64,000 nt of DNA, taken from Candidatus Marinacidobacterium sp. Its GTDB lineage: Bacteria > Acidobacteriota > Vicinamibacteria > Marinacidobacterales > Marinacidobacteraceae. The DNA is taken from the NCBI GenBank assembly GCA_965204755.1, contig OZ242011.1:1696001-1760000 (forward strand). Direction: 5' to 3'. This document shows, piece after piece, positions 1 through 64,000 of the stretch. The position numbers and the translations under genes were made by a program. Below the pieces are notes generated by a model that saw only the letters and a program-made list of their open reading frames with translations, did not search any database and had not been told where the DNA came from. Each line of letters starts with the position of its first letter. Within the stretch, counting starts at the first letter, position 1.

Positions 1-160
1 GCGGCCCGTAGAGGACGACTCCGCTCGGCGGCGCTTCGCCGCGGTCCAGTTGGGCGAGCAGCGCCCGGAAGAAGTCCTGTTCCTGCTCGCGTCCGGCCAA
101 GTACGGCGGGAGGCCGCCGGGTCCGGGACAAAACGGGCCCAGACCGATCTCGGAGCGCAC
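1..160 (-). CDS. N-terminus of an AAA-type P-loop ATPase, truncated by the window edge
   Basis: Not in the ORF track. The minus strand from GTG at 160 reads VRSEIGLGPFCPGPGGLPPYLAGREQEQDFFRALLAQLDRGEAPPSGVVLYGP, matching the PF.P.PG..PPYLAGR...LYGPRGNGKT start of the paralogues at 22328 and 23525. A TACACT -10 box lies 7 nt upstream. Confidence 0.85.
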   Translation of the reverse strand, partial: MRSEIGLGPFCPGPGGLPPYLAGREQEQDFFRALLAQLDRGEAPPSGVVLYGP

Positions 161-237
161 GAGAACCAGTGTAGACAGCCGGCTTCCTTCCGCAGGAGAC
201 CTCCGAAGAGCGCGACGACCGAGGAACCCTTCGCGCC

Positions 238-759
238 GTGGTGGCCTCGCGCACGGACCTCCCCGGCGTACGATCCCCCCGCGTGCCCGACCCCCCTGAA
301 ACCGGCGCCGAGCGGGAGGAGATGGAGGCCCACATGCGGCGGGCGCTCGACGAGGCGCGGCGGGCGGAGGCGAACGGGGAAGTTCCCGTCGGCGCGGTCG
401 TCGCGCGGGGAGGAGAGGTGCTGGCCGCCGCCGGGAACCGGGTGGTCGCCGACGAGGATCCGACCGCGCACGCCGAGGTGCTCGCGCTCCGCGCCGCCGC
501 CAAGCAAGCGGGCAACTACCGGCTCGACGGCGCGGACCTCTACGCCACCGTCGAGCCCTGTCTCATGTGCGCCGGAGCGATCGTGCATGCCCGGATCCGC
601 CGCGTCGTTTTCGGCGCGCCGGAGCCCAAGTTCGGTGGAGTAGAATCGCGGGTTGCACTGGAGCGAATCGGCCTGCCGCACCGGTTCTCGTCGGTCTCCG
701 GGGTTCTCGCCGACGACGGGCGCGAACTCCTGCAGCGCTTCTTCCGTTCCCGACGGTAG
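238..759 (+). CDS. tadA: tRNA adenosine(34) deaminase
   Basis: EVPVGAVV, DPTAHAE and TVEPCLMC zinc-deaminase motifs, FFRSRR C-terminus. True start may be ATG 322. Confidence 0.92.
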   Translation: MVASRTDLPGVRSPRVPDPPETGAEREEMEAHMRRALDEARRAEANGEVPVGAVVARGGEVLAAAGNRVVADEDPTAHAEVLALRAAAKQAGNYRLDGADLYATVEPCLMCAGAIVHARIRRVVFGAPEPKFGGVESRVALERIGLPHRFSSVSGVLADDGRELLQRFFRSRR

Positions 760-793
760 CCGGCGCGCCGACCCGCTCCGCCATGCGCGACCC

Positions 794-886
794 GGAGAGG
801 TACCGAAGTGGCCGTAACGGGGGCGCCTCGAAAGCGCTTTGTCCGGTGAAGAGCCGGGCACGTGGGTTCGAATCCCACCCTCTCCG
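794..886 (+). tRNA. tRNA-Ser(CGA)
   Basis: Acceptor stem GGAGAGG/CCTCTCC plus discriminator G, anticodon loop CT-CGA-AA, long variable arm, T-loop GGTTCGAATCC. CCA not encoded. Confidence 0.95.
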
Positions 887-1847
887 CGCGCGCCGACCGA
901 CGCCGGCGCGCTCGATTCGAGTCCTCGCGGCTGCGGCGCTCGCGGCCGCTGCCGGAACCGCCGCCGCCGGAACCGCCGCCGCCGCGCCGCCCGCCCGCCC
1001 GGCGCCGGCGAGCGGCGCCTCGCTCACCGTCGCGACCTGGAACATCGCCTGGTTCGGCGACGGGGACGACGACGATGTCCTCACCGGCAACCTCCAGGGC
1101 GGCCGCCACCTGCGCGGCGCCGCCGACCTCGACCGCCTGCGGGCCGTGGTCGCCCGGCTGGTCGGCCTCGGCGTGGAGGCGGTCGGCCTCCAGGAGATCG
1201 AGAACTTCGCCGCCGCGCGCCGCCTCTTCCCCGAGCCGGAGTGGGCGCTCTTCGTCTCCCGCCGCAACCCGGCGCCCGAGTGGGCGCAGCGCACGGCGAT
1301 CGCGGTCCGCCGCGCCTCCGGCTGGCAGGTCGAGCGCCACGCGGATGTCCTCGAGTGGTCGCCGCTGGGCCGAGACCGCTACGGCGTGGACCTCACCCTG
1401 ACCCGCGGCGGCGAGCGCGTGCGCCTGCTCACCGTGCACTTCCAGTCCGGCTGCCACGGGGCGGCCCTGACTTCCGAACGCCGGCAGTGCGGCTTCCTCC
1501 GGATGCAATTCGCCGTGCTCAAGGGCTGGCTCCACGAGCGGTTCCTCGAACGGACGCCGGTGGTCATCGCCGGCGACTGGAACCGATTCCTCTCACGCGG
1601 CGAAGAAGGCGACGACGCCCTGTTCCCCGGCGAACCGCTGGTGCTCCCGGAACCCGGCAGTTCCCCCCGCTGCTGGGACGGCCACTTCGACCACTTCGTG
1701 GACCACATCGTCGCCTTCGACGCCGGCGGCGGACGCCCGGCCTCGCGGCGGTTCGAGGAAGTGCGCTACGAGGCGCCCTTCTCCCGGCGCGACCGCTACT
1801 CCGACCACTGCCCGCTGGTCGCCGAACTCGCCTTCCAGGCCGAATAA
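846..1847 (+). CDS. Secreted endonuclease/exonuclease/phosphatase family protein (start uncertain)
   Basis: TVATWNI, GLQEIE, IAGDWN, VDHI and SDHCP motifs, Ala-rich signal-like N-terminus. The nearest in-frame canonical start (GTG 846) lies inside the tRNA. Confidence 0.8.
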   Translation: MKSRARGFESHPLRARRPTPARSIRVLAAAALAAAAGTAAAGTAAAAPPARPAPASGASLTVATWNIAWFGDGDDDDVLTGNLQGGRHLRGAADLDRLRAVVARLVGLGVEAVGLQEIENFAAARRLFPEPEWALFVSRRNPAPEWAQRTAIAVRRASGWQVERHADVLEWSPLGRDRYGVDLTLTRGGERVRLLTVHFQSGCHGAALTSERRQCGFLRMQFAVLKGWLHERFLERTPVVIAGDWNRFLSRGEEGDDALFPGEPLVLPEPGSSPRCWDGHFDHFVDHIVAFDAGGGRPASRRFEEVRYEAPFSRRDRYSDHCPLVAELAFQAE

Positions 1848-1953
1848 CCGAAGTCCTCCCGCGTCCGATTCGGGGAGCGGGAACGCCGCCTCGAACCGCC
1901 GCGGTTTTGCCCCGCGTTCCGGGGCCTCGGCTCGCATAAACTGATTCGTTCGC

Positions 1954-4900
1954 TTGCCTCGCCCGCCGTTCCCCCCGTTCCCCGTCGAAACGACGCTCCT
2001 CGGCGGCGGGCGGCTCCACTTCTGGGGCCCCGGCCGTCCGGCGGCGAAGGTCGCCGACTGGGTATTCCGCCGCGTCGGCGACCGTTGGCCGGGGGAGGCG
2101 CCGCCCCGCGCCGAAACGGCGAAAGCGACGATCGGGGGCGCGGCGCGGGAAGGCCTGACCCTCGAACCGCTGGCCGCGGCCGCGGCGCTCGCCGCCTGCG
2201 TCCCGCCGCCCCGTTCCCCGGACCGGCGCGGCGCTTCGCTGCGCTTCTGGGTGCTCGCGAACCGCTTCCTCCTGGCGCTCCTCTCGCGGGGCCGCTTCCG
2301 CCCCGCCGTCCGGGACCGGGCGCGGCGGAACGGGAGTCGGGGCGGGGCGGCGCTCTGGCTGCCGGACTTCGCCTCCCACCCCCGGGAACTGGACGCGCTG
2401 CGGCTGGCCGCGCCGGACCGGGCGTTCGCGGCCCCGGACCGGGAGCCGGCCCTCGCCGCCTACTTCACCGCCGCCGGCGACGCCATCGTGCGCGACGCGG
2501 CGCGCCGGCTCGGCGGCGCCGGCCGGTCGGCGCGGGCGGCGAGCGAACCGGTGGAGGCCGCGCTCGCCGACCTCCTGTCCCCGGAGTCCACCCGGCTCGC
2601 CGACCGGAACGGGGACGACCTCCGCCGCATCGCCGCCGCGCTCGGGGACCCGGCGGCGGGGGGCGCGGACGCCGACGCCCCGGAGTCGCCGGTGGTCTTC
2701 GCGCTCGAACCCCCGCCGGCCAGGGACAACGCCTCCGGCGGCCGCTGGCGCCTCCGGTTCGGGCTGGCGACGGACGGTTCGGGCGCGAACGGCTCGGCCC
2801 CGGAACGACCGGCGGGCGAGCCCGACCGGCGGAACGACGAACCGAACGACGGATCGAACGACAGGACGAACGACAGCGCCCTGCTCCCCCTCTCCGAGGT
2901 CTGGGGCACGCTCGACCCGGTGACGAACCTCCACCGCTTCGGCGCCGCCGACCCCGCGCTGCCGCTCCTCCGGGCGCTCGGCCGCGCCGCCCGCGCCTGC
3001 CCCCTGCTCGAACGCGGGCTGCGCGACGAAGCCCCGGAACAGGTGGAGATCTCCGCCGCCGAGGCCTACGAGTTCCTCCACCAGGGCCAGGACGCGCTGC
3101 GCCGCATCGGCTACTCGGTCCGGGTGCCGGAGGCGCTCGCCGGCAAGCGCACCCGGAAGCCCACCCTCCGCCTCACCATCCGGCCGGCCGGCAAACGCGG
3201 GGCGCCCCGCGGCCGGGTCGGCGGGGGAAGCCGCGGCGCCCGCGCCGGCCTCGGCCTCGACACGCTCATGGACTACCGCTGGCGGGTCGAGGTCGGCGCG
3301 CACTCCTGGAGCCTCGAGGAATTCCGGCGCCTCACCCGCGGCCGCCGCCGGCTGGTCCAAGCCGGGGACGAGTGGGTCGAACTCGACCACGACCAGGTGG
3401 ACCGGGTGCTCCACGAACTCGGCCGCCGCCGCGCGAGATCCGGCGGCCGCCCGCCGGCGCTCCGCGACGCCCTGCGCGAACGCCTGCTCGCCGGCGCGCC
3501 CCCCGCCCGCTCGCTCTTCGACGACGAGGACCTCCCCGCCGTCTCCGCGATCGAAGGCGAGAACTGGGTGGGCGAACTCTTCGCCGCGCTCGAAGCCGCG
3601 GCCAGCGAACTGGGGGAGGCGTCGCCCCCGTCCGGCCTCCGCACCCAACTCCGCCCCTACCAGCGCGTCGGCTACTCGTGGCTGCGGCTGCTCGCCGACC
3701 ACGGCCTGGGCGGCTGCCTGGCCGACGACATGGGCCTCGGCAAGACCTGCCAGGCGCTCGCCTTCCTGCTCGGCGAACAGGAAGCGGGGCGGCTGACCCG
3801 CCCCTACCTCCTCGTCTGCCCCAACTCGATCGTCGCCAACTGGCGCAAGGAGGCGGAGCGGTTCGCGCCCTCGCTCCGCCTCCATGTGCGCCAGGGCGCG
3901 AAGCGGTCCCGCGGCGAGGAGTTCGAGCGCCGGGTCGCCGAGAGCGACCTGGTGGTCTGCTCCTTCGGGATCACCCACCGCGACTTCGACATCCTGGACG
4001 GCGTGTCCTGGGGCGGGCTGATCGTGGACGAGGCGCAGAACCTGAAGAACCCCGGCGCCAAGCAGACCCGCGCCGTCCGCCGGCTCACCACCCCGGTCCG
4101 CTTCGCCCTCACCGGCACGCCGCTGGAGAACCGGCTCACCGACCTGTGGTCGATCATGGAGTTCCTGAACCCCGGCTTCCTGGGGCCGGAGCGCACCTTC
4201 CGCCGGGCGTTCACCGCCGCGGTCGAGGGCGGCCAGGACCCCGAAGCCACCGCCCAACTCCGGCGGCTGGTCAGCCCGTTCGTGCTCCGCCGGGTCAAGA
4301 CCGACCCCAAGGTCATCCGCGACCTGCCGGAGAAGCACCAAGCGCGGGTGTACTGCAGCCTCACCGGCGAGCAGGCGGCGCTCTACCAGGCGGCGGTGGA
4401 CCAGTGCGCGGAGCGGATCGAGGCCAGCCGCGGCATCACCCGCCACGGCGAGATCCTGCGCACCCTCACCCGGCTCAAGCAGATCTGCAACCACCCGGAG
4501 AACCTGCTGCGCACCGGGGGGCCGCTGGAGGGCCGCTCCGGGAAACTCACCCGGCTCACCGAGATCCTGTTCGAGGTCGGGGAGCGCGGCGAGCGGTCGC
4601 TGGTCTTCACCCAGTTCGCGGAGATGGCGCGCCTCCTCGCGGAACACCTCTCCGGCCTGTTCGACCGGGAGATCCCGGTGCTCCACGGCGGCGCCCCGGT
4701 GGCGGAGCGGGACGAGATCGTCACCGGGTTCCAGGAATCGGAGGACGCGCCCCCGGTGCTCGTCCTCTCCCTCAAGACCGGCGGCTACGGGCTCAACCTG
4801 ACCCGCGCCAGCCATGTCGTCCACTACGACCGCTGGTGGAACCCGGCGGTGGAGAACCAGGCGACCGACCGGGCGTTCCGCATCGGCCAGCGGAAGCGGG

Positions 4901-5079
4901 TGCTGGTGCACAAGTTCCTCTGCGCCGGGACGCTCGAAGAACGAATCGCCGACCTCCTGGAGCGGAAGACCGCGCTCGCCGAGTCGGTCATCGGCGGCGG
5001 CGAGTCCTGGCTCGCCTCCCTGGCGCCGCAGGCCTTCCGGAAGGTCATCGCCCTCGACCCGGAGGCGGTCGCCGAGTGA
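1954..5079 (+). CDS. SNF2-family helicase/translocase
   Basis: LRPYQ, CLADDMGLGKT, DEAQ, LTGTPLEN, GLNLT and QATDRAFRIGQ motifs. Confidence 0.93.
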   Translation: MPRPPFPPFPVETTLLGGGRLHFWGPGRPAAKVADWVFRRVGDRWPGEAPPRAETAKATIGGAAREGLTLEPLAAAAALAACVPPPRSPDRRGASLRFWVLANRFLLALLSRGRFRPAVRDRARRNGSRGGAALWLPDFASHPRELDALRLAAPDRAFAAPDREPALAAYFTAAGDAIVRDAARRLGGAGRSARAASEPVEAALADLLSPESTRLADRNGDDLRRIAAALGDPAAGGADADAPESPVVFALEPPPARDNASGGRWRLRFGLATDGSGANGSAPERPAGEPDRRNDEPNDGSNDRTNDSALLPLSEVWGTLDPVTNLHRFGAADPALPLLRALGRAARACPLLERGLRDEAPEQVEISAAEAYEFLHQGQDALRRIGYSVRVPEALAGKRTRKPTLRLTIRPAGKRGAPRGRVGGGSRGARAGLGLDTLMDYRWRVEVGAHSWSLEEFRRLTRGRRRLVQAGDEWVELDHDQVDRVLHELGRRRARSGGRPPALRDALRERLLAGAPPARSLFDDEDLPAVSAIEGENWVGELFAALEAAASELGEASPPSGLRTQLRPYQRVGYSWLRLLADHGLGGCLADDMGLGKTCQALAFLLGEQEAGRLTRPYLLVCPNSIVANWRKEAERFAPSLRLHVRQGAKRSRGEEFERRVAESDLVVCSFGITHRDFDILDGVSWGGLIVDEAQNLKNPGAKQTRAVRRLTTPVRFALTGTPLENRLTDLWSIMEFLNPGFLGPERTFRRAFTAAVEGGQDPEATAQLRRLVSPFVLRRVKTDPKVIRDLPEKHQARVYCSLTGEQAALYQAAVDQCAERIEASRGITRHGEILRTLTRLKQICNHPENLLRTGGPLEGRSGKLTRLTEILFEVGERGERSLVFTQFAEMARLLAEHLSGLFDREIPVLHGGAPVAERDEIVTGFQESEDAPPVLVLSLKTGGYGLNLTRASHVVHYDRWWNPAVENQATDRAFRIGQRKRVLVHKFLCAGTLEERIADLLERKTALAESVIGGGESWLASLAPQAFRKVIALDPEAVAE

Positions 5080-5879
5080 CCCTCCCGGACTTGCCCTGGT
5101 GGGCGGCGGACTTCGCCCGCCCGCCGCGGGCCGGCCGGGTCGGCGCCGACCTCCCCGCCGGGGCGGAGGCGGCCGACTCCGGATTCCCGCGCGGTTCGGT
5201 GACCGTCGAGCCCGGCGCGGCGATCGCCGAAGTCTCCGGGCGCCGCTTCCGGACGACCACCGCGCGGCTGACCGCCCCGACCCTCACGCGGGGCCAGTGG
5301 GAGACCCTGTTCCGCCTCTTCTCCGAGCAGGCGCTCTACCCGGCGGCCCTGCTGGCCGGCTACCTGCCCCGGAGCGCCCGCAGCGACCTGTCCGGGAGAG
5401 GCGTCCGGCTCCTCCCCCCGGCGAACCGCGTCGCCCTCGCGCCCGCCGACCTCCCGGAGGAAACGCGGATCGAGGCGCGTCAACTCATCGCCCTCCACTT
5501 CGCGGCGGACCCGTTCCACCTGCTGCACTTCCGGGGGCGCGACCGCGCCGCTGTCCTCGCCGGCATCTGCCGGGGCTGGAGGACGCGCCGCGCCGGGCCG
5601 GCCGACGGCAACGGCGCCGCCATCGGGCTCGACGAACTCGAAGCGATCCTGGGGAACGGCGTCCCGGCCGGCCCGGCCCCGGCTCCCGCGTCCGACGAAG
5701 GGGAAACCGCGGCGCTGTCCGCCCCGCTCCGCCCCCTGCTGCTCCAGGTGCAGCAGGCGGAGGCGTTTCGGGGCGACCCGGTGCTGCGGGCGAAACTCTC
5801 GCGGCTCTACACCAAGGTCACGGAACGAGCCGCCGCCCTGGCGCCGCGCCACCGCGCGGAGTCCCCGCGGTCGCGCTGA
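5076..5879 (+). CDS. SNF2 partner protein, SWIM-family-like but lacking zinc ligands
   Basis: GTG overlaps the SNF2 stop (GTGA). LLAGYLP and DPFHLLHFRGRDR resemble SWIM partners of SNF2 genes. Confidence 0.65.
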   Translation: MTLPDLPWWAADFARPPRAGRVGADLPAGAEAADSGFPRGSVTVEPGAAIAEVSGRRFRTTTARLTAPTLTRGQWETLFRLFSEQALYPAALLAGYLPRSARSDLSGRGVRLLPPANRVALAPADLPEETRIEARQLIALHFAADPFHLLHFRGRDRAAVLAGICRGWRTRRAGPADGNGAAIGLDELEAILGNGVPAGPAPAPASDEGETAALSAPLRPLLLQVQQAEAFRGDPVLRAKLSRLYTKVTERAAALAPRHRAESPRSR

Positions 5880-5883
5880 CCCC

Positions 5884-6882
5884 TCACTCCGGCGGCGCCC
5901 ACCGCTCGGCGGCGCGGATCGCGTCGCGGCGGGAGAGGAACCAGACCAGCCCGAGGCAGACGCCGAAGAAGAACCCGACGGCGTGCGCCCGGTAACTGAC
6001 TTCCGGGCGCACCGAAGTGGGAACGAGCACCAGAAGCGAGAACCCGACCACCCGCACCAGCCGCTTCACCACCGACAGCCGCCGCTCCACCAGCACATAG
6101 AGCGTCAGGCAGGCGCCGGCGAGCAGGTACACCATCCCCGACGCGCCCACCACGCGGATGTTCGGCGGGTAACCCTCGAGCGTCACCGCCAGCGCCAGCG
6201 CCCCTACCGGCAGCGCGCCGCCCGGATAGAGGCTCGACCCGAACGCCCCGTACGCGAAATACACCAGCAAGGTGAGCAGCACGCTGTTCGACAGCAGGTG
6301 CAGCGCGTCGGCGTGCGCCGCCATGGAAGTGAAGAGCCGCCACACCTCGGCCCGCCCGAACACGGTCTCCCCGCTCGCCGGCAGCGCCCGCGCCCAGTCC
6401 GGCGGCCCCCACCAGTAGATCGCGCTGAACGCCGCGGCGAGCCCCAGCGTCCAGGCCACCGCCCGCACCGCCCCGGCCTTCGGCTTCCGCGACAGCAGCG
6501 TCGAAACCACGAACGCCCCCGCCGCCGGCGCCCCCGAAACGCCCGCCGGCGGCGCCCCCGGCCCGGCGGACTCCCCCTCCCACCCGGCGCCCGGCCGAAC
6601 TTCGTCCGCCGGCCCGCCCCGATCCCCGTCCCGCTCTTCCCGGGTGAACTCCTCGTCGAACTCCCCCGCGAAACCGTCCGCGCCCTCGGCCTCCACGGCC
6701 TCGTAGAACTCGTCCTCCTCCTCGTCGAGTTCCTCCTCGTCCTCCGGAAACAACCTCCCCGGCTCCTCCACCCACTCTTCGGCGGTGTACGCCTCCTCTC
6801 CCTCGTCCTCCGCTCCGCCGAACCAGTCCACCTCCCGAACCTCCGGCGCCCCGCTCCGCGCCTTCCGCCGCCTCCAACGCAT
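5884..6882 (-). CDS. Rhomboid intramembrane serine protease with acidic N-terminal extension
   Basis: WRLFTS..AH...HLLSN, GASG (catalytic Ser), AHAVG (catalytic His), multiple TM helices. Confidence 0.88.
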   Translation of the reverse strand: MRWRRRKARSGAPEVREVDWFGGAEDEGEEAYTAEEWVEEPGRLFPEDEEELDEEEDEFYEAVEAEGADGFAGEFDEEFTREERDGDRGGPADEVRPGAGWEGESAGPGAPPAGVSGAPAAGAFVVSTLLSRKPKAGAVRAVAWTLGLAAAFSAIYWWGPPDWARALPASGETVFGRAEVWRLFTSMAAHADALHLLSNSVLLTLLVYFAYGAFGSSLYPGGALPVGALALAVTLEGYPPNIRVVGASGMVYLLAGACLTLYVLVERRLSVVKRLVRVVGFSLLVLVPTSVRPEVSYRAHAVGFFFGVCLGLVWFLSRRDAIRAAERWAPPE

Positions 6883-6933
6883 CTCGCCCGCGCGGAGTAT
6901 CCGCCGAAACCCGCCCCCGGCGGCGGCGCGGAC

Positions 6934-8118
6934 TCAGTCCACGCCGAGCAGCGCGATCCGCTTCAGGTATTCGTCGAACATGGGGACGGTGAAAGCGGTC
7001 TTGCCGTACTCCGGCCCGTAGATCATCCCCTTGCGGATCAGGTTGGCGCGAGTCGGCCCCACCGAAGTCACCTTCCGGTCGAGAGCGCCCGCGATGTCCC
7101 CGGAGCCGTGCGGCCCCGGGCCCAACTCCGCCATCGCCCGGAGATAGCGCTTCTCCGCGGTGGTGACGCGTTCGAATCTCATGCGGAAGAAACCGGCGTC
7201 CAGCGACGCCCGCGCCTGCTCGGTGGCGACGCGCACATCGGCGACGGTGATCGGGCTCTCGGACGCGGCGTCCCAGGCGCGCTTGCCCCATTCCTGGAGG
7301 AAGTAGGGATAGCCCGCGGTCTGCCGAACGATCTCCCGCACCGCTGCCGTTTCGTAGCGGACCTCGTGCCGCTTCGCCGGCGCCCGAAGCGCGAGCCCCG
7401 CCGCGCGGGCATCGAGCGCGCCGACTTCCCGGAAAACGAGGAGTCGCTCCGAATAGGACTTGGCCTTTCCGGCGCGGCCGATGATCTGGGGCAGGCCCGC
7501 TCCCACGAGCACCACCGGCAGGCCGCGTTGGGACACCCGGTGGAGCGCCTGGAGGAGCGCGGCGAGTTCGGCGCGGGGGACATAGTGGAGTTCGTCCCAG
7601 AGGAGAGCGAGCGCGCTGTCGCGGGCGCGCGCAGCCTGCCCCACCGTCTGCAGCAAGTCCCCGAGGTCGAGGGAAAGGTCCCCGCTGTCGGCGAGCCCGG
7701 CTTCGGGCGTCGTTTCCAGTCCGAATTCCACTCCCTCGAAACGAACTTTCATCGCGCCGACGAACCCGCGGAGCGCCTGCCAGGCCCGAGTCGCCGTGGC
7801 TTCGGCTTTCGCCCGGACGCTCATGCGGAGCAGCACCGCCTTGAGCGAAGGGGCGAGCAGGGACGGAAGGGGTTGCCGTTCGGAAGCCTCCAGGGCGACC
7901 GTGAAAATCCCCGTCGCCTCCGCCCGTTGCTCGATGTGGTTCAGCAGCACCGTCTTGCCGACTCCCCGGAGCCCGACCAGGACCAGACCGTTCGCGGCCA
8001 GCCCGGCGCGGGCCCGGTCGAGAGCCACCCGGACCTCCCGGAGCAGCGGCTCGCGCCCGGCCAGTTCCGGCGGCGGCGTCCCGGCGCCGGGGGCGTAGGG
8101 GTTGACGCCGGAATTCAC
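6934..8118 (-). CDS. AAA-type ATPase with C-terminal winged helix
   Basis: NPYAPGAG..PPELAGRE, Walker A GLRGVGKT, Walker B LLWDE, C-terminal wHTH-like RANLIRKGMIY...FTVPMF. Confidence 0.88.
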   Translation of the reverse strand: MNSGVNPYAPGAGTPPPELAGREPLLREVRVALDRARAGLAANGLVLVGLRGVGKTVLLNHIEQRAEATGIFTVALEASERQPLPSLLAPSLKAVLLRMSVRAKAEATATRAWQALRGFVGAMKVRFEGVEFGLETTPEAGLADSGDLSLDLGDLLQTVGQAARARDSALALLWDELHYVPRAELAALLQALHRVSQRGLPVVLVGAGLPQIIGRAGKAKSYSERLLVFREVGALDARAAGLALRAPAKRHEVRYETAAVREIVRQTAGYPYFLQEWGKRAWDAASESPITVADVRVATEQARASLDAGFFRMRFERVTTAEKRYLRAMAELGPGPHGSGDIAGALDRKVTSVGPTRANLIRKGMIYGPEYGKTAFTVPMFDEYLKRIALLGVD

Positions 8119-8119
8119 G

Positions 8120-8734
8120 GTTGGATCGAGTTTACCCCGGTTTATCGAAAACCGATAAACCCGCCTAAACTCGCTATAACTTCTCCGGGAGGGGGCGGCC
8201 CCGGTTCGGCGCGGCGGGGTCTCGCCGGGGCTGGGGCGCTCCCGCCCCTTCCCCGCGGGAGCCTCCGTCGGCCGGGAGATGGCTCCGGTTATACGAGGTT
8301 TACCCCGGTTTATCGAAAACCGATAAACCCACCTAAACTTGCTATAACTTCTCCGGGGAGGGCGGTCCCCGGTTCAACGCGGCGGAGTCTCGCCAGGAGT
8401 TGGGCGGCGGTCGCGCTCCCCGCCCGGGTCTCCGTCGGTCGAGGCTGGCCGCGCTCCGTCGGCGGGAAGGTCGCTCCGGTTATACGAGGTTTACCCCGGT
8501 TTATCGAAAACCGATAAACCCGCCTAAACTTGCTATAACTTCTCCGGGAGGGGCGGCCCCCGGTTCGGCGCGGCGGAGTCTCGCCGGGGGTTGGGCGGCG
8601 GTCGCGCTCCCTTCCCGCCGGGGCCTCCGTCGGTCGAGGCTGGCCGCGCTCCGTCGGCGGGAAGGTCGCTCCGGTCATACGAGGTTTACCCCGGTTTATC
8701 GAAAACCGATAAACCCGCCTGAACTCGATACGAC
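8120..8734. repeat. Tandem array of four ~61-bp AT-rich dyad elements (periods 168/191/195 bp)
   Basis: Core GTTTACCCCGGTTTATCGAAAACCGATAAACCC starts at 8130, 8298, 8489 and 8684. The GC-rich linkers are homologous to each other. Confidence 0.95.
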
Positions 8735-8932
8735 TCGACTTCGGCGCGGCGTTCTCGGGGCGCCCCGCAACGGTTTCGCCGGGCGGGGCGGGAACCGACC
8801 CGGCTGCCGGGCCGGCCCGGGATGGGGTTCGGCGTTCGGGCTCGAACGAACGGGGAGCGCGTATCCTCCCGCCCGTTTCCCCGCTGCCCGGTCCTGCGCG
8901 AGAGCCGCGGCCCCCCACCCACGCCTGCCACC

Positions 8933-10138
8933 ATGCCGAAACGCATCGCCCTCGCTTATTCCGGGGGGCTCGACACCTCCTGCGCCATCCCCTGGTTGCG
9001 GGAGCGCTACGACGCCGAAGTCCTCGCGGTCATCGCCGATGTGGGGCAGGACGAGGACCTCGCCGCCGCCTCCGACAAGGCCCTCGCCTCCGGCGCGGCC
9101 GCGGTCTTCGTCGAGGACCTGCGCGAGGAGTTCGTCCGCGACTACTGCTTCCCGGCCGTCCGCGCCGGGGCGGTGTACGAGGGCCGCTACCTCCTCGGCA
9201 CCTCGCTCGCCCGCCCGGTCATCGCCAAGCGGCAGGTGGAGATCGCCCGCCGGGAAGGCGCCCGGGCGCTGGCGCACGGCTGCACCGGCAAGGGCAACGA
9301 CCAGGTGCGGTTCGAACTCGCCTTCCACGCCCTGGCGCCCGACCTCGAGGTCATCGCGCCCTGGCGGGTCTGGGACATCCGCTCCCGCGAGGACGCCCTG
9401 GCTTACGCCGCCGAGAAAGGCGTCCCGGTGGAACAGACCGCCGCCGACCTCTACAGCCGGGACCGCAACCTCTTCCACCTGAGCCACGAGGGCGAAGACC
9501 TCGAGGACCCCTGGAACGCGCCGCCGGCGAGCCTCTTCCGCATCACCGCCGACCCGGAGGCGGCCCCCGCGGAGCCCGACGCCGTGGAAGTCGGCTTCGA
9601 GGCCGGCCTCCCGGTGTCCGTGGACGGCCAGCCGCTCGGCCCCGTCGCCCTGCTCACCCGCCTGAACGAGGCCGGCGCCCGCCACGGCGTCGGCCGGGTG
9701 GACATCGTGGAGAACCGCCTGGTCGGCATGAAGTCGCGCGGCGTGTACGAGACCCCCGGCGGGACGATCCTCCACGAAGCCCGCGCCGCGCTCGCCGGCC
9801 TCTGCCTCGACCGCGCCACCGACCACTTCGCCGCCGCCGCCGCCCTCCGCTACGCCGAACTGGCGTACGACGGCAAGTGGTTCTCCGCGCTCCGGGAGGC
9901 GCTCGACGCCTTCTTCGCCGAGGCGCACCGGAACACCACCGGCAGCGTCCGCGTCCGCCTGTTCCGGGGGACGGCCGCCGCCGTCGGGCGCCGGAGCCCG
10001 AAGAGCCTCTACCGGGAGGACTTCGCCACCTTCGGCGCCGACGAGGTGTACCGGCAGGCCGACGCCGAGGGCTTCATCCGCCTGTTCGGGCTCCCGGAGC
10101 GGATCCGCCGCCTCTCCGGCGCCGACGCCGACTCCTGA
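8933..10138 (+). CDS. argG: Argininosuccinate synthase
   Basis: LAYSGGLDTS, HGCTGKGNDQVRFE, ENRLVGMKSRGVYETPG. Confidence 0.97.
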   Translation: MPKRIALAYSGGLDTSCAIPWLRERYDAEVLAVIADVGQDEDLAAASDKALASGAAAVFVEDLREEFVRDYCFPAVRAGAVYEGRYLLGTSLARPVIAKRQVEIARREGARALAHGCTGKGNDQVRFELAFHALAPDLEVIAPWRVWDIRSREDALAYAAEKGVPVEQTAADLYSRDRNLFHLSHEGEDLEDPWNAPPASLFRITADPEAAPAEPDAVEVGFEAGLPVSVDGQPLGPVALLTRLNEAGARHGVGRVDIVENRLVGMKSRGVYETPGGTILHEARAALAGLCLDRATDHFAAAAALRYAELAYDGKWFSALREALDAFFAEAHRNTTGSVRVRLFRGTAAAVGRRSPKSLYREDFATFGADEVYRQADAEGFIRLFGLPERIRRLSGADADS

Positions 10139-10164
10139 CCGACCCCGAACCCCCGGCGGCGCCC

Positions 10165-11529
10165 ATGAAACTCTGGGGCGGGCGGTTCTCCGCGCCGCCG
10201 GCGGACGCGCTCGACCGGCTGGGGAAGTCCATCTCCTTCGACCGCCGCCTCCACGCCGAGGAGGTCCGGGTGAACCGCGCCTACGCCCGGGCGCTGGCCG
10301 GCGCCGGCGTGCTGACCCCCGACGAACTGGAGCGGATGCTGGCCGGGCTCGAACGGGTGGGCGCGGTTCTCGCCGCCGACCCGCCGCCTCCGCTCGACGA
10401 CGAGGACATCCACACCGCGGTGGAGCGGCTGCTCCACGCCGAAATCGGGGACCTGGCGCGGAAACTCCCCACCGGCCGCAGCCGCAACGACCTCTCCCAG
10501 ACCGCGTTCCGGCTCTGGCTGGGCGACGCCGTCGCGCAGTTGACGAACGCGCTCGACCCCCTCCGCGCCGCGCTCCTCGACCGCGCCGAGGAATCGGCGG
10601 AGTCCGTCGTCCCCGGCTACACCCACCTGCAGCGGGCCCAGCCGGTCGTCTTCGGCCACCTGCTGCTCTCCCACTTCTGGCCGCTCACCCGCGACCGCGC
10701 CCGCCTCGCCGCCGCCGCCGGGCGCGCCGCCGCCTCCCCGATGGGCGCCGGGGCGCTCGCCGGGAACCCCTACCCGGTGGACCGCTCCGCCATCGCCGCC
10801 GAACTCGGGTTCCCGGAGGTGCTGGAGAACAGCGTGGACGCCGTCGGGACGCGCGACTACGCGATGGAATTCCTCGCCGCCGGGGCGATCCTGGGCGTGC
10901 ACCTCTCCCGGCTGGCCGAGGATGTAGTCCTCTGGTCGTCCGCCGAGTTCGGCTTCGTCCGGCTCGACGACGCCTTCTCCACCGGCTCGAGCCTGATGCC
11001 GCAAAAGCGCAACCCGGACGGCTTCGAGTTGATCCGGGGCAAGACCGGGCGGCTGACCGGGAACCTGGTGGCGCTCCTGACCACGGGCAAGGGCCTCGCC
11101 TCCGGCTACCAGCGCGACCTGCAAGAAGACAAGGAACCCTGCTTCGACACCCTCGACACCCTGTTGACGGCGCTCCCGGTGGCCGCCGGAACGGTCGCGA
11201 CGATGCGGCTGGACGAAGGCCGGATGGCGGCGGCGCTCTCGTGGGACCTGCTCGCCACCGACCTCGCGGAGTACCTGGTCGAGCGGGGCCTCCCGTTCCG
11301 GGACGCCCACGAGGCGGCCGGGGAGGTCTTCGCCCACTGCGAGCGCGAGTCCGTCCCGCCTCCGTCCCTCGATCTCGAAACCCTGCGCCGGTTCTCCCCG
11401 GTCTTCGACGAGGGCGCGAGCGAGGTCTGGGACTACCGCCGCTCGGCGGAGCGCCGCGCGGTCCGGGGGGGCGCCGCGCCGGCCGCCGTGCGCGAACAGA
11501 TCACCGCCGCCCGCCGAACCTTGGACTGA
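10165..11529 (+). CDS. argH: Argininosuccinate lyase
   Basis: MKLWGGRF, GRSRND, PGYTHLQRAQP, GSSLMPQKRNPD, QEDKE. Confidence 0.97.
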   Translation: MKLWGGRFSAPPADALDRLGKSISFDRRLHAEEVRVNRAYARALAGAGVLTPDELERMLAGLERVGAVLAADPPPPLDDEDIHTAVERLLHAEIGDLARKLPTGRSRNDLSQTAFRLWLGDAVAQLTNALDPLRAALLDRAEESAESVVPGYTHLQRAQPVVFGHLLLSHFWPLTRDRARLAAAAGRAAASPMGAGALAGNPYPVDRSAIAAELGFPEVLENSVDAVGTRDYAMEFLAAGAILGVHLSRLAEDVVLWSSAEFGFVRLDDAFSTGSSLMPQKRNPDGFELIRGKTGRLTGNLVALLTTGKGLASGYQRDLQEDKEPCFDTLDTLLTALPVAAGTVATMRLDEGRMAAALSWDLLATDLAEYLVERGLPFRDAHEAAGEVFAHCERESVPPPSLDLETLRRFSPVFDEGASEVWDYRRSAERRAVRGGAAPAAVREQITAARRTLD

Positions 11530-11663
11530 ACGGGGACTGAACCGGGGACTGGGCGGGGGACCGAGCGGGCCGCGCGCCCCCCGCTCCGCAGTCGGGGCGC
11601 AGAACGCGGGACCGCCGGGCCCGAAGGCCGGGGCGGAACCGGGTACCCTCTCCACCGAAAGCC

Positions 11664-11948
11664 ATGAGCAGCGGAACCCGGCGCCGGCGCCACGCGGCCG
11701 CCGCCGCCCTGCTGGCGCTCGTCACCGCCGCGGCGCCCGCGGCCGAGGTCCTCCACGACCATTCGCCTGGTGCGGGCGCCGAGTGTCCGGTGTGCGAGGG
11801 ATCGCCGACGCCGGACGGCGTCCGGTGCGACGGAGCGGCGCTCCCGGCCGAACGGGACGCCGCGGGGCCCGGTCTCGCCGAGTCCGACGCGGGGACCGGG
11901 CCGCCGGCCCTCCCGCGCTCGCATGGCGCCCGCGCGCCGCCGGCCTGA
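11664..11948 (+). CDS. DUF2946/CruR-like small exported protein with CxxC and C-terminal RAPP motif
   Basis: Signal-like RRRRHAAAAALLALVTAAA, then HDH, CPVC, and C-terminal ARAPPA*. Confidence 0.7.
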   Translation: MSSGTRRRRHAAAAALLALVTAAAPAAEVLHDHSPGAGAECPVCEGSPTPDGVRCDGAALPAERDAAGPGLAESDAGTGPPALPRSHGARAPPA

Positions 11949-12046
11949 CCGGCCGACGATTCCCCGACCCGGAACCGGCCGGCTCCCCTCGTCGGCGAGC
12001 CTTTGGACGGTCGTTCCTCCCCTGCCCCCATGCGAGGAGGAATCCC

Positions 12047-12508
12047 ATGCGGCAGCATCCCCATACCCCCATTACTCCGATCGCCGGCCTTCGCGCCGGC
12101 CCCGACCCCGCCGCGCCCGACCGGGCGGCCGCCTTCTCGCCCGGAGCGTCCGCCGAGACGCCGGCAGAGCGGGCGCGCGTCGTCGACGCCGTCGTTGCGG
12201 CGTGCTGCGCTTGCGCGGTCGAGGCCGTCCGCAGGATCAAGATGACCCTGGGCGCCGCTCGCATGGCCTCGGTCGCGGCGTGCTGCGCCTGCGCGTGCTG
12301 CGCGACCTCGAAGAAGCCGGAACCGCCGCAGCCCGGCGCCGGCCCGTGCGAGCGGGCGGCGTACGCCTACGAGACCGCGACGGAGGCGATCGCCGTGGCG
12401 CACCGGAGCGGCGCGGACTCGGTGCAGATGTCGCGTCTGAACGCAGAGCGGGAGGAGGTCGAGGAGCGGCGCGACAAGGTCTGCGGCGTGACGCGGGTGG
12501 CCGGATGA
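12047..12508 (+). CDS. Cys-rich hypothetical protein
   Basis: GAGGAGG RBS before ATG 12047, two VAACCACA repeats, stop overlaps next ATG (ATGA). Confidence 0.5.
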   Translation: MRQHPHTPITPIAGLRAGPDPAAPDRAAAFSPGASAETPAERARVVDAVVAACCACAVEAVRRIKMTLGAARMASVAACCACACCATSKKPEPPQPGAGPCERAAYAYETATEAIAVAHRSGADSVQMSRLNAEREEVEERRDKVCGVTRVAG

Positions 12509-13313
12509 CGGCGGCCGGCGGACGGGGACGACGGTCGTCCGTTCGCCGGCGCTCCGCGCGATGCGCCCTCGCGCTCGCTTGCCTGTTCCCCGCCGGACGC
12601 GCGGCGGGGCAGGAGGCGTTCCGGATCGCCGGCATCACCGCGGCGCCCGGCAGCGCCGCTTCCGGGCATCTCGAAGTCGCCCCCGCCGGGGGCGACGCCG
12701 GAACCTCCATTCCCCTGACCGTCGTGCACGGCGCGCGTCCGGGGCCGGTTCTGACGCCGGTCGCCGGAATCCACGGCTCCGAGTACGCGCCCATCCTCGC
12801 CCTGCAGCGCCTTCGCCCGCTGCTCGACCCCGGGGAACAGGCCGGGACCGTGGCGCCGGCCCACATCGCCAACCTGCCGGCGTTCCCGGGACGGACGATC
12901 TACTTCGGGCCGGACGACCGCGTGAACCTGAACCGGTCGTTCCCGGGAAAGCCGGACGGCTCGCTCACCGAGCGGGTCGCCCAGGTCCTCACCGAGGAGG
13001 TCATCAGCCGCTCCGACTACCTGCCGGACATCCACTCCGGCGACGGGAACGAAGGGCTCCGACCTTCCTGCACCGGCTACTACGCCGAAGCCGGCGGCCC
13101 CGTAGTGATCGAGGAGTCGCGGCGGATGGCGCCGGCGTTCGGTCTCGACACCATCGTCCGATTCCGGGGCGGCCTGGATGCCGAGAGCGCCATCCGGTGC
13201 GGGGCCGCCGCGGTCGCCCGGGGGCGCCGGCCGACGGCCTGATGCTCATCCTGCTCGGAACCCCGCCGGTGAACCGCGGCGAAACCATCGCCGTGATCGC
13301 CAGGATCGAATGA
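12505..13313 (+). pseudogene. Succinylglutamate desuccinylase/aspartoacylase (M14) family, internally deleted and frameshifted
   Basis: AGIHGSE, NLNRSFPG and DIHSG motifs. The frame stops at 13242, while the typical C-terminus (APADGLMLILLGTPPVNRGE) is in another frame. Confidence 0.72.
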
Positions 13314-13323
13314 CCCGGAACCC

Positions 13324-14460
13324 TTGAGCCCGAAACGCGTCGCCGGCATAGACGCCCTGCGGGGGCTCGTCATGCTGCTGATGCTGGTGGATCATGTGCG
13401 GGAGACGGTGTACCTGCACATGCAGGTCGCGGATCCGGTGGATCCCGCCGCGGTGACGCCGGGATTGTTCTTCACCCGCTCGCTGAGCCACATCTGCGCC
13501 CCGGTCTTCATCGCCCTCACCGGGCTCGGCGCGTACCTCCACCGGCAGACGCACACCCGGCGGGAGACGACGCGGTTCCTGCTGGCGCGCGGCGCTTTCC
13601 TGATCGCGCTCGAACTCACCGTCGTCGGCTTCGCCTGGACCGCGGAGTTCCCGCCGTCCCGGCTCTTCCTCCAGGTGATCTGGTGCATCGGCATCTGCAT
13701 GATCGCGCTGGCCGGGATGCTGTTCGTGGGCCGCCGCATCCAAGTCGCAGTGGGCGCGGCCCTCGTCGCCGGGCACAACTTGCTGGACGGCATCGTCCTG
13801 CCCGAAACCTCCCCGTTCTTCGTCCCCTGGGCCATCCTGCACCAGCGCGACCTCATCGAACTCGGCGCCGGCGTCACCGCGCGGACGAGTTACCCGGTGC
13901 TGCCGTGGATCGGCGTCATCGTCCTCGGCTACGCGCTCGGCCCGTGGTTCAGCCGGATCCGCGCGGAGGGAACCACGGTCCGCCGCCTGGCGACCCTGGG
14001 CGCCGGTCTGCTCGCCGCCTTCGCCGCCCTCCGCTGGCTGAATGTCTATGGGGACGCGCCCCGGTTCGTCGCGGACGACGCGGTCACGACGGTGATGAGT
14101 TTCCTGTCGCTGACGAAGTACCCGCCGTCGCTCCTGTTCCTCCTGAGCACGCTGGGGGCGGGCGCCGTCCTGCTGGCGCTCTTCGAGGCCATGGAGCGCG
14201 CGTGGCTCACCCGGGCGATCGCGATCTTCGGCGCCGCCCCGATGTTCTTCTACATCTTCCACCTCTATGTCCTGAAGGCCGCCTACCTGGTGGCGCTCTC
14301 GATCTACGGGCCGAACCGGGGGGAGTACTTCGGCGTGGACCGCCTCGGCTCGATGTGGCTCTGGAGCCTCGCGCTGGTCCTGCCCCTCTACTTCCCGACC
14401 CGGTGGTTCGCCCGCTGGAAGCGCCGGCGCCGCGACCTCCCCTGGCTCCGCTACTTCTGA
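13324..14460 (+). CDS. DUF1624 / heparan-alpha-glucosaminide N-acetyltransferase-like membrane protein
   Basis: IDALRGLVMLLMLVDH, FTRSLSHICAPVF, YPVLPWIG, TKYPPSL. Confidence 0.88.
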   Translation: MSPKRVAGIDALRGLVMLLMLVDHVRETVYLHMQVADPVDPAAVTPGLFFTRSLSHICAPVFIALTGLGAYLHRQTHTRRETTRFLLARGAFLIALELTVVGFAWTAEFPPSRLFLQVIWCIGICMIALAGMLFVGRRIQVAVGAALVAGHNLLDGIVLPETSPFFVPWAILHQRDLIELGAGVTARTSYPVLPWIGVIVLGYALGPWFSRIRAEGTTVRRLATLGAGLLAAFAALRWLNVYGDAPRFVADDAVTTVMSFLSLTKYPPSLLFLLSTLGAGAVLLALFEAMERAWLTRAIAIFGAAPMFFYIFHLYVLKAAYLVALSIYGPNRGEYFGVDRLGSMWLWSLALVLPLYFPTRWFARWKRRRRDLPWLRYF

Positions 14461-14513
14461 CCTCCGCCCGCCACGCGGAGGCGTAGAAACCGGTCGAGGT
14501 CCGGGTCTCCCGT

Positions 14514-15896
14514 TCAGCGCCCCCGCTCGAGCGCGGCGAGCGCGGCCCCGAGGCGGCGCTCGGCGGCGGGGTCCCCGGCGAACCGGTCGAGCGCCCGGCG
14601 GAGGACCCGCCCCGCGTCCCGGACGCTCCCGATCTCGCGCCAGACGCGGGCGAGCAGCACATGCCGGTCCGCCTCGTCCGGGAACTCGATGAGGAACCGC
14701 TGCGCCCCCCGCAGCGCGAGCCCGTGGTCCCCGATCCGCAGCGCGTGGACGACGAACGCGGACACCGCGCGGAAGTCCCCGGGCCGGAACTCCGCCTCGC
14801 CGAGCAACTCCGACGACCGGTCGCTCTCCGCCTTCCGCCGCTCGAACTCCGCGAACAGGCCCTCCGCCTCCTCGCGCCGCCCCTGTCGCCGGAGCAGTCG
14901 CGCCATCTCCAGCCGGGCTTCGTTCCGGCCCGGATCGTCCGCGAGCGCCCGGCGGAACAGGGCCTCGGCGGTCTCGTTCTCCCCGATCTCCAGCCGGGCG
15001 CGCCCCAAGGCCAGCCGCGCCTCCGCATCGCCGGGCGCGGCGGCCACGGCGGCTTCCAGGTACGGGAGCGCCTCTTCCGCCCGCCCCCCGCGCACCAGGA
15101 TCCGGCCCAACAGCCTACCGGCCGGCCCGCCCTCCGTCGTCCCCTCGGCGAGCCGCCGGAGATCCCCGACGGCTTCTCGGCCCCGTCCGACGCTGTCCAG
15201 CAACTCCGCGCGAACCAAGATCGCCGCCGGGTCCGGTTCGTTCCCGCGCAACAACTCTTCGACGGTCGCGAAGGCCTCCTCGGTACGCCCGAGACGAGCG
15301 AGCACCACCGCCCGACCCCGGATCGCGGCGGCGCGCCGCGGATGGCCCTCGAACCGGGCCAAGGCTCGTTCGTGGCAATGGAGTTCGGCCAACATCCGCC
15401 CCGCCTCGATGTCCGGCTCCGGCCCGGCGGGCGGCGTCGGCGACCGTGCGGCGCGATCGAACGCGTCGAGCGCGTCGAGCGGCCGGAGCGCGCGTCGGAG
15501 CAGCACCCCGGCGGCCGTCCACCCCTCCGGGCCGAGTTCCCCCGCCGCAGCCGCTACGGCGTCCACGAGTTCCGGCGTCATCGGCGCCCGGCGGGCGAGG
15601 TCCCAGAGCCGCGCCCGCGCCTCGTCGGAATGCTGATCGGCGGCGAAGGCCCGCCGCAGCGATTCGACTCCATCGTCTTCCGCCACCTGCCGCGGTTCAA
15701 CCGCCCCGACCACCGATTTCGCCGGGTCCGCGGGAGCCGCGCCCACGCCGAGCGCGATCGCCGCAAGCAGCGGGAAGCCTGCGAAACGCGCCGTGGGGCG
15801 GCTGGGCGCCGGGTCGTTACGGTCTGTTGGAACGCCGGCTCGGAGGGTCGGAATTCCGAACCGTCGTCCGCTGAAGCGGCCGCCCGCTCTCCACAT
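14514..15896 (-). CDS. Tetratricopeptide repeat protein (start uncertain)
   Basis: Repeated TPR helices (EARLALGRARL...EALFRRAL), signal-like LLAAIALGVGA. Confidence 0.75.
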   Translation of the reverse strand: MWRAGGRFSGRRFGIPTLRAGVPTDRNDPAPSRPTARFAGFPLLAAIALGVGAAPADPAKSVVGAVEPRQVAEDDGVESLRRAFAADQHSDEARARLWDLARRAPMTPELVDAVAAAAGELGPEGWTAAGVLLRRALRPLDALDAFDRAARSPTPPAGPEPDIEAGRMLAELHCHERALARFEGHPRRAAAIRGRAVVLARLGRTEEAFATVEELLRGNEPDPAAILVRAELLDSVGRGREAVGDLRRLAEGTTEGGPAGRLLGRILVRGGRAEEALPYLEAAVAAAPGDAEARLALGRARLEIGENETAEALFRRALADDPGRNEARLEMARLLRRQGRREEAEGLFAEFERRKAESDRSSELLGEAEFRPGDFRAVSAFVVHALRIGDHGLALRGAQRFLIEFPDEADRHVLLARVWREIGSVRDAGRVLRRALDRFAGDPAAERRLGAALAALERGR

Positions 15897-16127
15897 AACT
15901 CGTTGAAATATAATCGCTTCCCGCCAAGAGAATCGGAGACGCCGCGGGGGAATACGCGTTGCGTGATACCCTTTCCGGCTCTTGCTTTCGACCGTTCTCA
16001 AGACGACGCCCCCTCCCGCTGCGCCCGCGCCGGGAGGCTTGCGATCCGGCCTGCGTCGTCGCTCCGGCCCGGCTGTCGAGGCCCGGCCGGAGGCGGTCAT
16101 CCAGCCCGCCTCGTAAGGAGGTTCTCC

Positions 16128-18995
16128 ATGCGCAAAGTGGCCTTCGTGCTCTTCGCGGCGTTGCTTGCCGCCGCGCCGCTGTTCGCCCAGACCCAGACCG
16201 GAACCATTACCGGAACGGCGACCGACGAACAGGGCGCCGTCATTCCGGGCGTCACCGTCACCGTCGACAGCGACTCGTTGATCGCTCCCCGCTCGACCAC
16301 GACCGGAAGCGGCGGCTCTTACAGCCATCCGGCGCTTCCTCCGGGCGACTACACGGTCACCTTCGCGCTCTCCGGCTTCCAGACCGTGATTCAGGAAGGC
16401 GTCCGCGTCAGTGTGGCGCGCACCCTGACGGTCAACGGCGAAATGGGCCTCTCCGGAGTCGAAGAGACCGTCACCGTGACCGGGGAGGCTCCGGTGGTGG
16501 ATGTGCGGAGCGCCACCGTTCAGACCAACATCGAACAGGAACTGCTGGATGCGGTCCCGACGGGTCGGAACCCGTGGGTGATGGCCGGGCTGGTGCCGGG
16601 AATGGTTACCACGAGAGTGGATGTCGGCGGCAGTAACGGCATGCAGCAGTACGGCATGGAGATCTTCGGATCTTCCGCCACCATGCAGACCTTCAGCGTT
16701 GACGGGTTGAAGGTGAACTGGCCGGGAGGCACCGGCGGATGGACGATGCAGTACTACGGCTTCTCGATGTACGAGGAATTCAACTTCCAGACCTCGACCC
16801 ACACGGCGGAATCGGACACCGGCGGCGTGTTCATGAACATGGTCGTGAAGTCCGGCGGTAACGACTTCAGCGGCGATGTCGTCGGCCTCTACAACGCGAC
16901 GGGACTCCAAGGTGAAGCGGGCGAGTTGGCTTCGGCGCCGATTACCAGGGGCATAGATGTGAACGGCACTCTCGGAGGGCCGATCGTCCGGGACCAGGCT
17001 TGGTTCTTCGGCGCTTACCGGTACTGGGTGCACGATCAGGAAGTCACCGTCCCGGACGACTTCGTCGGTACGAAGCCGGTGGACGACAATCGCATCCGCA
17101 ACGCCAGCGCCAAGATCACCTGGCAGCCGACGGACAACGATCGGCTGTTCGTGATGTATCAGCGGAACTGGAAGCAGCGCTTCCACCGGCGAGACGGCTT
17201 CCGTTCGGCGGTCGCAGACGAACTGGCGCGTTTCCAGGATCAATGGGCCGACAACATGGTCGCCTCGTACAATCGGGTCCTCGGGGACGACGCGCTCCTG
17301 GACATTCGTTTCGGTCGAATGTGGGGCGTCACTCCGTACATCCTCTATGCCGAGTACTGCGGGATCCCCGTTGACGAGTACCCCGATGCGCGACCCTGCA
17401 CGGAAAACGACATTTCCGTACGAGATACGGTTCGCCGCGAACTGTTCAACGCCGACGACCGGGGTGAGTCTTGGGGCCCGGTCCATCGCAACCAGTTCAA
17501 CGGCTCGCTGACTTACTTCCTCGACACCGGTGCGGGCTCCCACAATTTCAAGGTCGGTGCGCAGGCGTCGCGGGAATTCATCGAGAGCCGGCAGTTCAAG
17601 AACGGGGACGCGTTCGGCGAACTCAGTGATGGAGTGCCGACCCGGATCAACATCTCGAGGACACCGAAGACATCGCACGAACGGCTCAACACTTGGGCGG
17701 CCTATGTGCAGGACGCTTGGACGATCGGAAACCGCTTCACTCTGAATCTTGGCCTGCGTCTCGACGGCGCCTACGGATATGTGCCGGTGCAGAGCAGTCC
17801 GCCCGGTACCTGGGCCGCGGTGTCGGAGCAGTTGAGTGATGTCATGTTCGATGTCACCTCGGAGATCGGTGGCCTTCCGGATTGGCCGATGAATCTGGGA
17901 CCGCGTCTCAGTTTCTCCTTCGACTTGCTCGGCGACGGGCGCCACGCCCTGAAGGGCGGCTGGGGCCGTTACTACACTCAGATGGGGAACGGACTGTCCT
18001 CGAACGCGAACCCCAACGCGGGCGCCAACGCTTGGGTCGGCTGGAACGATGTGGACGGCGACCGGCTCGTGGACATCGGGCCGTCCGGGACACTCGTCGA
18101 CAGCCCCGAAGTCGTGCTCAGCGAGTTCCAAGGCTTCACCGGCGGTGCGAGCACGGTGTACGACTCCGATTCGACCCGCCCTTACAGCGACGACATCTCA
18201 CTCGGTATCGACATGACCTTGGGCAATGACATTTCGTTCAGCGCGACCTACCACCGTCGCATGCATCGAAATTCACTGGGTTTGGTGAACCGCGCCCGCC
18301 CATCCTCCGCGTACGATTCCGTCGAGGCCGCGTGTGAGACGGAAGGCTGTCCACAGCCTACCTACACTGTTTACAGCCTCCAAGAGGATTTCCGCACGGC
18401 GCAAGACAATGTGATTACGAATGTAGAGGCGCTGAGGAGCAACTACAACGGAGTCGCCATACAGATCCAGAAGCGCTTCTCGAATCGCTGGCAACTCTTG
18501 GGTGGCGCGACTTTCTCCAGCCACAAGGGGGTTCCCCACAGCCTGCCGTGGGACGGCAACGATTGGAACAACCCGAACCGGTTGATCAACCGTGACAACG
18601 GCTCCGTCCTGACCGATCTTCCTTGGGTGGCGAACTTCGCCGGGAGTTATCTCGCCCCTTGGGACATCCAGTTCGGTTTCAACTATCGCGGACGCGCAGG
18701 AAACCCTCTGGTGGCGACAGTGCCGGTAACGGGTTTGGGTCAAGGCAGCGAGAGCATCTACGCCTATCAGCGAGGCGAAGAGCGCACCGAGGCGCTCACT
18801 CAACTCTTGGATTTCAATGTCCGGAAGGGTGTCGACATCGGGGACGCGCGGTTTGAACTCGGTGTTGACTTGGCCAACATCTTCAATACACAACCTGCCA
18901 TCGCTTTGAACACGAGTCTCGGTTCACGGTATCTCACGCCCACCAATGTCTTGACGCCGCGGGTAGTCCGCTTCACCGCGAAGTTGTTGTTCTAG
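16128..18995 (+). CDS. TonB-dependent receptor, Oar-like, with N-terminal carboxypeptidase-regulatory-like domain
   Basis: AAGGAGG RBS, signal peptide, GTITGTATDEQGAVIPGVTVT, TLNLGLRLD, C-terminal Phe. Confidence 0.92.
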   Translation: MRKVAFVLFAALLAAAPLFAQTQTGTITGTATDEQGAVIPGVTVTVDSDSLIAPRSTTTGSGGSYSHPALPPGDYTVTFALSGFQTVIQEGVRVSVARTLTVNGEMGLSGVEETVTVTGEAPVVDVRSATVQTNIEQELLDAVPTGRNPWVMAGLVPGMVTTRVDVGGSNGMQQYGMEIFGSSATMQTFSVDGLKVNWPGGTGGWTMQYYGFSMYEEFNFQTSTHTAESDTGGVFMNMVVKSGGNDFSGDVVGLYNATGLQGEAGELASAPITRGIDVNGTLGGPIVRDQAWFFGAYRYWVHDQEVTVPDDFVGTKPVDDNRIRNASAKITWQPTDNDRLFVMYQRNWKQRFHRRDGFRSAVADELARFQDQWADNMVASYNRVLGDDALLDIRFGRMWGVTPYILYAEYCGIPVDEYPDARPCTENDISVRDTVRRELFNADDRGESWGPVHRNQFNGSLTYFLDTGAGSHNFKVGAQASREFIESRQFKNGDAFGELSDGVPTRINISRTPKTSHERLNTWAAYVQDAWTIGNRFTLNLGLRLDGAYGYVPVQSSPPGTWAAVSEQLSDVMFDVTSEIGGLPDWPMNLGPRLSFSFDLLGDGRHALKGGWGRYYTQMGNGLSSNANPNAGANAWVGWNDVDGDRLVDIGPSGTLVDSPEVVLSEFQGFTGGASTVYDSDSTRPYSDDISLGIDMTLGNDISFSATYHRRMHRNSLGLVNRARPSSAYDSVEAACETEGCPQPTYTVYSLQEDFRTAQDNVITNVEALRSNYNGVAIQIQKRFSNRWQLLGGATFSSHKGVPHSLPWDGNDWNNPNRLINRDNGSVLTDLPWVANFAGSYLAPWDIQFGFNYRGRAGNPLVATVPVTGLGQGSESIYAYQRGEERTEALTQLLDFNVRKGVDIGDARFELGVDLANIFNTQPAIALNTSLGSRYLTPTNVLTPRVVRFTAKLLF

Positions 18996-19068
18996 GAGGA
19001 CTGCTCTGTCGGGTCTGTTCAGCCGCCCTCCGCCGTCTGGAGCACGGCGGGGGGCGCACGGAGGAAAC

Positions 19069-19560
19069 ATGAGCACCAGCGCGTCGCTCACGGAGAGTCT
19101 TCGGGGTCTCATTGCCGTCACGCTTGTAGGTCTCCTGTCCGTCGCGCCGGTGATGGCGCAGGATGTCGTCTGCCCTCCCGGAACCAGACAGAAGGCGCCG
19201 GGTGTGGCCCAATGTGTCGATACATCGACACCGGATGGGAATTCACGGACGAATATGGCCGGATGGCTGCTGGGGATCGGCGGTGCTGTCGCTGTCGTGG
19301 CGTTGGTTCTTCATTTCCGGGATCGCGGATCATCGAACCCGAAGCCGCAGGTTATTCCGCGGCCGGACCATTGGCCACTTCCGACCGACTTGAACGATCT
19401 CGATGGGCACGCGCGCGAAGCGTGGATGCCGCGCTCAGCGCCGGGATCGGCGATGTCGGAGCCGGAACGGGAAGAACCGGTCTTCGGCGTCTGCGATGGT
19501 TCGTCGGATTCCGATGGGAGTCGGCGATCGTTCACGGAAGAGGGCGGCTGTCTCCGATAA
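19069..19560 (+). CDS. Hypothetical membrane protein
   Basis: GGAGG RBS, signal-like helix plus one TM segment, no recognised family. Confidence 0.5.
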   Translation: MSTSASLTESLRGLIAVTLVGLLSVAPVMAQDVVCPPGTRQKAPGVAQCVDTSTPDGNSRTNMAGWLLGIGGAVAVVALVLHFRDRGSSNPKPQVIPRPDHWPLPTDLNDLDGHAREAWMPRSAPGSAMSEPEREEPVFGVCDGSSDSDGSRRSFTEEGGCLR

Positions 19561-19567
19561 GCGTCGT

Positions 19568-19972
19568 ATGGTTGAGGATACGACCCCGGAGGAGGCGGGG
19601 CGAAACGCCGATGAGTTGGCGGAGGAGGGCTTCATCGTGGCGCTTACGACCGCCCCCGATGGACGGGTCGCGCGGCGGATGGCGCAGACTGTGGTGGAGG
19701 AGCGGCTCGCGGCCTGCGTCAACATCGTCGGGCCCATGAAGTCGGTGTACCGGTGGAAGGGCGGAGTGGAACAGGTCGCGGAGCACCTGCTCGTCATGAA
19801 GACCACCGTGGACTGCACTCCCGCGCTTGGAGCGCGGATCGAGGAGTTGCACCCCTATGAAACGCCGGAGTTCCTTTCGCTTCCGGCGGTGGGCGGTGTG
19901 CGGGCCTACCTCGAGTGGATCGTGAACTCCGTCGAGCCGCCTTCGGCGCCGGACGGAGACAAGAGCGACTGA
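19568..19972 (+). CDS. cutA: Divalent-cation tolerance protein CutA
   Basis: LAACVNI, SVYRWKG, HPYETPE, YLEWI. Confidence 0.92.
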   Translation: MVEDTTPEEAGRNADELAEEGFIVALTTAPDGRVARRMAQTVVEERLAACVNIVGPMKSVYRWKGGVEQVAEHLLVMKTTVDCTPALGARIEELHPYETPEFLSLPAVGGVRAYLEWIVNSVEPPSAPDGDKSD

Positions 19973-20085
19973 CGGCCCCGGACGGGGATCTTCCCGTCGG
20001 GGTCGTGCCTCCCGCCCCGGCGGGGACCGGCCGAGGCAGCCGGATGAGCCCGGCCGCCCAAGGCGCAGCGACCGGGCCCGGCCCG

Positions 20086-20477
20086 TCAGGTCTCCCGCAA
20101 CTCCCGCAGCCGTTTCGCCGGGTCGGTGAACACGATGGCGCGGGGGTCGAAGCGCGCCGGGTCGTAGTCGCGGAAGTACTCGCAGGCCTCCCGGTCGTGC
20201 ATCAGGGCTGACTCCTCGAAGTACCCGGAGAGGAACGCGACGAGCGACTCGCAGCCGCTGACGCCGCCGATGTCCTCCGGCCGGCAGGCGCACCGGCCGC
20301 CGAGACACGCGGACGCGCCGATTCCTTCGGGACGGCTCTCTTTCGCTTCGGGCACCATCTGGACGGCGCAGTGGAGAGCCCGGAAGGTCGAGTCGTCGAG
20401 GCCTCGATCCGCCGCCAGATCGGCGGCCGAATCCCCAAGAGCGTGATCTGGAAACGGAGCGCGGTCGTCGAAGTCAT
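20086..20477 (-). pseudogene. Degraded pRiA4b ORF-3 family protein
   Basis: N-terminus LRFQITLLGIRPPIWRRIE and C-terminus CLGGRCACRPEDIGG...YDPARFD are in different frames, and the central part is missing. Confidence 0.8.
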
Positions 20478-20525
20478 AGGGGCGCGGGAAGGGAAGGTGG
20501 GGGAGAGTCGGCGATGCCCGCCGGC

Positions 20526-21185
20526 TCAGTGCTCGCGGGCTTGGACCTCCATTTCCTTGAGGAGCCCCTCCAGCCGGGACTTCGGGTCATCGAAGAAAAC
20601 GAGACGGCGGTCGAAGTAGGCCGGGTCGTAGTCGTGGTATTCCTCGTAGAAGCCGGTCGCGCGAAGCGACTCCGATTCGTCGCGGTCGCCGGAGAGTGCC
20701 CGGCAGAGGTCGTAGTAGCCGCGGAGGCCGCAGCAATCCGTCGGCGGCGCGGCGCGCCGGCCTCCGAGGCACACCGGCTCGGTGATTCCGGCGGGCCGCT
20801 TCTCGGCGCTTTCGAAGACCACGAGGTGATCCCGGTCCTCGCCGAAGTCGAACTGCTCCGCCAGTCGCGTGTAGCGCATACGGTCGCCGGGAGATCGGAG
20901 GTAGCGGGACAGCCGCGCTCTCCAACTCGACCGGACGGAGGGCGCCGGATCCTCGTCCGTGAATCCGATGACCTCGCGGTCGTCCCACGGGGGTTCGCCG
21001 CCGCGCCCCTTCGGCAGGGGCACGAACAGGTGGTGGTCGCCGAAGTCCCACTCGAAGGCGTCTTCGATGAAGCAATGGAGGTCCCGGAAGGTCGAGTTGC
21101 CGGGCACTTCGATCCGCCGCCACGCGGGCGGACGGATCCCGGCGATCGTGATCTCGAAACGGAGCGCGGACTTCGAGGTCTTCAC
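20526..21185 (-). CDS. pRiA4b ORF-3 family protein
   Basis: LRFEITIAGIRPPAWRRIEVP, LHCFIEDAFEW, FDFGED, CLGGRRAAPPTDCCG. GTG start at 21185. Confidence 0.82.
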   Translation of the reverse strand: MKTSKSALRFEITIAGIRPPAWRRIEVPGNSTFRDLHCFIEDAFEWDFGDHHLFVPLPKGRGGEPPWDDREVIGFTDEDPAPSVRSSWRARLSRYLRSPGDRMRYTRLAEQFDFGEDRDHLVVFESAEKRPAGITEPVCLGGRRAAPPTDCCGLRGYYDLCRALSGDRDESESLRATGFYEEYHDYDPAYFDRRLVFFDDPKSRLEGLLKEMEVQAREH

Positions 21186-21196
21186 GGTCGAGTCGG

Positions 21197-22328
21197 TTAC
21201 GACGAACCGGGGTCGTCGGGCGGGGCGATGTAGTCCATGAGGCTCGGAATCCCGGGTTCCCATTCCCGGCTGCCGCCTTCGCGCCAGATGAAGCCGAGGT
21301 GGCGGAGCGCCGTCCGGGCGGCGCCCACCGCTTCGTCGTCCGCCGACGCCGGCAGCGCTCCCCGAACGGCGCGCTCCAGGCCTTCGGCGTCGAGGCGAGG
21401 CCGCTCCCGCAGCGCCTTCGCCACCGCCTGCGCGGCCGGCAGCAGGCGCCCGTCCATCCAGTTCCTGCAATCGGTCCGCGTAGTAGTCGTCCCGTTGGCG
21501 TTCGAAGTCCGCCTGCGCCGCCTCCACATCGGAGAGGGTGACGGTCGAGCGCCGGTTCGAGGCGTTCCGGACGCGTTTCCAGACCTCCCTCCCCCACAAC
21601 TGGATGAAGTACGGGTAGCCGTGGCTTTCGCGAACCAAGTGGTCCAGCGCCTCCTCGGTGACCGAGATTCCTTCCGCGCGGAGCGGTTCCCGGAGCGCCG
21701 CCGCCGTCTGCGAGGCGTCGAGCCGCCCGATCGCCCTCTTCTCGGCGCGGTTCCAGAAACCGGCGCCCAGAGTGTGCAGGCGGGCGGGCAGATCCGGCGT
21801 GCCCGCCAGCACCAGGAGGAACGGGAGTTCCGCGCCGACTTGCTGGGCGCAGTTCAGCAACTCGCGGCCGACCTGGCGGTCCAGCGTATGGGCTTCGTCC
21901 ATCAGCAGCGCCAGCGGCTTCCGTCGAACCCGTCGGGAGATCTGTTCGCCAAGCGAAGGCGGTCCTGCGGTTTGCGATCTCCGGCGCGCATCCCTCACCG
22001 GCGGAGAACCGGGGACGAGCCGGTTCCACCATCGGCGTGGGCGAAGAACCCGCGCACAGTCATTCCGATCGCGGAACCGTGAGGGCGTGACGCGCACGAC
22101 ATCCACGCGCGGCCGCGACGCGGCCTCCTCCTGCACCCAGGCGAGCAAGGCCGTCTTCCCGTTCCCGCGCGGGCCGTAGAGGATGACTTCCCGCGGCGGC
22201 GGTCTCCGCTCCTCGAGATCGCTCAGGAGCCGCCGAAATACGGACTGCTCGGTTTCGCGCCCCGCGAGATAGGGCGGCAGTCGGCCCGGCGCCGGTCGAA
22301 ACGGACTGCGAAGAGTCTCGACGGCCAT
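21197..22328 (-). pseudogene. AAA-type ATPase with frameshift near 21455
   Basis: GPRGNGKT, LLMDEAH, GYPYFIQLWG. The C-terminal LRHLGFIW...WEPGIPSLMDYI is in a second frame. Confidence 0.78.
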
Positions 22329-22439
22329 GCGGCGAGTATAGGGATTTCGCCCGGGAGCGGGACCGGATTCGCGCGTCCGGGCGAGCCCGCGAGCCCGCGC
22401 CGCAGGCCCTCTCCGAGGCGCTTCCGGCCCGGCAGCCGG

Positions 22440-23525
22440 CTACTGCGATCGGTCCCCGTCCGGAGCGGCGATGTAGTCCATGAGGCTCGGAATCCCGGGT
22501 TCCCAGTCCCGGCCCCTCTCTCGCCAGATGAAGCCGAGGTGGCGCAGCGCCTGGAGGGCGGCGTCTGCGGCCTCATCGGACTTCCGGTTCGGCAGCGCCT
22601 CCCGAACGATCTCTTCGAGGATTTCGGCGCCCAAGCATTCGCGGTCTCGAAACGCCCGCGCCACCGCACGGGCTTCCGGGAGCAGATCACCGTCTTCGAG
22701 TTCCCGAAATCGGTCCAGGAAGTAGAGGTTCTTACGACGGTCGAAATTCCTCCGGGCCTTCTGGACATCGGCCATCGTGACCTTCGCCGGCGGTTCGGAG
22801 GATGAGGCGCGGATCGAGTTCCAGACTGCCTCGCCCCACAGTTGGATGAAGAACGGGTATCTGTCGCTCTCTCCGACCATGCGCGTCATCGCGTCGTCGG
22901 AGACGGCGGTTCCGTCGGCGGCGAACGGCCGTCGCAACGCCTGCTCGGCGTCCGCGGGCCGGAGTCGTCCGATGGGGAGAATCTCGGCGCGGTTCCAGAA
23001 ACTCGCCTGGAGGGTGTTCAGGCGCGTGCGGAGGTCCGGCGTGCCGGCCAAGACCAACAGGAACGGGAGTTCGGCGCCTACCTGCCGGCTGCAGTTCAGC
23101 AAGGCCCGGCCGGCTTTCCTGTCCAGAGTGTGGGCTTCATCCACCAGCAGCGCGAGAGGCCTCCGCTCGACTCGCCGCCGGACGATCTCCTTGAGTCGTG
23201 ACGACCCGGGGACGATCCTTCTCCACCATCGTCGTGGCCGGAGGAGACTGGCCAAATCTTCGCTACCGTGGAACTCCGACGGCGTGACCCGGAGGACTTC
23301 CACCCGGGTACCGGGCGCGGCCTCCCGCTCCACCCAAGCGAGCAGCGTCGTCTTTCCGTTCCCCCGCGGGCCGTAGAGCACGACCTCCCGTGGCGGCGGT
23401 CTCCGCTCCTCGAGTTCGGTCAGGAGCCGTCGAAACACGGACTGCTCGCGCCCCCTACCCGCCAGGTACGGTGGCGGGCGGCCCGGGCTGGGGCGGAACG
23501 GGCCGAACACGCCGTAGTCGGGCAT
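22440..23525 (-). CDS. AAA-type ATPase
   Basis: PPYLAGR, GPRGNGKT, LLVDEAH, YPFFIQLWG, WEPGIPSLMDYI. Confidence 0.88.
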   Translation of the reverse strand: MPDYGVFGPFRPSPGRPPPYLAGRGREQSVFRRLLTELEERRPPPREVVLYGPRGNGKTTLLAWVEREAAPGTRVEVLRVTPSEFHGSEDLASLLRPRRWWRRIVPGSSRLKEIVRRRVERRPLALLVDEAHTLDRKAGRALLNCSRQVGAELPFLLVLAGTPDLRTRLNTLQASFWNRAEILPIGRLRPADAEQALRRPFAADGTAVSDDAMTRMVGESDRYPFFIQLWGEAVWNSIRASSSEPPAKVTMADVQKARRNFDRRKNLYFLDRFRELEDGDLLPEARAVARAFRDRECLGAEILEEIVREALPNRKSDEAADAALQALRHLGFIWRERGRDWEPGIPSLMDYIAAPDGDRSQ

Positions 23526-23614
23526 CGTCCCCGGAGTATAGAAAGGTCGCCGCCCTTACGCCGGGCGGCGCGACAGCCACCGGCCCGCCGGCCGAGACCG
23601 CCCGTCGCGCCCGT

Positions 23615-24238
23615 TCAGGGGCCGCCGGTCTCCAGGTGGAACTCCAGCCGAGGCGCCGGGTCGAAGAAGATGACCTCGTCGGGGTGGAAGGCGGCCGGGT
23701 CGTAGTCGGCGAACTCCTCGTAGAACTCCGGGTCGCGCCAGCGCTCGGATTCGTCGGTCTTTCCGGCGAGCGCGTCCACCAGGTCGTAGTAGCCGGGCAC
23801 GCCGCCGCAGTCCTCCGGGGGGCAGGCGCGGCGTCCGCCGAGACAGACCGGCTTCTCGATTCCCTTCGGGCGCTTCTCGATGGCTTCGAGCACGACGCGG
23901 TGGAACCAGTCGTCCCCGAAGTCGTAGATGTAGAGCGCGCGGTCGCCGACTTCGTCGAGGTGGTGCGTGACCTTCGTCTTCCATCCGGGGAGGACCGTCT
24001 TGGACCCGTGGGGATCCGGGACGCCGATCGAGAGCCCGTCCCGGTCGTAGGCGTAGCGCGGGTCGTACACGCCCGGACGGAAATCGTGGAAGTGGGTTCC
24101 CTCCCATCCCATGGCGTCCTGGATCGCGCAGTGGAGTTCCCAGAAGTTGGCGTTCCCGGGGATCTCGATGCGGCGCCAGACCAGCGGGCGGATGCCGACC
24201 AGCGTGATGCGGAAGCGCAGAGCGGTTCTCGAGGCCAT
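23615..24238 (-). CDS. pRiA4b ORF-3 family protein
   Basis: VWRRIEIP, LHCAIQDAMGW...HFHDF, YIYDFGDDWFH, ACPPEDCGG. Confidence 0.9.
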   Translation of the reverse strand: MASRTALRFRITLVGIRPLVWRRIEIPGNANFWELHCAIQDAMGWEGTHFHDFRPGVYDPRYAYDRDGLSIGVPDPHGSKTVLPGWKTKVTHHLDEVGDRALYIYDFGDDWFHRVVLEAIEKRPKGIEKPVCLGGRRACPPEDCGGVPGYYDLVDALAGKTDESERWRDPEFYEEFADYDPAAFHPDEVIFFDPAPRLEFHLETGGP

Positions 24239-24277
24239 GTCGCCGACCTTTCGGAATGCGGGGATCGTCGAGAACGC

Positions 24278-25822
24278 TTACTCGGCGCCGAGCGCGACGA
24301 TCGGGTCGAAGCGGGCGGCGCGGCGGGCCGGGCTGACCCCGGCGGCGATTCCTACGGCCAGGGCGACCGCGAAGGCGATGGCGGCCGCGCCGAAGGAGAC
24401 TTCGACCCGGAGTCCGAACCCGGCCTCGACCGCGAACGCCGCGGCAATTCCCAGGACGACGCCGATCACGCCGCCGCCGGCGCCGAGCGCGACCGACTCG
24501 GTGAGGAACTGGTTCCCCACATCGGCGGTGCGGGCGCCCACCGCCATCCGCAGCCCGATCTCGCGGAACCGCTCCTTGACCGCGAGCAGCATCACATTGG
24601 AAATGCCGATCGCGCCCACCACCAGCGAAACCAGCGCGATGGCGAGCAGGAGCGCCGACATCGTCCGGCTCGACCGCTCCAGGGTCGCCGCCAACTGGCG
24701 CAGCGTCGTCCGCTCCAGGTTGGGGATGTTTCCGGCGAGCGTCGCCGCCACCTTGGGGTGGAGTCCGCGGGAGAGGACCTGCGAAGCCTGCGTCGAAACG
24801 GTGAAGTCGTCGGGTTGCGTGTCCGAGATGCCGTGGCGTTCGCGCAGCAGGTCGGTGATCCGGTTCGCCACTTCGGTGACCCGGCCGGAAGACGCGGCGG
24901 TAACCGTGATCGAGTTCAGGTTCGTCACATTGAGCAGCCGGTGGATCGTGGTGAACGGCGTATACACCGCGTCGAACTCGTCGTCGCCGGGCGCGCCGGG
25001 ATTCATCCAGTTCGTACTGGCGACGACTCCCACGACCTCGAAGACCTGGTTCCAGATCGTGATCTCCTCGCCCACCGGGTCAGACCCTTCGCCGAAGATG
25101 CGGTCGCGCACGATGCTGCCGAGGACGGCCACCCGGTCGCCGCGGCGGAGTTCCCGGGCGGAGAAGAACCGGCCGCTCGCCAAGGCGAACGATCGGCGGA
25201 TCTCCAGGAGTTCGCGCTCGGTGCCGTGGAGCCGCGTGAACCAGCGCCGCTCGCCGCTGTGGGCGCGGATGCTCTCGTGGACGCCGGAGGCGACCTGCGC
25301 GACGCCGGGGAGGGACGCGATCGCCCGGGCGTCGTCCTGGGTGAGCGTCGCCGCCGCGCCGAGGCCGGCTTCCGAATCACCCAGCCGTTCCGCCGCCGTC
25401 GGGTGGTCGTGTTTCTCCATCGGGTCGTTCTCGGGATGGGCCAGCGCGACCGGTTCGATCCGGTCCCGCAGCGTCTCCCAAAGCCCCGGCGCCGGGCGCG
25501 GCGTCAGCCGGCCGTGGCGGGCCGGCGCTTCGGTCCCCCCGAGCGGCCGTTCGCCCCGCGCCCGGTAGTTCCCGGCGCTGATCTCGATCACATTCAGGCC
25601 GGCGGCGCGCACCTGGCGGCCGATGGCGCTCTGGGCGCCCCGCCCCAGCGCGATGGTGGTCATCAGCGCCGCCACGCCGAAGGCGAGACCGGTCAGGGTC
25701 AGCCCGGTGCGCAGCGGGAAGCGCCGCAGGCTCTGGAGCGCGATCTCCGCGGCGGTCCGGTCCGCCGGGGGACGCAGCCGGGCGGCGACGGTCCGGCCCG
25801 CCGGGCGGTCAGGCGCCGGCAT
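24278..25822 (-). CDS. MacB/FtsX-like ABC transporter permease
   Basis: LRTGLTLTGLAFGVAAL, GAIGISNVMLLAVKERFREIGLRMAVGA, PARRAARFDPI. Confidence 0.9.
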   Translation of the reverse strand: MPAPDRPAGRTVAARLRPPADRTAAEIALQSLRRFPLRTGLTLTGLAFGVAALMTTIALGRGAQSAIGRQVRAAGLNVIEISAGNYRARGERPLGGTEAPARHGRLTPRPAPGLWETLRDRIEPVALAHPENDPMEKHDHPTAAERLGDSEAGLGAAATLTQDDARAIASLPGVAQVASGVHESIRAHSGERRWFTRLHGTERELLEIRRSFALASGRFFSARELRRGDRVAVLGSIVRDRIFGEGSDPVGEEITIWNQVFEVVGVVASTNWMNPGAPGDDEFDAVYTPFTTIHRLLNVTNLNSITVTAASSGRVTEVANRITDLLRERHGISDTQPDDFTVSTQASQVLSRGLHPKVAATLAGNIPNLERTTLRQLAATLERSSRTMSALLLAIALVSLVVGAIGISNVMLLAVKERFREIGLRMAVGARTADVGNQFLTESVALGAGGGVIGVVLGIAAAFAVEAGFGLRVEVSFGAAAIAFAVALAVGIAAGVSPARRAARFDPIVALGAE

Positions 25823-26555
25823 CGTTCCCTCCGTCGTCCCGGACGATCCGGCCGTCCCGGAGTTCGACGCTCCGGGACGCGTAGTCCGCCACCTGGCGGT
25901 CGTGGGTGATCATGACCACGGTGAGCCCCCGCTCGGCGTTCAGCCGGGCGAAGGTGTCCAGGATCTCCCCGCCGGTGGCGCTGTCCAGGTTTCCGGTCGG
26001 TTCGTCGGCGAGCAGCAGCCGGGGCCGGTTCGCCAGCGCCCGGGCGATGGCCACCCGCTGCTGCTGGCCGCCGGAGAGTTGGCTCGGGGCGTGGGTGGCC
26101 CGGTCCGAGAGCCGGACGGCGGCGAGCGCCTCTTCGCCCCGCTTCCGCCGCTCGCTCTTGCCGAGTCGTCGTCGTCCGTACATCAGCGGCAGTTCCACAT
26201 TCTCGAGGGCGGAAGCGCGCGCCAGCAGGTGGAAACTCTGGAAGACGAAGCCGATCTCCTCGTTGCGGATCCGGGCGCGCTCGTCGGAGGCGAGACTCGA
26301 CACGCGGCGCCCGCCGAGGAGGTATTCGCCGGAGGTGGGTTGGTCGAGGCAGCCGAGCACATGCATGAGCGTGCTCTTGCCCGACCCGGAGGGGCCGAGC
26401 ACCGAGAGGAAGTCGCCGGAGTCCACCCGCAGGCTGACGCCGCGCAGCGCTTCCACCCGGTGGTCCTCCGAGAGGACATAGGTCTTCACCAGGTCGCGCA
26501 CTTCGATGGCCGGAGCGCCGGCGGGGGGCCCGGCGGCGCCGTTCGCCGCCGTCAC
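25809..26555 (-). CDS. ABC transporter ATP-binding protein (LolD/MacB-like)
   Basis: GPSGSGKST, LSGGQQQRVAIARAL, LLADEPTGNLD. Confidence 0.92.
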   Translation of the reverse strand: MTAANGAAGPPAGAPAIEVRDLVKTYVLSEDHRVEALRGVSLRVDSGDFLSVLGPSGSGKSTLMHVLGCLDQPTSGEYLLGGRRVSSLASDERARIRNEEIGFVFQSFHLLARASALENVELPLMYGRRRLGKSERRKRGEEALAAVRLSDRATHAPSQLSGGQQQRVAIARALANRPRLLLADEPTGNLDSATGGEILDTFARLNAERGLTVVMITHDRQVADYASRSVELRDGRIVRDDGGNDAGA

Positions 26556-26613
26556 CCGGGCCCCCGAAGGTTCGGGCGTCAGTCGGAGTCTCCTCGCGGC
26601 AACGCGACGCTCC

Positions 26614-28296
26614 TTATTCGCCGCCGCCGGTCTCCGCCGGCGCGTCCTCCAGCAAACCCGCGTACGAGTAGAGGAAAGTGGCGACCGACTTTTCGGCGCC
26701 GGCCATGCCGTACACCTCGCCGGCGCCTTCGATGACCCAGAACTCGTTGGCGGCGTGCGCGCCGCCGCCGTGTCCCGCCGCTCCGCCGACGATCGGCATG
26801 GAGAGGTCGGTTCCGTCCGGCAGGTCGGCGTCGCGTCCGCTGAACAGGTACGCCGGCCAGTAGCCGCCGAGGATCGTTTCGTCCTCGATGGGTTCGCGGT
26901 AGCGGATGCCGAAGATGTCGTAGGTCTCCATGAGCGAGTGGGCGGCGCGGTTGTCGTAACTGCTCTTCGACCAGGGGACATCGCCGACGATGGTCATCTC
27001 CACATCTTCATACCCCTGCGCGTCCAGGTAGTCGCGGATCTTCTGCACCATCTCCAGTCCGTCCTGGTTCGGGACATACCTCATGTTGTGCTTGGAAGTG
27101 ATCCGGTTGGGCAGGATGGCGCCGGCGCCGCCGGGATACATGTTCCCGGCCCAGATGCCGTCCATGTTGAAGGAGATGCCGTAGCGGGCGCTCTTCAGGT
27201 ACTCGAGCGGGTCGTCGGTCATGAACCGCGCCACGCCGAGGTTCTCGGCGGCGATCGCCATGTCCAGGTTCTCCGCCGAACTCCGGAACATCTCCTCCTC
27301 GCCGGGAGTGAGCGCCGCCGCGCCGTCGTAGAAGCCGGGCACCAGCACCCGGTTGCCGTCGTCGGAGATGATCGTGGAGAGCATCTTGATGTGGCGCAGC
27401 GCCGGCGCGTCGGTGGACCGCTTGTGCGCGCCGTGGATGTTGGAGGCCACCGGGCCCCGCCCCCAACTCGCCCCGCTGGTGGTGAGTTCGATATAGACGC
27501 AGCCTTCGGAACCGCCGGAGATCCCGGCGGCGCCGCTGCGCGCCTGCCGGCCGAATCTATACATCGCTTCCGCGTCCCGGAAGAGGTCCGGGTTCTCGCG
27601 CACGAACTGGCGAAGGCCGATGGACATCCGCTCTTCGTCGCCTTCGGCCACGACGATCAGGTTCACCGGCATGGAGCCGGTGACTTCGTAGATGGACTGG
27701 AAGGCGTTCCACTGCACCATCTGCGGGCCCTTGGAGTTCGTCGCGCCGCGGCCGATCATCACTTTCTTGAACGGGCCGAACTCGGTGATCTCCCCGTCGA
27801 ACGGATCGAGCACCCAAGCCTCGCGCTGGGTGATCGGCATCGTGTCGTACATCCAGTAGATGAGGATGGTGCGCTCCGCGCCGTAGTCGCAGTTGGCGTA
27901 CACCACCGGGTTGCCCGGCTGCCCCCACTCGGTCATCGGGATGTCGTACACCTGCGACTGCTGGCAGCCGATCTCGTCGAAGAACCCCTTGACCATCTGC
28001 GCCGACTCCTGGATCCCCTCGCCGGAGTTGGAGATGCTCGGCTGCTGGATCCAGCGGCGGAGGTTCAGCACATGCTCGTCCACATTGTCGTCGATGTGCT
28101 GGAACACCTGCTGGAGTTCTTCGGGGATCCGGGACAGGTCCGGGGTGGACTCGGTGTCGCCGGCGGGCCGGATGCCGAGGGTCTCCCGGACGGAGGCGGT
28201 GTCCGGTTCCTCTTGGGGAGGGGCGCCGCAGGCGGCGAGCCCGAGGGAAGCCGCCGCGAAGAGCAGCAGGATGGGTCGGAACGAGCAGCGGGCCAT
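26614..28296 (-). CDS. M20/M25/M40 family peptidase, lipoprotein
   Basis: Lipobox LAAC, GRGATNSKG, AEGDEE, AHAANE. GGAGG RBS before ATG 28296. Confidence 0.85.
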   Translation of the reverse strand: MARCSFRPILLLFAAASLGLAACGAPPQEEPDTASVRETLGIRPAGDTESTPDLSRIPEELQQVFQHIDDNVDEHVLNLRRWIQQPSISNSGEGIQESAQMVKGFFDEIGCQQSQVYDIPMTEWGQPGNPVVYANCDYGAERTILIYWMYDTMPITQREAWVLDPFDGEITEFGPFKKVMIGRGATNSKGPQMVQWNAFQSIYEVTGSMPVNLIVVAEGDEERMSIGLRQFVRENPDLFRDAEAMYRFGRQARSGAAGISGGSEGCVYIELTTSGASWGRGPVASNIHGAHKRSTDAPALRHIKMLSTIISDDGNRVLVPGFYDGAAALTPGEEEMFRSSAENLDMAIAAENLGVARFMTDDPLEYLKSARYGISFNMDGIWAGNMYPGGAGAILPNRITSKHNMRYVPNQDGLEMVQKIRDYLDAQGYEDVEMTIVGDVPWSKSSYDNRAAHSLMETYDIFGIRYREPIEDETILGGYWPAYLFSGRDADLPDGTDLSMPIVGGAAGHGGGAHAANEFWVIEGAGEVYGMAGAEKSVATFLYSYAGLLEDAPAETGGGE

Positions 28297-28463
28297 GGAA
28301 ACGCCTCCGGTCTGGGGGTGGCGCCGGGGGGTCGGATGGTGGGTCGGCGCCGCCCCCCGGCGGGCGGCGCCGAATTCCGAAACATATGCGGATTTCCGGC
28401 GGCCTGTCAAAGATGGAGCGCGTCGAAGACGGAGCGGGCCGCGTCGGCGTCCGCCCCGGCCGG

Positions 28464-29468
28464 TCAGCGCCTCCCGGCTTGCCGCGCGGTGAGGCGGGCG
28501 AGCCGGACGATGTCCGCGGCGGCGGCGCCGCGGGACAGGTCGTTCGCCGGCGCCGCGAGCCCCAACAGGAGCGGCCCGGTGGCGGTCGCCCCGGCCAGCC
28601 GCTCCACCAACTTGTAGGCGAGGTTCGCGGCGGCGAGGTCGGGAAAGACGAGCACATTCGCCCGCCCGCCCACCGCGCTGTCCGGCGCCTTCCGGGCGGC
28701 CACTTCGGGAACGAGCGCCGCGTCCGCCTGCAACTCGCCGTCCGCGACCAGGTTCGGGCGGAGGCGGCGGACGAGTTCCGCGGCCTCCGCCATCTTCTTC
28801 GCCGCCGGGTGGTCGGCGCTGCCGCGGGTGGAGAACGAGAGGAAGGCGACGCGCGGCGCCGTCCCCAGAAGGTCCGGGGCGGCGTCGGCGGCCAGCGCCG
28901 CGGTCTCGGCGAGGTCGGCCGCCGCGGGCTCGGGCTGCACCGCGCCGTCGGTGAACAGCAGCGGCGGCCGCCGGGGCGGCCCGCCCTCGCCCGACTCCCC
29001 GGGGAACTCCAGCAGGAACGCGCCGGAGACCCGCCGGACTCCCGGCCGCAGCCCGATGGTGGAGAGCGCGGCCCGCACCACCTGCGCCGTGGTCGCCACC
29101 GCCCCGGCCACCGAGCCCGCCGCCTCCCCGGAAGCGACCAGCCAGTCGGCGAACACCAGCGGGTCGCGCGCCGCCTCCGCCGCCCTCGCGCCGGGATCGT
29201 CCCCTTCGCGCGAAGACCGGTCGCGCGAGAACCGGTCGCGTAGGAAGCGGACGCAACTCTCCAGGCGCTCCCCTTCGGGCCGCAGCGAGATGACTCCCGC
29301 CGCCGAGAGCCGGGGCCGCCGGGCCGCCGGCGGGTCGCCCACCAAGCACGGTGAAACCGCGCCCTCCCGCGCCAGTCGGAGCGCCGCCTCCAGGACCCGC
29401 GGGTCGCGGGACTCCGCGAACACGATCACCGGCGGCTCGCCGCCCGCGCTCTTCGGCTCCTCCGCCAA
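28464..29468 (-). CDS. pta: Phosphate acetyltransferase family protein (start uncertain)
   Basis: [49 protein letters not shown]. Confidence 0.82.
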
Positions 29469-29730
29469 CTCCTCGCTCCCGCGCAAGACCGGCTCGTCCG
29501 AATCGAAAGGCCTTCGCTCGAACGCTAGGATACCCGCGCTCGATCCACGCGTTCGACCTCCAGGCCGGCCTCCTCCGAAACGGACGGAAGAGCCGGAGAC
29601 GGAGCCGAACGCCGCACCGGCTTCGGGTTCGGAAACACACCAGACACGGTCGAGCGCCCCGGGGGGCGAGAGAGTCGCCCCGGTTCCGAAGGAGTCGGAC
29701 CCCCATCCCCGTAGAGGGAGGCAGAATGAC

Positions 29731-30066
29731 ATGAACATCACGGAACGCAGTGTGGGCGGGGTCACCGTCCTCGACCTCGAAGGCAAGATCGTCCTCGGCG
29801 AGGGCGACGAGGCGCTCGCGGAGAAGATCCGCGAAGTCGTGGCCCGCGGTGACCGGAAGGTCCTGCTGAACCTGGCCGGCGTGCCCTATGTGGACAGCGC
29901 CGGGCTCGGCGAGTTGGTGCGCTGCCACACGCGCCTCGTCCGCGCCGACGGCAACATCAAACTGCTCGGTCTCACCGAGCGGCTGCAGGATCTCCTGCAG
30001 ATCACCAAGTTGGTGACCGTGTTCCAAACCTTCGACTCGGAGAGCGAGGCGGTATCGAGTTTCTGA
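29731..30066 (+). CDS. STAS-domain anti-sigma factor antagonist
   Basis: [28 protein letters not shown] upstream. Confidence 0.92.
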
Positions 30067-30406
30067 GGCCTCCGCCGCCGGGAGTCGGGGACGGTTCGGC
30101 CCGCCCGCTCTCCTCCGGGAGAGCCGGGCGGGCGGATTGACGCCGCCCTTCCGGCGATTCCGGAGACCCTCGCCCCGAGTCCCGCTCGGGCGTCCGCCCG
30201 GCGGGGCTCCGCCGCTCTTCCCGATGCTCGAGTGCCGCCCCTCGTGACGATCCCCGCCGCCCGCCCGCGGCTCGACCGGGATTCGTCCGGGGAAGCCGCG
30301 CTCCGCGCGTTCGGCCGAAGCGGCCGCCGGGAGCGCCCGTTGCGCCCCGCCGCCGCTCCGCCGTCCCAACACCGCCCGCCCCCTGCGGCGGGATCCGAGG
30401 AATTCC

Positions 30407-31441
30407 ATGGCGAATACCGCCTCGGGCGCCTCCCGGGCGCCCCGACCGGCGCCGCAGCCCCCGAACGACAAGGGGGCCTCCGGCGCCGCTTCCCCCAGAG
30501 ACTCCGGCCGGCGCTCCGCCGCTCCGGGGAAGCCGGATGTCGACGCCATCATGGCCGGCATCCGGAAGACGCTCCGCGAGCGGGCTGACGAAGGAGGGCT
30601 CACCGAGCGCGAGTTCCAGGCCCGCCACTGGCAGCGGATGCTCCGTCCGCTGAAGGGCCTCGACGAGGACTTCGCCGACCGGTTCCGGTCGCGCGACCCT
30701 TCGAGATGGAATGTGGTCCTGAACGGGGCCGACTTCCACGGCGGCGCCTCCGGTTCCGCCCGCTTCTTCCGGCGGCTCCTGCGCCCGCTGGCGCGGCTGC
30801 TGGTGGACCTGTCGCCGGCCGCGCGCCAGGTCGCCCGGCAGGCGGAGATCAACGAGTACTACCGGCGCCTGCTCTGGGCCACGAACCGCGACCTCGAGCA
30901 GACCCGGCTGGAACTCGACCTCCTCAAGCGCGAACTCCGCCGGTTCGGCGTGCAGGCCGAGTTCTCGTTCAAGGCGCCGCCTGCCTCGGCGGACGAGGCC
31001 GGCGGTTCGTCGGCGCCCCGCGGCGGAGGGCGCGGCGAGGATCGAGGCGCCGGCGACCGCGGCCGCGGCGAGCGGGGCCGGGGTGACCGCGGCAGGGGTG
31101 ACCGCGGCAGGGGCGAGCGCGGGAAAGGCGAACGGGGCGGAGGCGACCGCGGCCGCGGGGAACGCGGTAAGGGCGAACGCGGCAAGGACGAACGCGGCAA
31201 GGGCGAACGCGGCAGGGGCGACCGCGGTAGGGGCGACCGCGGCCGCGGGGACCGCGGGAGGGACGACCGGGGCCGCGGCGAGCGCGGCGGCTCCGAGCCG
31301 CGCTCCTCCGGCGATGGCCGGCGGGGCTCCGGCGGCGGGTCGGGCCGCTCCTCCGGCGGCCGCCGGCGGGGCTCCGGTTCGGGATCCGGGCGCGGCGGCG
31401 GCCGCGACGACTCCGGCTCGGCCGGCGCCGCCGGCCGATGA
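30407..31441 (+). CDS. Hypothetical protein with RG-rich pentapeptide-repeat tail
   Basis: GAGG RBS, helical/coiled-coil N-half, 16x G[DE]RG[RKG]-type repeats, stop overlaps the glycosyltransferase ATG. Confidence 0.7.
   Translation: MANTASGASRAPRPAPQPPNDKGASGAASPRDSGRRSAAPGKPDVDAIMAGIRKTLRERADEGGLTEREFQARHWQRMLRPLKGLDEDFADRFRSRDPSRWNVVLNGADFHGGASGSARFFRRLLRPLARLLVDLSPAARQVARQAEINEYYRRLLWATNRDLEQTRLELDLLKRELRRFGVQAEFSFKAPPASADEAGGSSAPRGGGRGEDRGAGDRGRGERGRGDRGRGDRGRGERGKGERGGGDRGRGERGKGERGKDERGKGERGRGDRGRGDRGRGDRGRDDRGRGERGGSEPRSSGDGRRGSGGGSGRSSGGRRRGSGSGSGRGGGRDDSGSAGAAGR
31052..31291 (+). repeat. 16 x 15-bp coding repeat (GDRGR/GERGK)
   Basis: Units such as ggcgaccgcggccgc and ggcgaacgcggcaag, diverged at synonymous positions. 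Confidence 0.9.
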
Positions 31442-32850
31442 GACTCGCGTTCGTCACGCCCCGCTTCGGGGCGGCGGCCGCCGCCCCGGCGGAGCGGCTC
31501 GCGCAGGAACTCGCCGACCGGGCGCCCGACTCCTGGGCGGTGAGCGTCTTCACGACCACCGCCGCCGGACCGGGCGGGAGCGACTTCCGCGAAGGAACGA
31601 CCCGGAGCGAACGGGCCACGATCCACCGGTTCCCGCCGGAGACCTCCGCCCCGTCGTCGGACGCCGCCGCCTCGGCGGCGGCGCCGGGGAGCGGCTTCGC
31701 CTCGCCGGCGCTGGTCACCCGGCTGGCGGAATGCTGCGCCGAGTTCGACCTGGTCGTCGTATTCGGCGCCGGCACGCGCCTCGCCGCCGAGGCGGCCGGC
31801 GTCTCTCCCGAACGCGCCGTGCTGCTCCCGTTCGCCGAGGGCCTGGCCGACGACGACCCGGCCGCCGCGGGGGCGTTCGAGCGGGCGGCGGCCTGCGTCT
31901 TCGGGAGCGAGGCCGAAGAAGTGGCGCTCCTCGACCGCCACGGCCTCCACCGGCGGATGCGGGAGACGGTGAGCGGGGCGCTCCTCCTCCGGCAGGCGGT
32001 GGACCCCGACGGCTTCCGGGAGCGGGAGGGTCTCCGGCCGCGGCACTTGGTCTATCCCGGCCCGCTCCAGCCCGGCCGCGGCGTCGAGGAACTCCTCCGC
32101 TACTTCGCGTCCTTCCTGGCATCCCACCCCCGCGCCGCGCTCGACCTGGTGCTCTTCGCGCCGGCGGGGATCCGCCTCCCCCGCCGCCCGGAGATCCGGT
32201 TGGTGGTCCCCGAGGACGCCCAAGCCCGATTGGATGCGATCGGCGGAGCGATGCTCGCGGTGCTCCCGGCGCGGCTCTCCAGTTTCGCCTCGCAGGCGCT
32301 CGAGCCGCTCTCGCTGGGGACGCCGCTGCTGGTGAACGCCTCGGCGGGCGAGTTGGTGGAGGTCTGCCGCGCCGCCGCCGGCGGTCTCTACTACGGCAAC
32401 TACGAGGAGTTCGAGGCGATCCTGGAACTCGCGCTGACCGACCCGGCGCTGTTCACCCGGCTGGGCGAGTGCGGCCGCGAGTACTCCAACTCCCGGAACG
32501 ACTGGACGGAAGTCGTCGCCGCCTACGACCGCGCCTTCCTCAGTTTCTCCCGCCCCCGCCGCGCCTCCGGGCGCGCCGGGGAAGCCTCCCCGCCGCCGGC
32601 CGACCCGCCCGTCCCGGAACCGGATCCCGAGGCCGCGCCGCCCCCGGAACCGGACGCGGCGGAGTCGCCCGAACCCGCCGATGCCGCGGCGGGCGAGACC
32701 GAACCCCCGCCGGACTCCGCCGCCGAACCGACCGCCGCGGAGGGTTCCGAGACCGCGCCCGCCGCCGAGTCCGACGATGGCGAGCCCGAAGCCGACCGGC
32801 CGTCGGACGGCCCGCTGTCCGGTTTCTTCGGGAGTTCGATCCGGCGCTGA
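31438..32850 (+). CDS. Glycosyltransferase (GT4-like, divergent)
   Basis: MRLAFVTPRFG start, GTPLLVNA, GGLYY, acidic Pro-rich tail. Confidence 0.7.
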   Translation: MRLAFVTPRFGAAAAAPAERLAQELADRAPDSWAVSVFTTTAAGPGGSDFREGTTRSERATIHRFPPETSAPSSDAAASAAAPGSGFASPALVTRLAECCAEFDLVVVFGAGTRLAAEAAGVSPERAVLLPFAEGLADDDPAAAGAFERAAACVFGSEAEEVALLDRHGLHRRMRETVSGALLLRQAVDPDGFREREGLRPRHLVYPGPLQPGRGVEELLRYFASFLASHPRAALDLVLFAPAGIRLPRRPEIRLVVPEDAQARLDAIGGAMLAVLPARLSSFASQALEPLSLGTPLLVNASAGELVEVCRAAAGGLYYGNYEEFEAILELALTDPALFTRLGECGREYSNSRNDWTEVVAAYDRAFLSFSRPRRASGRAGEASPPPADPPVPEPDPEAAPPPEPDAAESPEPADAAAGETEPPPDSAAEPTAAEGSETAPAAESDDGEPEADRPSDGPLSGFFGSSIRR

Positions 32851-32925
32851 CTCAACGGTCCCCGGGGAAGCGCCGACCGGAGAGGGGTACGGGGAGGGCG
32901 CCCGGCCGGTAACCCGACGGAGACT

Positions 32926-34839
32926 TCACGACTCGCCGTCGAGAGGGGAAGGCGGGGCGCTCTTCCCGCGGGCCGTCAACATCCGGGCGGCGCGGGCGAG
33001 CGCTTCGGCGGCGCGCCGGTGGAGCGCCAAGGCGGTCTCGATCCCCTCCGGGCGGTTGTCTCGGAGCCACGCCGCGCGGAAGCGCCGGGCGAGCGCCCGC
33101 TGACCGGCGGCCAGCCGCCGGAGTTCCCCGGCGAGAGCCGGATCCCCGCCGCCCTTCCGCCGCGCCTCGCGGTACCGGAGCCAGGCGAGCCCGCGCTCGG
33201 CGGCCAGCCGCGAGGCTTCGAGCGCGTACCCCCAGTCTTCGCCGATCCCCCCGCCGGGGAGGCCGGCCTTCGCGGCCTCGGCCTCCAACTCCCGGAGCCG
33301 GTCGAGCGTGGAGCGGAGCGCCTCCGCCGCCGGTACCCGCCGGGCCGCCAGCAGCCGGCTCTCGAAGAACACCGTCTTCAGCGGCGAGTGGTTGAAGTGG
33401 GGGAACCCGACTTCGTGGAGCCGGCCCAGCCGCGCCGCGAACTCCCCGGCGAACCCGCTGCGGTCGCCGGCCACCTGTTCGGAGAACGCGGCGGCCAACT
33501 CCGCTTCCGGCCGGTCTTCGTCCCCCCAAGCCGCCTGCGCTCCCGCCGCCAGCGGAAAGAGCGAGCCGCCGAACAGGTTGAAGTGGCCGCCGTCGCCCCA
33601 GTCGGTCAGGATGAATCCCGACGCGCCGTACCGCTTCGCCGCCCGCGCGTGCCCCCGGATGTTCGGGAGCGCGGTGTCCAGCCGGGGAAACAGGCTGCTC
33701 CACGAGGAAGTTCCGGCGGCGGTCAGGAAGTCGCGGCCGGCTTCGCGGAAACGCTCCACCCGGTCGAAGTCGTGGTCGGCCTCGTACCACCAGTCGGCGA
33801 GGACGAGGTCCGGGGCCAGCCGGTCGAGCGCCTCCGGATGGTCGGCGAGCACATCGGCCCAGATCATCGGCCGTTTGCCGAGCCCCCGGGCGAGGTCGGC
33901 GACTCGGTTCACATGCCCGGCGAAGACCGCCGCCGGCCCTTCGCGCGCGGCCCGGGCCGCGGACTTCCCCCGGCCCAGGTCCACCGGCTCGTCGCAGTTC
34001 AGGTGCGCCCAGCCGGAGGAGAAGTTCGGCAGGTACTCGCCGAGCAGGTCCTCGAGCAGCGCGTAGGTCCCCGGCTCCTCCGGTGACACCGACCACAGCC
34101 GATCCGACTCGGCGAGCGCCCGGTAGCGGGGGATTTCCAGGATGCGGCGGAAGTGCCCGAAGGTCTGCAGGCAGGGGACGAGGGCCACCGCGCGCTCGGC
34201 GGCGAAGGCGTCGAGCCGCCGCAGGTCGGCGGCGGAGAGCCCGCCGCACCCGGCCCCGATCTCCGGATGGCGGGTGAACACGAAGGTGTGCTCGGTGTAG
34301 AGCAGCAACTCGTTGTAGCGAAGGCGCGAGAGGAGGGCGGCCAGCCGCTCCAGCCACTCCACGGTCGGTACCCGGCCGCGGGAGATGTCCAGCGAGAACA
34401 CCCGGCGGGCGATCTCCGGCCGGTCCCGGATCGAGAGCGCCGGAACCGCCCCGTCCGGCCCGGCCAGTTGCGCGAGCGCCTCCGCCCCGTACCGGAGCCC
34501 GGCCGCCCCGCCTCCCCGGAGGCGCGCGCCTTCCGGCGCGGTCTCCAGCGTGAACCCCTCCGGCGGAATCCCCGCCGCTTCGGCGGCGAGTTCGAGGACG
34601 ACTTCCCCCCTCGCCCCTCCGTCGGCCCGCCGACCCGGACCGGCGCCGGCGGTTTCGAGCGTCAGCCCGGTCCGCTCGCGCAGCCGGACGCCCAGGAAAC
34701 GCGCCGCCGCGTCGGCCGCTGCCGACCCGTCTCCCCGGCGGATACGCGTACCCGGCCCGAGACGGAAATCCCCCGGCCGCCGTTCGCATTCCGCCGGGGC
34801 CGGCAGGAGCCGCGCCGCGGGTTCGTCGGCGAGCGCCAC
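32926..34839 (-). CDS. GH20 beta-N-acetylhexosaminidase-like protein
   Basis: EGFTLE, IRDRP, LDISRGRVP, LQTFGH, HLNCDE, TDWGD. Confidence 0.85.
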   Translation of the reverse strand: MALADEPAARLLPAPAECERRPGDFRLGPGTRIRRGDGSAAADAAARFLGVRLRERTGLTLETAGAGPGRRADGGARGEVVLELAAEAAGIPPEGFTLETAPEGARLRGGGAAGLRYGAEALAQLAGPDGAVPALSIRDRPEIARRVFSLDISRGRVPTVEWLERLAALLSRLRYNELLLYTEHTFVFTRHPEIGAGCGGLSAADLRRLDAFAAERAVALVPCLQTFGHFRRILEIPRYRALAESDRLWSVSPEEPGTYALLEDLLGEYLPNFSSGWAHLNCDEPVDLGRGKSAARAAREGPAAVFAGHVNRVADLARGLGKRPMIWADVLADHPEALDRLAPDLVLADWWYEADHDFDRVERFREAGRDFLTAAGTSSWSSLFPRLDTALPNIRGHARAAKRYGASGFILTDWGDGGHFNLFGGSLFPLAAGAQAAWGDEDRPEAELAAAFSEQVAGDRSGFAGEFAARLGRLHEVGFPHFNHSPLKTVFFESRLLAARRVPAAEALRSTLDRLRELEAEAAKAGLPGGGIGEDWGYALEASRLAAERGLAWLRYREARRKGGGDPALAGELRRLAAGQRALARRFRAAWLRDNRPEGIETALALHRRAAEALARAARMLTARGKSAPPSPLDGES

Positions 34840-34926
34840 GCCGCCGATTATCCGCCGACCGGCCGAAAGACCTGGCCGCTTCGCGAAGCCCCGCCGTCGC
34901 CGTCCCCGCTGGTATCCTCCGATTCG

Positions 34927-35652
34927 TTGCGACCGCCGGGGACCTCCGAGGCCCGACCCGAGGACGACCCCCCGCTCAACCCCCCGCTCACCGTCGCCGC
35001 CGCGGCCGCCGAACAGGTCCGGCCGGGAACCGTCGTCGGGCTCGGCACCGGCCGCGCCGCCGCCGCCTTCTGCCGGGCGCTGGCCGAACGCGTGCGCTCC
35101 GGCCTCCCGGTGCGCGGCGTCCCCACTTCCCGCGCCACCGAGCGCCTCGCGGCGGCGCTCGGCATCCCGCTCGCCACTTTCGACGAAGCGGACTCCCTGG
35201 CGCTGGCGGTGGACGGCGCCGACGAAGTGGACCCGCAGCGGAACCTCATCAAGGGGCATGGCGGGGCGCTGGCCCGGGAGCGGGTGGTCGCCGCCGCCGC
35301 CGACCGCTTCGTCGTGCTCGTCGGGCCGGAGAAACTCAGCGGCCGGCTGGGGGAGAAGCGGGCGGTGCCGGTGGAAGCGCTCCCCTTCGCCGCGCCGCTG
35401 GTGGCCCGCGCCCTCCGCCGGCTGGGCGCCGAGGCCGAAGTGCGCCGGGGAGCGGACGGCGAACCCTTCGTCACCGACAACGGCAACTTCCTGGTGAACG
35501 CCGACTTCCCGGAGATCCCGGCCCCGGCGGAGTTGGAGCGCGCGATCCGGGGGATTCCGGGCGTCCTCGACTCGGGCCTCTTCGTCGGGATGGCCGACGA
35601 GGTCCTGGTGGAGCCGGCGCCCGCGCGGCCGGCGGGCGGTCCGACCGGGTGA
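34927..35652 (+). CDS. rpiA: Ribose-5-phosphate isomerase A
   Basis: VVGLGTG, DGADEVD, LIKGHGGAL, VTDNGN. Start inferred. Confidence 0.92.
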   Translation: MRPPGTSEARPEDDPPLNPPLTVAAAAAEQVRPGTVVGLGTGRAAAAFCRALAERVRSGLPVRGVPTSRATERLAAALGIPLATFDEADSLALAVDGADEVDPQRNLIKGHGGALARERVVAAAADRFVVLVGPEKLSGRLGEKRAVPVEALPFAAPLVARALRRLGAEAEVRRGADGEPFVTDNGNFLVNADFPEIPAPAELERAIRGIPGVLDSGLFVGMADEVLVEPAPARPAGGPTG

Positions 35653-36395
35653 GCGGCGCCCGGATCTCCTTCCGGGAGGTCTCCAAGAGTTACGGCGAGC
35701 GGCGGGTGCTCGACCGCATCTCGCTCGAAGTGGCGCCGAGCGAATTCCTCGTCTTCCTGGGGCCGAGCGGCTGCGGCAAGACCACCCTGCTGCGGCTGGT
35801 GAACGGCCTGGCCGAGGCGGACTCCGGCGCGGTGGAGGTGGACGGGCGCGAAGTGGGGGACTGGGACCCGGTCGAGTTGCGCCGGGGCATCGGCTACGCC
35901 ATCCAAGGCGTCGGCCTCCTGCCCCACCTGAGCGTCTCCGCGAATGTGGGCCTCGTCCCCCGGCTGCTCGGCTGGCGGCTGGAGCGCCGCCGCCGCCGCG
36001 CCGCCGAGATGCTGCGGCTGGTCGGACTCGACCCGGCCGAGTTCGGCGCCCGCCGCCCGGCGGCGCTCTCCGGCGGGCAGCGCCAGCGGGTGGGCGTCGC
36101 CCGCGCGCTCGCCGCCGATCCCCCGGTCCTCCTGATGGACGAACCCTTCGGCGCGGTGGACCCCATCCGCCGCCGCAGCCTCCAGGAGGAGTTCCGGGCG
36201 CTCGCCCGGGACCTGCGCAAGACGGTGCTGTTCGTCACCCACGATGTGGCGGAGGCCTTCCGGCTGGCCGACCGGATCGCGGTGGTCGCCGACGGCGGCA
36301 TCCGCCAGGCCGGCCCGCCGGACGAAATCCGCGCCGCCCCGGCGGACGACTTCGTGCGCCGGCTGGTCGCCGACGCCCCGGCGCCCGCCGCCTGA
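35649..36395 (+). CDS. Osmoprotectant ABC transporter ATP-binding subunit
   Basis: GPSGCGKTT, LRRGIGYAIQ, LSGGQRQRVGVARALA, MDEPFGAVDP. Confidence 0.9.
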   Translation: MSGARISFREVSKSYGERRVLDRISLEVAPSEFLVFLGPSGCGKTTLLRLVNGLAEADSGAVEVDGREVGDWDPVELRRGIGYAIQGVGLLPHLSVSANVGLVPRLLGWRLERRRRRAAEMLRLVGLDPAEFGARRPAALSGGQRQRVGVARALAADPPVLLMDEPFGAVDPIRRRSLQEEFRALARDLRKTVLFVTHDVAEAFRLADRIAVVADGGIRQAGPPDEIRAAPADDFVRRLVADAPAPAA

Positions 36396-36417
36396 CCCGC
36401 CGGCCGCTCCCTCCCCG

Positions 36418-37059
36418 ATGGACTTCCTCCTCGCCCGGTGGCCGGAGATCCTCTCCGCCACGCTGGAGCACCTGGGCCTGGTGTTCGTCTCCGTCGGCGC
36501 CGCGGTGGCGCTGGCGGTCCCCGCCGGGCTCGCGGCCACCCGCTTTCCCCGCCTCGCCCGCCCGGTCCTCGGCTTCGCCGGAACCGTCCAGACCGTCCCG
36601 TCGCTGGCGCTCTTCGGCCTGCTCATCCCGCTGCCGCTCATCGGCGGCATCGGCAGCCGCATCGCGGTGGTGGCGCTGATCCTCTACGCGCTCCTCCCGA
36701 TCCTCCGCAGCACGGTTACCGGCGTGCAGCAGGTGGACCCGGCGATCCTGGACGCCGCGGACGGCATGGGGATGACCGGCTGGCAGCGTCTCAAGTGGGT
36801 GGAGGCGCCGCTCGCGCTGCCCTCGATCTTCTCCGGGGTGCGGATCGCCACCGTGGTGGGCGTCGGCCTGGTCACCATCGCCGCCGCGGTCGGCGCGGGC
36901 GGACTCGGCTCGCTTATCTTTCGCGGGTTGACGATGCTCGACACCCGACTGATCCTCGCCGGCGCCGTGCCCTCCGCTGCGCTGGCGCTCGCCGCGGACG
37001 GCGGGCTGGCGCTGCTCGAATCCCGCCTCTCCGGCGCCCGCCGGCCGGGCGGTTCGTGA
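36418..37059 (+). CDS. Osmoprotectant ABC transporter permease
   Basis: QTVPSLAL, DAADGMGMT, GAGGLG. Confidence 0.9.
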   Translation: MDFLLARWPEILSATLEHLGLVFVSVGAAVALAVPAGLAATRFPRLARPVLGFAGTVQTVPSLALFGLLIPLPLIGGIGSRIAVVALILYALLPILRSTVTGVQQVDPAILDAADGMGMTGWQRLKWVEAPLALPSIFSGVRIATVVGVGLVTIAAAVGAGGLGSLIFRGLTMLDTRLILAGAVPSAALALAADGGLALLESRLSGARRPGGS

Positions 37060-37964
37060 TGCCGTTCCGCGCCGACCGCCGCCGGTTCCTCCGCCGGGCG
37101 CTGCCCGCGCCGTTCGCGCTCGCCGGCTGGGCCTGCGGCGACGGGGGCGGGGCCCCGACGGTCGCGGCGACGGTGGGCGCGAAGGACTACCCGGAGCAAT
37201 TCATGCTCGGGCATCTCCAGGCGCTCCTGCTGCAGCGGCAGGGCCTCGAGGTCACCCTGCGGGACGGGATCCCCACCTTCCTGCTCCACCAGGCGATCGA
37301 CAACGCCGAGGTGGACTGCTTCGTCGAGTACACCGGCACGGCGTACTCGGCGGTCCTGAAAGAGACCTTCACCCCCGGCCAGACGCCGGAAGAGATCTAC
37401 GGCATCGTCGGGCGGTTGCTGGAAGAACGGCACGGCCTGCGGCTCGGGCCGCCGATCGGTTTCGCGAACACCTACGCGCTCGCCCTTCCCGCCGCCCGCG
37501 CCGGGGAACTCGGCCTGTGGCGCCTGTCCGACCTCGCCGATCATCCGGGGCTGGTGCTCGCCGCCGGCCACGAGTTCCTGGAGCGCGCCGACGGGCTTCC
37601 CGGCATGGTCGAGCACTACGGGTTCGAGTCCCCGCCGGAAGTGGTCACCGTGGACCTGAACCTGGTCTGGCAGGCGGTGGCCTCCGGGGACGCCGACCTG
37701 CTCGTCGGCAACTCCACCGACGGCCGGATCCCGGCCCAGGGCATGGTGCTCCTCGACGACGACCGGAACTACTTCCCGCCTTACGACGCCGCGGTGATCT
37801 ACCGACCGGACGCTCCTCCGGAAGTCGCCCGGTTGGCGGAGGCGCTCGGCGGAGCGATCGACGACCGCCGGATCCGCGACCTGAACCGCCGGATGGATGT
37901 GGACAAACGGGAGCCGGCCGTAGTCGCCGCCGAGTTCCTGGACGAGACCGGCCTCTCGCTGTAG
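37059..37964 (+). CDS. Glycine betaine/osmoprotectant ABC substrate-binding lipoprotein
   Basis: VGAKDYPEQ, EYTGTA, GFANTYAL, STDGRI, DDRNYFPPYDA. Confidence 0.9.
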   Translation: MPFRADRRRFLRRALPAPFALAGWACGDGGGAPTVAATVGAKDYPEQFMLGHLQALLLQRQGLEVTLRDGIPTFLLHQAIDNAEVDCFVEYTGTAYSAVLKETFTPGQTPEEIYGIVGRLLEERHGLRLGPPIGFANTYALALPAARAGELGLWRLSDLADHPGLVLAAGHEFLERADGLPGMVEHYGFESPPEVVTVDLNLVWQAVASGDADLLVGNSTDGRIPAQGMVLLDDDRNYFPPYDAAVIYRPDAPPEVARLAEALGGAIDDRRIRDLNRRMDVDKREPAVVAAEFLDETGLSL

Positions 37965-37977
37965 CCCGCTCGCGCGC

Positions 37978-38590
37978 CTACGGATTTCGAAGGCGGCGCC
38001 GCCCGACTCGCACGAGCCACCACAGGGCCAAGCCCACGACCCCGGCGGCGATGGCGGCGCTTCGGGCCGCCGTGCGGAGCGCGTAGGAGAAGACCGTCCG
38101 TTCGTCGGTAACCAGGCGGATCTCGAGTTCGCCGCCTCCCGGAGGCCGCCGCCAGCGGAAGCGGTTGCCCCGGCGGGGCCGCTCCGGGCTGTTCGCGCCG
38201 AGCACCCGGGCGCTCGGCTGCACCTCGACCGTTCCTCCCGCGACGCCCGCCGCCGGAACCCGCATCCGCAATTCGCGGCCGCCGCCCGCCGCCGGGCGGT
38301 AACTGCACTCCCGGACCAGGCGCGGGGCGGCGCAGAGCGCTTCCACCGAGTCGAACCGCACTTCGGCGAGCAGGCGCCCGCCGGCCTCCTCCCGCACCCG
38401 CTCGACCGTGAGGCCGGGGCCGGACAGCCCCTCGCGCAGCGCGGCCGCCGCCCCGCTCCCGCCGCCCGGCGCCCGGAAGAACGACACCCCGGCGCCGTCC
38501 GGCTCGATCCGGTGCAACTCCGCGAACGGCTCGCCGCCCGCGCAGCCGACGGCCAGCGCCGCCGCTGCGGCCGCCGGAAGGAGTCGCGCC
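37978..38590 (-). CDS. Putative lipoprotein with C-terminal TM anchor (no clear start codon)
   Basis: LLPAAAAAALAVGC lipobox-like segment, C-terminal AAIAAGVVGLALWWLV. Fills the gap divergent from polA. Confidence 0.45.
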
Positions 38591-38631
38591 GCCCGCCCCC
38601 GTCCGTAGAATCCCGAACCGGTCTCCCGCGA

Positions 38632-41289
38632 ATGCCGACGACGACGGAAACGAGGTTGTTGCTGGTGGACGGCAACAACCTGCTGTTCCGTTCCTTCTTC
38701 GCCCTGCCGCGGCTGACGCGCTCCGACGGCCTGCCGAACGGGGCGCTCCACGGGTTCGCCTCCACCCTGCGGAAACTCCTCCGCGAGGAAGCGCCGGAGT
38801 TCTGCGCCGTGGTCTTCGACGCTCCGGGGCCCAACTTCCGGGACGAGATCTTCCCGGAGTACAAGGCGAACCGGCCCCCGATGCCGGAGGAACTGTCCCG
38901 GCAGGTCCCGTTCACCCGCCGCCTGGCCCGCGCCCTCGGGGCGGCGGTGGTCGAGGTTGCGGGAGTGGAAGCCGACGATGTGATCGGCTCTCTGGCGGTG
39001 GCGGCGGCCGGGCAGGGGCGCGGCGTGGTCGTCGTCTCCGGCGACAAGGACCTGCTGCAGTTGGTCGGCGGCCCGGTGGCGGTCGCCCTTCCCGGCGACC
39101 CGGACACCCGGCTCGACGCCGCCGCGGTGGAGCGGAAACTGGGCGTGCCGCCGGCCCTGGTCCCCGACTACCTGGGGCTGGTCGGCGACTCGGTGGACAA
39201 CATCCCCGGAGTCCGCGGCATCGGCCCCAAGACCGCCGCCGGCCTCCTCTCGACGCTCGGCGGCCTGGACGAAATCCTCGCCCGCCTCGAGGAAATCCCC
39301 CGCCCCCGCGCGCGGAACCTGCTCCGGGAGCAGGCGAACTCCGCCCTCCTGTCCCGGCGGCTGGCACGGCTGAAACTGGATGTCCCGGTCCCGGAGGCCG
39401 CGGACGGGATGGAGGGGCTGCGCTACCGGGGCGCGGACGCGGAAGCGGCGCTCGAAGTCCTCGACGAACTCGAACTCCGCACCATCGCCCGCGACTTCGC
39501 CGCCGCCGGCGCCGAGAAGACCCCGCCGCCCCGCGTCCGCCGGCTGGCCTCCCTCGCCGACCTCGAAGCCGAACTCCGGCGCGCCCGCGAAGCCGGCCGG
39601 CTCTCGGTCCACGCCGCCTTCGCCCCGGCGGAAGGCCGCTCCCCGCCGCGCCTCGCCGCGGTCGGTCTCGCCTCCGCCGAGGGCGAGGCCGCCTGCGCCG
39701 TCGCCGGGCCCGCGCTTCCCGAAGCGGAACTCGCCTCCGCCTTCGGTTCGGCGCTCGGGGGAGACGGGCCCGCGCTCACCGGCCACGGCGTCCAGCCGTT
39801 CGTCCGCTGCCTGCTGGAAGCCGGGGCCGGGCCGCCGCGGGTGGCCCACGACAGCCAGGTCGCCGCGTGGCTGCTGAACACCACCCGCCGCGCCCAGGAG
39901 TTCGCCGGTGTGCTGCGCGACTACACCGGCCTCTCGCTGCCCGAGTCCGCCTCCGCCGGCGGCAGCCTCTTCGCCTCCGGCCCGGCGCCGGCGGAAAGCG
40001 AAGGCCTCGCCGTCCGCGCCGCCCGGCAGTTCCCGCTGGCGAAGGAACTCGAGTCCCGGCTGGACGACGAGGAAGGGCTCCGGTCGGTCTTCTCGGACAT
40101 CGAGATGCCGCTTCTGCCGGTGCTGGCCCGGATCGAGACCCGCGGCCTCCTGCTGGACTCGGCGGCGCTCGAACGCCTCGGGAGCGAGTTGGCCGGCCGG
40201 ATCGGCGCCCTCGAGGAGCGCATCCACGAACTGGCCGGCGGTCCGTTCGACATCGGGAGCCCGAAGCAGTTGGGCGAGGTCCTCTTCGACAAACTCCAAC
40301 TGCCGGAGACGAAGAAGACCCAGAAGACCAAGCGCGCCTCCACCCGCGCCGAGGTGCTCGAAGAGTTGGCGGCGCAACACGAACTCCCCGCGCTGGTCCT
40401 CGAGTACCGGGAACTGGCGAAACTGAAGAGCACCTATGTGGACCCGCTCCCGACCCTGGTCTCGAAGGAGACCGGACGGCTCCACACCCGGCTCCACCAG
40501 ACGGTCGCGGCGACCGGCCGGCTCTCCAGCAGCGATCCCAACCTCCAGAACATCCCGGCGCGCACCGAACTCGGCCGGAAGGTGCGCCGCGCCTTCGTCG
40601 CCGCCCCGGGGAACCGGCTCCTCTCCGCGGACTACTCGCAAATCGAACTCCGGGTGCTCGCCCACCTGAGCGGCGACCCGGCCCTGGTCGAGGCGTTCCG
40701 CCGGGGAGAGGACATCCACGCCCGCACCGCGGCGGAGGTCTTCGGCGGGGCCGGCCTCGACCCCGCCGAGGCGCGGCGGCGGGCGAAGATCGTGAACTTC
40801 TCGGTCATCTACGGCAAGACCGCCTTCACCCTGGGCCGGGAGATCGGCGTCTCCACCGGCGAGGCGCAGGCGTTCATAGACGCCTACTTCGCCCGGTACG
40901 CCCGCGTCCGGACCCTCATCGAAGAGATCCGGGAGACCGCCCGAACGAAGGGCCGGGTGACCACGCCGTTCGGCCGGCAGCGGCTCATCCCGGAAATCCG
41001 CGCGCAGAACCGGGCGCGGCGGGAAGCGGCGGAGCGGATGGCGGTGAACGCGCCGATCCAGGGCGCCGCCGCCGACCTGGTCAAGATCGCCATGCTCGGC
41101 GTCGAGCGCGCGCTCGCCGGGACCTCCGGCGCCCTCCTCCTGCAGGTCCACGACGAGTTGCTGGTGGAGGCCGAAGCCGGGGAGGCGGAGGAGGTGGGCG
41201 AGACGGTGCGGCGCGAGATGGAATCCGCCGCGGAACTCGCGGTGCCCCTGGTCGCGGAAGTCCGCGTCTCCGACTTCTGGGAGCACTGA
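38632..41289 (+). CDS. polA: DNA polymerase I
   Basis: LLVDGN 5'-3' exonuclease, GDSVDNIPGV, TGRLSSSDPNLQNIP, DYSQIELR, QVHDEL. TAGAAT box upstream. Confidence 0.97.
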   Translation: MPTTTETRLLLVDGNNLLFRSFFALPRLTRSDGLPNGALHGFASTLRKLLREEAPEFCAVVFDAPGPNFRDEIFPEYKANRPPMPEELSRQVPFTRRLARALGAAVVEVAGVEADDVIGSLAVAAAGQGRGVVVVSGDKDLLQLVGGPVAVALPGDPDTRLDAAAVERKLGVPPALVPDYLGLVGDSVDNIPGVRGIGPKTAAGLLSTLGGLDEILARLEEIPRPRARNLLREQANSALLSRRLARLKLDVPVPEAADGMEGLRYRGADAEAALEVLDELELRTIARDFAAAGAEKTPPPRVRRLASLADLEAELRRAREAGRLSVHAAFAPAEGRSPPRLAAVGLASAEGEAACAVAGPALPEAELASAFGSALGGDGPALTGHGVQPFVRCLLEAGAGPPRVAHDSQVAAWLLNTTRRAQEFAGVLRDYTGLSLPESASAGGSLFASGPAPAESEGLAVRAARQFPLAKELESRLDDEEGLRSVFSDIEMPLLPVLARIETRGLLLDSAALERLGSELAGRIGALEERIHELAGGPFDIGSPKQLGEVLFDKLQLPETKKTQKTKRASTRAEVLEELAAQHELPALVLEYRELAKLKSTYVDPLPTLVSKETGRLHTRLHQTVAATGRLSSSDPNLQNIPARTELGRKVRRAFVAAPGNRLLSADYSQIELRVLAHLSGDPALVEAFRRGEDIHARTAAEVFGGAGLDPAEARRRAKIVNFSVIYGKTAFTLGREIGVSTGEAQAFIDAYFARYARVRTLIEEIRETARTKGRVTTPFGRQRLIPEIRAQNRARREAAERMAVNAPIQGAAADLVKIAMLGVERALAGTSGALLLQVHDELLVEAEAGEAEEVGETVRREMESAAELAVPLVAEVRVSDFWEH

Positions 41290-41323
41290 CCGCTCCGGGA
41301 GGGTTCCACCGAGGCCGGGCGGC

Positions 41324-42130
41324 TCACGGCTTCCCGAGGTACGCGCCGTCGGGATCGAGTTCTTCGCGCAGGATGCGGAGCGCCTCCGGCGAGGGCGGCG
41401 GGGTCGGCCCCACCTCCGGCGCCACCCGCATCTCCCACGAGGCGGCGCTCTTCGCCTGCTCCACCTCCACGCCCGGATGGACGGACTCCAGGGTCATCTC
41501 CCGAGTCTCCGGGTCGAAGCCGTACGCGCCGAGGTCGGTGATCACCCGCGACGGCCCGCCCCCGGGAGCGCCCAGCCGCTCCCGGGAATCGCCGCCCTCG
41601 GCCCAGCCGACGGTGGTGCGGAAGTCCAGCCGCTCGACGAACTTCCGGGCGTCCTGGCGCAGGATCACCACGGTGCGGCGGGCGTTCCAGGCGATGTCCG
41701 GAGCGCCGCCGGCGCCGGGGAGGCGCACTTTCGGGCGCCGGTAGTCCCGGCCGATCACCGTGGTGTTCAGGTTGCCGAAGCGGTCGATCTGCGCCGCGCC
41801 GAGCAGCCCCAGGTCGCACCGGCCGCCCTGGAGGAAGTAGAGGAAGGTCTCGGTCATGGGCAGCACCTGCGCCGCCCCGCTGACCAGGCAGGGGTCGCCG
41901 ATGGAGAGCGGCGTCCGGGCCGGGCGCGCCCCGAAGACCCCCGACTCGTAGAGCAGGTTCGCCCGCCGGGCGCCGAGCCGCTGCGCCAGCCGCACCGCCA
42001 GGTTCGGCAGGCCGATGCCCACGAACACGCTGTCGCCGTCCCGCACTTCCCGGCTGGCGGCGACCACCATCATCTCCGTCGGCGTGGGGGGCGCCGCCGC
42101 CCTTCCGACCCCGCCGGCCGCGCCGCTCAC
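41324..42130 (-). CDS. CoA-transferase beta subunit (glutaconate/3-oxoadipate type)
   Basis: VFVGIGLP, LLYESG, GAAQIDRFGNLNTT, RLPGAGGAPD. Confidence 0.88.
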   Translation of the reverse strand: MSGAAGGVGRAAAPPTPTEMMVVAASREVRDGDSVFVGIGLPNLAVRLAQRLGARRANLLYESGVFGARPARTPLSIGDPCLVSGAAQVLPMTETFLYFLQGGRCDLGLLGAAQIDRFGNLNTTVIGRDYRRPKVRLPGAGGAPDIAWNARRTVVILRQDARKFVERLDFRTTVGWAEGGDSRERLGAPGGGPSRVITDLGAYGFDPETREMTLESVHPGVEVEQAKSAASWEMRVAPEVGPTPPPSPEALRILREELDPDGAYLGKP

Positions 42131-43050
42131 CGGTAGTCCCCGTAGTCCACCGGCCCCGCCGGCCGGGGCGCCGCCGGGCGGAGCCGGGCGAGGGCTTCCG
42201 CGCCCAGCCGCTCCCGGTAGGCCGCCCGGTCCGGGAGCCCGAAGACCCATTCGTCCAGGTACCGGGCGAGGCGCTCCTCGGAGCGGCTCACCGCGTCCCA
42301 GGCCAGGTAGGCGGCGTTGTCCCGGTCGTAGTGGCCCTGGGCGAAACTCGGGTGGGCGGAGAACGGCTCTTCCACCACCGCGTCCACCGCGACGCCGGGA
42401 ATGCGGGTGCGGTCGGGGTCGGCGCGCGCGACGGCTTCGTCCACCACTTCCTCCACCACCACGATCACCCGCCGGGCGGCCAGGGCGGCTTCCCGCTGGG
42501 CGCCAACGATCCCCCAGATCTGGGTGTTGCCTTCCCGGTCGGCGCGCTGGGCGTTCACCACGGTCACATCCGGGCGGAGCGCCGCCACGGCGTCCAGCCG
42601 TTCGCCGGTGAACGGACAGGCCACCTCGCGGATCTCCGGGTTCACCCGCGGCAGGTCGGTGCCCCGGTAACCGCGCAGCGGGAAGAAGGGCAGCCCCGAC
42701 GCCCCGGCCAGGTAGCGGCAGAGGAGGCCGAAGTGGGAGTACTCCTCGATCTCGAGCGGCCCCGGCCGGCCGCGCTCCACCGCCCGCCGCACCGCGTGGA
42801 GCGAACCCACCCCGGGATTCCCCAGCCACCCGAAGATCAACTTCCGGGCGGTTCCCGCCGCCACCATCTGGTCCATGAGCAGGTCCGGCGTGAGCCGGAC
42901 CAGGGTCAGGTCCCGGCGCTCCTGCCGGATGATTTCGTGCCCGGCGGAGAAGGGGATCAGGTGGGTGAACCCTTCGAGCGCCACCGTGTCCCCGTCACGC
43001 ACGAACCGCCGGACGGCCTCGCCCAGCGGCATGACTTTCGTCTCGGACAC
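42127..43050 (-). CDS. CoA-transferase alpha subunit
   Basis: DGDTVALEGFTHLIPF, GNPGVGSLH, AQRADREGN. Confidence 0.88.
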   Translation of the reverse strand: MSETKVMPLGEAVRRFVRDGDTVALEGFTHLIPFSAGHEIIRQERRDLTLVRLTPDLLMDQMVAAGTARKLIFGWLGNPGVGSLHAVRRAVERGRPGPLEIEEYSHFGLLCRYLAGASGLPFFPLRGYRGTDLPRVNPEIREVACPFTGERLDAVAALRPDVTVVNAQRADREGNTQIWGIVGAQREAALAARRVIVVVEEVVDEAVARADPDRTRIPGVAVDAVVEEPFSAHPSFAQGHYDRDNAAYLAWDAVSRSEERLARYLDEWVFGLPDRAAYRERLGAEALARLRPAAPRPAGPVDYGDYR

Positions 43051-43085
43051 GGGAACGGGAGGGGCGGGCGGCCGGCGCGCCGGGA

Positions 43086-44435
43086 TTATGCGCCCGCTCG
43101 GAGCGCGTCCACGGCGCGGGAGAGGCGGCGTCCGATCTCGGCGATTTCCCCTTCGGAGACGGTGAGCGGCGGCGCGAGCAGCGCCAGGTCCGCCCGCTCC
43201 GCTTCGTCCGCTCCCGGCGCTTCCGGGCCGGCGACCGGATAGACCAGCAGGCGCTCGTTCCGGGCGGCCTCGGCGAACCGGGCGGCGGTCACGCCTCCGG
43301 CGGCCGGGGGGAGGAGGCTGATCCCCGCGAGGAGTCCCGTCGCCCACACCGCCCCCACCGGCGGCCGGCCGCCGAGCGGCGCGATCTCGCGGGAGAGCGC
43401 CGGCCCGAGACCCGCCGCCCGCTCGACGAGGCCCTCCCGGCGGAGGAGCCGGAGCACCTCCCGCACCACCGCGGCGACCACCGGGTGGTGCGAGAAGGTG
43501 AACCCGTGGCGGAAGTCCGGGGCGACCGTCTCCACCACTTCCGCTTTCGCCACCACCGCTCCGCCGGGGAGATAGCCGGAGGTCAGGCCCTTCCCCAGCA
43601 CCACGAGATCCGCTTCCGCCCCGGAGTGCTCCGAGGCGAGGAACCGCCCGGTGCGCCCGCAGCCGGTGAGCACCTCGTCCGCGATCAGCAGCGCGCCCCT
43701 CTCGTCCGCCAAGCCCCGCATCCGGCGCAGGTAGTCCGGGGGAGGCGCGTAGCCGCCGGCGGAGGCGCCGAGGATCGGCTCCACCAGGAGCGCCGCCGCC
43801 CCGCCCTCCACCCGGTCGAGCCGGCGCGCCGCTTCGTCGGCGCAGGCGACTCCGCAGTCCGGGAACGCGAGGTCGAGCGGGCACCTCGGACACCACGGCG
43901 CGGGGACGAACGGGGCGGGCGCCAGCAGCGGCTCGTACGGGGCGCGGAGGCGCTCCCGGCCGGAGACCGAGAGAGCGCCCAAGGTGCTCCCGTGGTAGCC
44001 GGGGGTCTGGGCGACCACCGCGCTCCGCTCCGGGCGGCCGCGGGCGATCCAGTACGCCCGCGCCAGTTTCAGGGCGGTCTCCACCGCTTCCGCCCCGCCG
44101 GGCGTCAGATAGACCTTCGCGTCCCGGTACCCGGGCGGCATCTCGTCCAGCAGCGCCGCCGCCGCTTCCTCCATCGCGGCGGTGGAGAACTGCGCCCCGT
44201 GGACGAAGGCGGCGGCCTCCAACTGCCGGGCGGCGGCGCGGGCCACCTCGCGCCGCCCGTGCCCCACGGAGACCGCCAACGCGCCGCCGCAGGCGTCGAG
44301 CCACCGCTCCCCGTCCCCGGTCTCGATCCAGACCCCCTCCGCCCGTACCGCCCGCCGGTAGGCGCGGCGGAGATCCCGGTAGAAGACCGGACTCTCCGGG
44401 TAGCGGAGCGCCCCGCCGGCGCCTCCGGGCTTCAC
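43086..44435 (-). CDS. Class III PLP-dependent aminotransferase
   Basis: GAEAVETALKLA, YHGST, LIADEVLTGCGRTG, LGKGLTSGY. Confidence 0.9.
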   Translation of the reverse strand: MKPGGAGGALRYPESPVFYRDLRRAYRRAVRAEGVWIETGDGERWLDACGGALAVSVGHGRREVARAAARQLEAAAFVHGAQFSTAAMEEAAAALLDEMPPGYRDAKVYLTPGGAEAVETALKLARAYWIARGRPERSAVVAQTPGYHGSTLGALSVSGRERLRAPYEPLLAPAPFVPAPWCPRCPLDLAFPDCGVACADEAARRLDRVEGGAAALLVEPILGASAGGYAPPPDYLRRMRGLADERGALLIADEVLTGCGRTGRFLASEHSGAEADLVVLGKGLTSGYLPGGAVVAKAEVVETVAPDFRHGFTFSHHPVVAAVVREVLRLLRREGLVERAAGLGPALSREIAPLGGRPPVGAVWATGLLAGISLLPPAAGGVTAARFAEAARNERLLVYPVAGPEAPGADEAERADLALLAPPLTVSEGEIAEIGRRLSRAVDALRAGA

Positions 44436-45139
44436 CCCGACCCGGCGCGCGCGAGGTCGGCGGGGGCCTCGGCGCGGCCCGACGGGAGCGGCAACGCCGC
44501 CGGGAGGTCGGCGATCCGGGCCAGCAGCAGGTCGGGCCCGGCCTCCCGCAACATCGCTTCGCTGCTGAACTCGCTGGGCGCCGCCGCCGTCCGCGTCCCG
44601 GCGCGCCGACCCATCGCCACATCCTCCGGCCGGTCGCCGACGAAGAGCGTCTCCTCCGGCGCGGCCCCGAGCGCCGAGAGCGCCTTCAACAGCCCCTCCG
44701 GGTGGGGCTTCCGCCTCCGGCAGTCCTCGAACGCCACGACCGCGGCGAACCGCCGCCGGAGCCCCAGCCGGTCGAGGTCGTCCTCGAGCCGGGCGCGCTC
44801 GGCGGTGGTGACCACCCCGAACCGCATCCCGGCGGCGGCGAGCGCGTCCAACACGGAGACGGCGCCGGGGAGCAGCCGGTTCCCCGCGCTCCGGGCGCGG
44901 AATTCCGAGTTCCAGAGTTCGCCCGCTTCCCCCCACCGGGCCTCCGGAATCCCCAGTTCGCGGTAGGTCACCTGCCAGTCCGGGCGGTAGGTCTTCCGGT
45001 ATTCCTCGTCGTCGAGGACGATCCCGAAATGACGGAACACCGAGAGCGAAGCCGCCCGCGTCGCCTCGAAACTGTCCAGCAGCGTGCCGTCCCAGTCGAA
45101 CACCACCGTCGTCGGCGACCAGGAACCCGCGGGCGGCAT
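44432..45139 (-). CDS. HAD-family hydrolase
   Basis: VVFDWDGTL, KPHP, VGDRPED. Confidence 0.88.
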   Translation of the reverse strand: MPPAGSWSPTTVVFDWDGTLLDSFEATRAASLSVFRHFGIVLDDEEYRKTYRPDWQVTYRELGIPEARWGEAGELWNSEFRARSAGNRLLPGAVSVLDALAAAGMRFGVVTTAERARLEDDLDRLGLRRRFAAVVAFEDCRRRKPHPEGLLKALSALGAAPEETLFVGDRPEDVAMGRRAGTRTAAAPSEFSSEAMLREAGPDLLLARIADLPAALPLPSGRAEAPADLARAGSG

Positions 45140-45306
45140 CGGGAGGAGTTCGGGTTCCGGTTTCGCGGGCGCGGCGGGCAGCGCCGCGGGCAAGCGTACC
45201 GAACCCCCGACCGCGTTCCGCGCCCTCCCGAGGACGCCGCCGAAGCGGCGAAAACGACTCCCGATCCGACCGTTCGGAAGGGCCGGAGGCGGAATAGACT
45301 TCGCCG

Positions 45307-45840
45307 ATGATCGCCTGCCGCTCCTCCCTCCTCGAGACGGGCATTCCGGAAATCGGGCCCCTCGAACTGCTCTCCTCGGAAGTCGGGCTGGCGGCGATCC
45401 TGTTCTGCGGCGAGCGCCGCTCCCCGGCGGCCTCCCGCTGGCGCGCCCGCGAAGTCGGCCCGGTGACCCCGGCGGCCCCCGGAGAGCACGATCGCTGCGC
45501 CGCCCAGGTCCGGGAGTACCTGGCCGGAGACCGGATCGCCTTCGACCTCCCGCTCCACCGGACCGGCACGCCCTTCCAGCGCGCGGTGCTCGACGCGGTG
45601 AGCCGCGTCCCCTACGGCGCGACCGCGACCTACGGGGAGATCGCCGCCGCGGTCGGGAACCCGGCGGCCGTCCGCGCCGTGGGAGCGGCCAACGGCTCGA
45701 ACCCTTTGCCGCTCGTCCTCCCCTGCCACCGGATCGTGGGGACCGCCGCGAAGTTGACCGGCTACGGCGGCGGCCTCGACGCGAAGCGCTGGCTCCTCTC
45801 GCGGGAAGCCGCTCCCGCGCGCCTGGCGCTCGCTTCGTGA
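45307..45840 (+). CDS. ogt: Methylated-DNA-protein-cysteine methyltransferase
   Basis: GTPFQRAV, TYGEIA, RAVGAA, PCHR active site. Confidence 0.92.
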   Translation: MIACRSSLLETGIPEIGPLELLSSEVGLAAILFCGERRSPAASRWRAREVGPVTPAAPGEHDRCAAQVREYLAGDRIAFDLPLHRTGTPFQRAVLDAVSRVPYGATATYGEIAAAVGNPAAVRAVGAANGSNPLPLVLPCHRIVGTAAKLTGYGGGLDAKRWLLSREAAPARLALAS

Positions 45841-46562
45841 CCGGCCGCGCCCTCACCCTCCTCGCTCTCGGCGCGCTCGCCGCCGGCGCCCTCCTCGGCT
45901 GCGGCGGCGGCGGAGGCGACGAGACTCCGGAACCGCCCGCCGCGGACTCGACCGCCGGCGAAGACGCCGCCCGCGAGGAGGCCCCCTCCATGACCGACAA
46001 CGCGACCGACGCCGGCGATTCCGAAACGGAAGACGCCGCCCCCGACATCGTGCCCGAAGGGCCGGTGGTCGCCTTCCGCACCACCCTCGGGGACTTCCGC
46101 ATCGAACTCTTCCACGACGACGCCCCGGAGACGGCGGAGAACTTCCTCCGCTATGTGGAGGACGGCTTCTACGACGGCACGATCTTCCACCGGGTCGTCC
46201 GCGGCTTCGTGGTCCAGGGCGGCGGCTTCACCGCCGAGATGGAAGAGAAGGAGACCCGGCCGCCGATCCCCAACGAGGCGCGGAACGGCCTCCTGAACAG
46301 CCGGGGAACGCTGGCCATGGCCCGCACCTCCGACCCCCACAGCGCCTCCGCCCAGTTCTTCGTGAACACCCGCGACAACGCGATGCTGGACCACACCGGC
46401 ACGACGGCGCGGGGCTGGGGTTACGCCGTCTTCGGCCGGGTGATCTCCGGAATGGAGACCGTGGACCGGATCGAGGCCGCCCCGGTGGTCAGCCGCGCCG
46501 GCCACAACGATGTCCCGGACACGCCGGTGGTCGTCGAGTCGGCCGCCGTCGTCTCCCGATAA
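45837..46562 (+). CDS. Cyclophilin-type peptidyl-prolyl isomerase, lipoprotein
   Basis: Lipobox LLGC, FHRVVRGFVVQGGG, GTLAMAR, QFFVN, GYAVFG. Confidence 0.92.
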   Translation: MTGRALTLLALGALAAGALLGCGGGGGDETPEPPAADSTAGEDAAREEAPSMTDNATDAGDSETEDAAPDIVPEGPVVAFRTTLGDFRIELFHDDAPETAENFLRYVEDGFYDGTIFHRVVRGFVVQGGGFTAEMEEKETRPPIPNEARNGLLNSRGTLAMARTSDPHSASAQFFVNTRDNAMLDHTGTTARGWGYAVFGRVISGMETVDRIEAAPVVSRAGHNDVPDTPVVVESAAVVSR

Positions 46563-46593
46563 CCCGCGGCGCCGCCCGCCGCCGGGCCGCGGT

Positions 46594-47322
46594 TCACTCC
46601 GGCCCGCAGACCGCGATCAGCACTTCCGGCAGGCCGGCGGCCCCGTCGAGCGGGTAGGGGGCGTGCCGGTCGGGGCCTTCGAGCGGCAGCAGCAGCAGGT
46701 TCCGCAGGCGATGGAGCAGCCGGGCCGCGCCCGGCGACCGGCGGGCCGCGGCGGCCAGCCGCCGGAAGTGCCCCGGCGGGCAGGGCGTCTGGCCGAACCA
46801 GGCGAGGGCCCCGAAGTCGGCGCGGAGCAGGGCCTCGAACTCGGCGAAGGCGTACTCCCGCACATGGAACGGGTTGTCCGGCCGGTCGGCGAGCGCCTTG
46901 CCGGGACTCACCACCCGGCGTTCGGGCGTGGAGCAGAGGAAGACCCCGCCCGGCGCCAGCACCCGCCGCGCCTCCCGGACGACGGCGCGGTCGTCCTCCA
47001 CATGCTCGATGGTCTCGAACGACACATAGAGGTCGAAACTGTCGGCGGCGAAGGGCAGCCGGGCGGCGTCGGCGAGCGTGCCGGTCAGCCGTCCGGCCCC
47101 GGATCCGGGAAGCGCGGCCTCCCGGAACGCCTCCTCCGAGCAGTCCGCGGACACCACCGGCCGCCCCCCGGCCCGCGCCAGCAACCCGGAGCCGTAGCCC
47201 GCGCCCGAAGCCAGGTCCAGCACCCGCTTCCCCTCCGCCATCCCGGCCGCCCAGCGGTACCGGGCGAGGTGCTGCCGCCGCAGCCACGGCGAAGCGAACC
47301 GGTGGAGGGCCAGGCGTTCCAT
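46594..47322 (-). CDS. Class I SAM-dependent methyltransferase
   Basis: HLARY, VLDLASGAGYG, SFETIEHV, NPFHVREY. Confidence 0.88.
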   Translation of the reverse strand: MERLALHRFASPWLRRQHLARYRWAAGMAEGKRVLDLASGAGYGSGLLARAGGRPVVSADCSEEAFREAALPGSGAGRLTGTLADAARLPFAADSFDLYVSFETIEHVEDDRAVVREARRVLAPGGVFLCSTPERRVVSPGKALADRPDNPFHVREYAFAEFEALLRADFGALAWFGQTPCPPGHFRRLAAAARRSPGAARLLHRLRNLLLLPLEGPDRHAPYPLDGAAGLPEVLIAVCGPE

Positions 47323-47465
47323 GCGAAGGCGGAATCGCGCCGCCCGCCGGCGGCGTCCGTCGGATATCTTGGCGGAAGGGCGGAAGGGGCTCGACTCGCC
47401 GGAGCGACCCCGACCCGCCGCCGCGCGCCGAACCGACCCGATATCCCGACTTACGCCGCCCGACG

Positions 47466-48248
47466 ATGACCGAACCGGCCGGCGGCGCCGGAACCCCGCC
47501 GGAGCCCCCGAACGGCCCGCCCCCGGGCATTTCCGCCTGTTTCCCGGCGTTCCACGACGCCGCTTCCATCGGCTGGGTGGCCCGCCGGGCCCGCGAGGCG
47601 CTGCTCGCCGCCGGAGGGGAATTCGAGATCCTGATCCTCGACGACGGCAGTCGGGACGAAACGCCGGCGGCGCTCGCGTCCCTCGAGTCCGAAATCCCGG
47701 AACTCCGACTGCTCCGGCACCCGGAGAACCGGGGCTACGGCGCCACCCTCCGCGACCTCTTCACCGCCGCCCGGCTGCCGCTCGTCTTCTACACCGACGG
47801 CGACGGGCAGTTCGACCCGGCGGAACTCGCCCGCCTGCTGGCCGTCCGGCGCCCGGAGACCGCCCTGGTGAACGGCTACCGGACGGAGCGCGCCTTCCCC
47901 CTGCTCCGCCGCCGGCTCGGCCCCCGGTTCCACCGGGTGGTGGCCGCCACTTTCGACCTGCCGCCGCTCCGGGACTGGGACTGCGACTTCCGGCTGTTCC
48001 GGCGCGACGCCGTCCCCCCGGAGACGATGACCTTCGCCGACGGCACCGCCGTCGTGGAATTCCTGGCCGCGTTCGCCCGCTCCGGGCTCCCCTTCGCCGA
48101 AGCGGAGGTGACCCACCGCGAGCGGCTGGGCGGAGAGAGCCAGTACTACCGCCCGGGGCCGGTGTTCGAGGGCCACCGGAACCTGCTGCGCCTCCGGCGC
48201 CGCCTCGGCGCCCCGCCGATCCGCTGGAGCGCCTGGCTCCGGGGCTGA
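47466..48248 (+). CDS. Glycosyltransferase family 2
   Basis: DDGSRD, NRGYGA, TDGDGQFD. Confidence 0.88.
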   Translation: MTEPAGGAGTPPEPPNGPPPGISACFPAFHDAASIGWVARRAREALLAAGGEFEILILDDGSRDETPAALASLESEIPELRLLRHPENRGYGATLRDLFTAARLPLVFYTDGDGQFDPAELARLLAVRRPETALVNGYRTERAFPLLRRRLGPRFHRVVAATFDLPPLRDWDCDFRLFRRDAVPPETMTFADGTAVVEFLAAFARSGLPFAEAEVTHRERLGGESQYYRPGPVFEGHRNLLRLRRRLGAPPIRWSAWLRG

Positions 48249-48291
48249 CCCGCCTCCGAAGTCCCTGCGCCGCCGGGCGGGATACCGGCGC

Positions 48292-49983
48292 CTACCGCCG
48301 GCGGTTCGCGACGCCGGCCCCCTGGCGAACGACCACCTCGCCGTCGCGCGCCGCCAGGTCGCCGATCTCTTCCCTCGCGCCGCCCGGCCAGACGACCTCC
48401 ACTTCCGACACCGTTCTTCCCTCCCCGGCCCCCAGCAGCGCGCGGGGATCGTTGGACGACAGGAAACTCCCCGACCGGCGCGCTTCCCGCCGCCGCCGGA
48501 CGCCGTCCTCCCCGGTGAAGAACACCACCGCGCCGGCCCCGTCGCGGGGGGAGGCGGTCCCCGCGAGCCGCAGCGCCACCGCCCGGCCGCCGCTCCGGTT
48601 GGCGTAGAGCGCCGCCCGGTCGTCCACATTGACGACCACCACTTCCGCCAGCCCGTCGCCGTCGAGGTCGCCGAAGGCGGCGCCCCGGCTCGAACGCTCC
48701 GGACTCTCCCAGGCGGTCTCGGCGAAGACCCCGCCGCCGGCGTTGCGGAAGACCTGGTTCGGCATGGCGTAGGCGGTTCCGCTGCCGGCCTCGGCGGCGT
48801 CGGGGTACACATGCCCGTTGGCGACGAACAGGTCCAGCCGCCCGTCCCCGTCGAGGTCGCTGAACCGGGTGCCCCAGCCCAGGTAGAACCAGCCCGGCGT
48901 CCGCAGGTCGTTCCGGGCGGTGCTGTCCTCGAAGAAGCCGCCGCCGGAGTTCCGGTAGGCGGTGTTCGTGTCGTGGGAGAAGTTGGTCACGAACAGGTCC
49001 GGCAACCCGTCCTCGTCGAAGTCGCCGGCGTCCACGCCCATCCCCGCCTGCGCCAGGCCGTCCATGTTGTAGGCCACTCCGGCGAACAACCCCCGCTCGC
49101 GGAACCGGCCGCCGCCCTCGTTGATCCAGAGGTGGTTGGGAACGGAGTCGTTCGCGACATAGAGGTCGGTGTCCCCGTCCCCGTCGAGGTCCGACGCGAC
49201 CACCCCCAACCCGTACCCCGGTTCCGCATCCTCGAAACCGGCGGCTTCGGTGGCGTCCTCGAAGGCGCCGTCCCCCCGGTTCCGGTAGAAGGCGTCCGCC
49301 GCCGGGACCAGGCCGGACGGCCCGCAGAAGACCGGCAGGCCGAACCAGATGCAACTCGCTCCCGCGCCGGGAAGCGGCAGCGACTCGATGGAGTCGGCGG
49401 TGTAGCCGAGGACGAAGAGGTCGAGGTCGCCGTCGGCGTCGGCGTCGAAGAAGGCCGCCGAAGCGGAGAACCCCGGGTGCGGCGCGCCGCCCGCCGCCGG
49501 CAGCCGGAGGAAGGTGCCGTCGCCCCGGTTCCGGTAGAGCGCGTTCTCGCCGAGGTTGGTCACATAGAGGTCGGGCAGCCCGTCGTCGTCGAAGTCCGAG
49601 GCCGCCGCTCCGTACCCCCAGCCGGCATCCCCGACTCCCGCCGCCTCCGTCCGGTCGGTGAACCGGAGCCCGCCCTCGTTGCGGAACAACCGGTTCGGCC
49701 GGCCGGGGCCGGGGGCGCGGTCCCGCAGCGGGGCGCCGTTCACCAGGTAGAGGTCGAGGTCCCCGTCGGCGTCGTAGTCGAGCAGCGCCGCGCCGCTCCC
49801 GAGCGAGGAGACGATGAACCGCTTCTCCGGTTCGCCGCTCACATTCTCGTACCGCAGACCGCTCGCCTCCGTGACTTCTTCCAGCCGGATTTGCGGCGGC
49901 GCGGCGGCCGGGGCCGGGAGCGCGACGGCTGCGGCGAGGAGCGCCGGCGTCCCGAGCGGCGCTCGGCGGGGGCGGTGTCTCAA
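48292..49983 (-). CDS. CRTAC1-like FG-GAP/ASPIC-UnbV protein
   Basis: Repeated DxDxDGxxDL motifs, AGMGVDAGD, SSRGAAFGD. Confidence 0.9.
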   Translation of the reverse strand: MRHRPRRAPLGTPALLAAAVALPAPAAAPPQIRLEEVTEASGLRYENVSGEPEKRFIVSSLGSGAALLDYDADGDLDLYLVNGAPLRDRAPGPGRPNRLFRNEGGLRFTDRTEAAGVGDAGWGYGAAASDFDDDGLPDLYVTNLGENALYRNRGDGTFLRLPAAGGAPHPGFSASAAFFDADADGDLDLFVLGYTADSIESLPLPGAGASCIWFGLPVFCGPSGLVPAADAFYRNRGDGAFEDATEAAGFEDAEPGYGLGVVASDLDGDGDTDLYVANDSVPNHLWINEGGGRFRERGLFAGVAYNMDGLAQAGMGVDAGDFDEDGLPDLFVTNFSHDTNTAYRNSGGGFFEDSTARNDLRTPGWFYLGWGTRFSDLDGDGRLDLFVANGHVYPDAAEAGSGTAYAMPNQVFRNAGGGVFAETAWESPERSSRGAAFGDLDGDGLAEVVVVNVDDRAALYANRSGGRAVALRLAGTASPRDGAGAVVFFTGEDGVRRRREARRSGSFLSSNDPRALLGAGEGRTVSEVEVVWPGGAREEIGDLAARDGEVVVRQGAGVANRRR

Positions 49984-51572
49984 CGCTCGCGCGCGAACCG
50001 CTCCGCTGCGGCGCGGAGGTCCTCGCGGTCCGGCCAGTCGGCCAGCGCCCGCTCGATCACTTCCCGCGCCGCGGCGTCCTCCCCGAGCGCCTCCAGCGCC
50101 TCCGCGTAGAGCAGGTGGTGGAGCGGCTCCGCCGGGGCGAGCGTGAGCAGCCGCTCGGACTCCGCGGCGGCGAGGTCGGCCGCCCCGTTCCCGATCAAGT
50201 GGGCGATGAGCGCCCGCTTGGGCGCACCCTCCCCCGGCCGGGCGACGATCGCCGTCTTGAGTTCGTTCGTCCGGTCGGAGACGCCCTTCAACTCGGCGAA
50301 CCGCTCCAGGCGCTTCCGGCCGGCGGCGGATTCCTCCGGGACTTCGCTGCGGGCGAGCAGGTTCCCCAGGTGGAGATGCGGCTCGGGAACGAGCGGCGCC
50401 GCCGCGGCGGCCTCGCGGAATTCGGCGAGCGCCGCCTCCCGCTCTCCGGTCCGGGCGAGCGCCAGGCCGAGGATGACGCGCGCGTTCGCCTGCTGTTCGC
50501 GGGTCTCCGGGTTTCCGGGCGGGTAGTCGTCGGCGTTCGCGGCCTCCCCCGGGGCGGGCAGCGCCGGCCGCAGCACGGGGATCGCCTCGGCGCTGCGCCC
50601 GGTCTCGTGGAGCAGCGCGCCGAGCCGGAACCGCGCCCGCCGGTGCTGCGGATCGAGCCGCAGCGTCTCCCGGTAGCGCGCCTCGGCGTCGGCGTCCTCC
50701 CGCAGGTAGTGCAGGACATCCCCGCTGCGGAAGTGCGCCTCCGCGTTCTCCGGGGCGGCGTCCGCGGCCCGCTCGCAGGCGGCCTGCGCCGCTTCGAGCC
50801 GCTCCTCGCGCGAGCGGAGGAGGCAGATCTCGAGCAGCGCGCCCGGATCGCCCGGCCGGAGCGCCAGCGCCGCCTCGAGCCGCCGGCCGGCTTCCCCGAA
50901 ACTCCCCAGCCGGGAGTGGAGCGCCCCCAGGTGGTGCTGCGCCTCGAAGGAGCCGGGATCCGACTGCGCCGCGGCGGTCAGCGCGGAAAGTCCTTCGGCG
51001 CCCCGGCCCTGCTGGACGAGCAGGACTCCGAGCGGGGCGAGCACTTCCGCCCGGCCCGGATGCTCGGCGCGCAGGGCTTCCAGTTCCCGGACCGCCTCGC
51101 CGCCCCGTCCCCGCGCGGCCAGCACCAGGGCCAGGTCGCGCCGCGCTTCAGGGTGCGCCGGATCCCGGTCGAGCGCCCCCCGCAGCGCCGCTTCCGCGCC
51201 GTCCAACTCGCCCAGTTCGCGGAGCGCCGTGGCCCGGAGGAAGAGCCCGTTCGGGTTCGCCGGCGTCAGCGCGGCGAGCGCCGCGCCGAGGTCCGCGGCT
51301 TCGGCGAAGGCCCCGAGGCGCAGCCGCGCCACCGCGAGCATCCAGAGCGGCGCCGGGTCGTCCGGTCGGGCGCGGCGCACTTCCTCCAGGTGTTCCGCCG
51401 CCTCCCCGATCCTCCCGTCCTCGACCAGTCGGCGCGCCTCGGCGAGGTCCGGCGGCTGCCCGGGCTCGGCCGTCGCGGGAAGTCCGACGAGCAGCGCGCC
51501 CAGGACCAGGCCGGGCAGCGGGGAGGGGGCCGGCCGCCGGGCGTCGCGGCGCGGCGTCGGGGCGGGGGGCAT
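49980..51572 (-). CDS. Tetratricopeptide repeat protein
   Basis: Signal-like N-terminus, many TPR helices, coupled to the CRTAC1-like gene. Confidence 0.85.
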   Translation of the reverse strand: MPPAPTPRRDARRPAPSPLPGLVLGALLVGLPATAEPGQPPDLAEARRLVEDGRIGEAAEHLEEVRRARPDDPAPLWMLAVARLRLGAFAEAADLGAALAALTPANPNGLFLRATALRELGELDGAEAALRGALDRDPAHPEARRDLALVLAARGRGGEAVRELEALRAEHPGRAEVLAPLGVLLVQQGRGAEGLSALTAAAQSDPGSFEAQHHLGALHSRLGSFGEAGRRLEAALALRPGDPGALLEICLLRSREERLEAAQAACERAADAAPENAEAHFRSGDVLHYLREDADAEARYRETLRLDPQHRRARFRLGALLHETGRSAEAIPVLRPALPAPGEAANADDYPPGNPETREQQANARVILGLALARTGEREAALAEFREAAAAAPLVPEPHLHLGNLLARSEVPEESAAGRKRLERFAELKGVSDRTNELKTAIVARPGEGAPKRALIAHLIGNGAADLAAAESERLLTLAPAEPLHHLLYAEALEALGEDAAAREVIERALADWPDREDLRAAAERFARER

Positions 51573-51722
51573 CGGGGTGAGGGGATGGGGGAAGGGATCG
51601 GGCGTATTGTCCGAAATCCGCCGCCGCTCCGCCGGGGAAGGGGGGCGGGAAGGGAGGGGGCCGACCGATGGCGCCCGGGGTTTTGCGCGCCTGTTTCCCG
51701 GCGATTACGATCCTGCCGAACG

Positions 51723-54002
51723 ATGTTCCTCCGCCTTCGCCGAACCGCCCGGCCCGTTCTCCCGCCGCCTTCTTCGTCCCGCTCCCCGCTCTCCTCCGGG
51801 CGCCGGGCGGGCGCGCTCGCCGCCGCCGGCCTCCTCCTGCTCGCGGCGACCGCCGCCGGCCAGGCCCGGGCGACCGACGACCGGGAGAAGGAGAACGAAC
51901 CGAGCGAGAAGGAACTCATCGCGGCGCTCCCGGAAGCGCACCGGATCTGGCTGACCGAAGAAGTCACCTACCTGATCACCGACCGGGAGAAGCGGGTCTT
52001 CCTGAGTCTCGAGTCCGAACTCGCCCGGAAGTCCTTCGTGGACGCCTTCTGGCGGAAGCGCGACCTCAACCCCTCGACCCCGGAGAACGAATTCCGCGAG
52101 GAGCACTACGCGCGGCTGGAATATGTGAACAACTGGTTCGGCCGCGACACCTTCCGCCCGGGATGGCAGACCGACCGGGGCCGCTACTACATCCTGCTCG
52201 GCAAGCCGCGCACCATCCAGAACTACGAAGCGCGCGACGAGATCTACCCGGCCGAACTGTGGTTCTACAACAACTCCGAGTTGAAGAGGTTCGGCGTGCC
52301 GCCGTTCTTCTACCTCCTGTTCTGGCGGCGCCACGGCATCGGCGAACTCCAACTCTACGACCCGATCTCCGACGGGCCGCCGGCGCTCCTCACCGGCTAC
52401 CAGCCGGAGCGCCGGGACTTCCGCGACGAAGTCGAACGCGCCTACGAGATCCTCTACGAATTCGATCCCGAAATCGCGAATGCGGCGATGTCGTTCCGCA
52501 CCGACGAACAGGACATCACCCGTTTCCAGGCGGTGCCGTTCGGGACGCTCTCGCTGCTGCAGGACATCCACGAAGTCCCCTTCCGGGGTCTCGACGACAG
52601 TTACGCCGACCGGCTCGACTTCGAGCGCGGCGCCATCGAGGCGGACTACCTGTTCACCTATGTCCCCGGAAACGGGGCGATGGCGGTCCTCCCCGGCCCG
52701 GAAGGCGCGTCGTTCCTCCACTGGGTGATCCAGGTGGACGCCCAATACACCTCGTTCGTCCGCAACGCCGACCGGAACACCTACGACACCGAGTTCATCG
52801 GCACCGTCGAAGTCGTCCTGCGCGACGACCCGGAGCGAATCGTCACCGAGTTCCGCAAGGAGTCCTTCGTTTCGCTCACCGAAGAGCAGTCGCGCGGCGC
52901 GCTCCGCACGCCGTTCTCCTGGGCCGGGATCACGCCCCTCGTTCCCGGCGAACACCGGGTGACCATCGTCCTCCGCAACCGCGCCTGCGGCTCCCGGGAC
53001 GAAGAAGACTGCGCCAAGAGTTACACCCTGCTCGAAGGGGAAGTGAGCGCGCCGCCCCCGGACGAAACCCCCCGCGTCGGCGACCTGGTGCTCGGACGGA
53101 GATTCGAAGCGCAGCGGCCGGTCTATCGGCCCTTCCGCCTGGCGTCGTCCGCCGTCGTCCCCAACCCGGTCGCCGTGTACACCATCGGCGACGACCTGCT
53201 GGCGGCGGTGGCGCCGAGCGCCGCGCCCGACGGCTCCACCGTCCGCTTCCGCGTCCTCAGTCGCGAACCGCTCACCGACGGCCAACTCGTCCACGAAGTC
53301 ACCCTGCCGGCGGAGCCGGACACGCTGACCGGCTTCACCGCGCTGGAGACCCCCTTGGTGGACCTCGGCGCCGGCCGCTACGAAGTCGTGGCTTCGCTCC
53401 TGGATTCGAGCGGCGGCGACCTCTCTTCGAGCCGCGCCGAGTTCTCCGTTTCACCGCGCGAAGCCCTCCCGGAAGCCGGATTCCACGGATTCATGTTGCC
53501 TTTCGGCCCGGAGAACCCGGGCCTCACCAGTCTGGCCCTCGGCGAACAACTCATGCGGCTCGAACGGGGAGACGAAGCCCGCCCGTTCGTGGAAGCGGCC
53601 CACGACCTCGCCCCCCGCCTGGGACGCGCCCGGGAACTCCTCGCCCGCCTGGAGATCGAAGCGGGTCGCATCGAGCAGGCCGTCGAACTGCTGGAACCGG
53701 TCTATGCCGAAGTCCGGGACCGCTACGACCTGCTCATCGTGCTCGGTGAGGCCTACTTCCACCTCTCCCGCTACGAGGACGCCGCGGACCTCCTCTCCCG
53801 CGCCGCCGCCCTCCGAAGCCCGGACACCCACATCCTGAACCTGCTGGGCCTGTCCCGCCTCCAGGTGTCCGACTTCCCCGGCGCCCGCGAAGCCTTCGAG
53901 CGGTCCCTGTCCCTGGACGAAGAACAACCGGAGGTCCGAGAAGCCCTCTCCCGCGTCGAAGAAGCCGCCCGCGCCTCCTCCCCGTCGTCCCCGCCGGGCT
54001 GA
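51723..54002 (+). CDS. GWxTD domain protein with C-terminal TPRs
   Basis: WLTEEVTYLIT, FWRKRD.NPST.ENE, GWQTDRGRYYI. Confidence 0.9.
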   Translation: MFLRLRRTARPVLPPPSSSRSPLSSGRRAGALAAAGLLLLAATAAGQARATDDREKENEPSEKELIAALPEAHRIWLTEEVTYLITDREKRVFLSLESELARKSFVDAFWRKRDLNPSTPENEFREEHYARLEYVNNWFGRDTFRPGWQTDRGRYYILLGKPRTIQNYEARDEIYPAELWFYNNSELKRFGVPPFFYLLFWRRHGIGELQLYDPISDGPPALLTGYQPERRDFRDEVERAYEILYEFDPEIANAAMSFRTDEQDITRFQAVPFGTLSLLQDIHEVPFRGLDDSYADRLDFERGAIEADYLFTYVPGNGAMAVLPGPEGASFLHWVIQVDAQYTSFVRNADRNTYDTEFIGTVEVVLRDDPERIVTEFRKESFVSLTEEQSRGALRTPFSWAGITPLVPGEHRVTIVLRNRACGSRDEEDCAKSYTLLEGEVSAPPPDETPRVGDLVLGRRFEAQRPVYRPFRLASSAVVPNPVAVYTIGDDLLAAVAPSAAPDGSTVRFRVLSREPLTDGQLVHEVTLPAEPDTLTGFTALETPLVDLGAGRYEVVASLLDSSGGDLSSSRAEFSVSPREALPEAGFHGFMLPFGPENPGLTSLALGEQLMRLERGDEARPFVEAAHDLAPRLGRARELLARLEIEAGRIEQAVELLEPVYAEVRDRYDLLIVLGEAYFHLSRYEDAADLLSRAAALRSPDTHILNLLGLSRLQVSDFPGAREAFERSLSLDEEQPEVREALSRVEEAARASSPSSPPG

Positions 54003-54135
54003 GGGCCTCTCCGGCCACCCGCTCAGCCTCGCGCCCGAGCCTCCGTTGCCGCCTCGCCAACCGGCCGGCGACCCTACGGGTCGGGCGGGCCGAGTGATCG
54101 CCGGTCCGTAACTCCCCGCGGCGCACGCGCATTCG

Positions 54136-55665
54136 ATGACGAAACGCCGACCCGTCCCGGCCTTGGTCACCCGCCAGTGGATGCCCGGCTGGAACGAGAT
54201 GGCGTGGAAGCCCGGCGAACATCGCGCCGAACCTCCGCGCCACTTCTACCAGTTCAGCCTTTCCGCGCCGGAACTCCGGGCGCTCAGCGGCGTCCATCGG
54301 CGCACGCAGGAACGCAAGAGCGCCGCCGCCGATCTCGGCATCCAGCGCCGCCACCAGAAGGGGCGGTCCGACGAGATCGCGCGATTCGTCCGCTCGGGTT
54401 ACCCGTGGTCCATACTGAACGCGCGGAAGAGGGAGTCGTCCGCCTTTCGGGATCTGCGCCAGCCCGGATGGCTGCCGACGGCCATCGTAGTGAACATCCG
54501 GACCCGCGAGCAGGATCTGAATGGCGTCGGCGTTGCTCCCGGTGACCTTCTCGAAGTTCGAGACGACCCGAACGATCCTCGGCGCGCCGAAGTACTGCTT
54601 CCGGCGGATTTCGACGGCAGCGGTTGGCGCCCGGCGTCTCTCGACCCTATCGAGGTGATCGACGGACAGCACCGGCTCTGGGCCTTCGAGGCGGAGGATT
54701 CCGCGAACGATTTCGAACTCCCTGTCGTGGCGTTCCACGGGCTGGACCTCAGTTGGAGGGCCTATCTGTTCTACACGATCAACATCAAGCCGAAGCGGAT
54801 CAATCCCAGCCTCGCCTTCGACCTCTACCCTTTGCTTCGCACCGAAACATGGTTGGAGCAAAGCGGGACTTATCCGACCTATCGAGAGCACCGCGCCCAG
54901 GAAATCACGGACATCCTGTGGGCCCATCCGACGAGCCCGTGGCATCATCGAATCAACATGCTCGCCGAACCGGGATACGGCGGTCGGCAGGTGACACAGG
55001 CGGCCTGGGTTCGCTCGCTCTCGGCTTCCTTCCTGAAGAACTGGGAGGGGCCGGGAGTGAAGATCGGCGGCCTCTTCGGAGCGCCGTGGGATGGGCCGGG
55101 GACCGCGCTTCCGTGGGCCAGACCACAACAGGCCGCCCTCATCATTCTCGCCGGTTGCGAGGTGCGCGATGCGATTCGTGTTTGCGGGGAACCGTGGGCG
55201 GATGCGCTCCGGGTTCGCGATGACGACGGCGGACCGAACGGTGACGCCGCGTTCGTAGGCAAGGACAACCTTCTGAACCAGGATCAGGGGATCCGCGTGT
55301 TGCTCCAAGCGGTGAACGACCTGCTCTTCGTTCGCGCTCACGATCTTGCGCTACCGGGTTTGTCCCTCGACGAAGACGAGAGCGACGAGGACGGCGTAAC
55401 CATCAAAATGTTCGTCGAATGGTTGCGAACGCAGACGAGCCTGCGCGGCTTTCTCAACGAGATCGCTCGGAGGCTCGCCACCTACGATTGGCGCTCGTCC
55501 AAGGCGCCGGGCCTGACTGACGAGCAGCGAGTGTTGAAGGCCGGTTTCCGGGGAAGCGGTGGATATCGGGACCTGCGTGAGCATGTGCTGCGCCATCTCG
55601 CATCCGACACCACCGAATCGGTGTCCGACTCCGCGCGCCGCGTGATCTCTTTCCTGGGCTACTGA
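54136..55665 (+). CDS. DGQHR-domain (DndB/ParB-Srx-like) protein
   Basis: GIQR, LPTAIVVN, VIDGQHRL, F..IN..PKRI motifs. Confidence 0.88.
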   Translation: MTKRRPVPALVTRQWMPGWNEMAWKPGEHRAEPPRHFYQFSLSAPELRALSGVHRRTQERKSAAADLGIQRRHQKGRSDEIARFVRSGYPWSILNARKRESSAFRDLRQPGWLPTAIVVNIRTREQDLNGVGVAPGDLLEVRDDPNDPRRAEVLLPADFDGSGWRPASLDPIEVIDGQHRLWAFEAEDSANDFELPVVAFHGLDLSWRAYLFYTINIKPKRINPSLAFDLYPLLRTETWLEQSGTYPTYREHRAQEITDILWAHPTSPWHHRINMLAEPGYGGRQVTQAAWVRSLSASFLKNWEGPGVKIGGLFGAPWDGPGTALPWARPQQAALIILAGCEVRDAIRVCGEPWADALRVRDDDGGPNGDAAFVGKDNLLNQDQGIRVLLQAVNDLLFVRAHDLALPGLSLDEDESDEDGVTIKMFVEWLRTQTSLRGFLNEIARRLATYDWRSSKAPGLTDEQRVLKAGFRGSGGYRDLREHVLRHLASDTTESVSDSARRVISFLGY

Positions 55666-55667
55666 TC

Positions 55668-57020
55668 ATGGCGTTGTCCGAGGACACGCAGGCGGCACTG
55701 TCGAACGCCAGTGACCTTGCGATTCTCGCGGCGATGGGCCGGCTTCATGAACAGTTCGCGAACGGTCGATGGCTCAGTACGGAGAATCGTTACCGAACGA
55801 ATGTCATAGACGAAATCGAGAAAAACGCGCCGAAGCGAAACGAACTTCGCGACGACCATCTCGTCGAGTACATCGCGGTATCCTCGGTGTTGCATTGCTT
55901 CGATGGGTGGAGTTTTTTCGGCCGAGCGCTCGAGGCGGAAATGACCGGCGCCCCTGATGTGTCCAAGCACCTCGGCTATTACGCGGAAATGCGCGCGGCG
56001 ATGTCAGTGCTCGCCTCACAAGGGGTCGGTGTCTTCAGGTGGACGCATGTCGTCGTGGATCGGGCCGGCGGCGTCCGATTCGTCCAGGACAGGGAGAACC
56101 GCGGTACCCACAGGTTCCTATGGCCGACTCTCGAACACTGGACGAACCGGAGGGGAGAATCCGTTCTGTTCAACATCGTGGAGCCGGACGGCGTACCGCT
56201 TTCCACTTGGTTCGCCGCGTTTCGTCCGTCCGGCGGAGGCTTGGGCGCCTTGGCTCGTGGACTCATGAAGCGATGGGGGCTCGATCTTGCGCGTTTGGCT
56301 GCGGATCGAGAGGCGCGCAATGACGCCAGTTACCGGCCGAACACGCTGGCGGCGTCGGACCCGCGAGGGATCGCGGAGGTGCTGCGATCGATCACGGAGA
56401 TCTGGAGACTCTGCGAACCGCATTCCGTCGGGGATTTCCGCCTGTTCGACAACCACCTGCTCGGGCAAGGTCTGGAGTGGCTTTCCCGGAGTGGCGACGA
56501 CGAAGAACTGGATCCGCAGGAGAGACCGGAAGATTTCGTCGGGCGAGTCGGTTCGATGTTGAACGGTTTGGACTTGCCCTCGGAATCGCGAGCAACGATG
56601 CGCCGGTTCCTGCTGGCGAAGGGAGGGACCGCGACGCTGTTGACGGACGCTCAGGGAAATGTGGGCCGGGCGGCCGCTGACCACTCGAAGCAGGTGCTGG
56701 CGCGGGCGGCGGTCTTGTTGCGCCTGGCGAGCGGTTGCGCCCGGAGAGTCGTGGAGGAGGCGGACGCAGATCCTCGGGACTTGTTCGGGTTCTGGTGGCG
56801 GAGCCGCGCCGTCAACCGACGACTGTGGCCGACGGACTCTACGCCGCCACCCTCCGCTGAACTCTGGACCGACGCCGAGGTGGCGGTCCAAAACCTGGAG
56901 GCGTGGCTGGACGATGACGCGCCGGACAAGACCAGACTCGAGTTCTGGAAGCGCTGGGCCGCGGAAGCGGCGGTGCTCTCCACGACGGAGCGCATCTGCC
57001 TGTGGGGGTTGGGCCTGTGA
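55668..57020 (+). CDS. Hypothetical protein with HEPN-like motif pattern
   Basis: 2 nt after the DGQHR stop. HLGYYAEMRAAMSVLASQG ... GTH ... DREARNDASY. Confidence 0.7.
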   Translation: MALSEDTQAALSNASDLAILAAMGRLHEQFANGRWLSTENRYRTNVIDEIEKNAPKRNELRDDHLVEYIAVSSVLHCFDGWSFFGRALEAEMTGAPDVSKHLGYYAEMRAAMSVLASQGVGVFRWTHVVVDRAGGVRFVQDRENRGTHRFLWPTLEHWTNRRGESVLFNIVEPDGVPLSTWFAAFRPSGGGLGALARGLMKRWGLDLARLAADREARNDASYRPNTLAASDPRGIAEVLRSITEIWRLCEPHSVGDFRLFDNHLLGQGLEWLSRSGDDEELDPQERPEDFVGRVGSMLNGLDLPSESRATMRRFLLAKGGTATLLTDAQGNVGRAAADHSKQVLARAAVLLRLASGCARRVVEEADADPRDLFGFWWRSRAVNRRLWPTDSTPPPSAELWTDAEVAVQNLEAWLDDDAPDKTRLEFWKRWAAEAAVLSTTERICLWGLGL

Positions 57021-58156
57021 AGTACATGGGCTCCAAGCGGGTCATGCTGCAAAACGGGCTGGGGGACATCCTGGCGAGCGAAGGGCAGACGGCCTCCCGC
57101 GTCGTGGACTTGTTCTGCGGCAGCGGTTCGGTGTCCTGGTTTGCGGCGACGAAACTGCGCGTCCCGGTCCTGGCGTGCGATCTGCAGCGGTTCGCCACGA
57201 CTCTCGCCGGGGCGGTGATCGAGCGGACCGGCGTCATCGAGATGAAGGACATCGAGACGCGCTGGTTGGCCCGGGCGGGGCGGGTGAGGTCCCGATTGGC
57301 CGGGTGGGCCGAGGCCAAGGATCTCGACGAGTCGAATCTCCGGACCGAGGCGCTGCAGCGCCGCGCCCGGAAACTGTGTTCTCTCCCGCTCGCCGGGGCG
57401 CGGCACTTGATCTGGCAGCACTACGGAGGTCACTACTTCAGCCCCAGGCAGGCGCTCACCTTCGACGCCATGCGTCGCGCGCTCCCGGAGGATCGCGAGT
57501 TTCGAACCTCATGCCTCGCGGCCATGGTGATCGCGGCGAGCCAGTGCGCCGCTTCTCCGGGCCATACCGCGCAGCCGTTCAAGGCGTCGGGCGGCGCTGC
57601 GAAGTACCTCCGCGAGGCGTGGGCCCGCGACCCGATGCTCCTCGTCCGTCGAGCGGCGCACAGGCTTTGTGCGCTTCATGCAGCGCGACCGGGAGTTGCG
57701 AAGGAAGCGGACGCAAACGAGGTCGCCTCGACGCTGCGTAAAACGGACTTGGTGTTCGTGGATCCCCCGTACTCGGGCGTCCAGTACAGCCGCTTCTACC
57801 ATGTGTTGGAAACGGTCGCTCGCGGTGCCTGCGGTCCCGTCGACGGAGTCGGCCGATACCCGCCGCCTCCCGAGCGCCCGAACTCGCGTTACAGCCGGGT
57901 GGGGAGGTCGAGGCAGGCCATGCGGGAGTTGCTGGAGACGCTGGCGGGTCGAGGGTGCACCGTCGTCGTGACCTTTCCGGAGGAGGAATGCAGTAACGGT
58001 CTGTCGGGAGAAGAGATCGAGAACATCGCGGGACGGGTGTTTCGCGTGGAGGCCAAGACGGTCACCTCACGCTTCAGCACGCTCGGCGGCAATCGAACGA
58101 ATCGCAGCGCGCGCAAGATCACCAGGGAACTCATCCTGGTCTTGAAGCGGCGCTGA
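57017..58156 (+). CDS. N6-adenine DNA methyltransferase (D12/Dam-FokI-like)
   Basis: KYMGSK, motif I VVDLFCGSGSVS, motif IV FVDPPY, YSRFYHVLET. GTG overlaps the upstream stop (GTGA). Confidence 0.88.
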   Translation: MKYMGSKRVMLQNGLGDILASEGQTASRVVDLFCGSGSVSWFAATKLRVPVLACDLQRFATTLAGAVIERTGVIEMKDIETRWLARAGRVRSRLAGWAEAKDLDESNLRTEALQRRARKLCSLPLAGARHLIWQHYGGHYFSPRQALTFDAMRRALPEDREFRTSCLAAMVIAASQCAASPGHTAQPFKASGGAAKYLREAWARDPMLLVRRAAHRLCALHAARPGVAKEADANEVASTLRKTDLVFVDPPYSGVQYSRFYHVLETVARGACGPVDGVGRYPPPPERPNSRYSRVGRSRQAMRELLETLAGRGCTVVVTFPEEECSNGLSGEEIENIAGRVFRVEAKTVTSRFSTLGGNRTNRSARKITRELILVLKRR

Positions 58157-58292
58157 GCGGGAGACTTCGAGGCCACCGCACGACACCGCCGCGGCGCCCC
58201 TCCGACCGGTGGGGCCAGGGCGAGGAGTGGCCGCGCACCGGAGCGGCCGATTTCGGCCCATCGCGGAAATCGGGATCGGTGCGCGCCGGTCG

Positions 58293-59552
58293 CTACGGCC
58301 CGAGGGTCGAGGCCGGGACGATGTTCACCCCGTCTTCCCGGCGGTAGGCCGCGCCGCCCGGGATCACGACGACCAGCGTCCCGCTTTCGTCGTACTCGTC
58401 GCGGTTGCCGCGCATCCGGGCGCGCAGGCGCAGCAGGTTCGCCGCGCCTTCGTCGGTCCACCGTTCGCCCAGTTTCACTTCGAACGCCGCCCAGCGTCCG
58501 TCGCCGGCGTCCACGACCGCGTCCGCTTCGAGTCCGTCCTTCTCTCGATAATGGAACACCTCGGCGCCCGCGGCTTGCGCGTGGATGCGCAGGTCGCGGA
58601 CGACCAGCGACTCGAACAGGAAGCCGAGGAACCGCAGGTCCGCGAGCAGCCGCTCCGGAGTCACGCGGAGCGCCGCGGCGGCGAGTGACGGATCGACGAA
58701 GTGGCGCACCGGGGTCTTTCGGAGCGTGGTCCGCGAACGCAGGTGCGGCGCCCACGCCGGCTGGTCTTCCACCACCATCAGCCGTTCGAGCGCGTCCAGG
58801 TAGCCCTGCGCGGTACCGGCGTCGATCGCCGCCCCGGTCGTGCCGGTTTCCGCGGCCAAGCGGGAGACGGCGGCCGGCGTCGCCACATTCCGGGCCAACG
58901 ACCGGAGCAGGCGTCCGACCCTCACCGGATCGCGGGCCGCGCCATCGACGCGGGACACATCGGCGCGGCGTGTCTCCTCCAAGTAGTCCCGGTTCGCCCC
59001 CCGGGCGTCCTCTGCGGAAAGCCCGAGATTCCCCGGCCACCCGCCGACGCACACGATCTCCGCAAGGGTCGAAACACTCAGCGCGGCCGGCTTCGCCCGG
59101 GCAGGCTTCCCGGAGAGCAGCCCGGCGAGGGAAACCTCGCCGCTCGAAAGCCCCGCCTCGAACAGCGACAGCGGACGCATCCGCAACCGCGAGAACCGCC
59201 CGGCCCCGGTGTGCCGCGTGATGTCGTCCGCCGGGACCGCTGACCCGGTGAGGATGAACTGGCCGCGTTTCCGGCGGTCGTCCACGGCGCGCCGGACCTG
59301 GTTCCAGACCGCCGGCGCCAACTGCCACTCGTCGAACAACCGGGGAACCGCCCCGGCGAGCGCCGCCTCCGGGTCGGCGTCCACCAGCCGCCGGGCGTTC
59401 TCGTCCGTGTCCAGCAGCGCTTCGCTCCGGGCGATCCGGCGCGCGGTGCTCGTCTTGCCGCATGCCCTCGGGCCTTCCACGACCACCGCCCCGGCGTAGG
59501 AGAGACGTCTCGCCAGTTCTCCGTCGGCGATGCGCGGGAGGTAAGTCGTCAT
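58293..59552 (-). CDS. AAA_14 + DUF4143 ATP-binding protein
   Basis: GPRACGKT, LFDEWQ, FILTGSA, GAGR, GFLFES, C-terminal EADAV...FEVKLG PD-(D/E)xK-like end. Confidence 0.9.
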   Translation of the reverse strand: MTTYLPRIADGELARRLSYAGAVVVEGPRACGKTSTARRIARSEALLDTDENARRLVDADPEAALAGAVPRLFDEWQLAPAVWNQVRRAVDDRRKRGQFILTGSAVPADDITRHTGAGRFSRLRMRPLSLFEAGLSSGEVSLAGLLSGKPARAKPAALSVSTLAEIVCVGGWPGNLGLSAEDARGANRDYLEETRRADVSRVDGAARDPVRVGRLLRSLARNVATPAAVSRLAAETGTTGAAIDAGTAQGYLDALERLMVVEDQPAWAPHLRSRTTLRKTPVRHFVDPSLAAAALRVTPERLLADLRFLGFLFESLVVRDLRIHAQAAGAEVFHYREKDGLEADAVVDAGDGRWAAFEVKLGERWTDEGAANLLRLRARMRGNRDEYDESGTLVVVIPGGAAYRREDGVNIVPASTLGP

Positions 59553-59607
59553 GGTGGGCGCGCTCCCGACCGGCGGGGGCCTCTTCGCCGTCGGTGCGAA
59601 GTCTATT

Positions 59608-59664
59608 CGGTGATTCGGAGGCGTCTCATTCGGTGATTCGGCGACACCACAGCCGGTGATTCGG
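59608..59664. promoter_or_regulatory. Three CGGTGATTCGG direct repeats at 23-bp period
   Basis: Exact 11-mers start at 59608, 59631 and 59654, upstream of the DUF4143 ATPase. Confidence 0.6.
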
Positions 59665-60337
59665 AGGCCACGGCTCGCCACGCACAGGGGCAGCCGCTGC
59701 CTCCCGCATGAGTCCCCAAGATCATGATCGGGAAGCCGTCCTGCGTGTGTGCGATGGCGTTCGGATCGCCTTGATCAGGAGCGAAGTCCGGTAAGGCGAG
59801 GACGAGTAGAACGGTCAACCTGAGCGCCGGAGTCCCGGTCGGCTCCGACCCTGAGGGCGAGCGGACGCTCGCGGAAGCGAGCGCCGACACGACCTGCGCC
59901 GGTCACGCGATCCTCACCCCCCGCCGCTCCGGCGAAACTCCGCTCGCCGAGACGCCGGGACTCACCCTGTGGAGGCCGACCCCGCCGTCCCTCGCCGCGA
60001 AGTCGTCCGCCGTGGCCCGGCGCTCGATGCTCCCCATTGGGCTCGCCCCCTCCCGCCCCTCCCGCAGGAGAAGAACTTTTCCGGCGTCAGCCTCGCCGTA
60101 GTCTCCGCCACCAACAAGCCGGGGATGACCACTCCTGGCGTCCGTACCGCGGAGAATTGTCGGAGCACCTGTACAATCGCAACTCGCGCAGACGAGCGAC
60201 CGACTCCGACCACGGCGGTTCTCCTGTCTCCATGCCCCCGCCCGACGCTCGCGCCGCACAGCTCCCAACTACGATCTTCGCTTCCTCTCACCCAGAGACT
60301 AGGCACCCAACGCCCTAACCGCGAGAGAGTTGCCGAG

Positions 60338-62677
60338 ATGGACGCGCTGCTGAACCGACTGCGAGAGTTCGACGCCCTGCGCGATGTAGGGGAAGGCGGA
60401 GATCGAGTCCTTCACGCCACAAAAAAGGCGATTCCACCGACTCACGCCGATGAGGCGATCTTCTCTCAATTGACGCCGACACTTGCAGACGCGATGAAGG
60501 CTAGAGGGATCCGTCGTCTCTATCAACATCAGGCGGACGCCATCAAGGCCGGTATCCAAGGTCGCAATGTCGTTCTGCAGGCGCCGACGGCGAGTGGCAA
60601 ATCCTTGGCCTTCCAAGTCCCAATGCTGAACACCCTCGCGGGTGACGAGGAGGGCCGCGCGCTGATGGTCTATCCGACGAAGGCCCTGTCCTTGGATCAG
60701 CGCGAGCAATTGATGCGGTTGACTGACGAAATGCCGAACCGCCGAATACAGTCCTGGTGGTACGACGGAGACACTTCGTCGGAGGAGCGAGCGCTGATTC
60801 GCCAGAATCCCTTCGAGATCGTGTTCACGAATCCGGACATGCTGCACCGGAGTTTCCTCGGTCACGCCGAGAAGTGGATCTCGTTCTTCGATGGCCTGCG
60901 CTGGATCGTCGTGGACGAGATCCACGAGTACCGAGGTTACTTCGGTTCGAATGTGTCCATGATTCTCCGTCGGCTACTTCACCACTTGGCCGCTCGCGGA
61001 GTCCATCCCCAACTCTTCCTCAGTTCCGCGACTTGTGCGAATGCCCGGGAACACGCGCAGAACCTGACCGGACTCGACTTCGAAGAAGTGGACGCGACAT
61101 CCAGCATGAGACCACGGCGGGCGTTCTTCTTCATTCGTCCCGACATACCGGACTTCAAGTACTGGGACATCCTGCAATTGCGGACAGTAAACGCCGGTCT
61201 GGCCTGTCTCGCCTCCGGACAGTCCGTGCTTGGATTCTGTCCAACACGCAAGTTCGCGGAGCATTGTCACCGAACTGCCATACAGGAAGTCGCCAAGCGA
61301 CAGGCGGAGGGGGGCGCAGATGGCCTCGATCCAAGTGCCATCAAGGTCTTCCGGGCAGGCCTGAGTACAGAAGATCGCCATGGGATTCAGAAGGGGCTGA
61401 AGCGCGGTGATGTACGGCTGGTCTTCACCACGAATGCCTTGGAACTCGGTATCGACATCGGAGGCTTGGACGGTGTCATATTGGCGGGTTTTCCGGACAG
61501 CATGATGTCCGCGTGGCAGCGTATCGGGCGCGCCGGGCGCAATTGGCAGTCGGACGCGTTCGTTCTGTACTTCTCCCGAAACAATCCACTCGACCGGTTC
61601 TACGCCGCCAATCTTCCGGTGTTCCTAGAAAAGCCCTTGGACGACCTCGTCATCAACTCGGAGAACGAGGACGTCATCGAACGCCATGTCCCCTGTCTGC
61701 TCTATGAGACGCCGGACGTCCGTCCATCCTCTACGATCCTCGGCCGGGCCCTGAGCGACGCAGCGCTGGCGAAACTGCGATCCGGCGCACGGCCGATCCG
61801 ATCCGAGAAGTGGCGTCCGCACTTCGGTGTGGACATCCGCGGCGGCGGGGCCGGGATGTTCAAACTGGAGCGAGGAGCCGAAGAGATCGGCACCATCTCG
61901 GCACATCATCAGTTCCGGGAGGCCTACCTTCGAGCCATTTACATGCACGGCGGTTCGACCTATCGCGTTGAGGAGATCACGCAAGGCGGGGACGGCGGAA
62001 CGATCAAGTTGAGTGTCGCCGAGCCGCACCTCCGCACGAACCCATCCCTCTTCACGATCCTTACCCAGCAAGACATCTACGACGGTCTCTCTTGGTCTTT
62101 GGGAGATTGGGGCGTTGAGGCCCTTTACGGCAAGGTGAGCATCCTAGAGAGGTTGGTTTCCGTAGAGGAAGTGGACGACCGGACCGGCGAAGTCCGCAAC
62201 AAATGGACACCCGACCTGCAGCCGCCGCAGTTCACGAATTCCCACGCCTTCTGGATACGGGGAACGGCCGCCTCGTCTCCCGACGGCGGTCTGCTCGCGC
62301 TGCAGCACATACTCCGCGTTGGAGTGCCGTTCGTCATCCCCATAGACACGCATGATGTGTTTCCGTACGCCGACGGGAAGGAACGAATCGCATACCTCGT
62401 CGAGAGTTATCGCGGCGGGATCGGCATCGCTCGCAAGGTGCTGGAACGCTGGCCAGAAATCCTACGGAAGGGTACGGAGGTGGCTGATCGGTGCGAATGT
62501 CGGAAGGGCTGTCCGAATTGCATCGTTCCACCGCGCTCGACGGAAGAACTCGACAAGAGGGAAGGGATCGCGTTCGCCGAGGAATTGCTCCGCGTCGGCG
62601 AAGGCAGCCCCGATTCCAAATTCGTGCGCGGGCTCTGGACGCCCATCACAGATCCATCGGGAACCGATTCGGCCTGA
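60338..62677 (+). CDS. DEAD/DEAH helicase with C-terminal Zn-binding DUF1998-like domain (MrfA/Hrq-like)
   Basis: LYQHQ, APTASGKS, YPTKAL, VVDEIH, SAT, TNALELGIDIG, QRIGRAGR, CECRKGCPNC. Confidence 0.9.
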   Translation: MDALLNRLREFDALRDVGEGGDRVLHATKKAIPPTHADEAIFSQLTPTLADAMKARGIRRLYQHQADAIKAGIQGRNVVLQAPTASGKSLAFQVPMLNTLAGDEEGRALMVYPTKALSLDQREQLMRLTDEMPNRRIQSWWYDGDTSSEERALIRQNPFEIVFTNPDMLHRSFLGHAEKWISFFDGLRWIVVDEIHEYRGYFGSNVSMILRRLLHHLAARGVHPQLFLSSATCANAREHAQNLTGLDFEEVDATSSMRPRRAFFFIRPDIPDFKYWDILQLRTVNAGLACLASGQSVLGFCPTRKFAEHCHRTAIQEVAKRQAEGGADGLDPSAIKVFRAGLSTEDRHGIQKGLKRGDVRLVFTTNALELGIDIGGLDGVILAGFPDSMMSAWQRIGRAGRNWQSDAFVLYFSRNNPLDRFYAANLPVFLEKPLDDLVINSENEDVIERHVPCLLYETPDVRPSSTILGRALSDAALAKLRSGARPIRSEKWRPHFGVDIRGGGAGMFKLERGAEEIGTISAHHQFREAYLRAIYMHGGSTYRVEEITQGGDGGTIKLSVAEPHLRTNPSLFTILTQQDIYDGLSWSLGDWGVEALYGKVSILERLVSVEEVDDRTGEVRNKWTPDLQPPQFTNSHAFWIRGTAASSPDGGLLALQHILRVGVPFVIPIDTHDVFPYADGKERIAYLVESYRGGIGIARKVLERWPEILRKGTEVADRCECRKGCPNCIVPPRSTEELDKREGIAFAEELLRVGEGSPDSKFVRGLWTPITDPSGTDSA

Positions 62678-62756
62678 CACGTACTTGTTCCGCCGCCGAA
62701 ACTCGCACGGTTCCCGAAACGCACGCCGGCCGGAGGTGCACACCACCCAAATCGGA

Positions 62757-64000
62757 TTATTCGCCGGTCAACGCGGCGCGGATGATTCCGTGGACGCGGG
62801 TGTTGAGGCCGATGCCGCGGACGGCGGGGGCGCCGGGGCCGTAGCCGAGGAGGATCACCGGTTCGGAGGTGTGGCCGCCGGTGGACCAGACGGCGTGGGT
62901 GTGGTTCGCCAGCGCCTGCGCGGCCAGGGCGGTGGGCCAGAGGAACCGGTCGAGGTAGTAGGCGGTGTTCCCCGGCGGGGCGGGGGAGTCGCGGTTCAGG
63001 GACGCGGCCAGCGAGGCGGCCTCGTCGTCGGTGAGGCGGATGCCGGTGGCCTCTTCGAGGACTTCGCGGACCCCCGACGCCGTGGCCGGAGAGGGGATTT
63101 CGGGCATCGCCTCGATGAGCGAGCGGCGCTGGGCGGCCAGCAATTCGAGGTGCCCGCGGCCGGCCATCTCCGACCCGGCGCGGTAGTCCCATCCGACCGC
63201 CTCCGGGAGCGGCCCCGGCCCGTCCGGGCCGTAGGTGAGGGTGAACCCGCCGGTTCCGTGGTCGGCGGTGACCAGCACCAGCGTGTCCTCGCGCGCCGCG
63301 GCGAAGTCGAAGGCGGCCCCGACAGCGGCGTCGAAGTCCAGGATCTCGGCGAGCATCGCGCCGGCGTCGTTTTCGTGCCCGGCGTAATCGATGAGCCCCC
63401 CCTCGACCAGCAGGAAGAACCCGCCCTCGCTCGGCGCGAGCGAGGCGATCGCGGCTTCGGTCAGGTCGGCGAGCGAAGGCACGGCATCGTCGAGGCCCGC
63501 ATAGGAGCGGTCGAGGACATAGGGGAGATGGCTCGCGGCGAAGATGCCGAGCAACCGCTCGGCGCCATGGGCCGCGAGCAGCCCGGCGCGGTCGCCGACG
63601 ACGGTGTAGCCGCGCTCCCGCGCTTCGGCGATCAGGTCGCGGTCGTCGGGACGGTTCGACTCGCCGTCGGTGGCGGCCGGCACGGACGGAACGGAGTCGG
63701 CGAGGCGGCGGCCCTCCGGGATCATCGCCCGTCCGCCGCCGCCGAGGAGCACTTCGACGGGCGGTTCGGAGAACAGTTGGTCGGCGATGTCCGCCTCCGG
63801 CACATAGCGCGAACGGGCGTGGACCTTGAACGCCGCCGGAGTCGCGTGGGTCAGGCGCATGTTGGCCACGAGCCCGGTGGCCAGCCCCCGTTCCTCGGCC
63901 CATTCGAGGATCGTGGGGATCGGTTCGCCGGTCTCCGGGGAGACGCTCAGGGTCTCCGTGAGGGCGCGCTCCCCGGTCGCCATCTGGGAGGCGGCGGCGG
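62757..64000 (-). CDS. Alkaline phosphatase (5' end outside window)
   Basis: THATPAAF, VEGGLIDYAGHEND, VTADHGTGG, GHTSEPV. Confidence 0.9.
   Translation of the reverse strand, partial: AAASQMATGERALTETLSVSPETGEPIPTILEWAEERGLATGLVANMRLTHATPAAFKVHARSRYVPEADIADQLFSEPPVEVLLGGGGRAMIPEGRRLADSVPSVPAATDGESNRPDDRDLIAEARERGYTVVGDRAGLLAAHGAERLLGIFAASHLPYVLDRSYAGLDDAVPSLADLTEAAIASLAPSEGGFFLLVEGGLIDYAGHENDAGAMLAEILDFDAAVGAAFDFAAAREDTLVLVTADHGTGGFTLTYGPDGPGPLPEAVGWDYRAGSEMAGRGHLELLAAQRRSLIEAMPEIPSPATASGVREVLEEATGIRLTDDEAASLAASLNRDSPAPPGNTAYYLDRFLWPTALAAQALANHTHAVWSTGGHTSEPVILLGYGPGAPAVRGIGLNTRVHGIIRAALTGE

Follow-up and report, generated by a model that had tools for sequence, protein, structure and literature searches.

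A widespread DGQHR and HEPN-fold gene pair with exchangeable DNA methylases and a predicted link to RGATCY methylation

What does a DNA methylase do when its gene is coupled to those of a DGQHR protein and a protein of no named family, with no recognizable restriction endonuclease nearby? The question is raised by a cassette of Candidatus Marinacidobacterium sp. (contig OZ242011.1) that lies in a stretch of 64,000 nucleotides, hereafter the window (Table 1).

A mobile cassette with a fixed two-gene core

A first-pass annotation of the window had described three tightly coupled genes, here A, B and C, of lower GC than their flanks and inserted after a GWxTD gene. The open reading frames, their junctions and the DGQHR, RNDASY and DPPY motifs assigned to A, B and C, respectively, were all confirmed (Table 1), and the GC content of the cassette (0.650) is below that of the upstream (0.738, positions 44000-54000) and downstream (0.720, 58157-60000) flanks and of the genome (0.717). 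The gene upstream of A does encode a GWxTD/TPR protein (TIGR04514, 103.9 bits against a cut-off of 28). Because the cassette is absent downstream of GWxTD in all four relatives fetched (G012, G029, G015 and G007), which carry different cargo instead, we regard it as an insertion at a variable site. Neither a sigma-70 promoter nor a convincing terminator was found for the cassette. In line with the annotation, no dnd, ssp or dpd operon and no restriction endonuclease was detected in 36 other reading frames scanned in the window (PADLOC, E≤1e-15; NCBIfam, E≤1e-25), which gave generic helicase matches only, or in the two downstream of the cassette. Nor was the BglII family detected in genome G000 (89% complete), where the control was silent too.

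Table 1. Features of the cassette, in positions of the window
Feature	Position	Strand	Description
Gene A	54136..55665	+	509 aa, open reading frame
DGQHR motif of A	54661..54675	+	Residues 176-180, kept in 107/107 aligned homologues
A-B junction	55663..55670	+	TGA-TC-ATG: stop, 2-nt gap, start
Gene B	55668..57020	+	450 aa, open reading frame
His148 of B	56109..56111	+	T-H motif that follows the beta insert between helices 2 and 3; H in 107/107
R217-N-x-x-S-Y222 of B (RNDASY)	56316..56333	+	Residues 217-222; RX4Y replacing HEPN RX4-6H
B-C junction	57017..57020	+	4-nt GTGA start/stop overlap, translational coupling
Gene C	57017..58156	+	379 aa, GTG start, open reading frame
DPPY motif of C	57761..57772	+	Catalytic motif, invariant in 32/32

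The cassette is real, widespread and mobile. The same gene order recurs across many phyla and thus is not a product of chance. A is present in 54 of the 55 genome loci anchored on B, and B in 78 of the 79 anchored on A (counted only with at least 300 nt downstream), 77 times as the very next gene. The two genes also co-diverge (r=0.855 between their tree distances at 107 loci) and form a fixed, near inseparable core. This refines the three-gene system of the first-pass annotation: the methylase is exchangeable, and the A tree (102 labelled loci) shows no fewer than 19 changes of methylase class, with five classes involved. The distribution is patchy. Within the source family, 3 of 28 genomes carry the cassette, and it was also found on plasmids and viral contigs; a single-protein scan of viral contigs with B gave no match, and A had no homologue in 50,697 phage records. 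Its neighborhoods vary: in Zymomonas it adjoins a DarTG-like pair, in G012 it lies near other defence-like genes, in G006 it sits among housekeeping genes, and some plasmid copies lie among toxin-antitoxin (TA) genes. A plasmid of Z. mobilis CP4/B-12526 provides a carrier that is both cultured and harmless.

Predicted folds of A and B

A exceeds the curated DGQHR cut-off (TIGR03187, 64.4 bits against 58.85), and its AF2 model (pLDDT 86) predicts an N-terminal ParB/Sulfiredoxin-fold nucleotide-binding domain (approximately residues 34-243) and an all-helical C-terminal domain. The best structural matches of the model were PadC (Z 7.2, rmsd 3.8 over 122 residues), ParB-N (Z 5.6), KorB (5.0) and sulfiredoxin (5.0), with ParB/Srx folds at ranks 1, 2 and 4-7. 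Foldseek returned nothing at E≤0.001 and PADLOC nothing at E≤0.1, and for the C-terminal domain we found neither a clear structural match nor a recognizable DNA-binding fold. From these features we predict that A is a sensor or switch. Like A, the ParB/Srx-fold NTPases SspE, GmrSD, DndB and DpdB, which serve in defence systems linked to modification, tie a DGQHR nucleotide-binding fold to DNA modification. SspE and GmrSD, however, join a DUF262 NTPase to a DUF1524/HNH nuclease and A matches neither DUF262 nor DUF1524 or HNH; moreover, the modification in the cassette is base methylation and dnd, ssp and dpd genes are absent from the window. We also rejected the triplet as a Dnd remnant, as A scores below both DndB cut-offs (PF14072, 27.1 of 29.1 bits; TIGR04172, 60.9 of 450 bits) and no dnd genes lie among the window reading frames scanned. 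Related DGQHR proteins of 382/383 residues adjoin the same methylase types together with a membrane protein and without B.

The protein encoded by B is predicted to be an expanded HEPN-fold protein and the effector of the cassette. Its AF2 model (pLDDT 89.4, pTM 0.92) places the helices of the HEPN core at approximately residues 63-117, 207-222 and 339-365, with large inserts between them. Among 48,161 chains, the four closest to the model were 2hsb (Z 9.5, modest for a helical model; rmsd 2.9 over 126 aligned residues), 4nqf (8.4), 3o10 (8.1) and 1ufb (7.9). The second and third, like the first, are titled HEPN, further HEPN rows come after them, and 1ufb is a HEPN as well, although its title is silent. 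The HEPN-like assignment of the first-pass annotation is thus supported by the predicted structure, whose four best matches are HEPN or HEPN-homologue domains. Other searches gave no family. Foldseek gave nothing at E≤0.001 (and realignment of its list no gain), B matched no PADLOC (E≤0.1), NCBIfam or Pfam family (0 at E≤1), and its 85 homologues matched no significant Pfam family among 25 of the 26 weak families listed. Only chance prion-protein rows (E≥0.03) were retrieved from the PDB sequences, and the Atlas returned unnamed clusters plus YaaC at 0.77, which we treat as a lead only. With 1,131 representatives (50% identity, E≤1e-10) the family is large, and it escapes Pfam, NCBIfam and PADLOC 2.0.

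The residues of the putative active site point to an unusual HEPN. The canonical RX4-6H motif is altered in all 107 homologues, which have Tyr at the His position and keep R217, S221 and Y222 (107/107) and N218 (105/107). In total, nine polar or aromatic residues are invariant down to approximately 25% identity, which is compatible with an active site. A candidate for the alternative catalytic histidine of AF0298/AbiV type is His148, judged by its position in the segment rather than by residue superposition; it matches the position described for the alternative His site proposed for AF0298-type HEPNs (PMC3710099, available part). The AF0298-type HEPN-T/class II proteins (PF05168; PDB 2hsb) and AbiV resemble B in keeping the Arg, losing the RX4H histidine and having a second conserved His upstream, whereas B is about three times longer and has neither an MNT partner nor a PF05168 sequence match. 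With a candidate AF0298-type site in place of the RX4H histidine, the RNase activity of B is a prediction only, and class II HEPNs still lacked biochemistry at the time of PMC7641770.

How new is the combination? A search of the literature on DGQHR, ParB or HEPN proteins with methyltransferases, which left most subscription journals outside its scope, retrieved no description of the cassette, and PADLOC has no model for A or B, in line with the novelty claimed in the first-pass annotation. That claim is weakened by operons listed in silico for the MAE_28990 HEPN family, which likewise join a ParB-fold gene to genes for a HEPN protein and a DNA methylase (Anantharaman et al. 2013, PMC3710099). 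As described in the available part of that source, the MAE_28990 HEPN keeps Rx4-6H whereas B is an RX4Y protein of 450 residues with no significant Pfam HEPN match, and neither mechanism nor target site is given there. PD-lambda-5, described as compact, broadly protective and of RM+Abi type, also pairs a HEPN protein with a methyltransferase, but the accessible text describes no DGQHR gene (Vassallo et al. 2022, PMC9519451). B and C did not match the PADLOC PD-Lambda-5 models at E≤0.1; PD-Lambda-5_B matched one Dam-type partner weakly (1.3e-7). Metis, likewise a methylase-dependent abortive defence with predicted own-methylase versions, is built from other domains (PUA-like/phosphoesterase, HAD phosphatase and membrane protein) and uses a sequence-independent signal, according to the part of the preprint at hand (10.1101/2025.11.05.686725); its phosphoesterase, HAD and membrane protein signature is absent from A and B. 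Searches with A, B (PADLOC, E≤0.1) and seven further A/B homologues gave no match to Dazbog, a two-gene system (DzbA/DzbB) that the first-pass annotation had named as the first comparison. Its models are presumably part of the PADLOC library.

Methylase exchange and the RGATCY site

C is a D12-class N6-adenine DNA methyltransferase (PF02086, 46.9 bits against a cut-off of 22; PADLOC MTase_II) with motif I (DLFCGSG, residues 31-37) and DPPY (249-252) in the alpha-class order, both invariant in the 32 sequences compared. No C-type enzyme was found at E≤1e-30 in 400 other genomes of the phylum (four candidates scored per genome). Among the 98 A+B loci with at least 900 nt on both sides, 93 have a methylase within 200 nt: C-type in 64, Dam-like in 17, distant D12 in 5, MT-A70 in 4 and beta-class N4/N6 in 3. 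The partners vary in orientation and lie on both sides of the pair, convergent or upstream in 17 of the 93. In 5 of the 98 loci no methylase is adjacent, and a conventional Dam is encoded elsewhere in the genome for two of the three methylase-less cassettes searched (L019 and L036). MT-A70 was not detected in five genomes whose loci lack a Dam- or C-type neighbor, and the control was silent there too. We rejected A and B as passengers of an ordinary restriction-modification pair: the window holds no endonuclease beside C, and in 64 of the 98 loci C comes straight after B.

The replacement methylases, being of RGATCY type or linked to BglII/BstYI, appear to converge on one site, from which we predict that C marks RGATCY or its GATC core. 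Eighteen of the 22 Dam-like partners share 47-61% identity with the Dam in the Z. mobilis CP4-group plasmid cassette. CP3 is the only CP4-group genome among nine new methylomes and the only one with RG(m6A)TCY (PMC8088579, Table 4); the link runs through the CP4 group, the cassette coming from a CP4-group plasmid and the methylome from CP3. A record labelled ZM4 (NC_013788.1) carries the cassette but the ZM4 methylome has no RGATCY (PMC8432527), a mismatch that we attribute, without proof, to strain history. MT-A70 relatives adjoin BglII-family endonucleases in L091, L098 and L119, and the beta-class enzyme of L111 is close to those that neighbor a BglII endonuclease in L004. On an Acinetobacter plasmid, a methylase with 43-46% identity to the distant D12 partners lies next to a BglII/BstYI endonuclease and an HTH gene; the same neighbor recurs in Dyadobacter. 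The cluster of A. baumannii A118 has the same layout, and its methylase makes RG(m6A)TCY (PMC10287943); the homology between L173 and A118 is judged by layout, not by alignment. C itself shares 24% identity with the L173 methylase, which is linked to BglII/BstYI. BglII/BstYI-family type II systems such as that of A118 share the predicted RGATCY self/non-self logic and donate replacement methylases, with ParB-fold and HEPN-fold proteins taking the place of the PD-(D/E)XK endonuclease in the cassette. The beta-class partners of L047 and L062 are distant relatives only, without a BglII link, and TSPPY-type enzymes may produce m4C.

Site usage gave no sign of avoidance. In G000, GATC has an O/E of 0.98 and the RGATCY hexamers 0.75-0.92, no lower than other GATC palindromes; in the cassette genes RGATCY is at 0.90-0.98 of shuffled sequences, compared with 0.77 in 270 control reading frames. 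PMC10064268 contains no methylome for the cultured C-type carrier, and the literature search found none for R. tumorigenes 932 or for any C-type carrier.

A possible methylation check and its rivals

The methylase swaps suggest that A and B check RGATCY methylation and attack or shut down when it is absent. Our preferred explanation, plausible but tentative, is a restriction or abortive-infection system without a recognizable DNase, in which A and B read methylation of RGATCY (GATC core) and trigger B. C would methylate the adenine of RGATCY, or of its GATC core, in host DNA, and A, alone or with B, would bind the site. The predicted ParB/Srx nucleotide pocket of A, a putative NTPase, would serve as a switch, flipped when phage or plasmid DNA enters with its sites unmethylated or when the host loses methylation. 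This would activate B, a predicted HEPN-fold enzyme whose candidate site is of AF0298 type and whose RNase activity is presumed, and B would halt translation or growth and block the invader. Any methylase that covers the site could replace C, which would explain the swaps. In favor of this explanation are the coupling of A and B, the convergence of the replacement methylases, the Dam genes in genomes with methylase-less cassettes, the invariant residues of B and the mobile, patchy occurrence near defence-like genes. Against it speak the lack of site avoidance, the ZM4 mismatch, the two beta-class partners without a BglII link, the loss of the RX4H histidine in B, its modest structural scores, the C-terminal domain of A with no recognized DNA-binding fold, and the five loci that have no adjacent methylase. 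The discrimination by DGQHR sensor and RNase-like effector proposed in the first-pass annotation is the same reading, and the evidence supports it.

The A protein of loci with a distant D12 partner carries an extra N-terminal domain of 210 residues, with no name in Pfam or the Atlas. A Septu PtuA ATPase (41%) and an McrB-like NTPase (26%) carry this domain as a fusion, too. A broader scheme, a new class of restriction that works with no DNase, is possible but more doubtful: a ParB-fold NTP switch would read RGATCY methylation and gate a non-canonical RX4Y HEPN RNase, the DGQHR and RGATCY-methylase core would be a plug-in sensor for other effectors (membrane proteins, nuclease-DGQHR-HEPN fusions), and the graftable N-terminal domain would connect NTPases of Septu and McrBC type to that mark. 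If so, AF0298-type HEPN sites would gain a first function. The preferred explanation, if true, would provide a sequence-specific check on methylation, carried out by a ParB switch together with an RNase fold, and would account for some seemingly orphan RGATCY methylases. Two questions would also become testable: how DGQHR proteins act in systems other than phosphorothioate ones, and whether RX4Y (class II) HEPNs have enzymatic activity. The cassette is predicted to go unnoticed in screens with dam+ E. coli, which could hide its phenotype, and the Z. mobilis plasmid cassette may be an overlooked transformation barrier.

Other mechanisms would use the same parts differently. B could be a catalytically silent or ligand-binding HEPN scaffold while A acts at unmethylated sites by nicking DNA or depleting nucleotides, a reading that we consider unlikely. 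The Tyr at the RX4H position, the shorter DGQHR relatives that do without B, and the nuclease and NTPase activities of the ParB/Srx family (PMC10853773, available part) would fit, but the nine invariant residues of B include three His/Arg candidates and the alternative His site was proposed for exactly the best-matching HEPN family (PMC3710099, available part). Less probable still is an SspE-like system of opposite polarity, in which the methylated self site would license the NTPase of A and the methylase would serve activity, not protection. SspE, the activity of which is stimulated by DNA modification, is a DGQHR-fold relative of A, though by weak rows (Foldseek rank 1, E 0.34; structural Z 3.4), and the convergence on RGATCY is compatible with this polarity too; the replacement methylases, however, derive from ordinary protective restriction-modification pairs, and A has no HNH domain. 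We give similarly little weight to a Metis-like alarm, for which the methylase would merely seed the chromosome with m6A and the pocket of A would sense m6dAMP or a similar product of phage-degraded host DNA and activate B. Nucleotide binding by the ParB fold, the interchange of unrelated methylases, the methylase-less copies in Dam-carrying genomes and the own-methylase systems predicted in the available part of 10.1101/2025.11.05.686725 are in its favor. Yet any adenine methylase should then suffice, whereas the swaps run towards enzymes of RGATCY/BglII type; in Zymomonas, more than 99% of GANTC is methylated already (PMC8088579), some partners resemble m4C enzymes, and the terms DGQHR, ParB, HEPN and DndB do not occur in that preprint.

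The first-pass annotation had also offered an abortive guard of the methylase. In a PrrC-like form of this idea, A and B would bind the enzyme and fire once it is attacked by a phage inhibitor, for example a DNA mimic. Translational coupling to C is tight in most loci, and HEPN RNases do guard restriction-modification systems (PrrC; PD-lambda-5 as RM+Abi) in the portions of the sources at hand, but structurally unrelated methylases, differing in class and fold, replace one another, and the partner may be convergent, upstream or missing. As one protein interface is unlikely to survive such variety, the guard is a poor fit and quite improbable. Equally improbable, in our judgment, is the absence of any defence role, with the cassette acting as a selfish addiction module, in which methylation would be the antidote to post-segregational killing, or as a DndB-like regulator of methylation. 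The plasmid copies among TA genes, the housekeeping neighbors in G006 and the description of DndB as a regulator, in the part of the literature available, agree with such roles; the defence-island neighbors at other loci and the grafting of the same methylase and domain module onto Septu- and McrBC-like effectors do not. Addiction and defence roles are, in any case, compatible with each other.

The A+B core and its genomic setting

The three open reading frames of the cassette, their 2-nt gap, the GTGA overlap and the sequence motifs described in the first-pass annotation were all confirmed on the window sequence. The same was true of the lower GC content (0.650 vs 0.717 for the genome) and, in profile searches, of the position directly after a GWxTD/TPR gene, and the 36 other ORFs of the window, like the two ORFs downstream, yielded neither an endonuclease nor a dnd, ssp or dpd operon. 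In the four relatives for which this region was compared, other cargo or core genes lie downstream of the GWxTD gene; one of them, of the same genus (G012), has a cassette of 65-68% DNA identity at a different place, with restriction-like, Fic-like and DUF1156-like neighbors (named from translations alone). Within the family, gene B was found in 3 of 28 genomes, the source genome (G000) included. The helicase and alkaline phosphatase genes downstream of the cassette are also adjacent in G012 and distant there from the GWxTD gene, which places a rearrangement point near 59600. Across the whole source genome, ACGT and AGCT are nearly absent (observed/expected 0.04 each) and CTAG (0.13) and GTCGAC (0.2) are depleted, an avoidance that suggests long-standing restriction pressure. 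The cassette (54136-58156) contains no ACGT or AGCT, against typically ~10 and ~17 in homologous cassettes elsewhere, and thus was purged in, or derived from, the G000 lineage.

The core of the cassette is A+B, as indicated by near-constant co-occurrence and correlated tree distances. Gene B belongs to a family of 1,131 representatives (E<=1e-10), and among 55 genome loci sampled from B in many phyla, including one archaeon, A was present in 54, a close C followed in 35, a distant D12 methylase preceded in 3 and neither methylase was there in 17. Sampling from A (the best 80 of 143 metagenome matches and 8 viral-contig matches) recovered B in 78 of the 79 loci with at least 300 nt downstream, directly next in 77. 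Distances in the A and B trees correlated at 0.855 over 107 loci (FastTree; after exclusion of broken genes, five duplicates and loci whose short length prevented labelling). The methylase, by contrast, is exchangeable. Insertions or frameshifts interrupt six cassettes (L003, L053, L081, L101, L023 and L056), a sign that inactivation may be frequent. The archaeal pair (L019:9314-14491) has no adjacent methylase and lies near a Schlafen protein, an ABC ATPase and a PLD-helicase cluster.

Features of the cassette, its neighborhood and related modules
Feature	Location	Strand	Remarks
Gene A, DGQHR protein	54136-55665	+	
Gene B, predicted HEPN fold	55668-57020	+	
Gene C, D12 methylase	57017-58156	+	
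AAA_14 + DUF4143 protein	58296-59555	-	matches PADLOC candidate PDC-S01 with E 2e-68; convergent to C; other location in G012
DEAD/DEAH helicase with MrfA-type Zn domain	59969-62677	+	low GC (0.60); adjoins alkaline phosphatase gene
SNF2-family helicase	1954-5076	+	generic ZorD/DpdE matches under NCBIfam cut-offs; no relation to cassette
Second D12-class methylase of the genome	G000:C1:1255608-1256192		near IS-like ORF
D12 methylase + PtuA-like ATPase with graft domain + PtuB-like HNH	L153:6854-10549; L155:6908-10709		viral contigs
McrBC-like pairs, DUF2357 partner	L119:9943-15349; L185:3235-8173		graft-domain NTPase in L119; MT-A70/BglII or D12 methylase genes adjoining
Dam-like or D12 methylase + probable multi-pass membrane protein + 382/383-aa DGQHR protein	L172:2275-4825; L173:807-4774		sister module
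720-765-aa DndB-like proteins	L021:6950-9247; L062:11870-14044		beside A-B cassettes

Predicted folds of the A and B proteins

Gene A passed the DGQHR model (TIGR03187), as annotated, fell below the DndB and TIGR04172 cut-offs and matched no PADLOC model. Its predicted structure (pLDDT 86) has an N-terminal ParB/Sulfiredoxin fold closest to PadC (Z 7.2, rmsd 3.8 over 122), followed by ParB-N, KorB, sulfiredoxin and SerK, and a helical C-terminal half without a clear match in the structural comparison. The DGQHR motif and several Arg and Asn residues are invariant in 107/107 homologues.

Gene B matched no family in Pfam, NCBIfam or PADLOC, and Foldseek found nothing with its model (pLDDT 89.4, pTM 0.92). 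The HEPN-like assignment was nonetheless borne out, for the predicted model, by comparison with 48,161 chains, the best matches being 2hsb (AF0298; Z 9.5, rmsd 2.9 over 126), 4nqf (8.4) and the sacsin HEPN (8.1). Z values of this size are modest for a helical model, yet the assignment carries weight because HEPNs occupy the top rows and span the target domain in full. At the RX4-6H position, B has R217-N-x-x-S-Y222; according to Anantharaman et al. (PMC3710099), AF0298- and AbiV-type HEPNs lack that His and carry another in the helix 2/3 insert, the segment where H148 of B falls. This placement, together with residues kept in 107/107 homologues (H76, Y104, Y105, R109, H148, R217, S221, Y222 and R346), makes RNase activity of B a fair prediction rather than a given. 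According to PMC7641770, biochemical work on class II HEPNs was still absent at that time.

Methylase exchange and the candidate DNA mark

Gene C was verified as an adenine methylase of the D12 class whose motifs are intact. At least 900 nt of sequence flanked each side of 98 A+B loci, a set that includes 8 C-anchored loci and a few duplicates; 93 of the 98 had a methylase within 200 nt and 5 had none. The partners were C-type (64), Dam-like (17), distant D12 (5), MT-A70 (4) or beta-class N4/N6 (3), and lay upstream, downstream or convergent to A+B. The A tree required at least 19 class changes over 102 labelled loci, compared to a shuffled mean of 29.5 (minimum 24), so the classes are clustered yet have been swapped many times.

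The replacements are not random. Eighteen of the 22 Dam-like partners group in one subfamily and share 47-61% identity with the Dam of an A-B-Dam cassette on a 30,952-bp plasmid of Z. mobilis CP4 and B-12526, and the best solved relative of one member is M.DpnII-1. RG(m6A)TCY is reported at 98.6% in CP3, linked to the cassette through its membership in the CP4 cluster, and as absent from the other eight new genomes (PMC8088579) and from ZM4 (PMC8432527), with the caveat that one old plasmid record labelled ZM4 has the cassette. A Dam-like enzyme targeting RGATCY has a precedent in M.CsaI (PMC3526280). The CP4/B-12526 plasmid (L171) is itself defence-rich, with a type I R-M system and extra ATPase, a DUF4433+macro pair and two TA pairs besides A-B-Dam.

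The MT-A70 relatives adjoin BglII-family endonucleases (L091, L098 and L119), and the beta-class methylase of L111 is close to those adjoining a BglII endonuclease in L004; those of L047 and L062 are distant and lack a BglII link. The distant D12 partners share 43-46% identity with a methylase of Acinetobacter sp. TR3 adjoining a BglII/BstYI endonuclease and an HTH gene, and the same neighbor recurs in Dyadobacter. The TR3 cluster is probably homologous, from its shared three-gene layout, to that of strain A118, whose methylase makes RG(m6A)TCY, as demonstrated by deletion, and for which masking by Dam methylation was proposed (PMC10287943). C is a 24% identical sister of the TR3-type methylase. 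Three genomes with methylase-less cassettes were searched, and those of L019 and L036, but not L034, encode a conventional Dam elsewhere, which would cover RGATCY. Counting against this target, neither RGATCY nor GATC is avoided in G000, or in the cassette genes relative to controls.

Readings of the mechanism and related modules

Operon structure, folds, conservation and swaps are established by sequence or prediction, and from them we infer a chain in which C would mark RGATCY/GATC, the unmethylated site would be read by A or A+B, the nucleotide state of A would gate B, and B would cleave RNA, halting the infected cell or the invader. We favor this chain tentatively as a whole. That methylases of different folds and positions serve one core argues that the message is the DNA mark or its product, not protein contact, and makes a guard of the methylase very improbable; addiction or regulation alone appears just as improbable. 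An effector role for A with a silent B is unlikely, and slightly less likely still are methylation acting as a licence and, to the same degree, Metis-like sensing of m6dAMP (after 10.1101/2025.11.05.686725).

We consider the cassette a real, widespread and unnamed candidate for methylation-linked defence. A and B match no PADLOC model, and no Dazbog hit was obtained in these searches. RGATCY occurs in PMC3974934, and the A-B-methylase arrangement is not described in the accessible text of PMC10853773, PMC12839542, 10.1101/2024.10.26.620412 and PMC10064268. The same layout has already been published in silico for MAE_28990 HEPNs, unlike which B failed both motif and profile. The cassette shares a HEPN and methylase logic with PD-lambda-5 without matching it (PMC9519451), whereas SspE, GmrSD, DndB and DpdB have only the fold of A in common.

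In the five distant-D12 loci, A is extended at its N terminus by a 210-aa graft domain, which also heads a McrB-like NTPase in L119 and, behind the same methylase in L153 and L155, a Septu PtuA-like ATPase with an HNH partner. The latter module is a methylase-coupled Septu variant. The DndB-like protein adjoining one cassette (L021) is a 765-aa fusion to Swt1-HEPN, the Swt1-HEPN match being C-terminal and weak.
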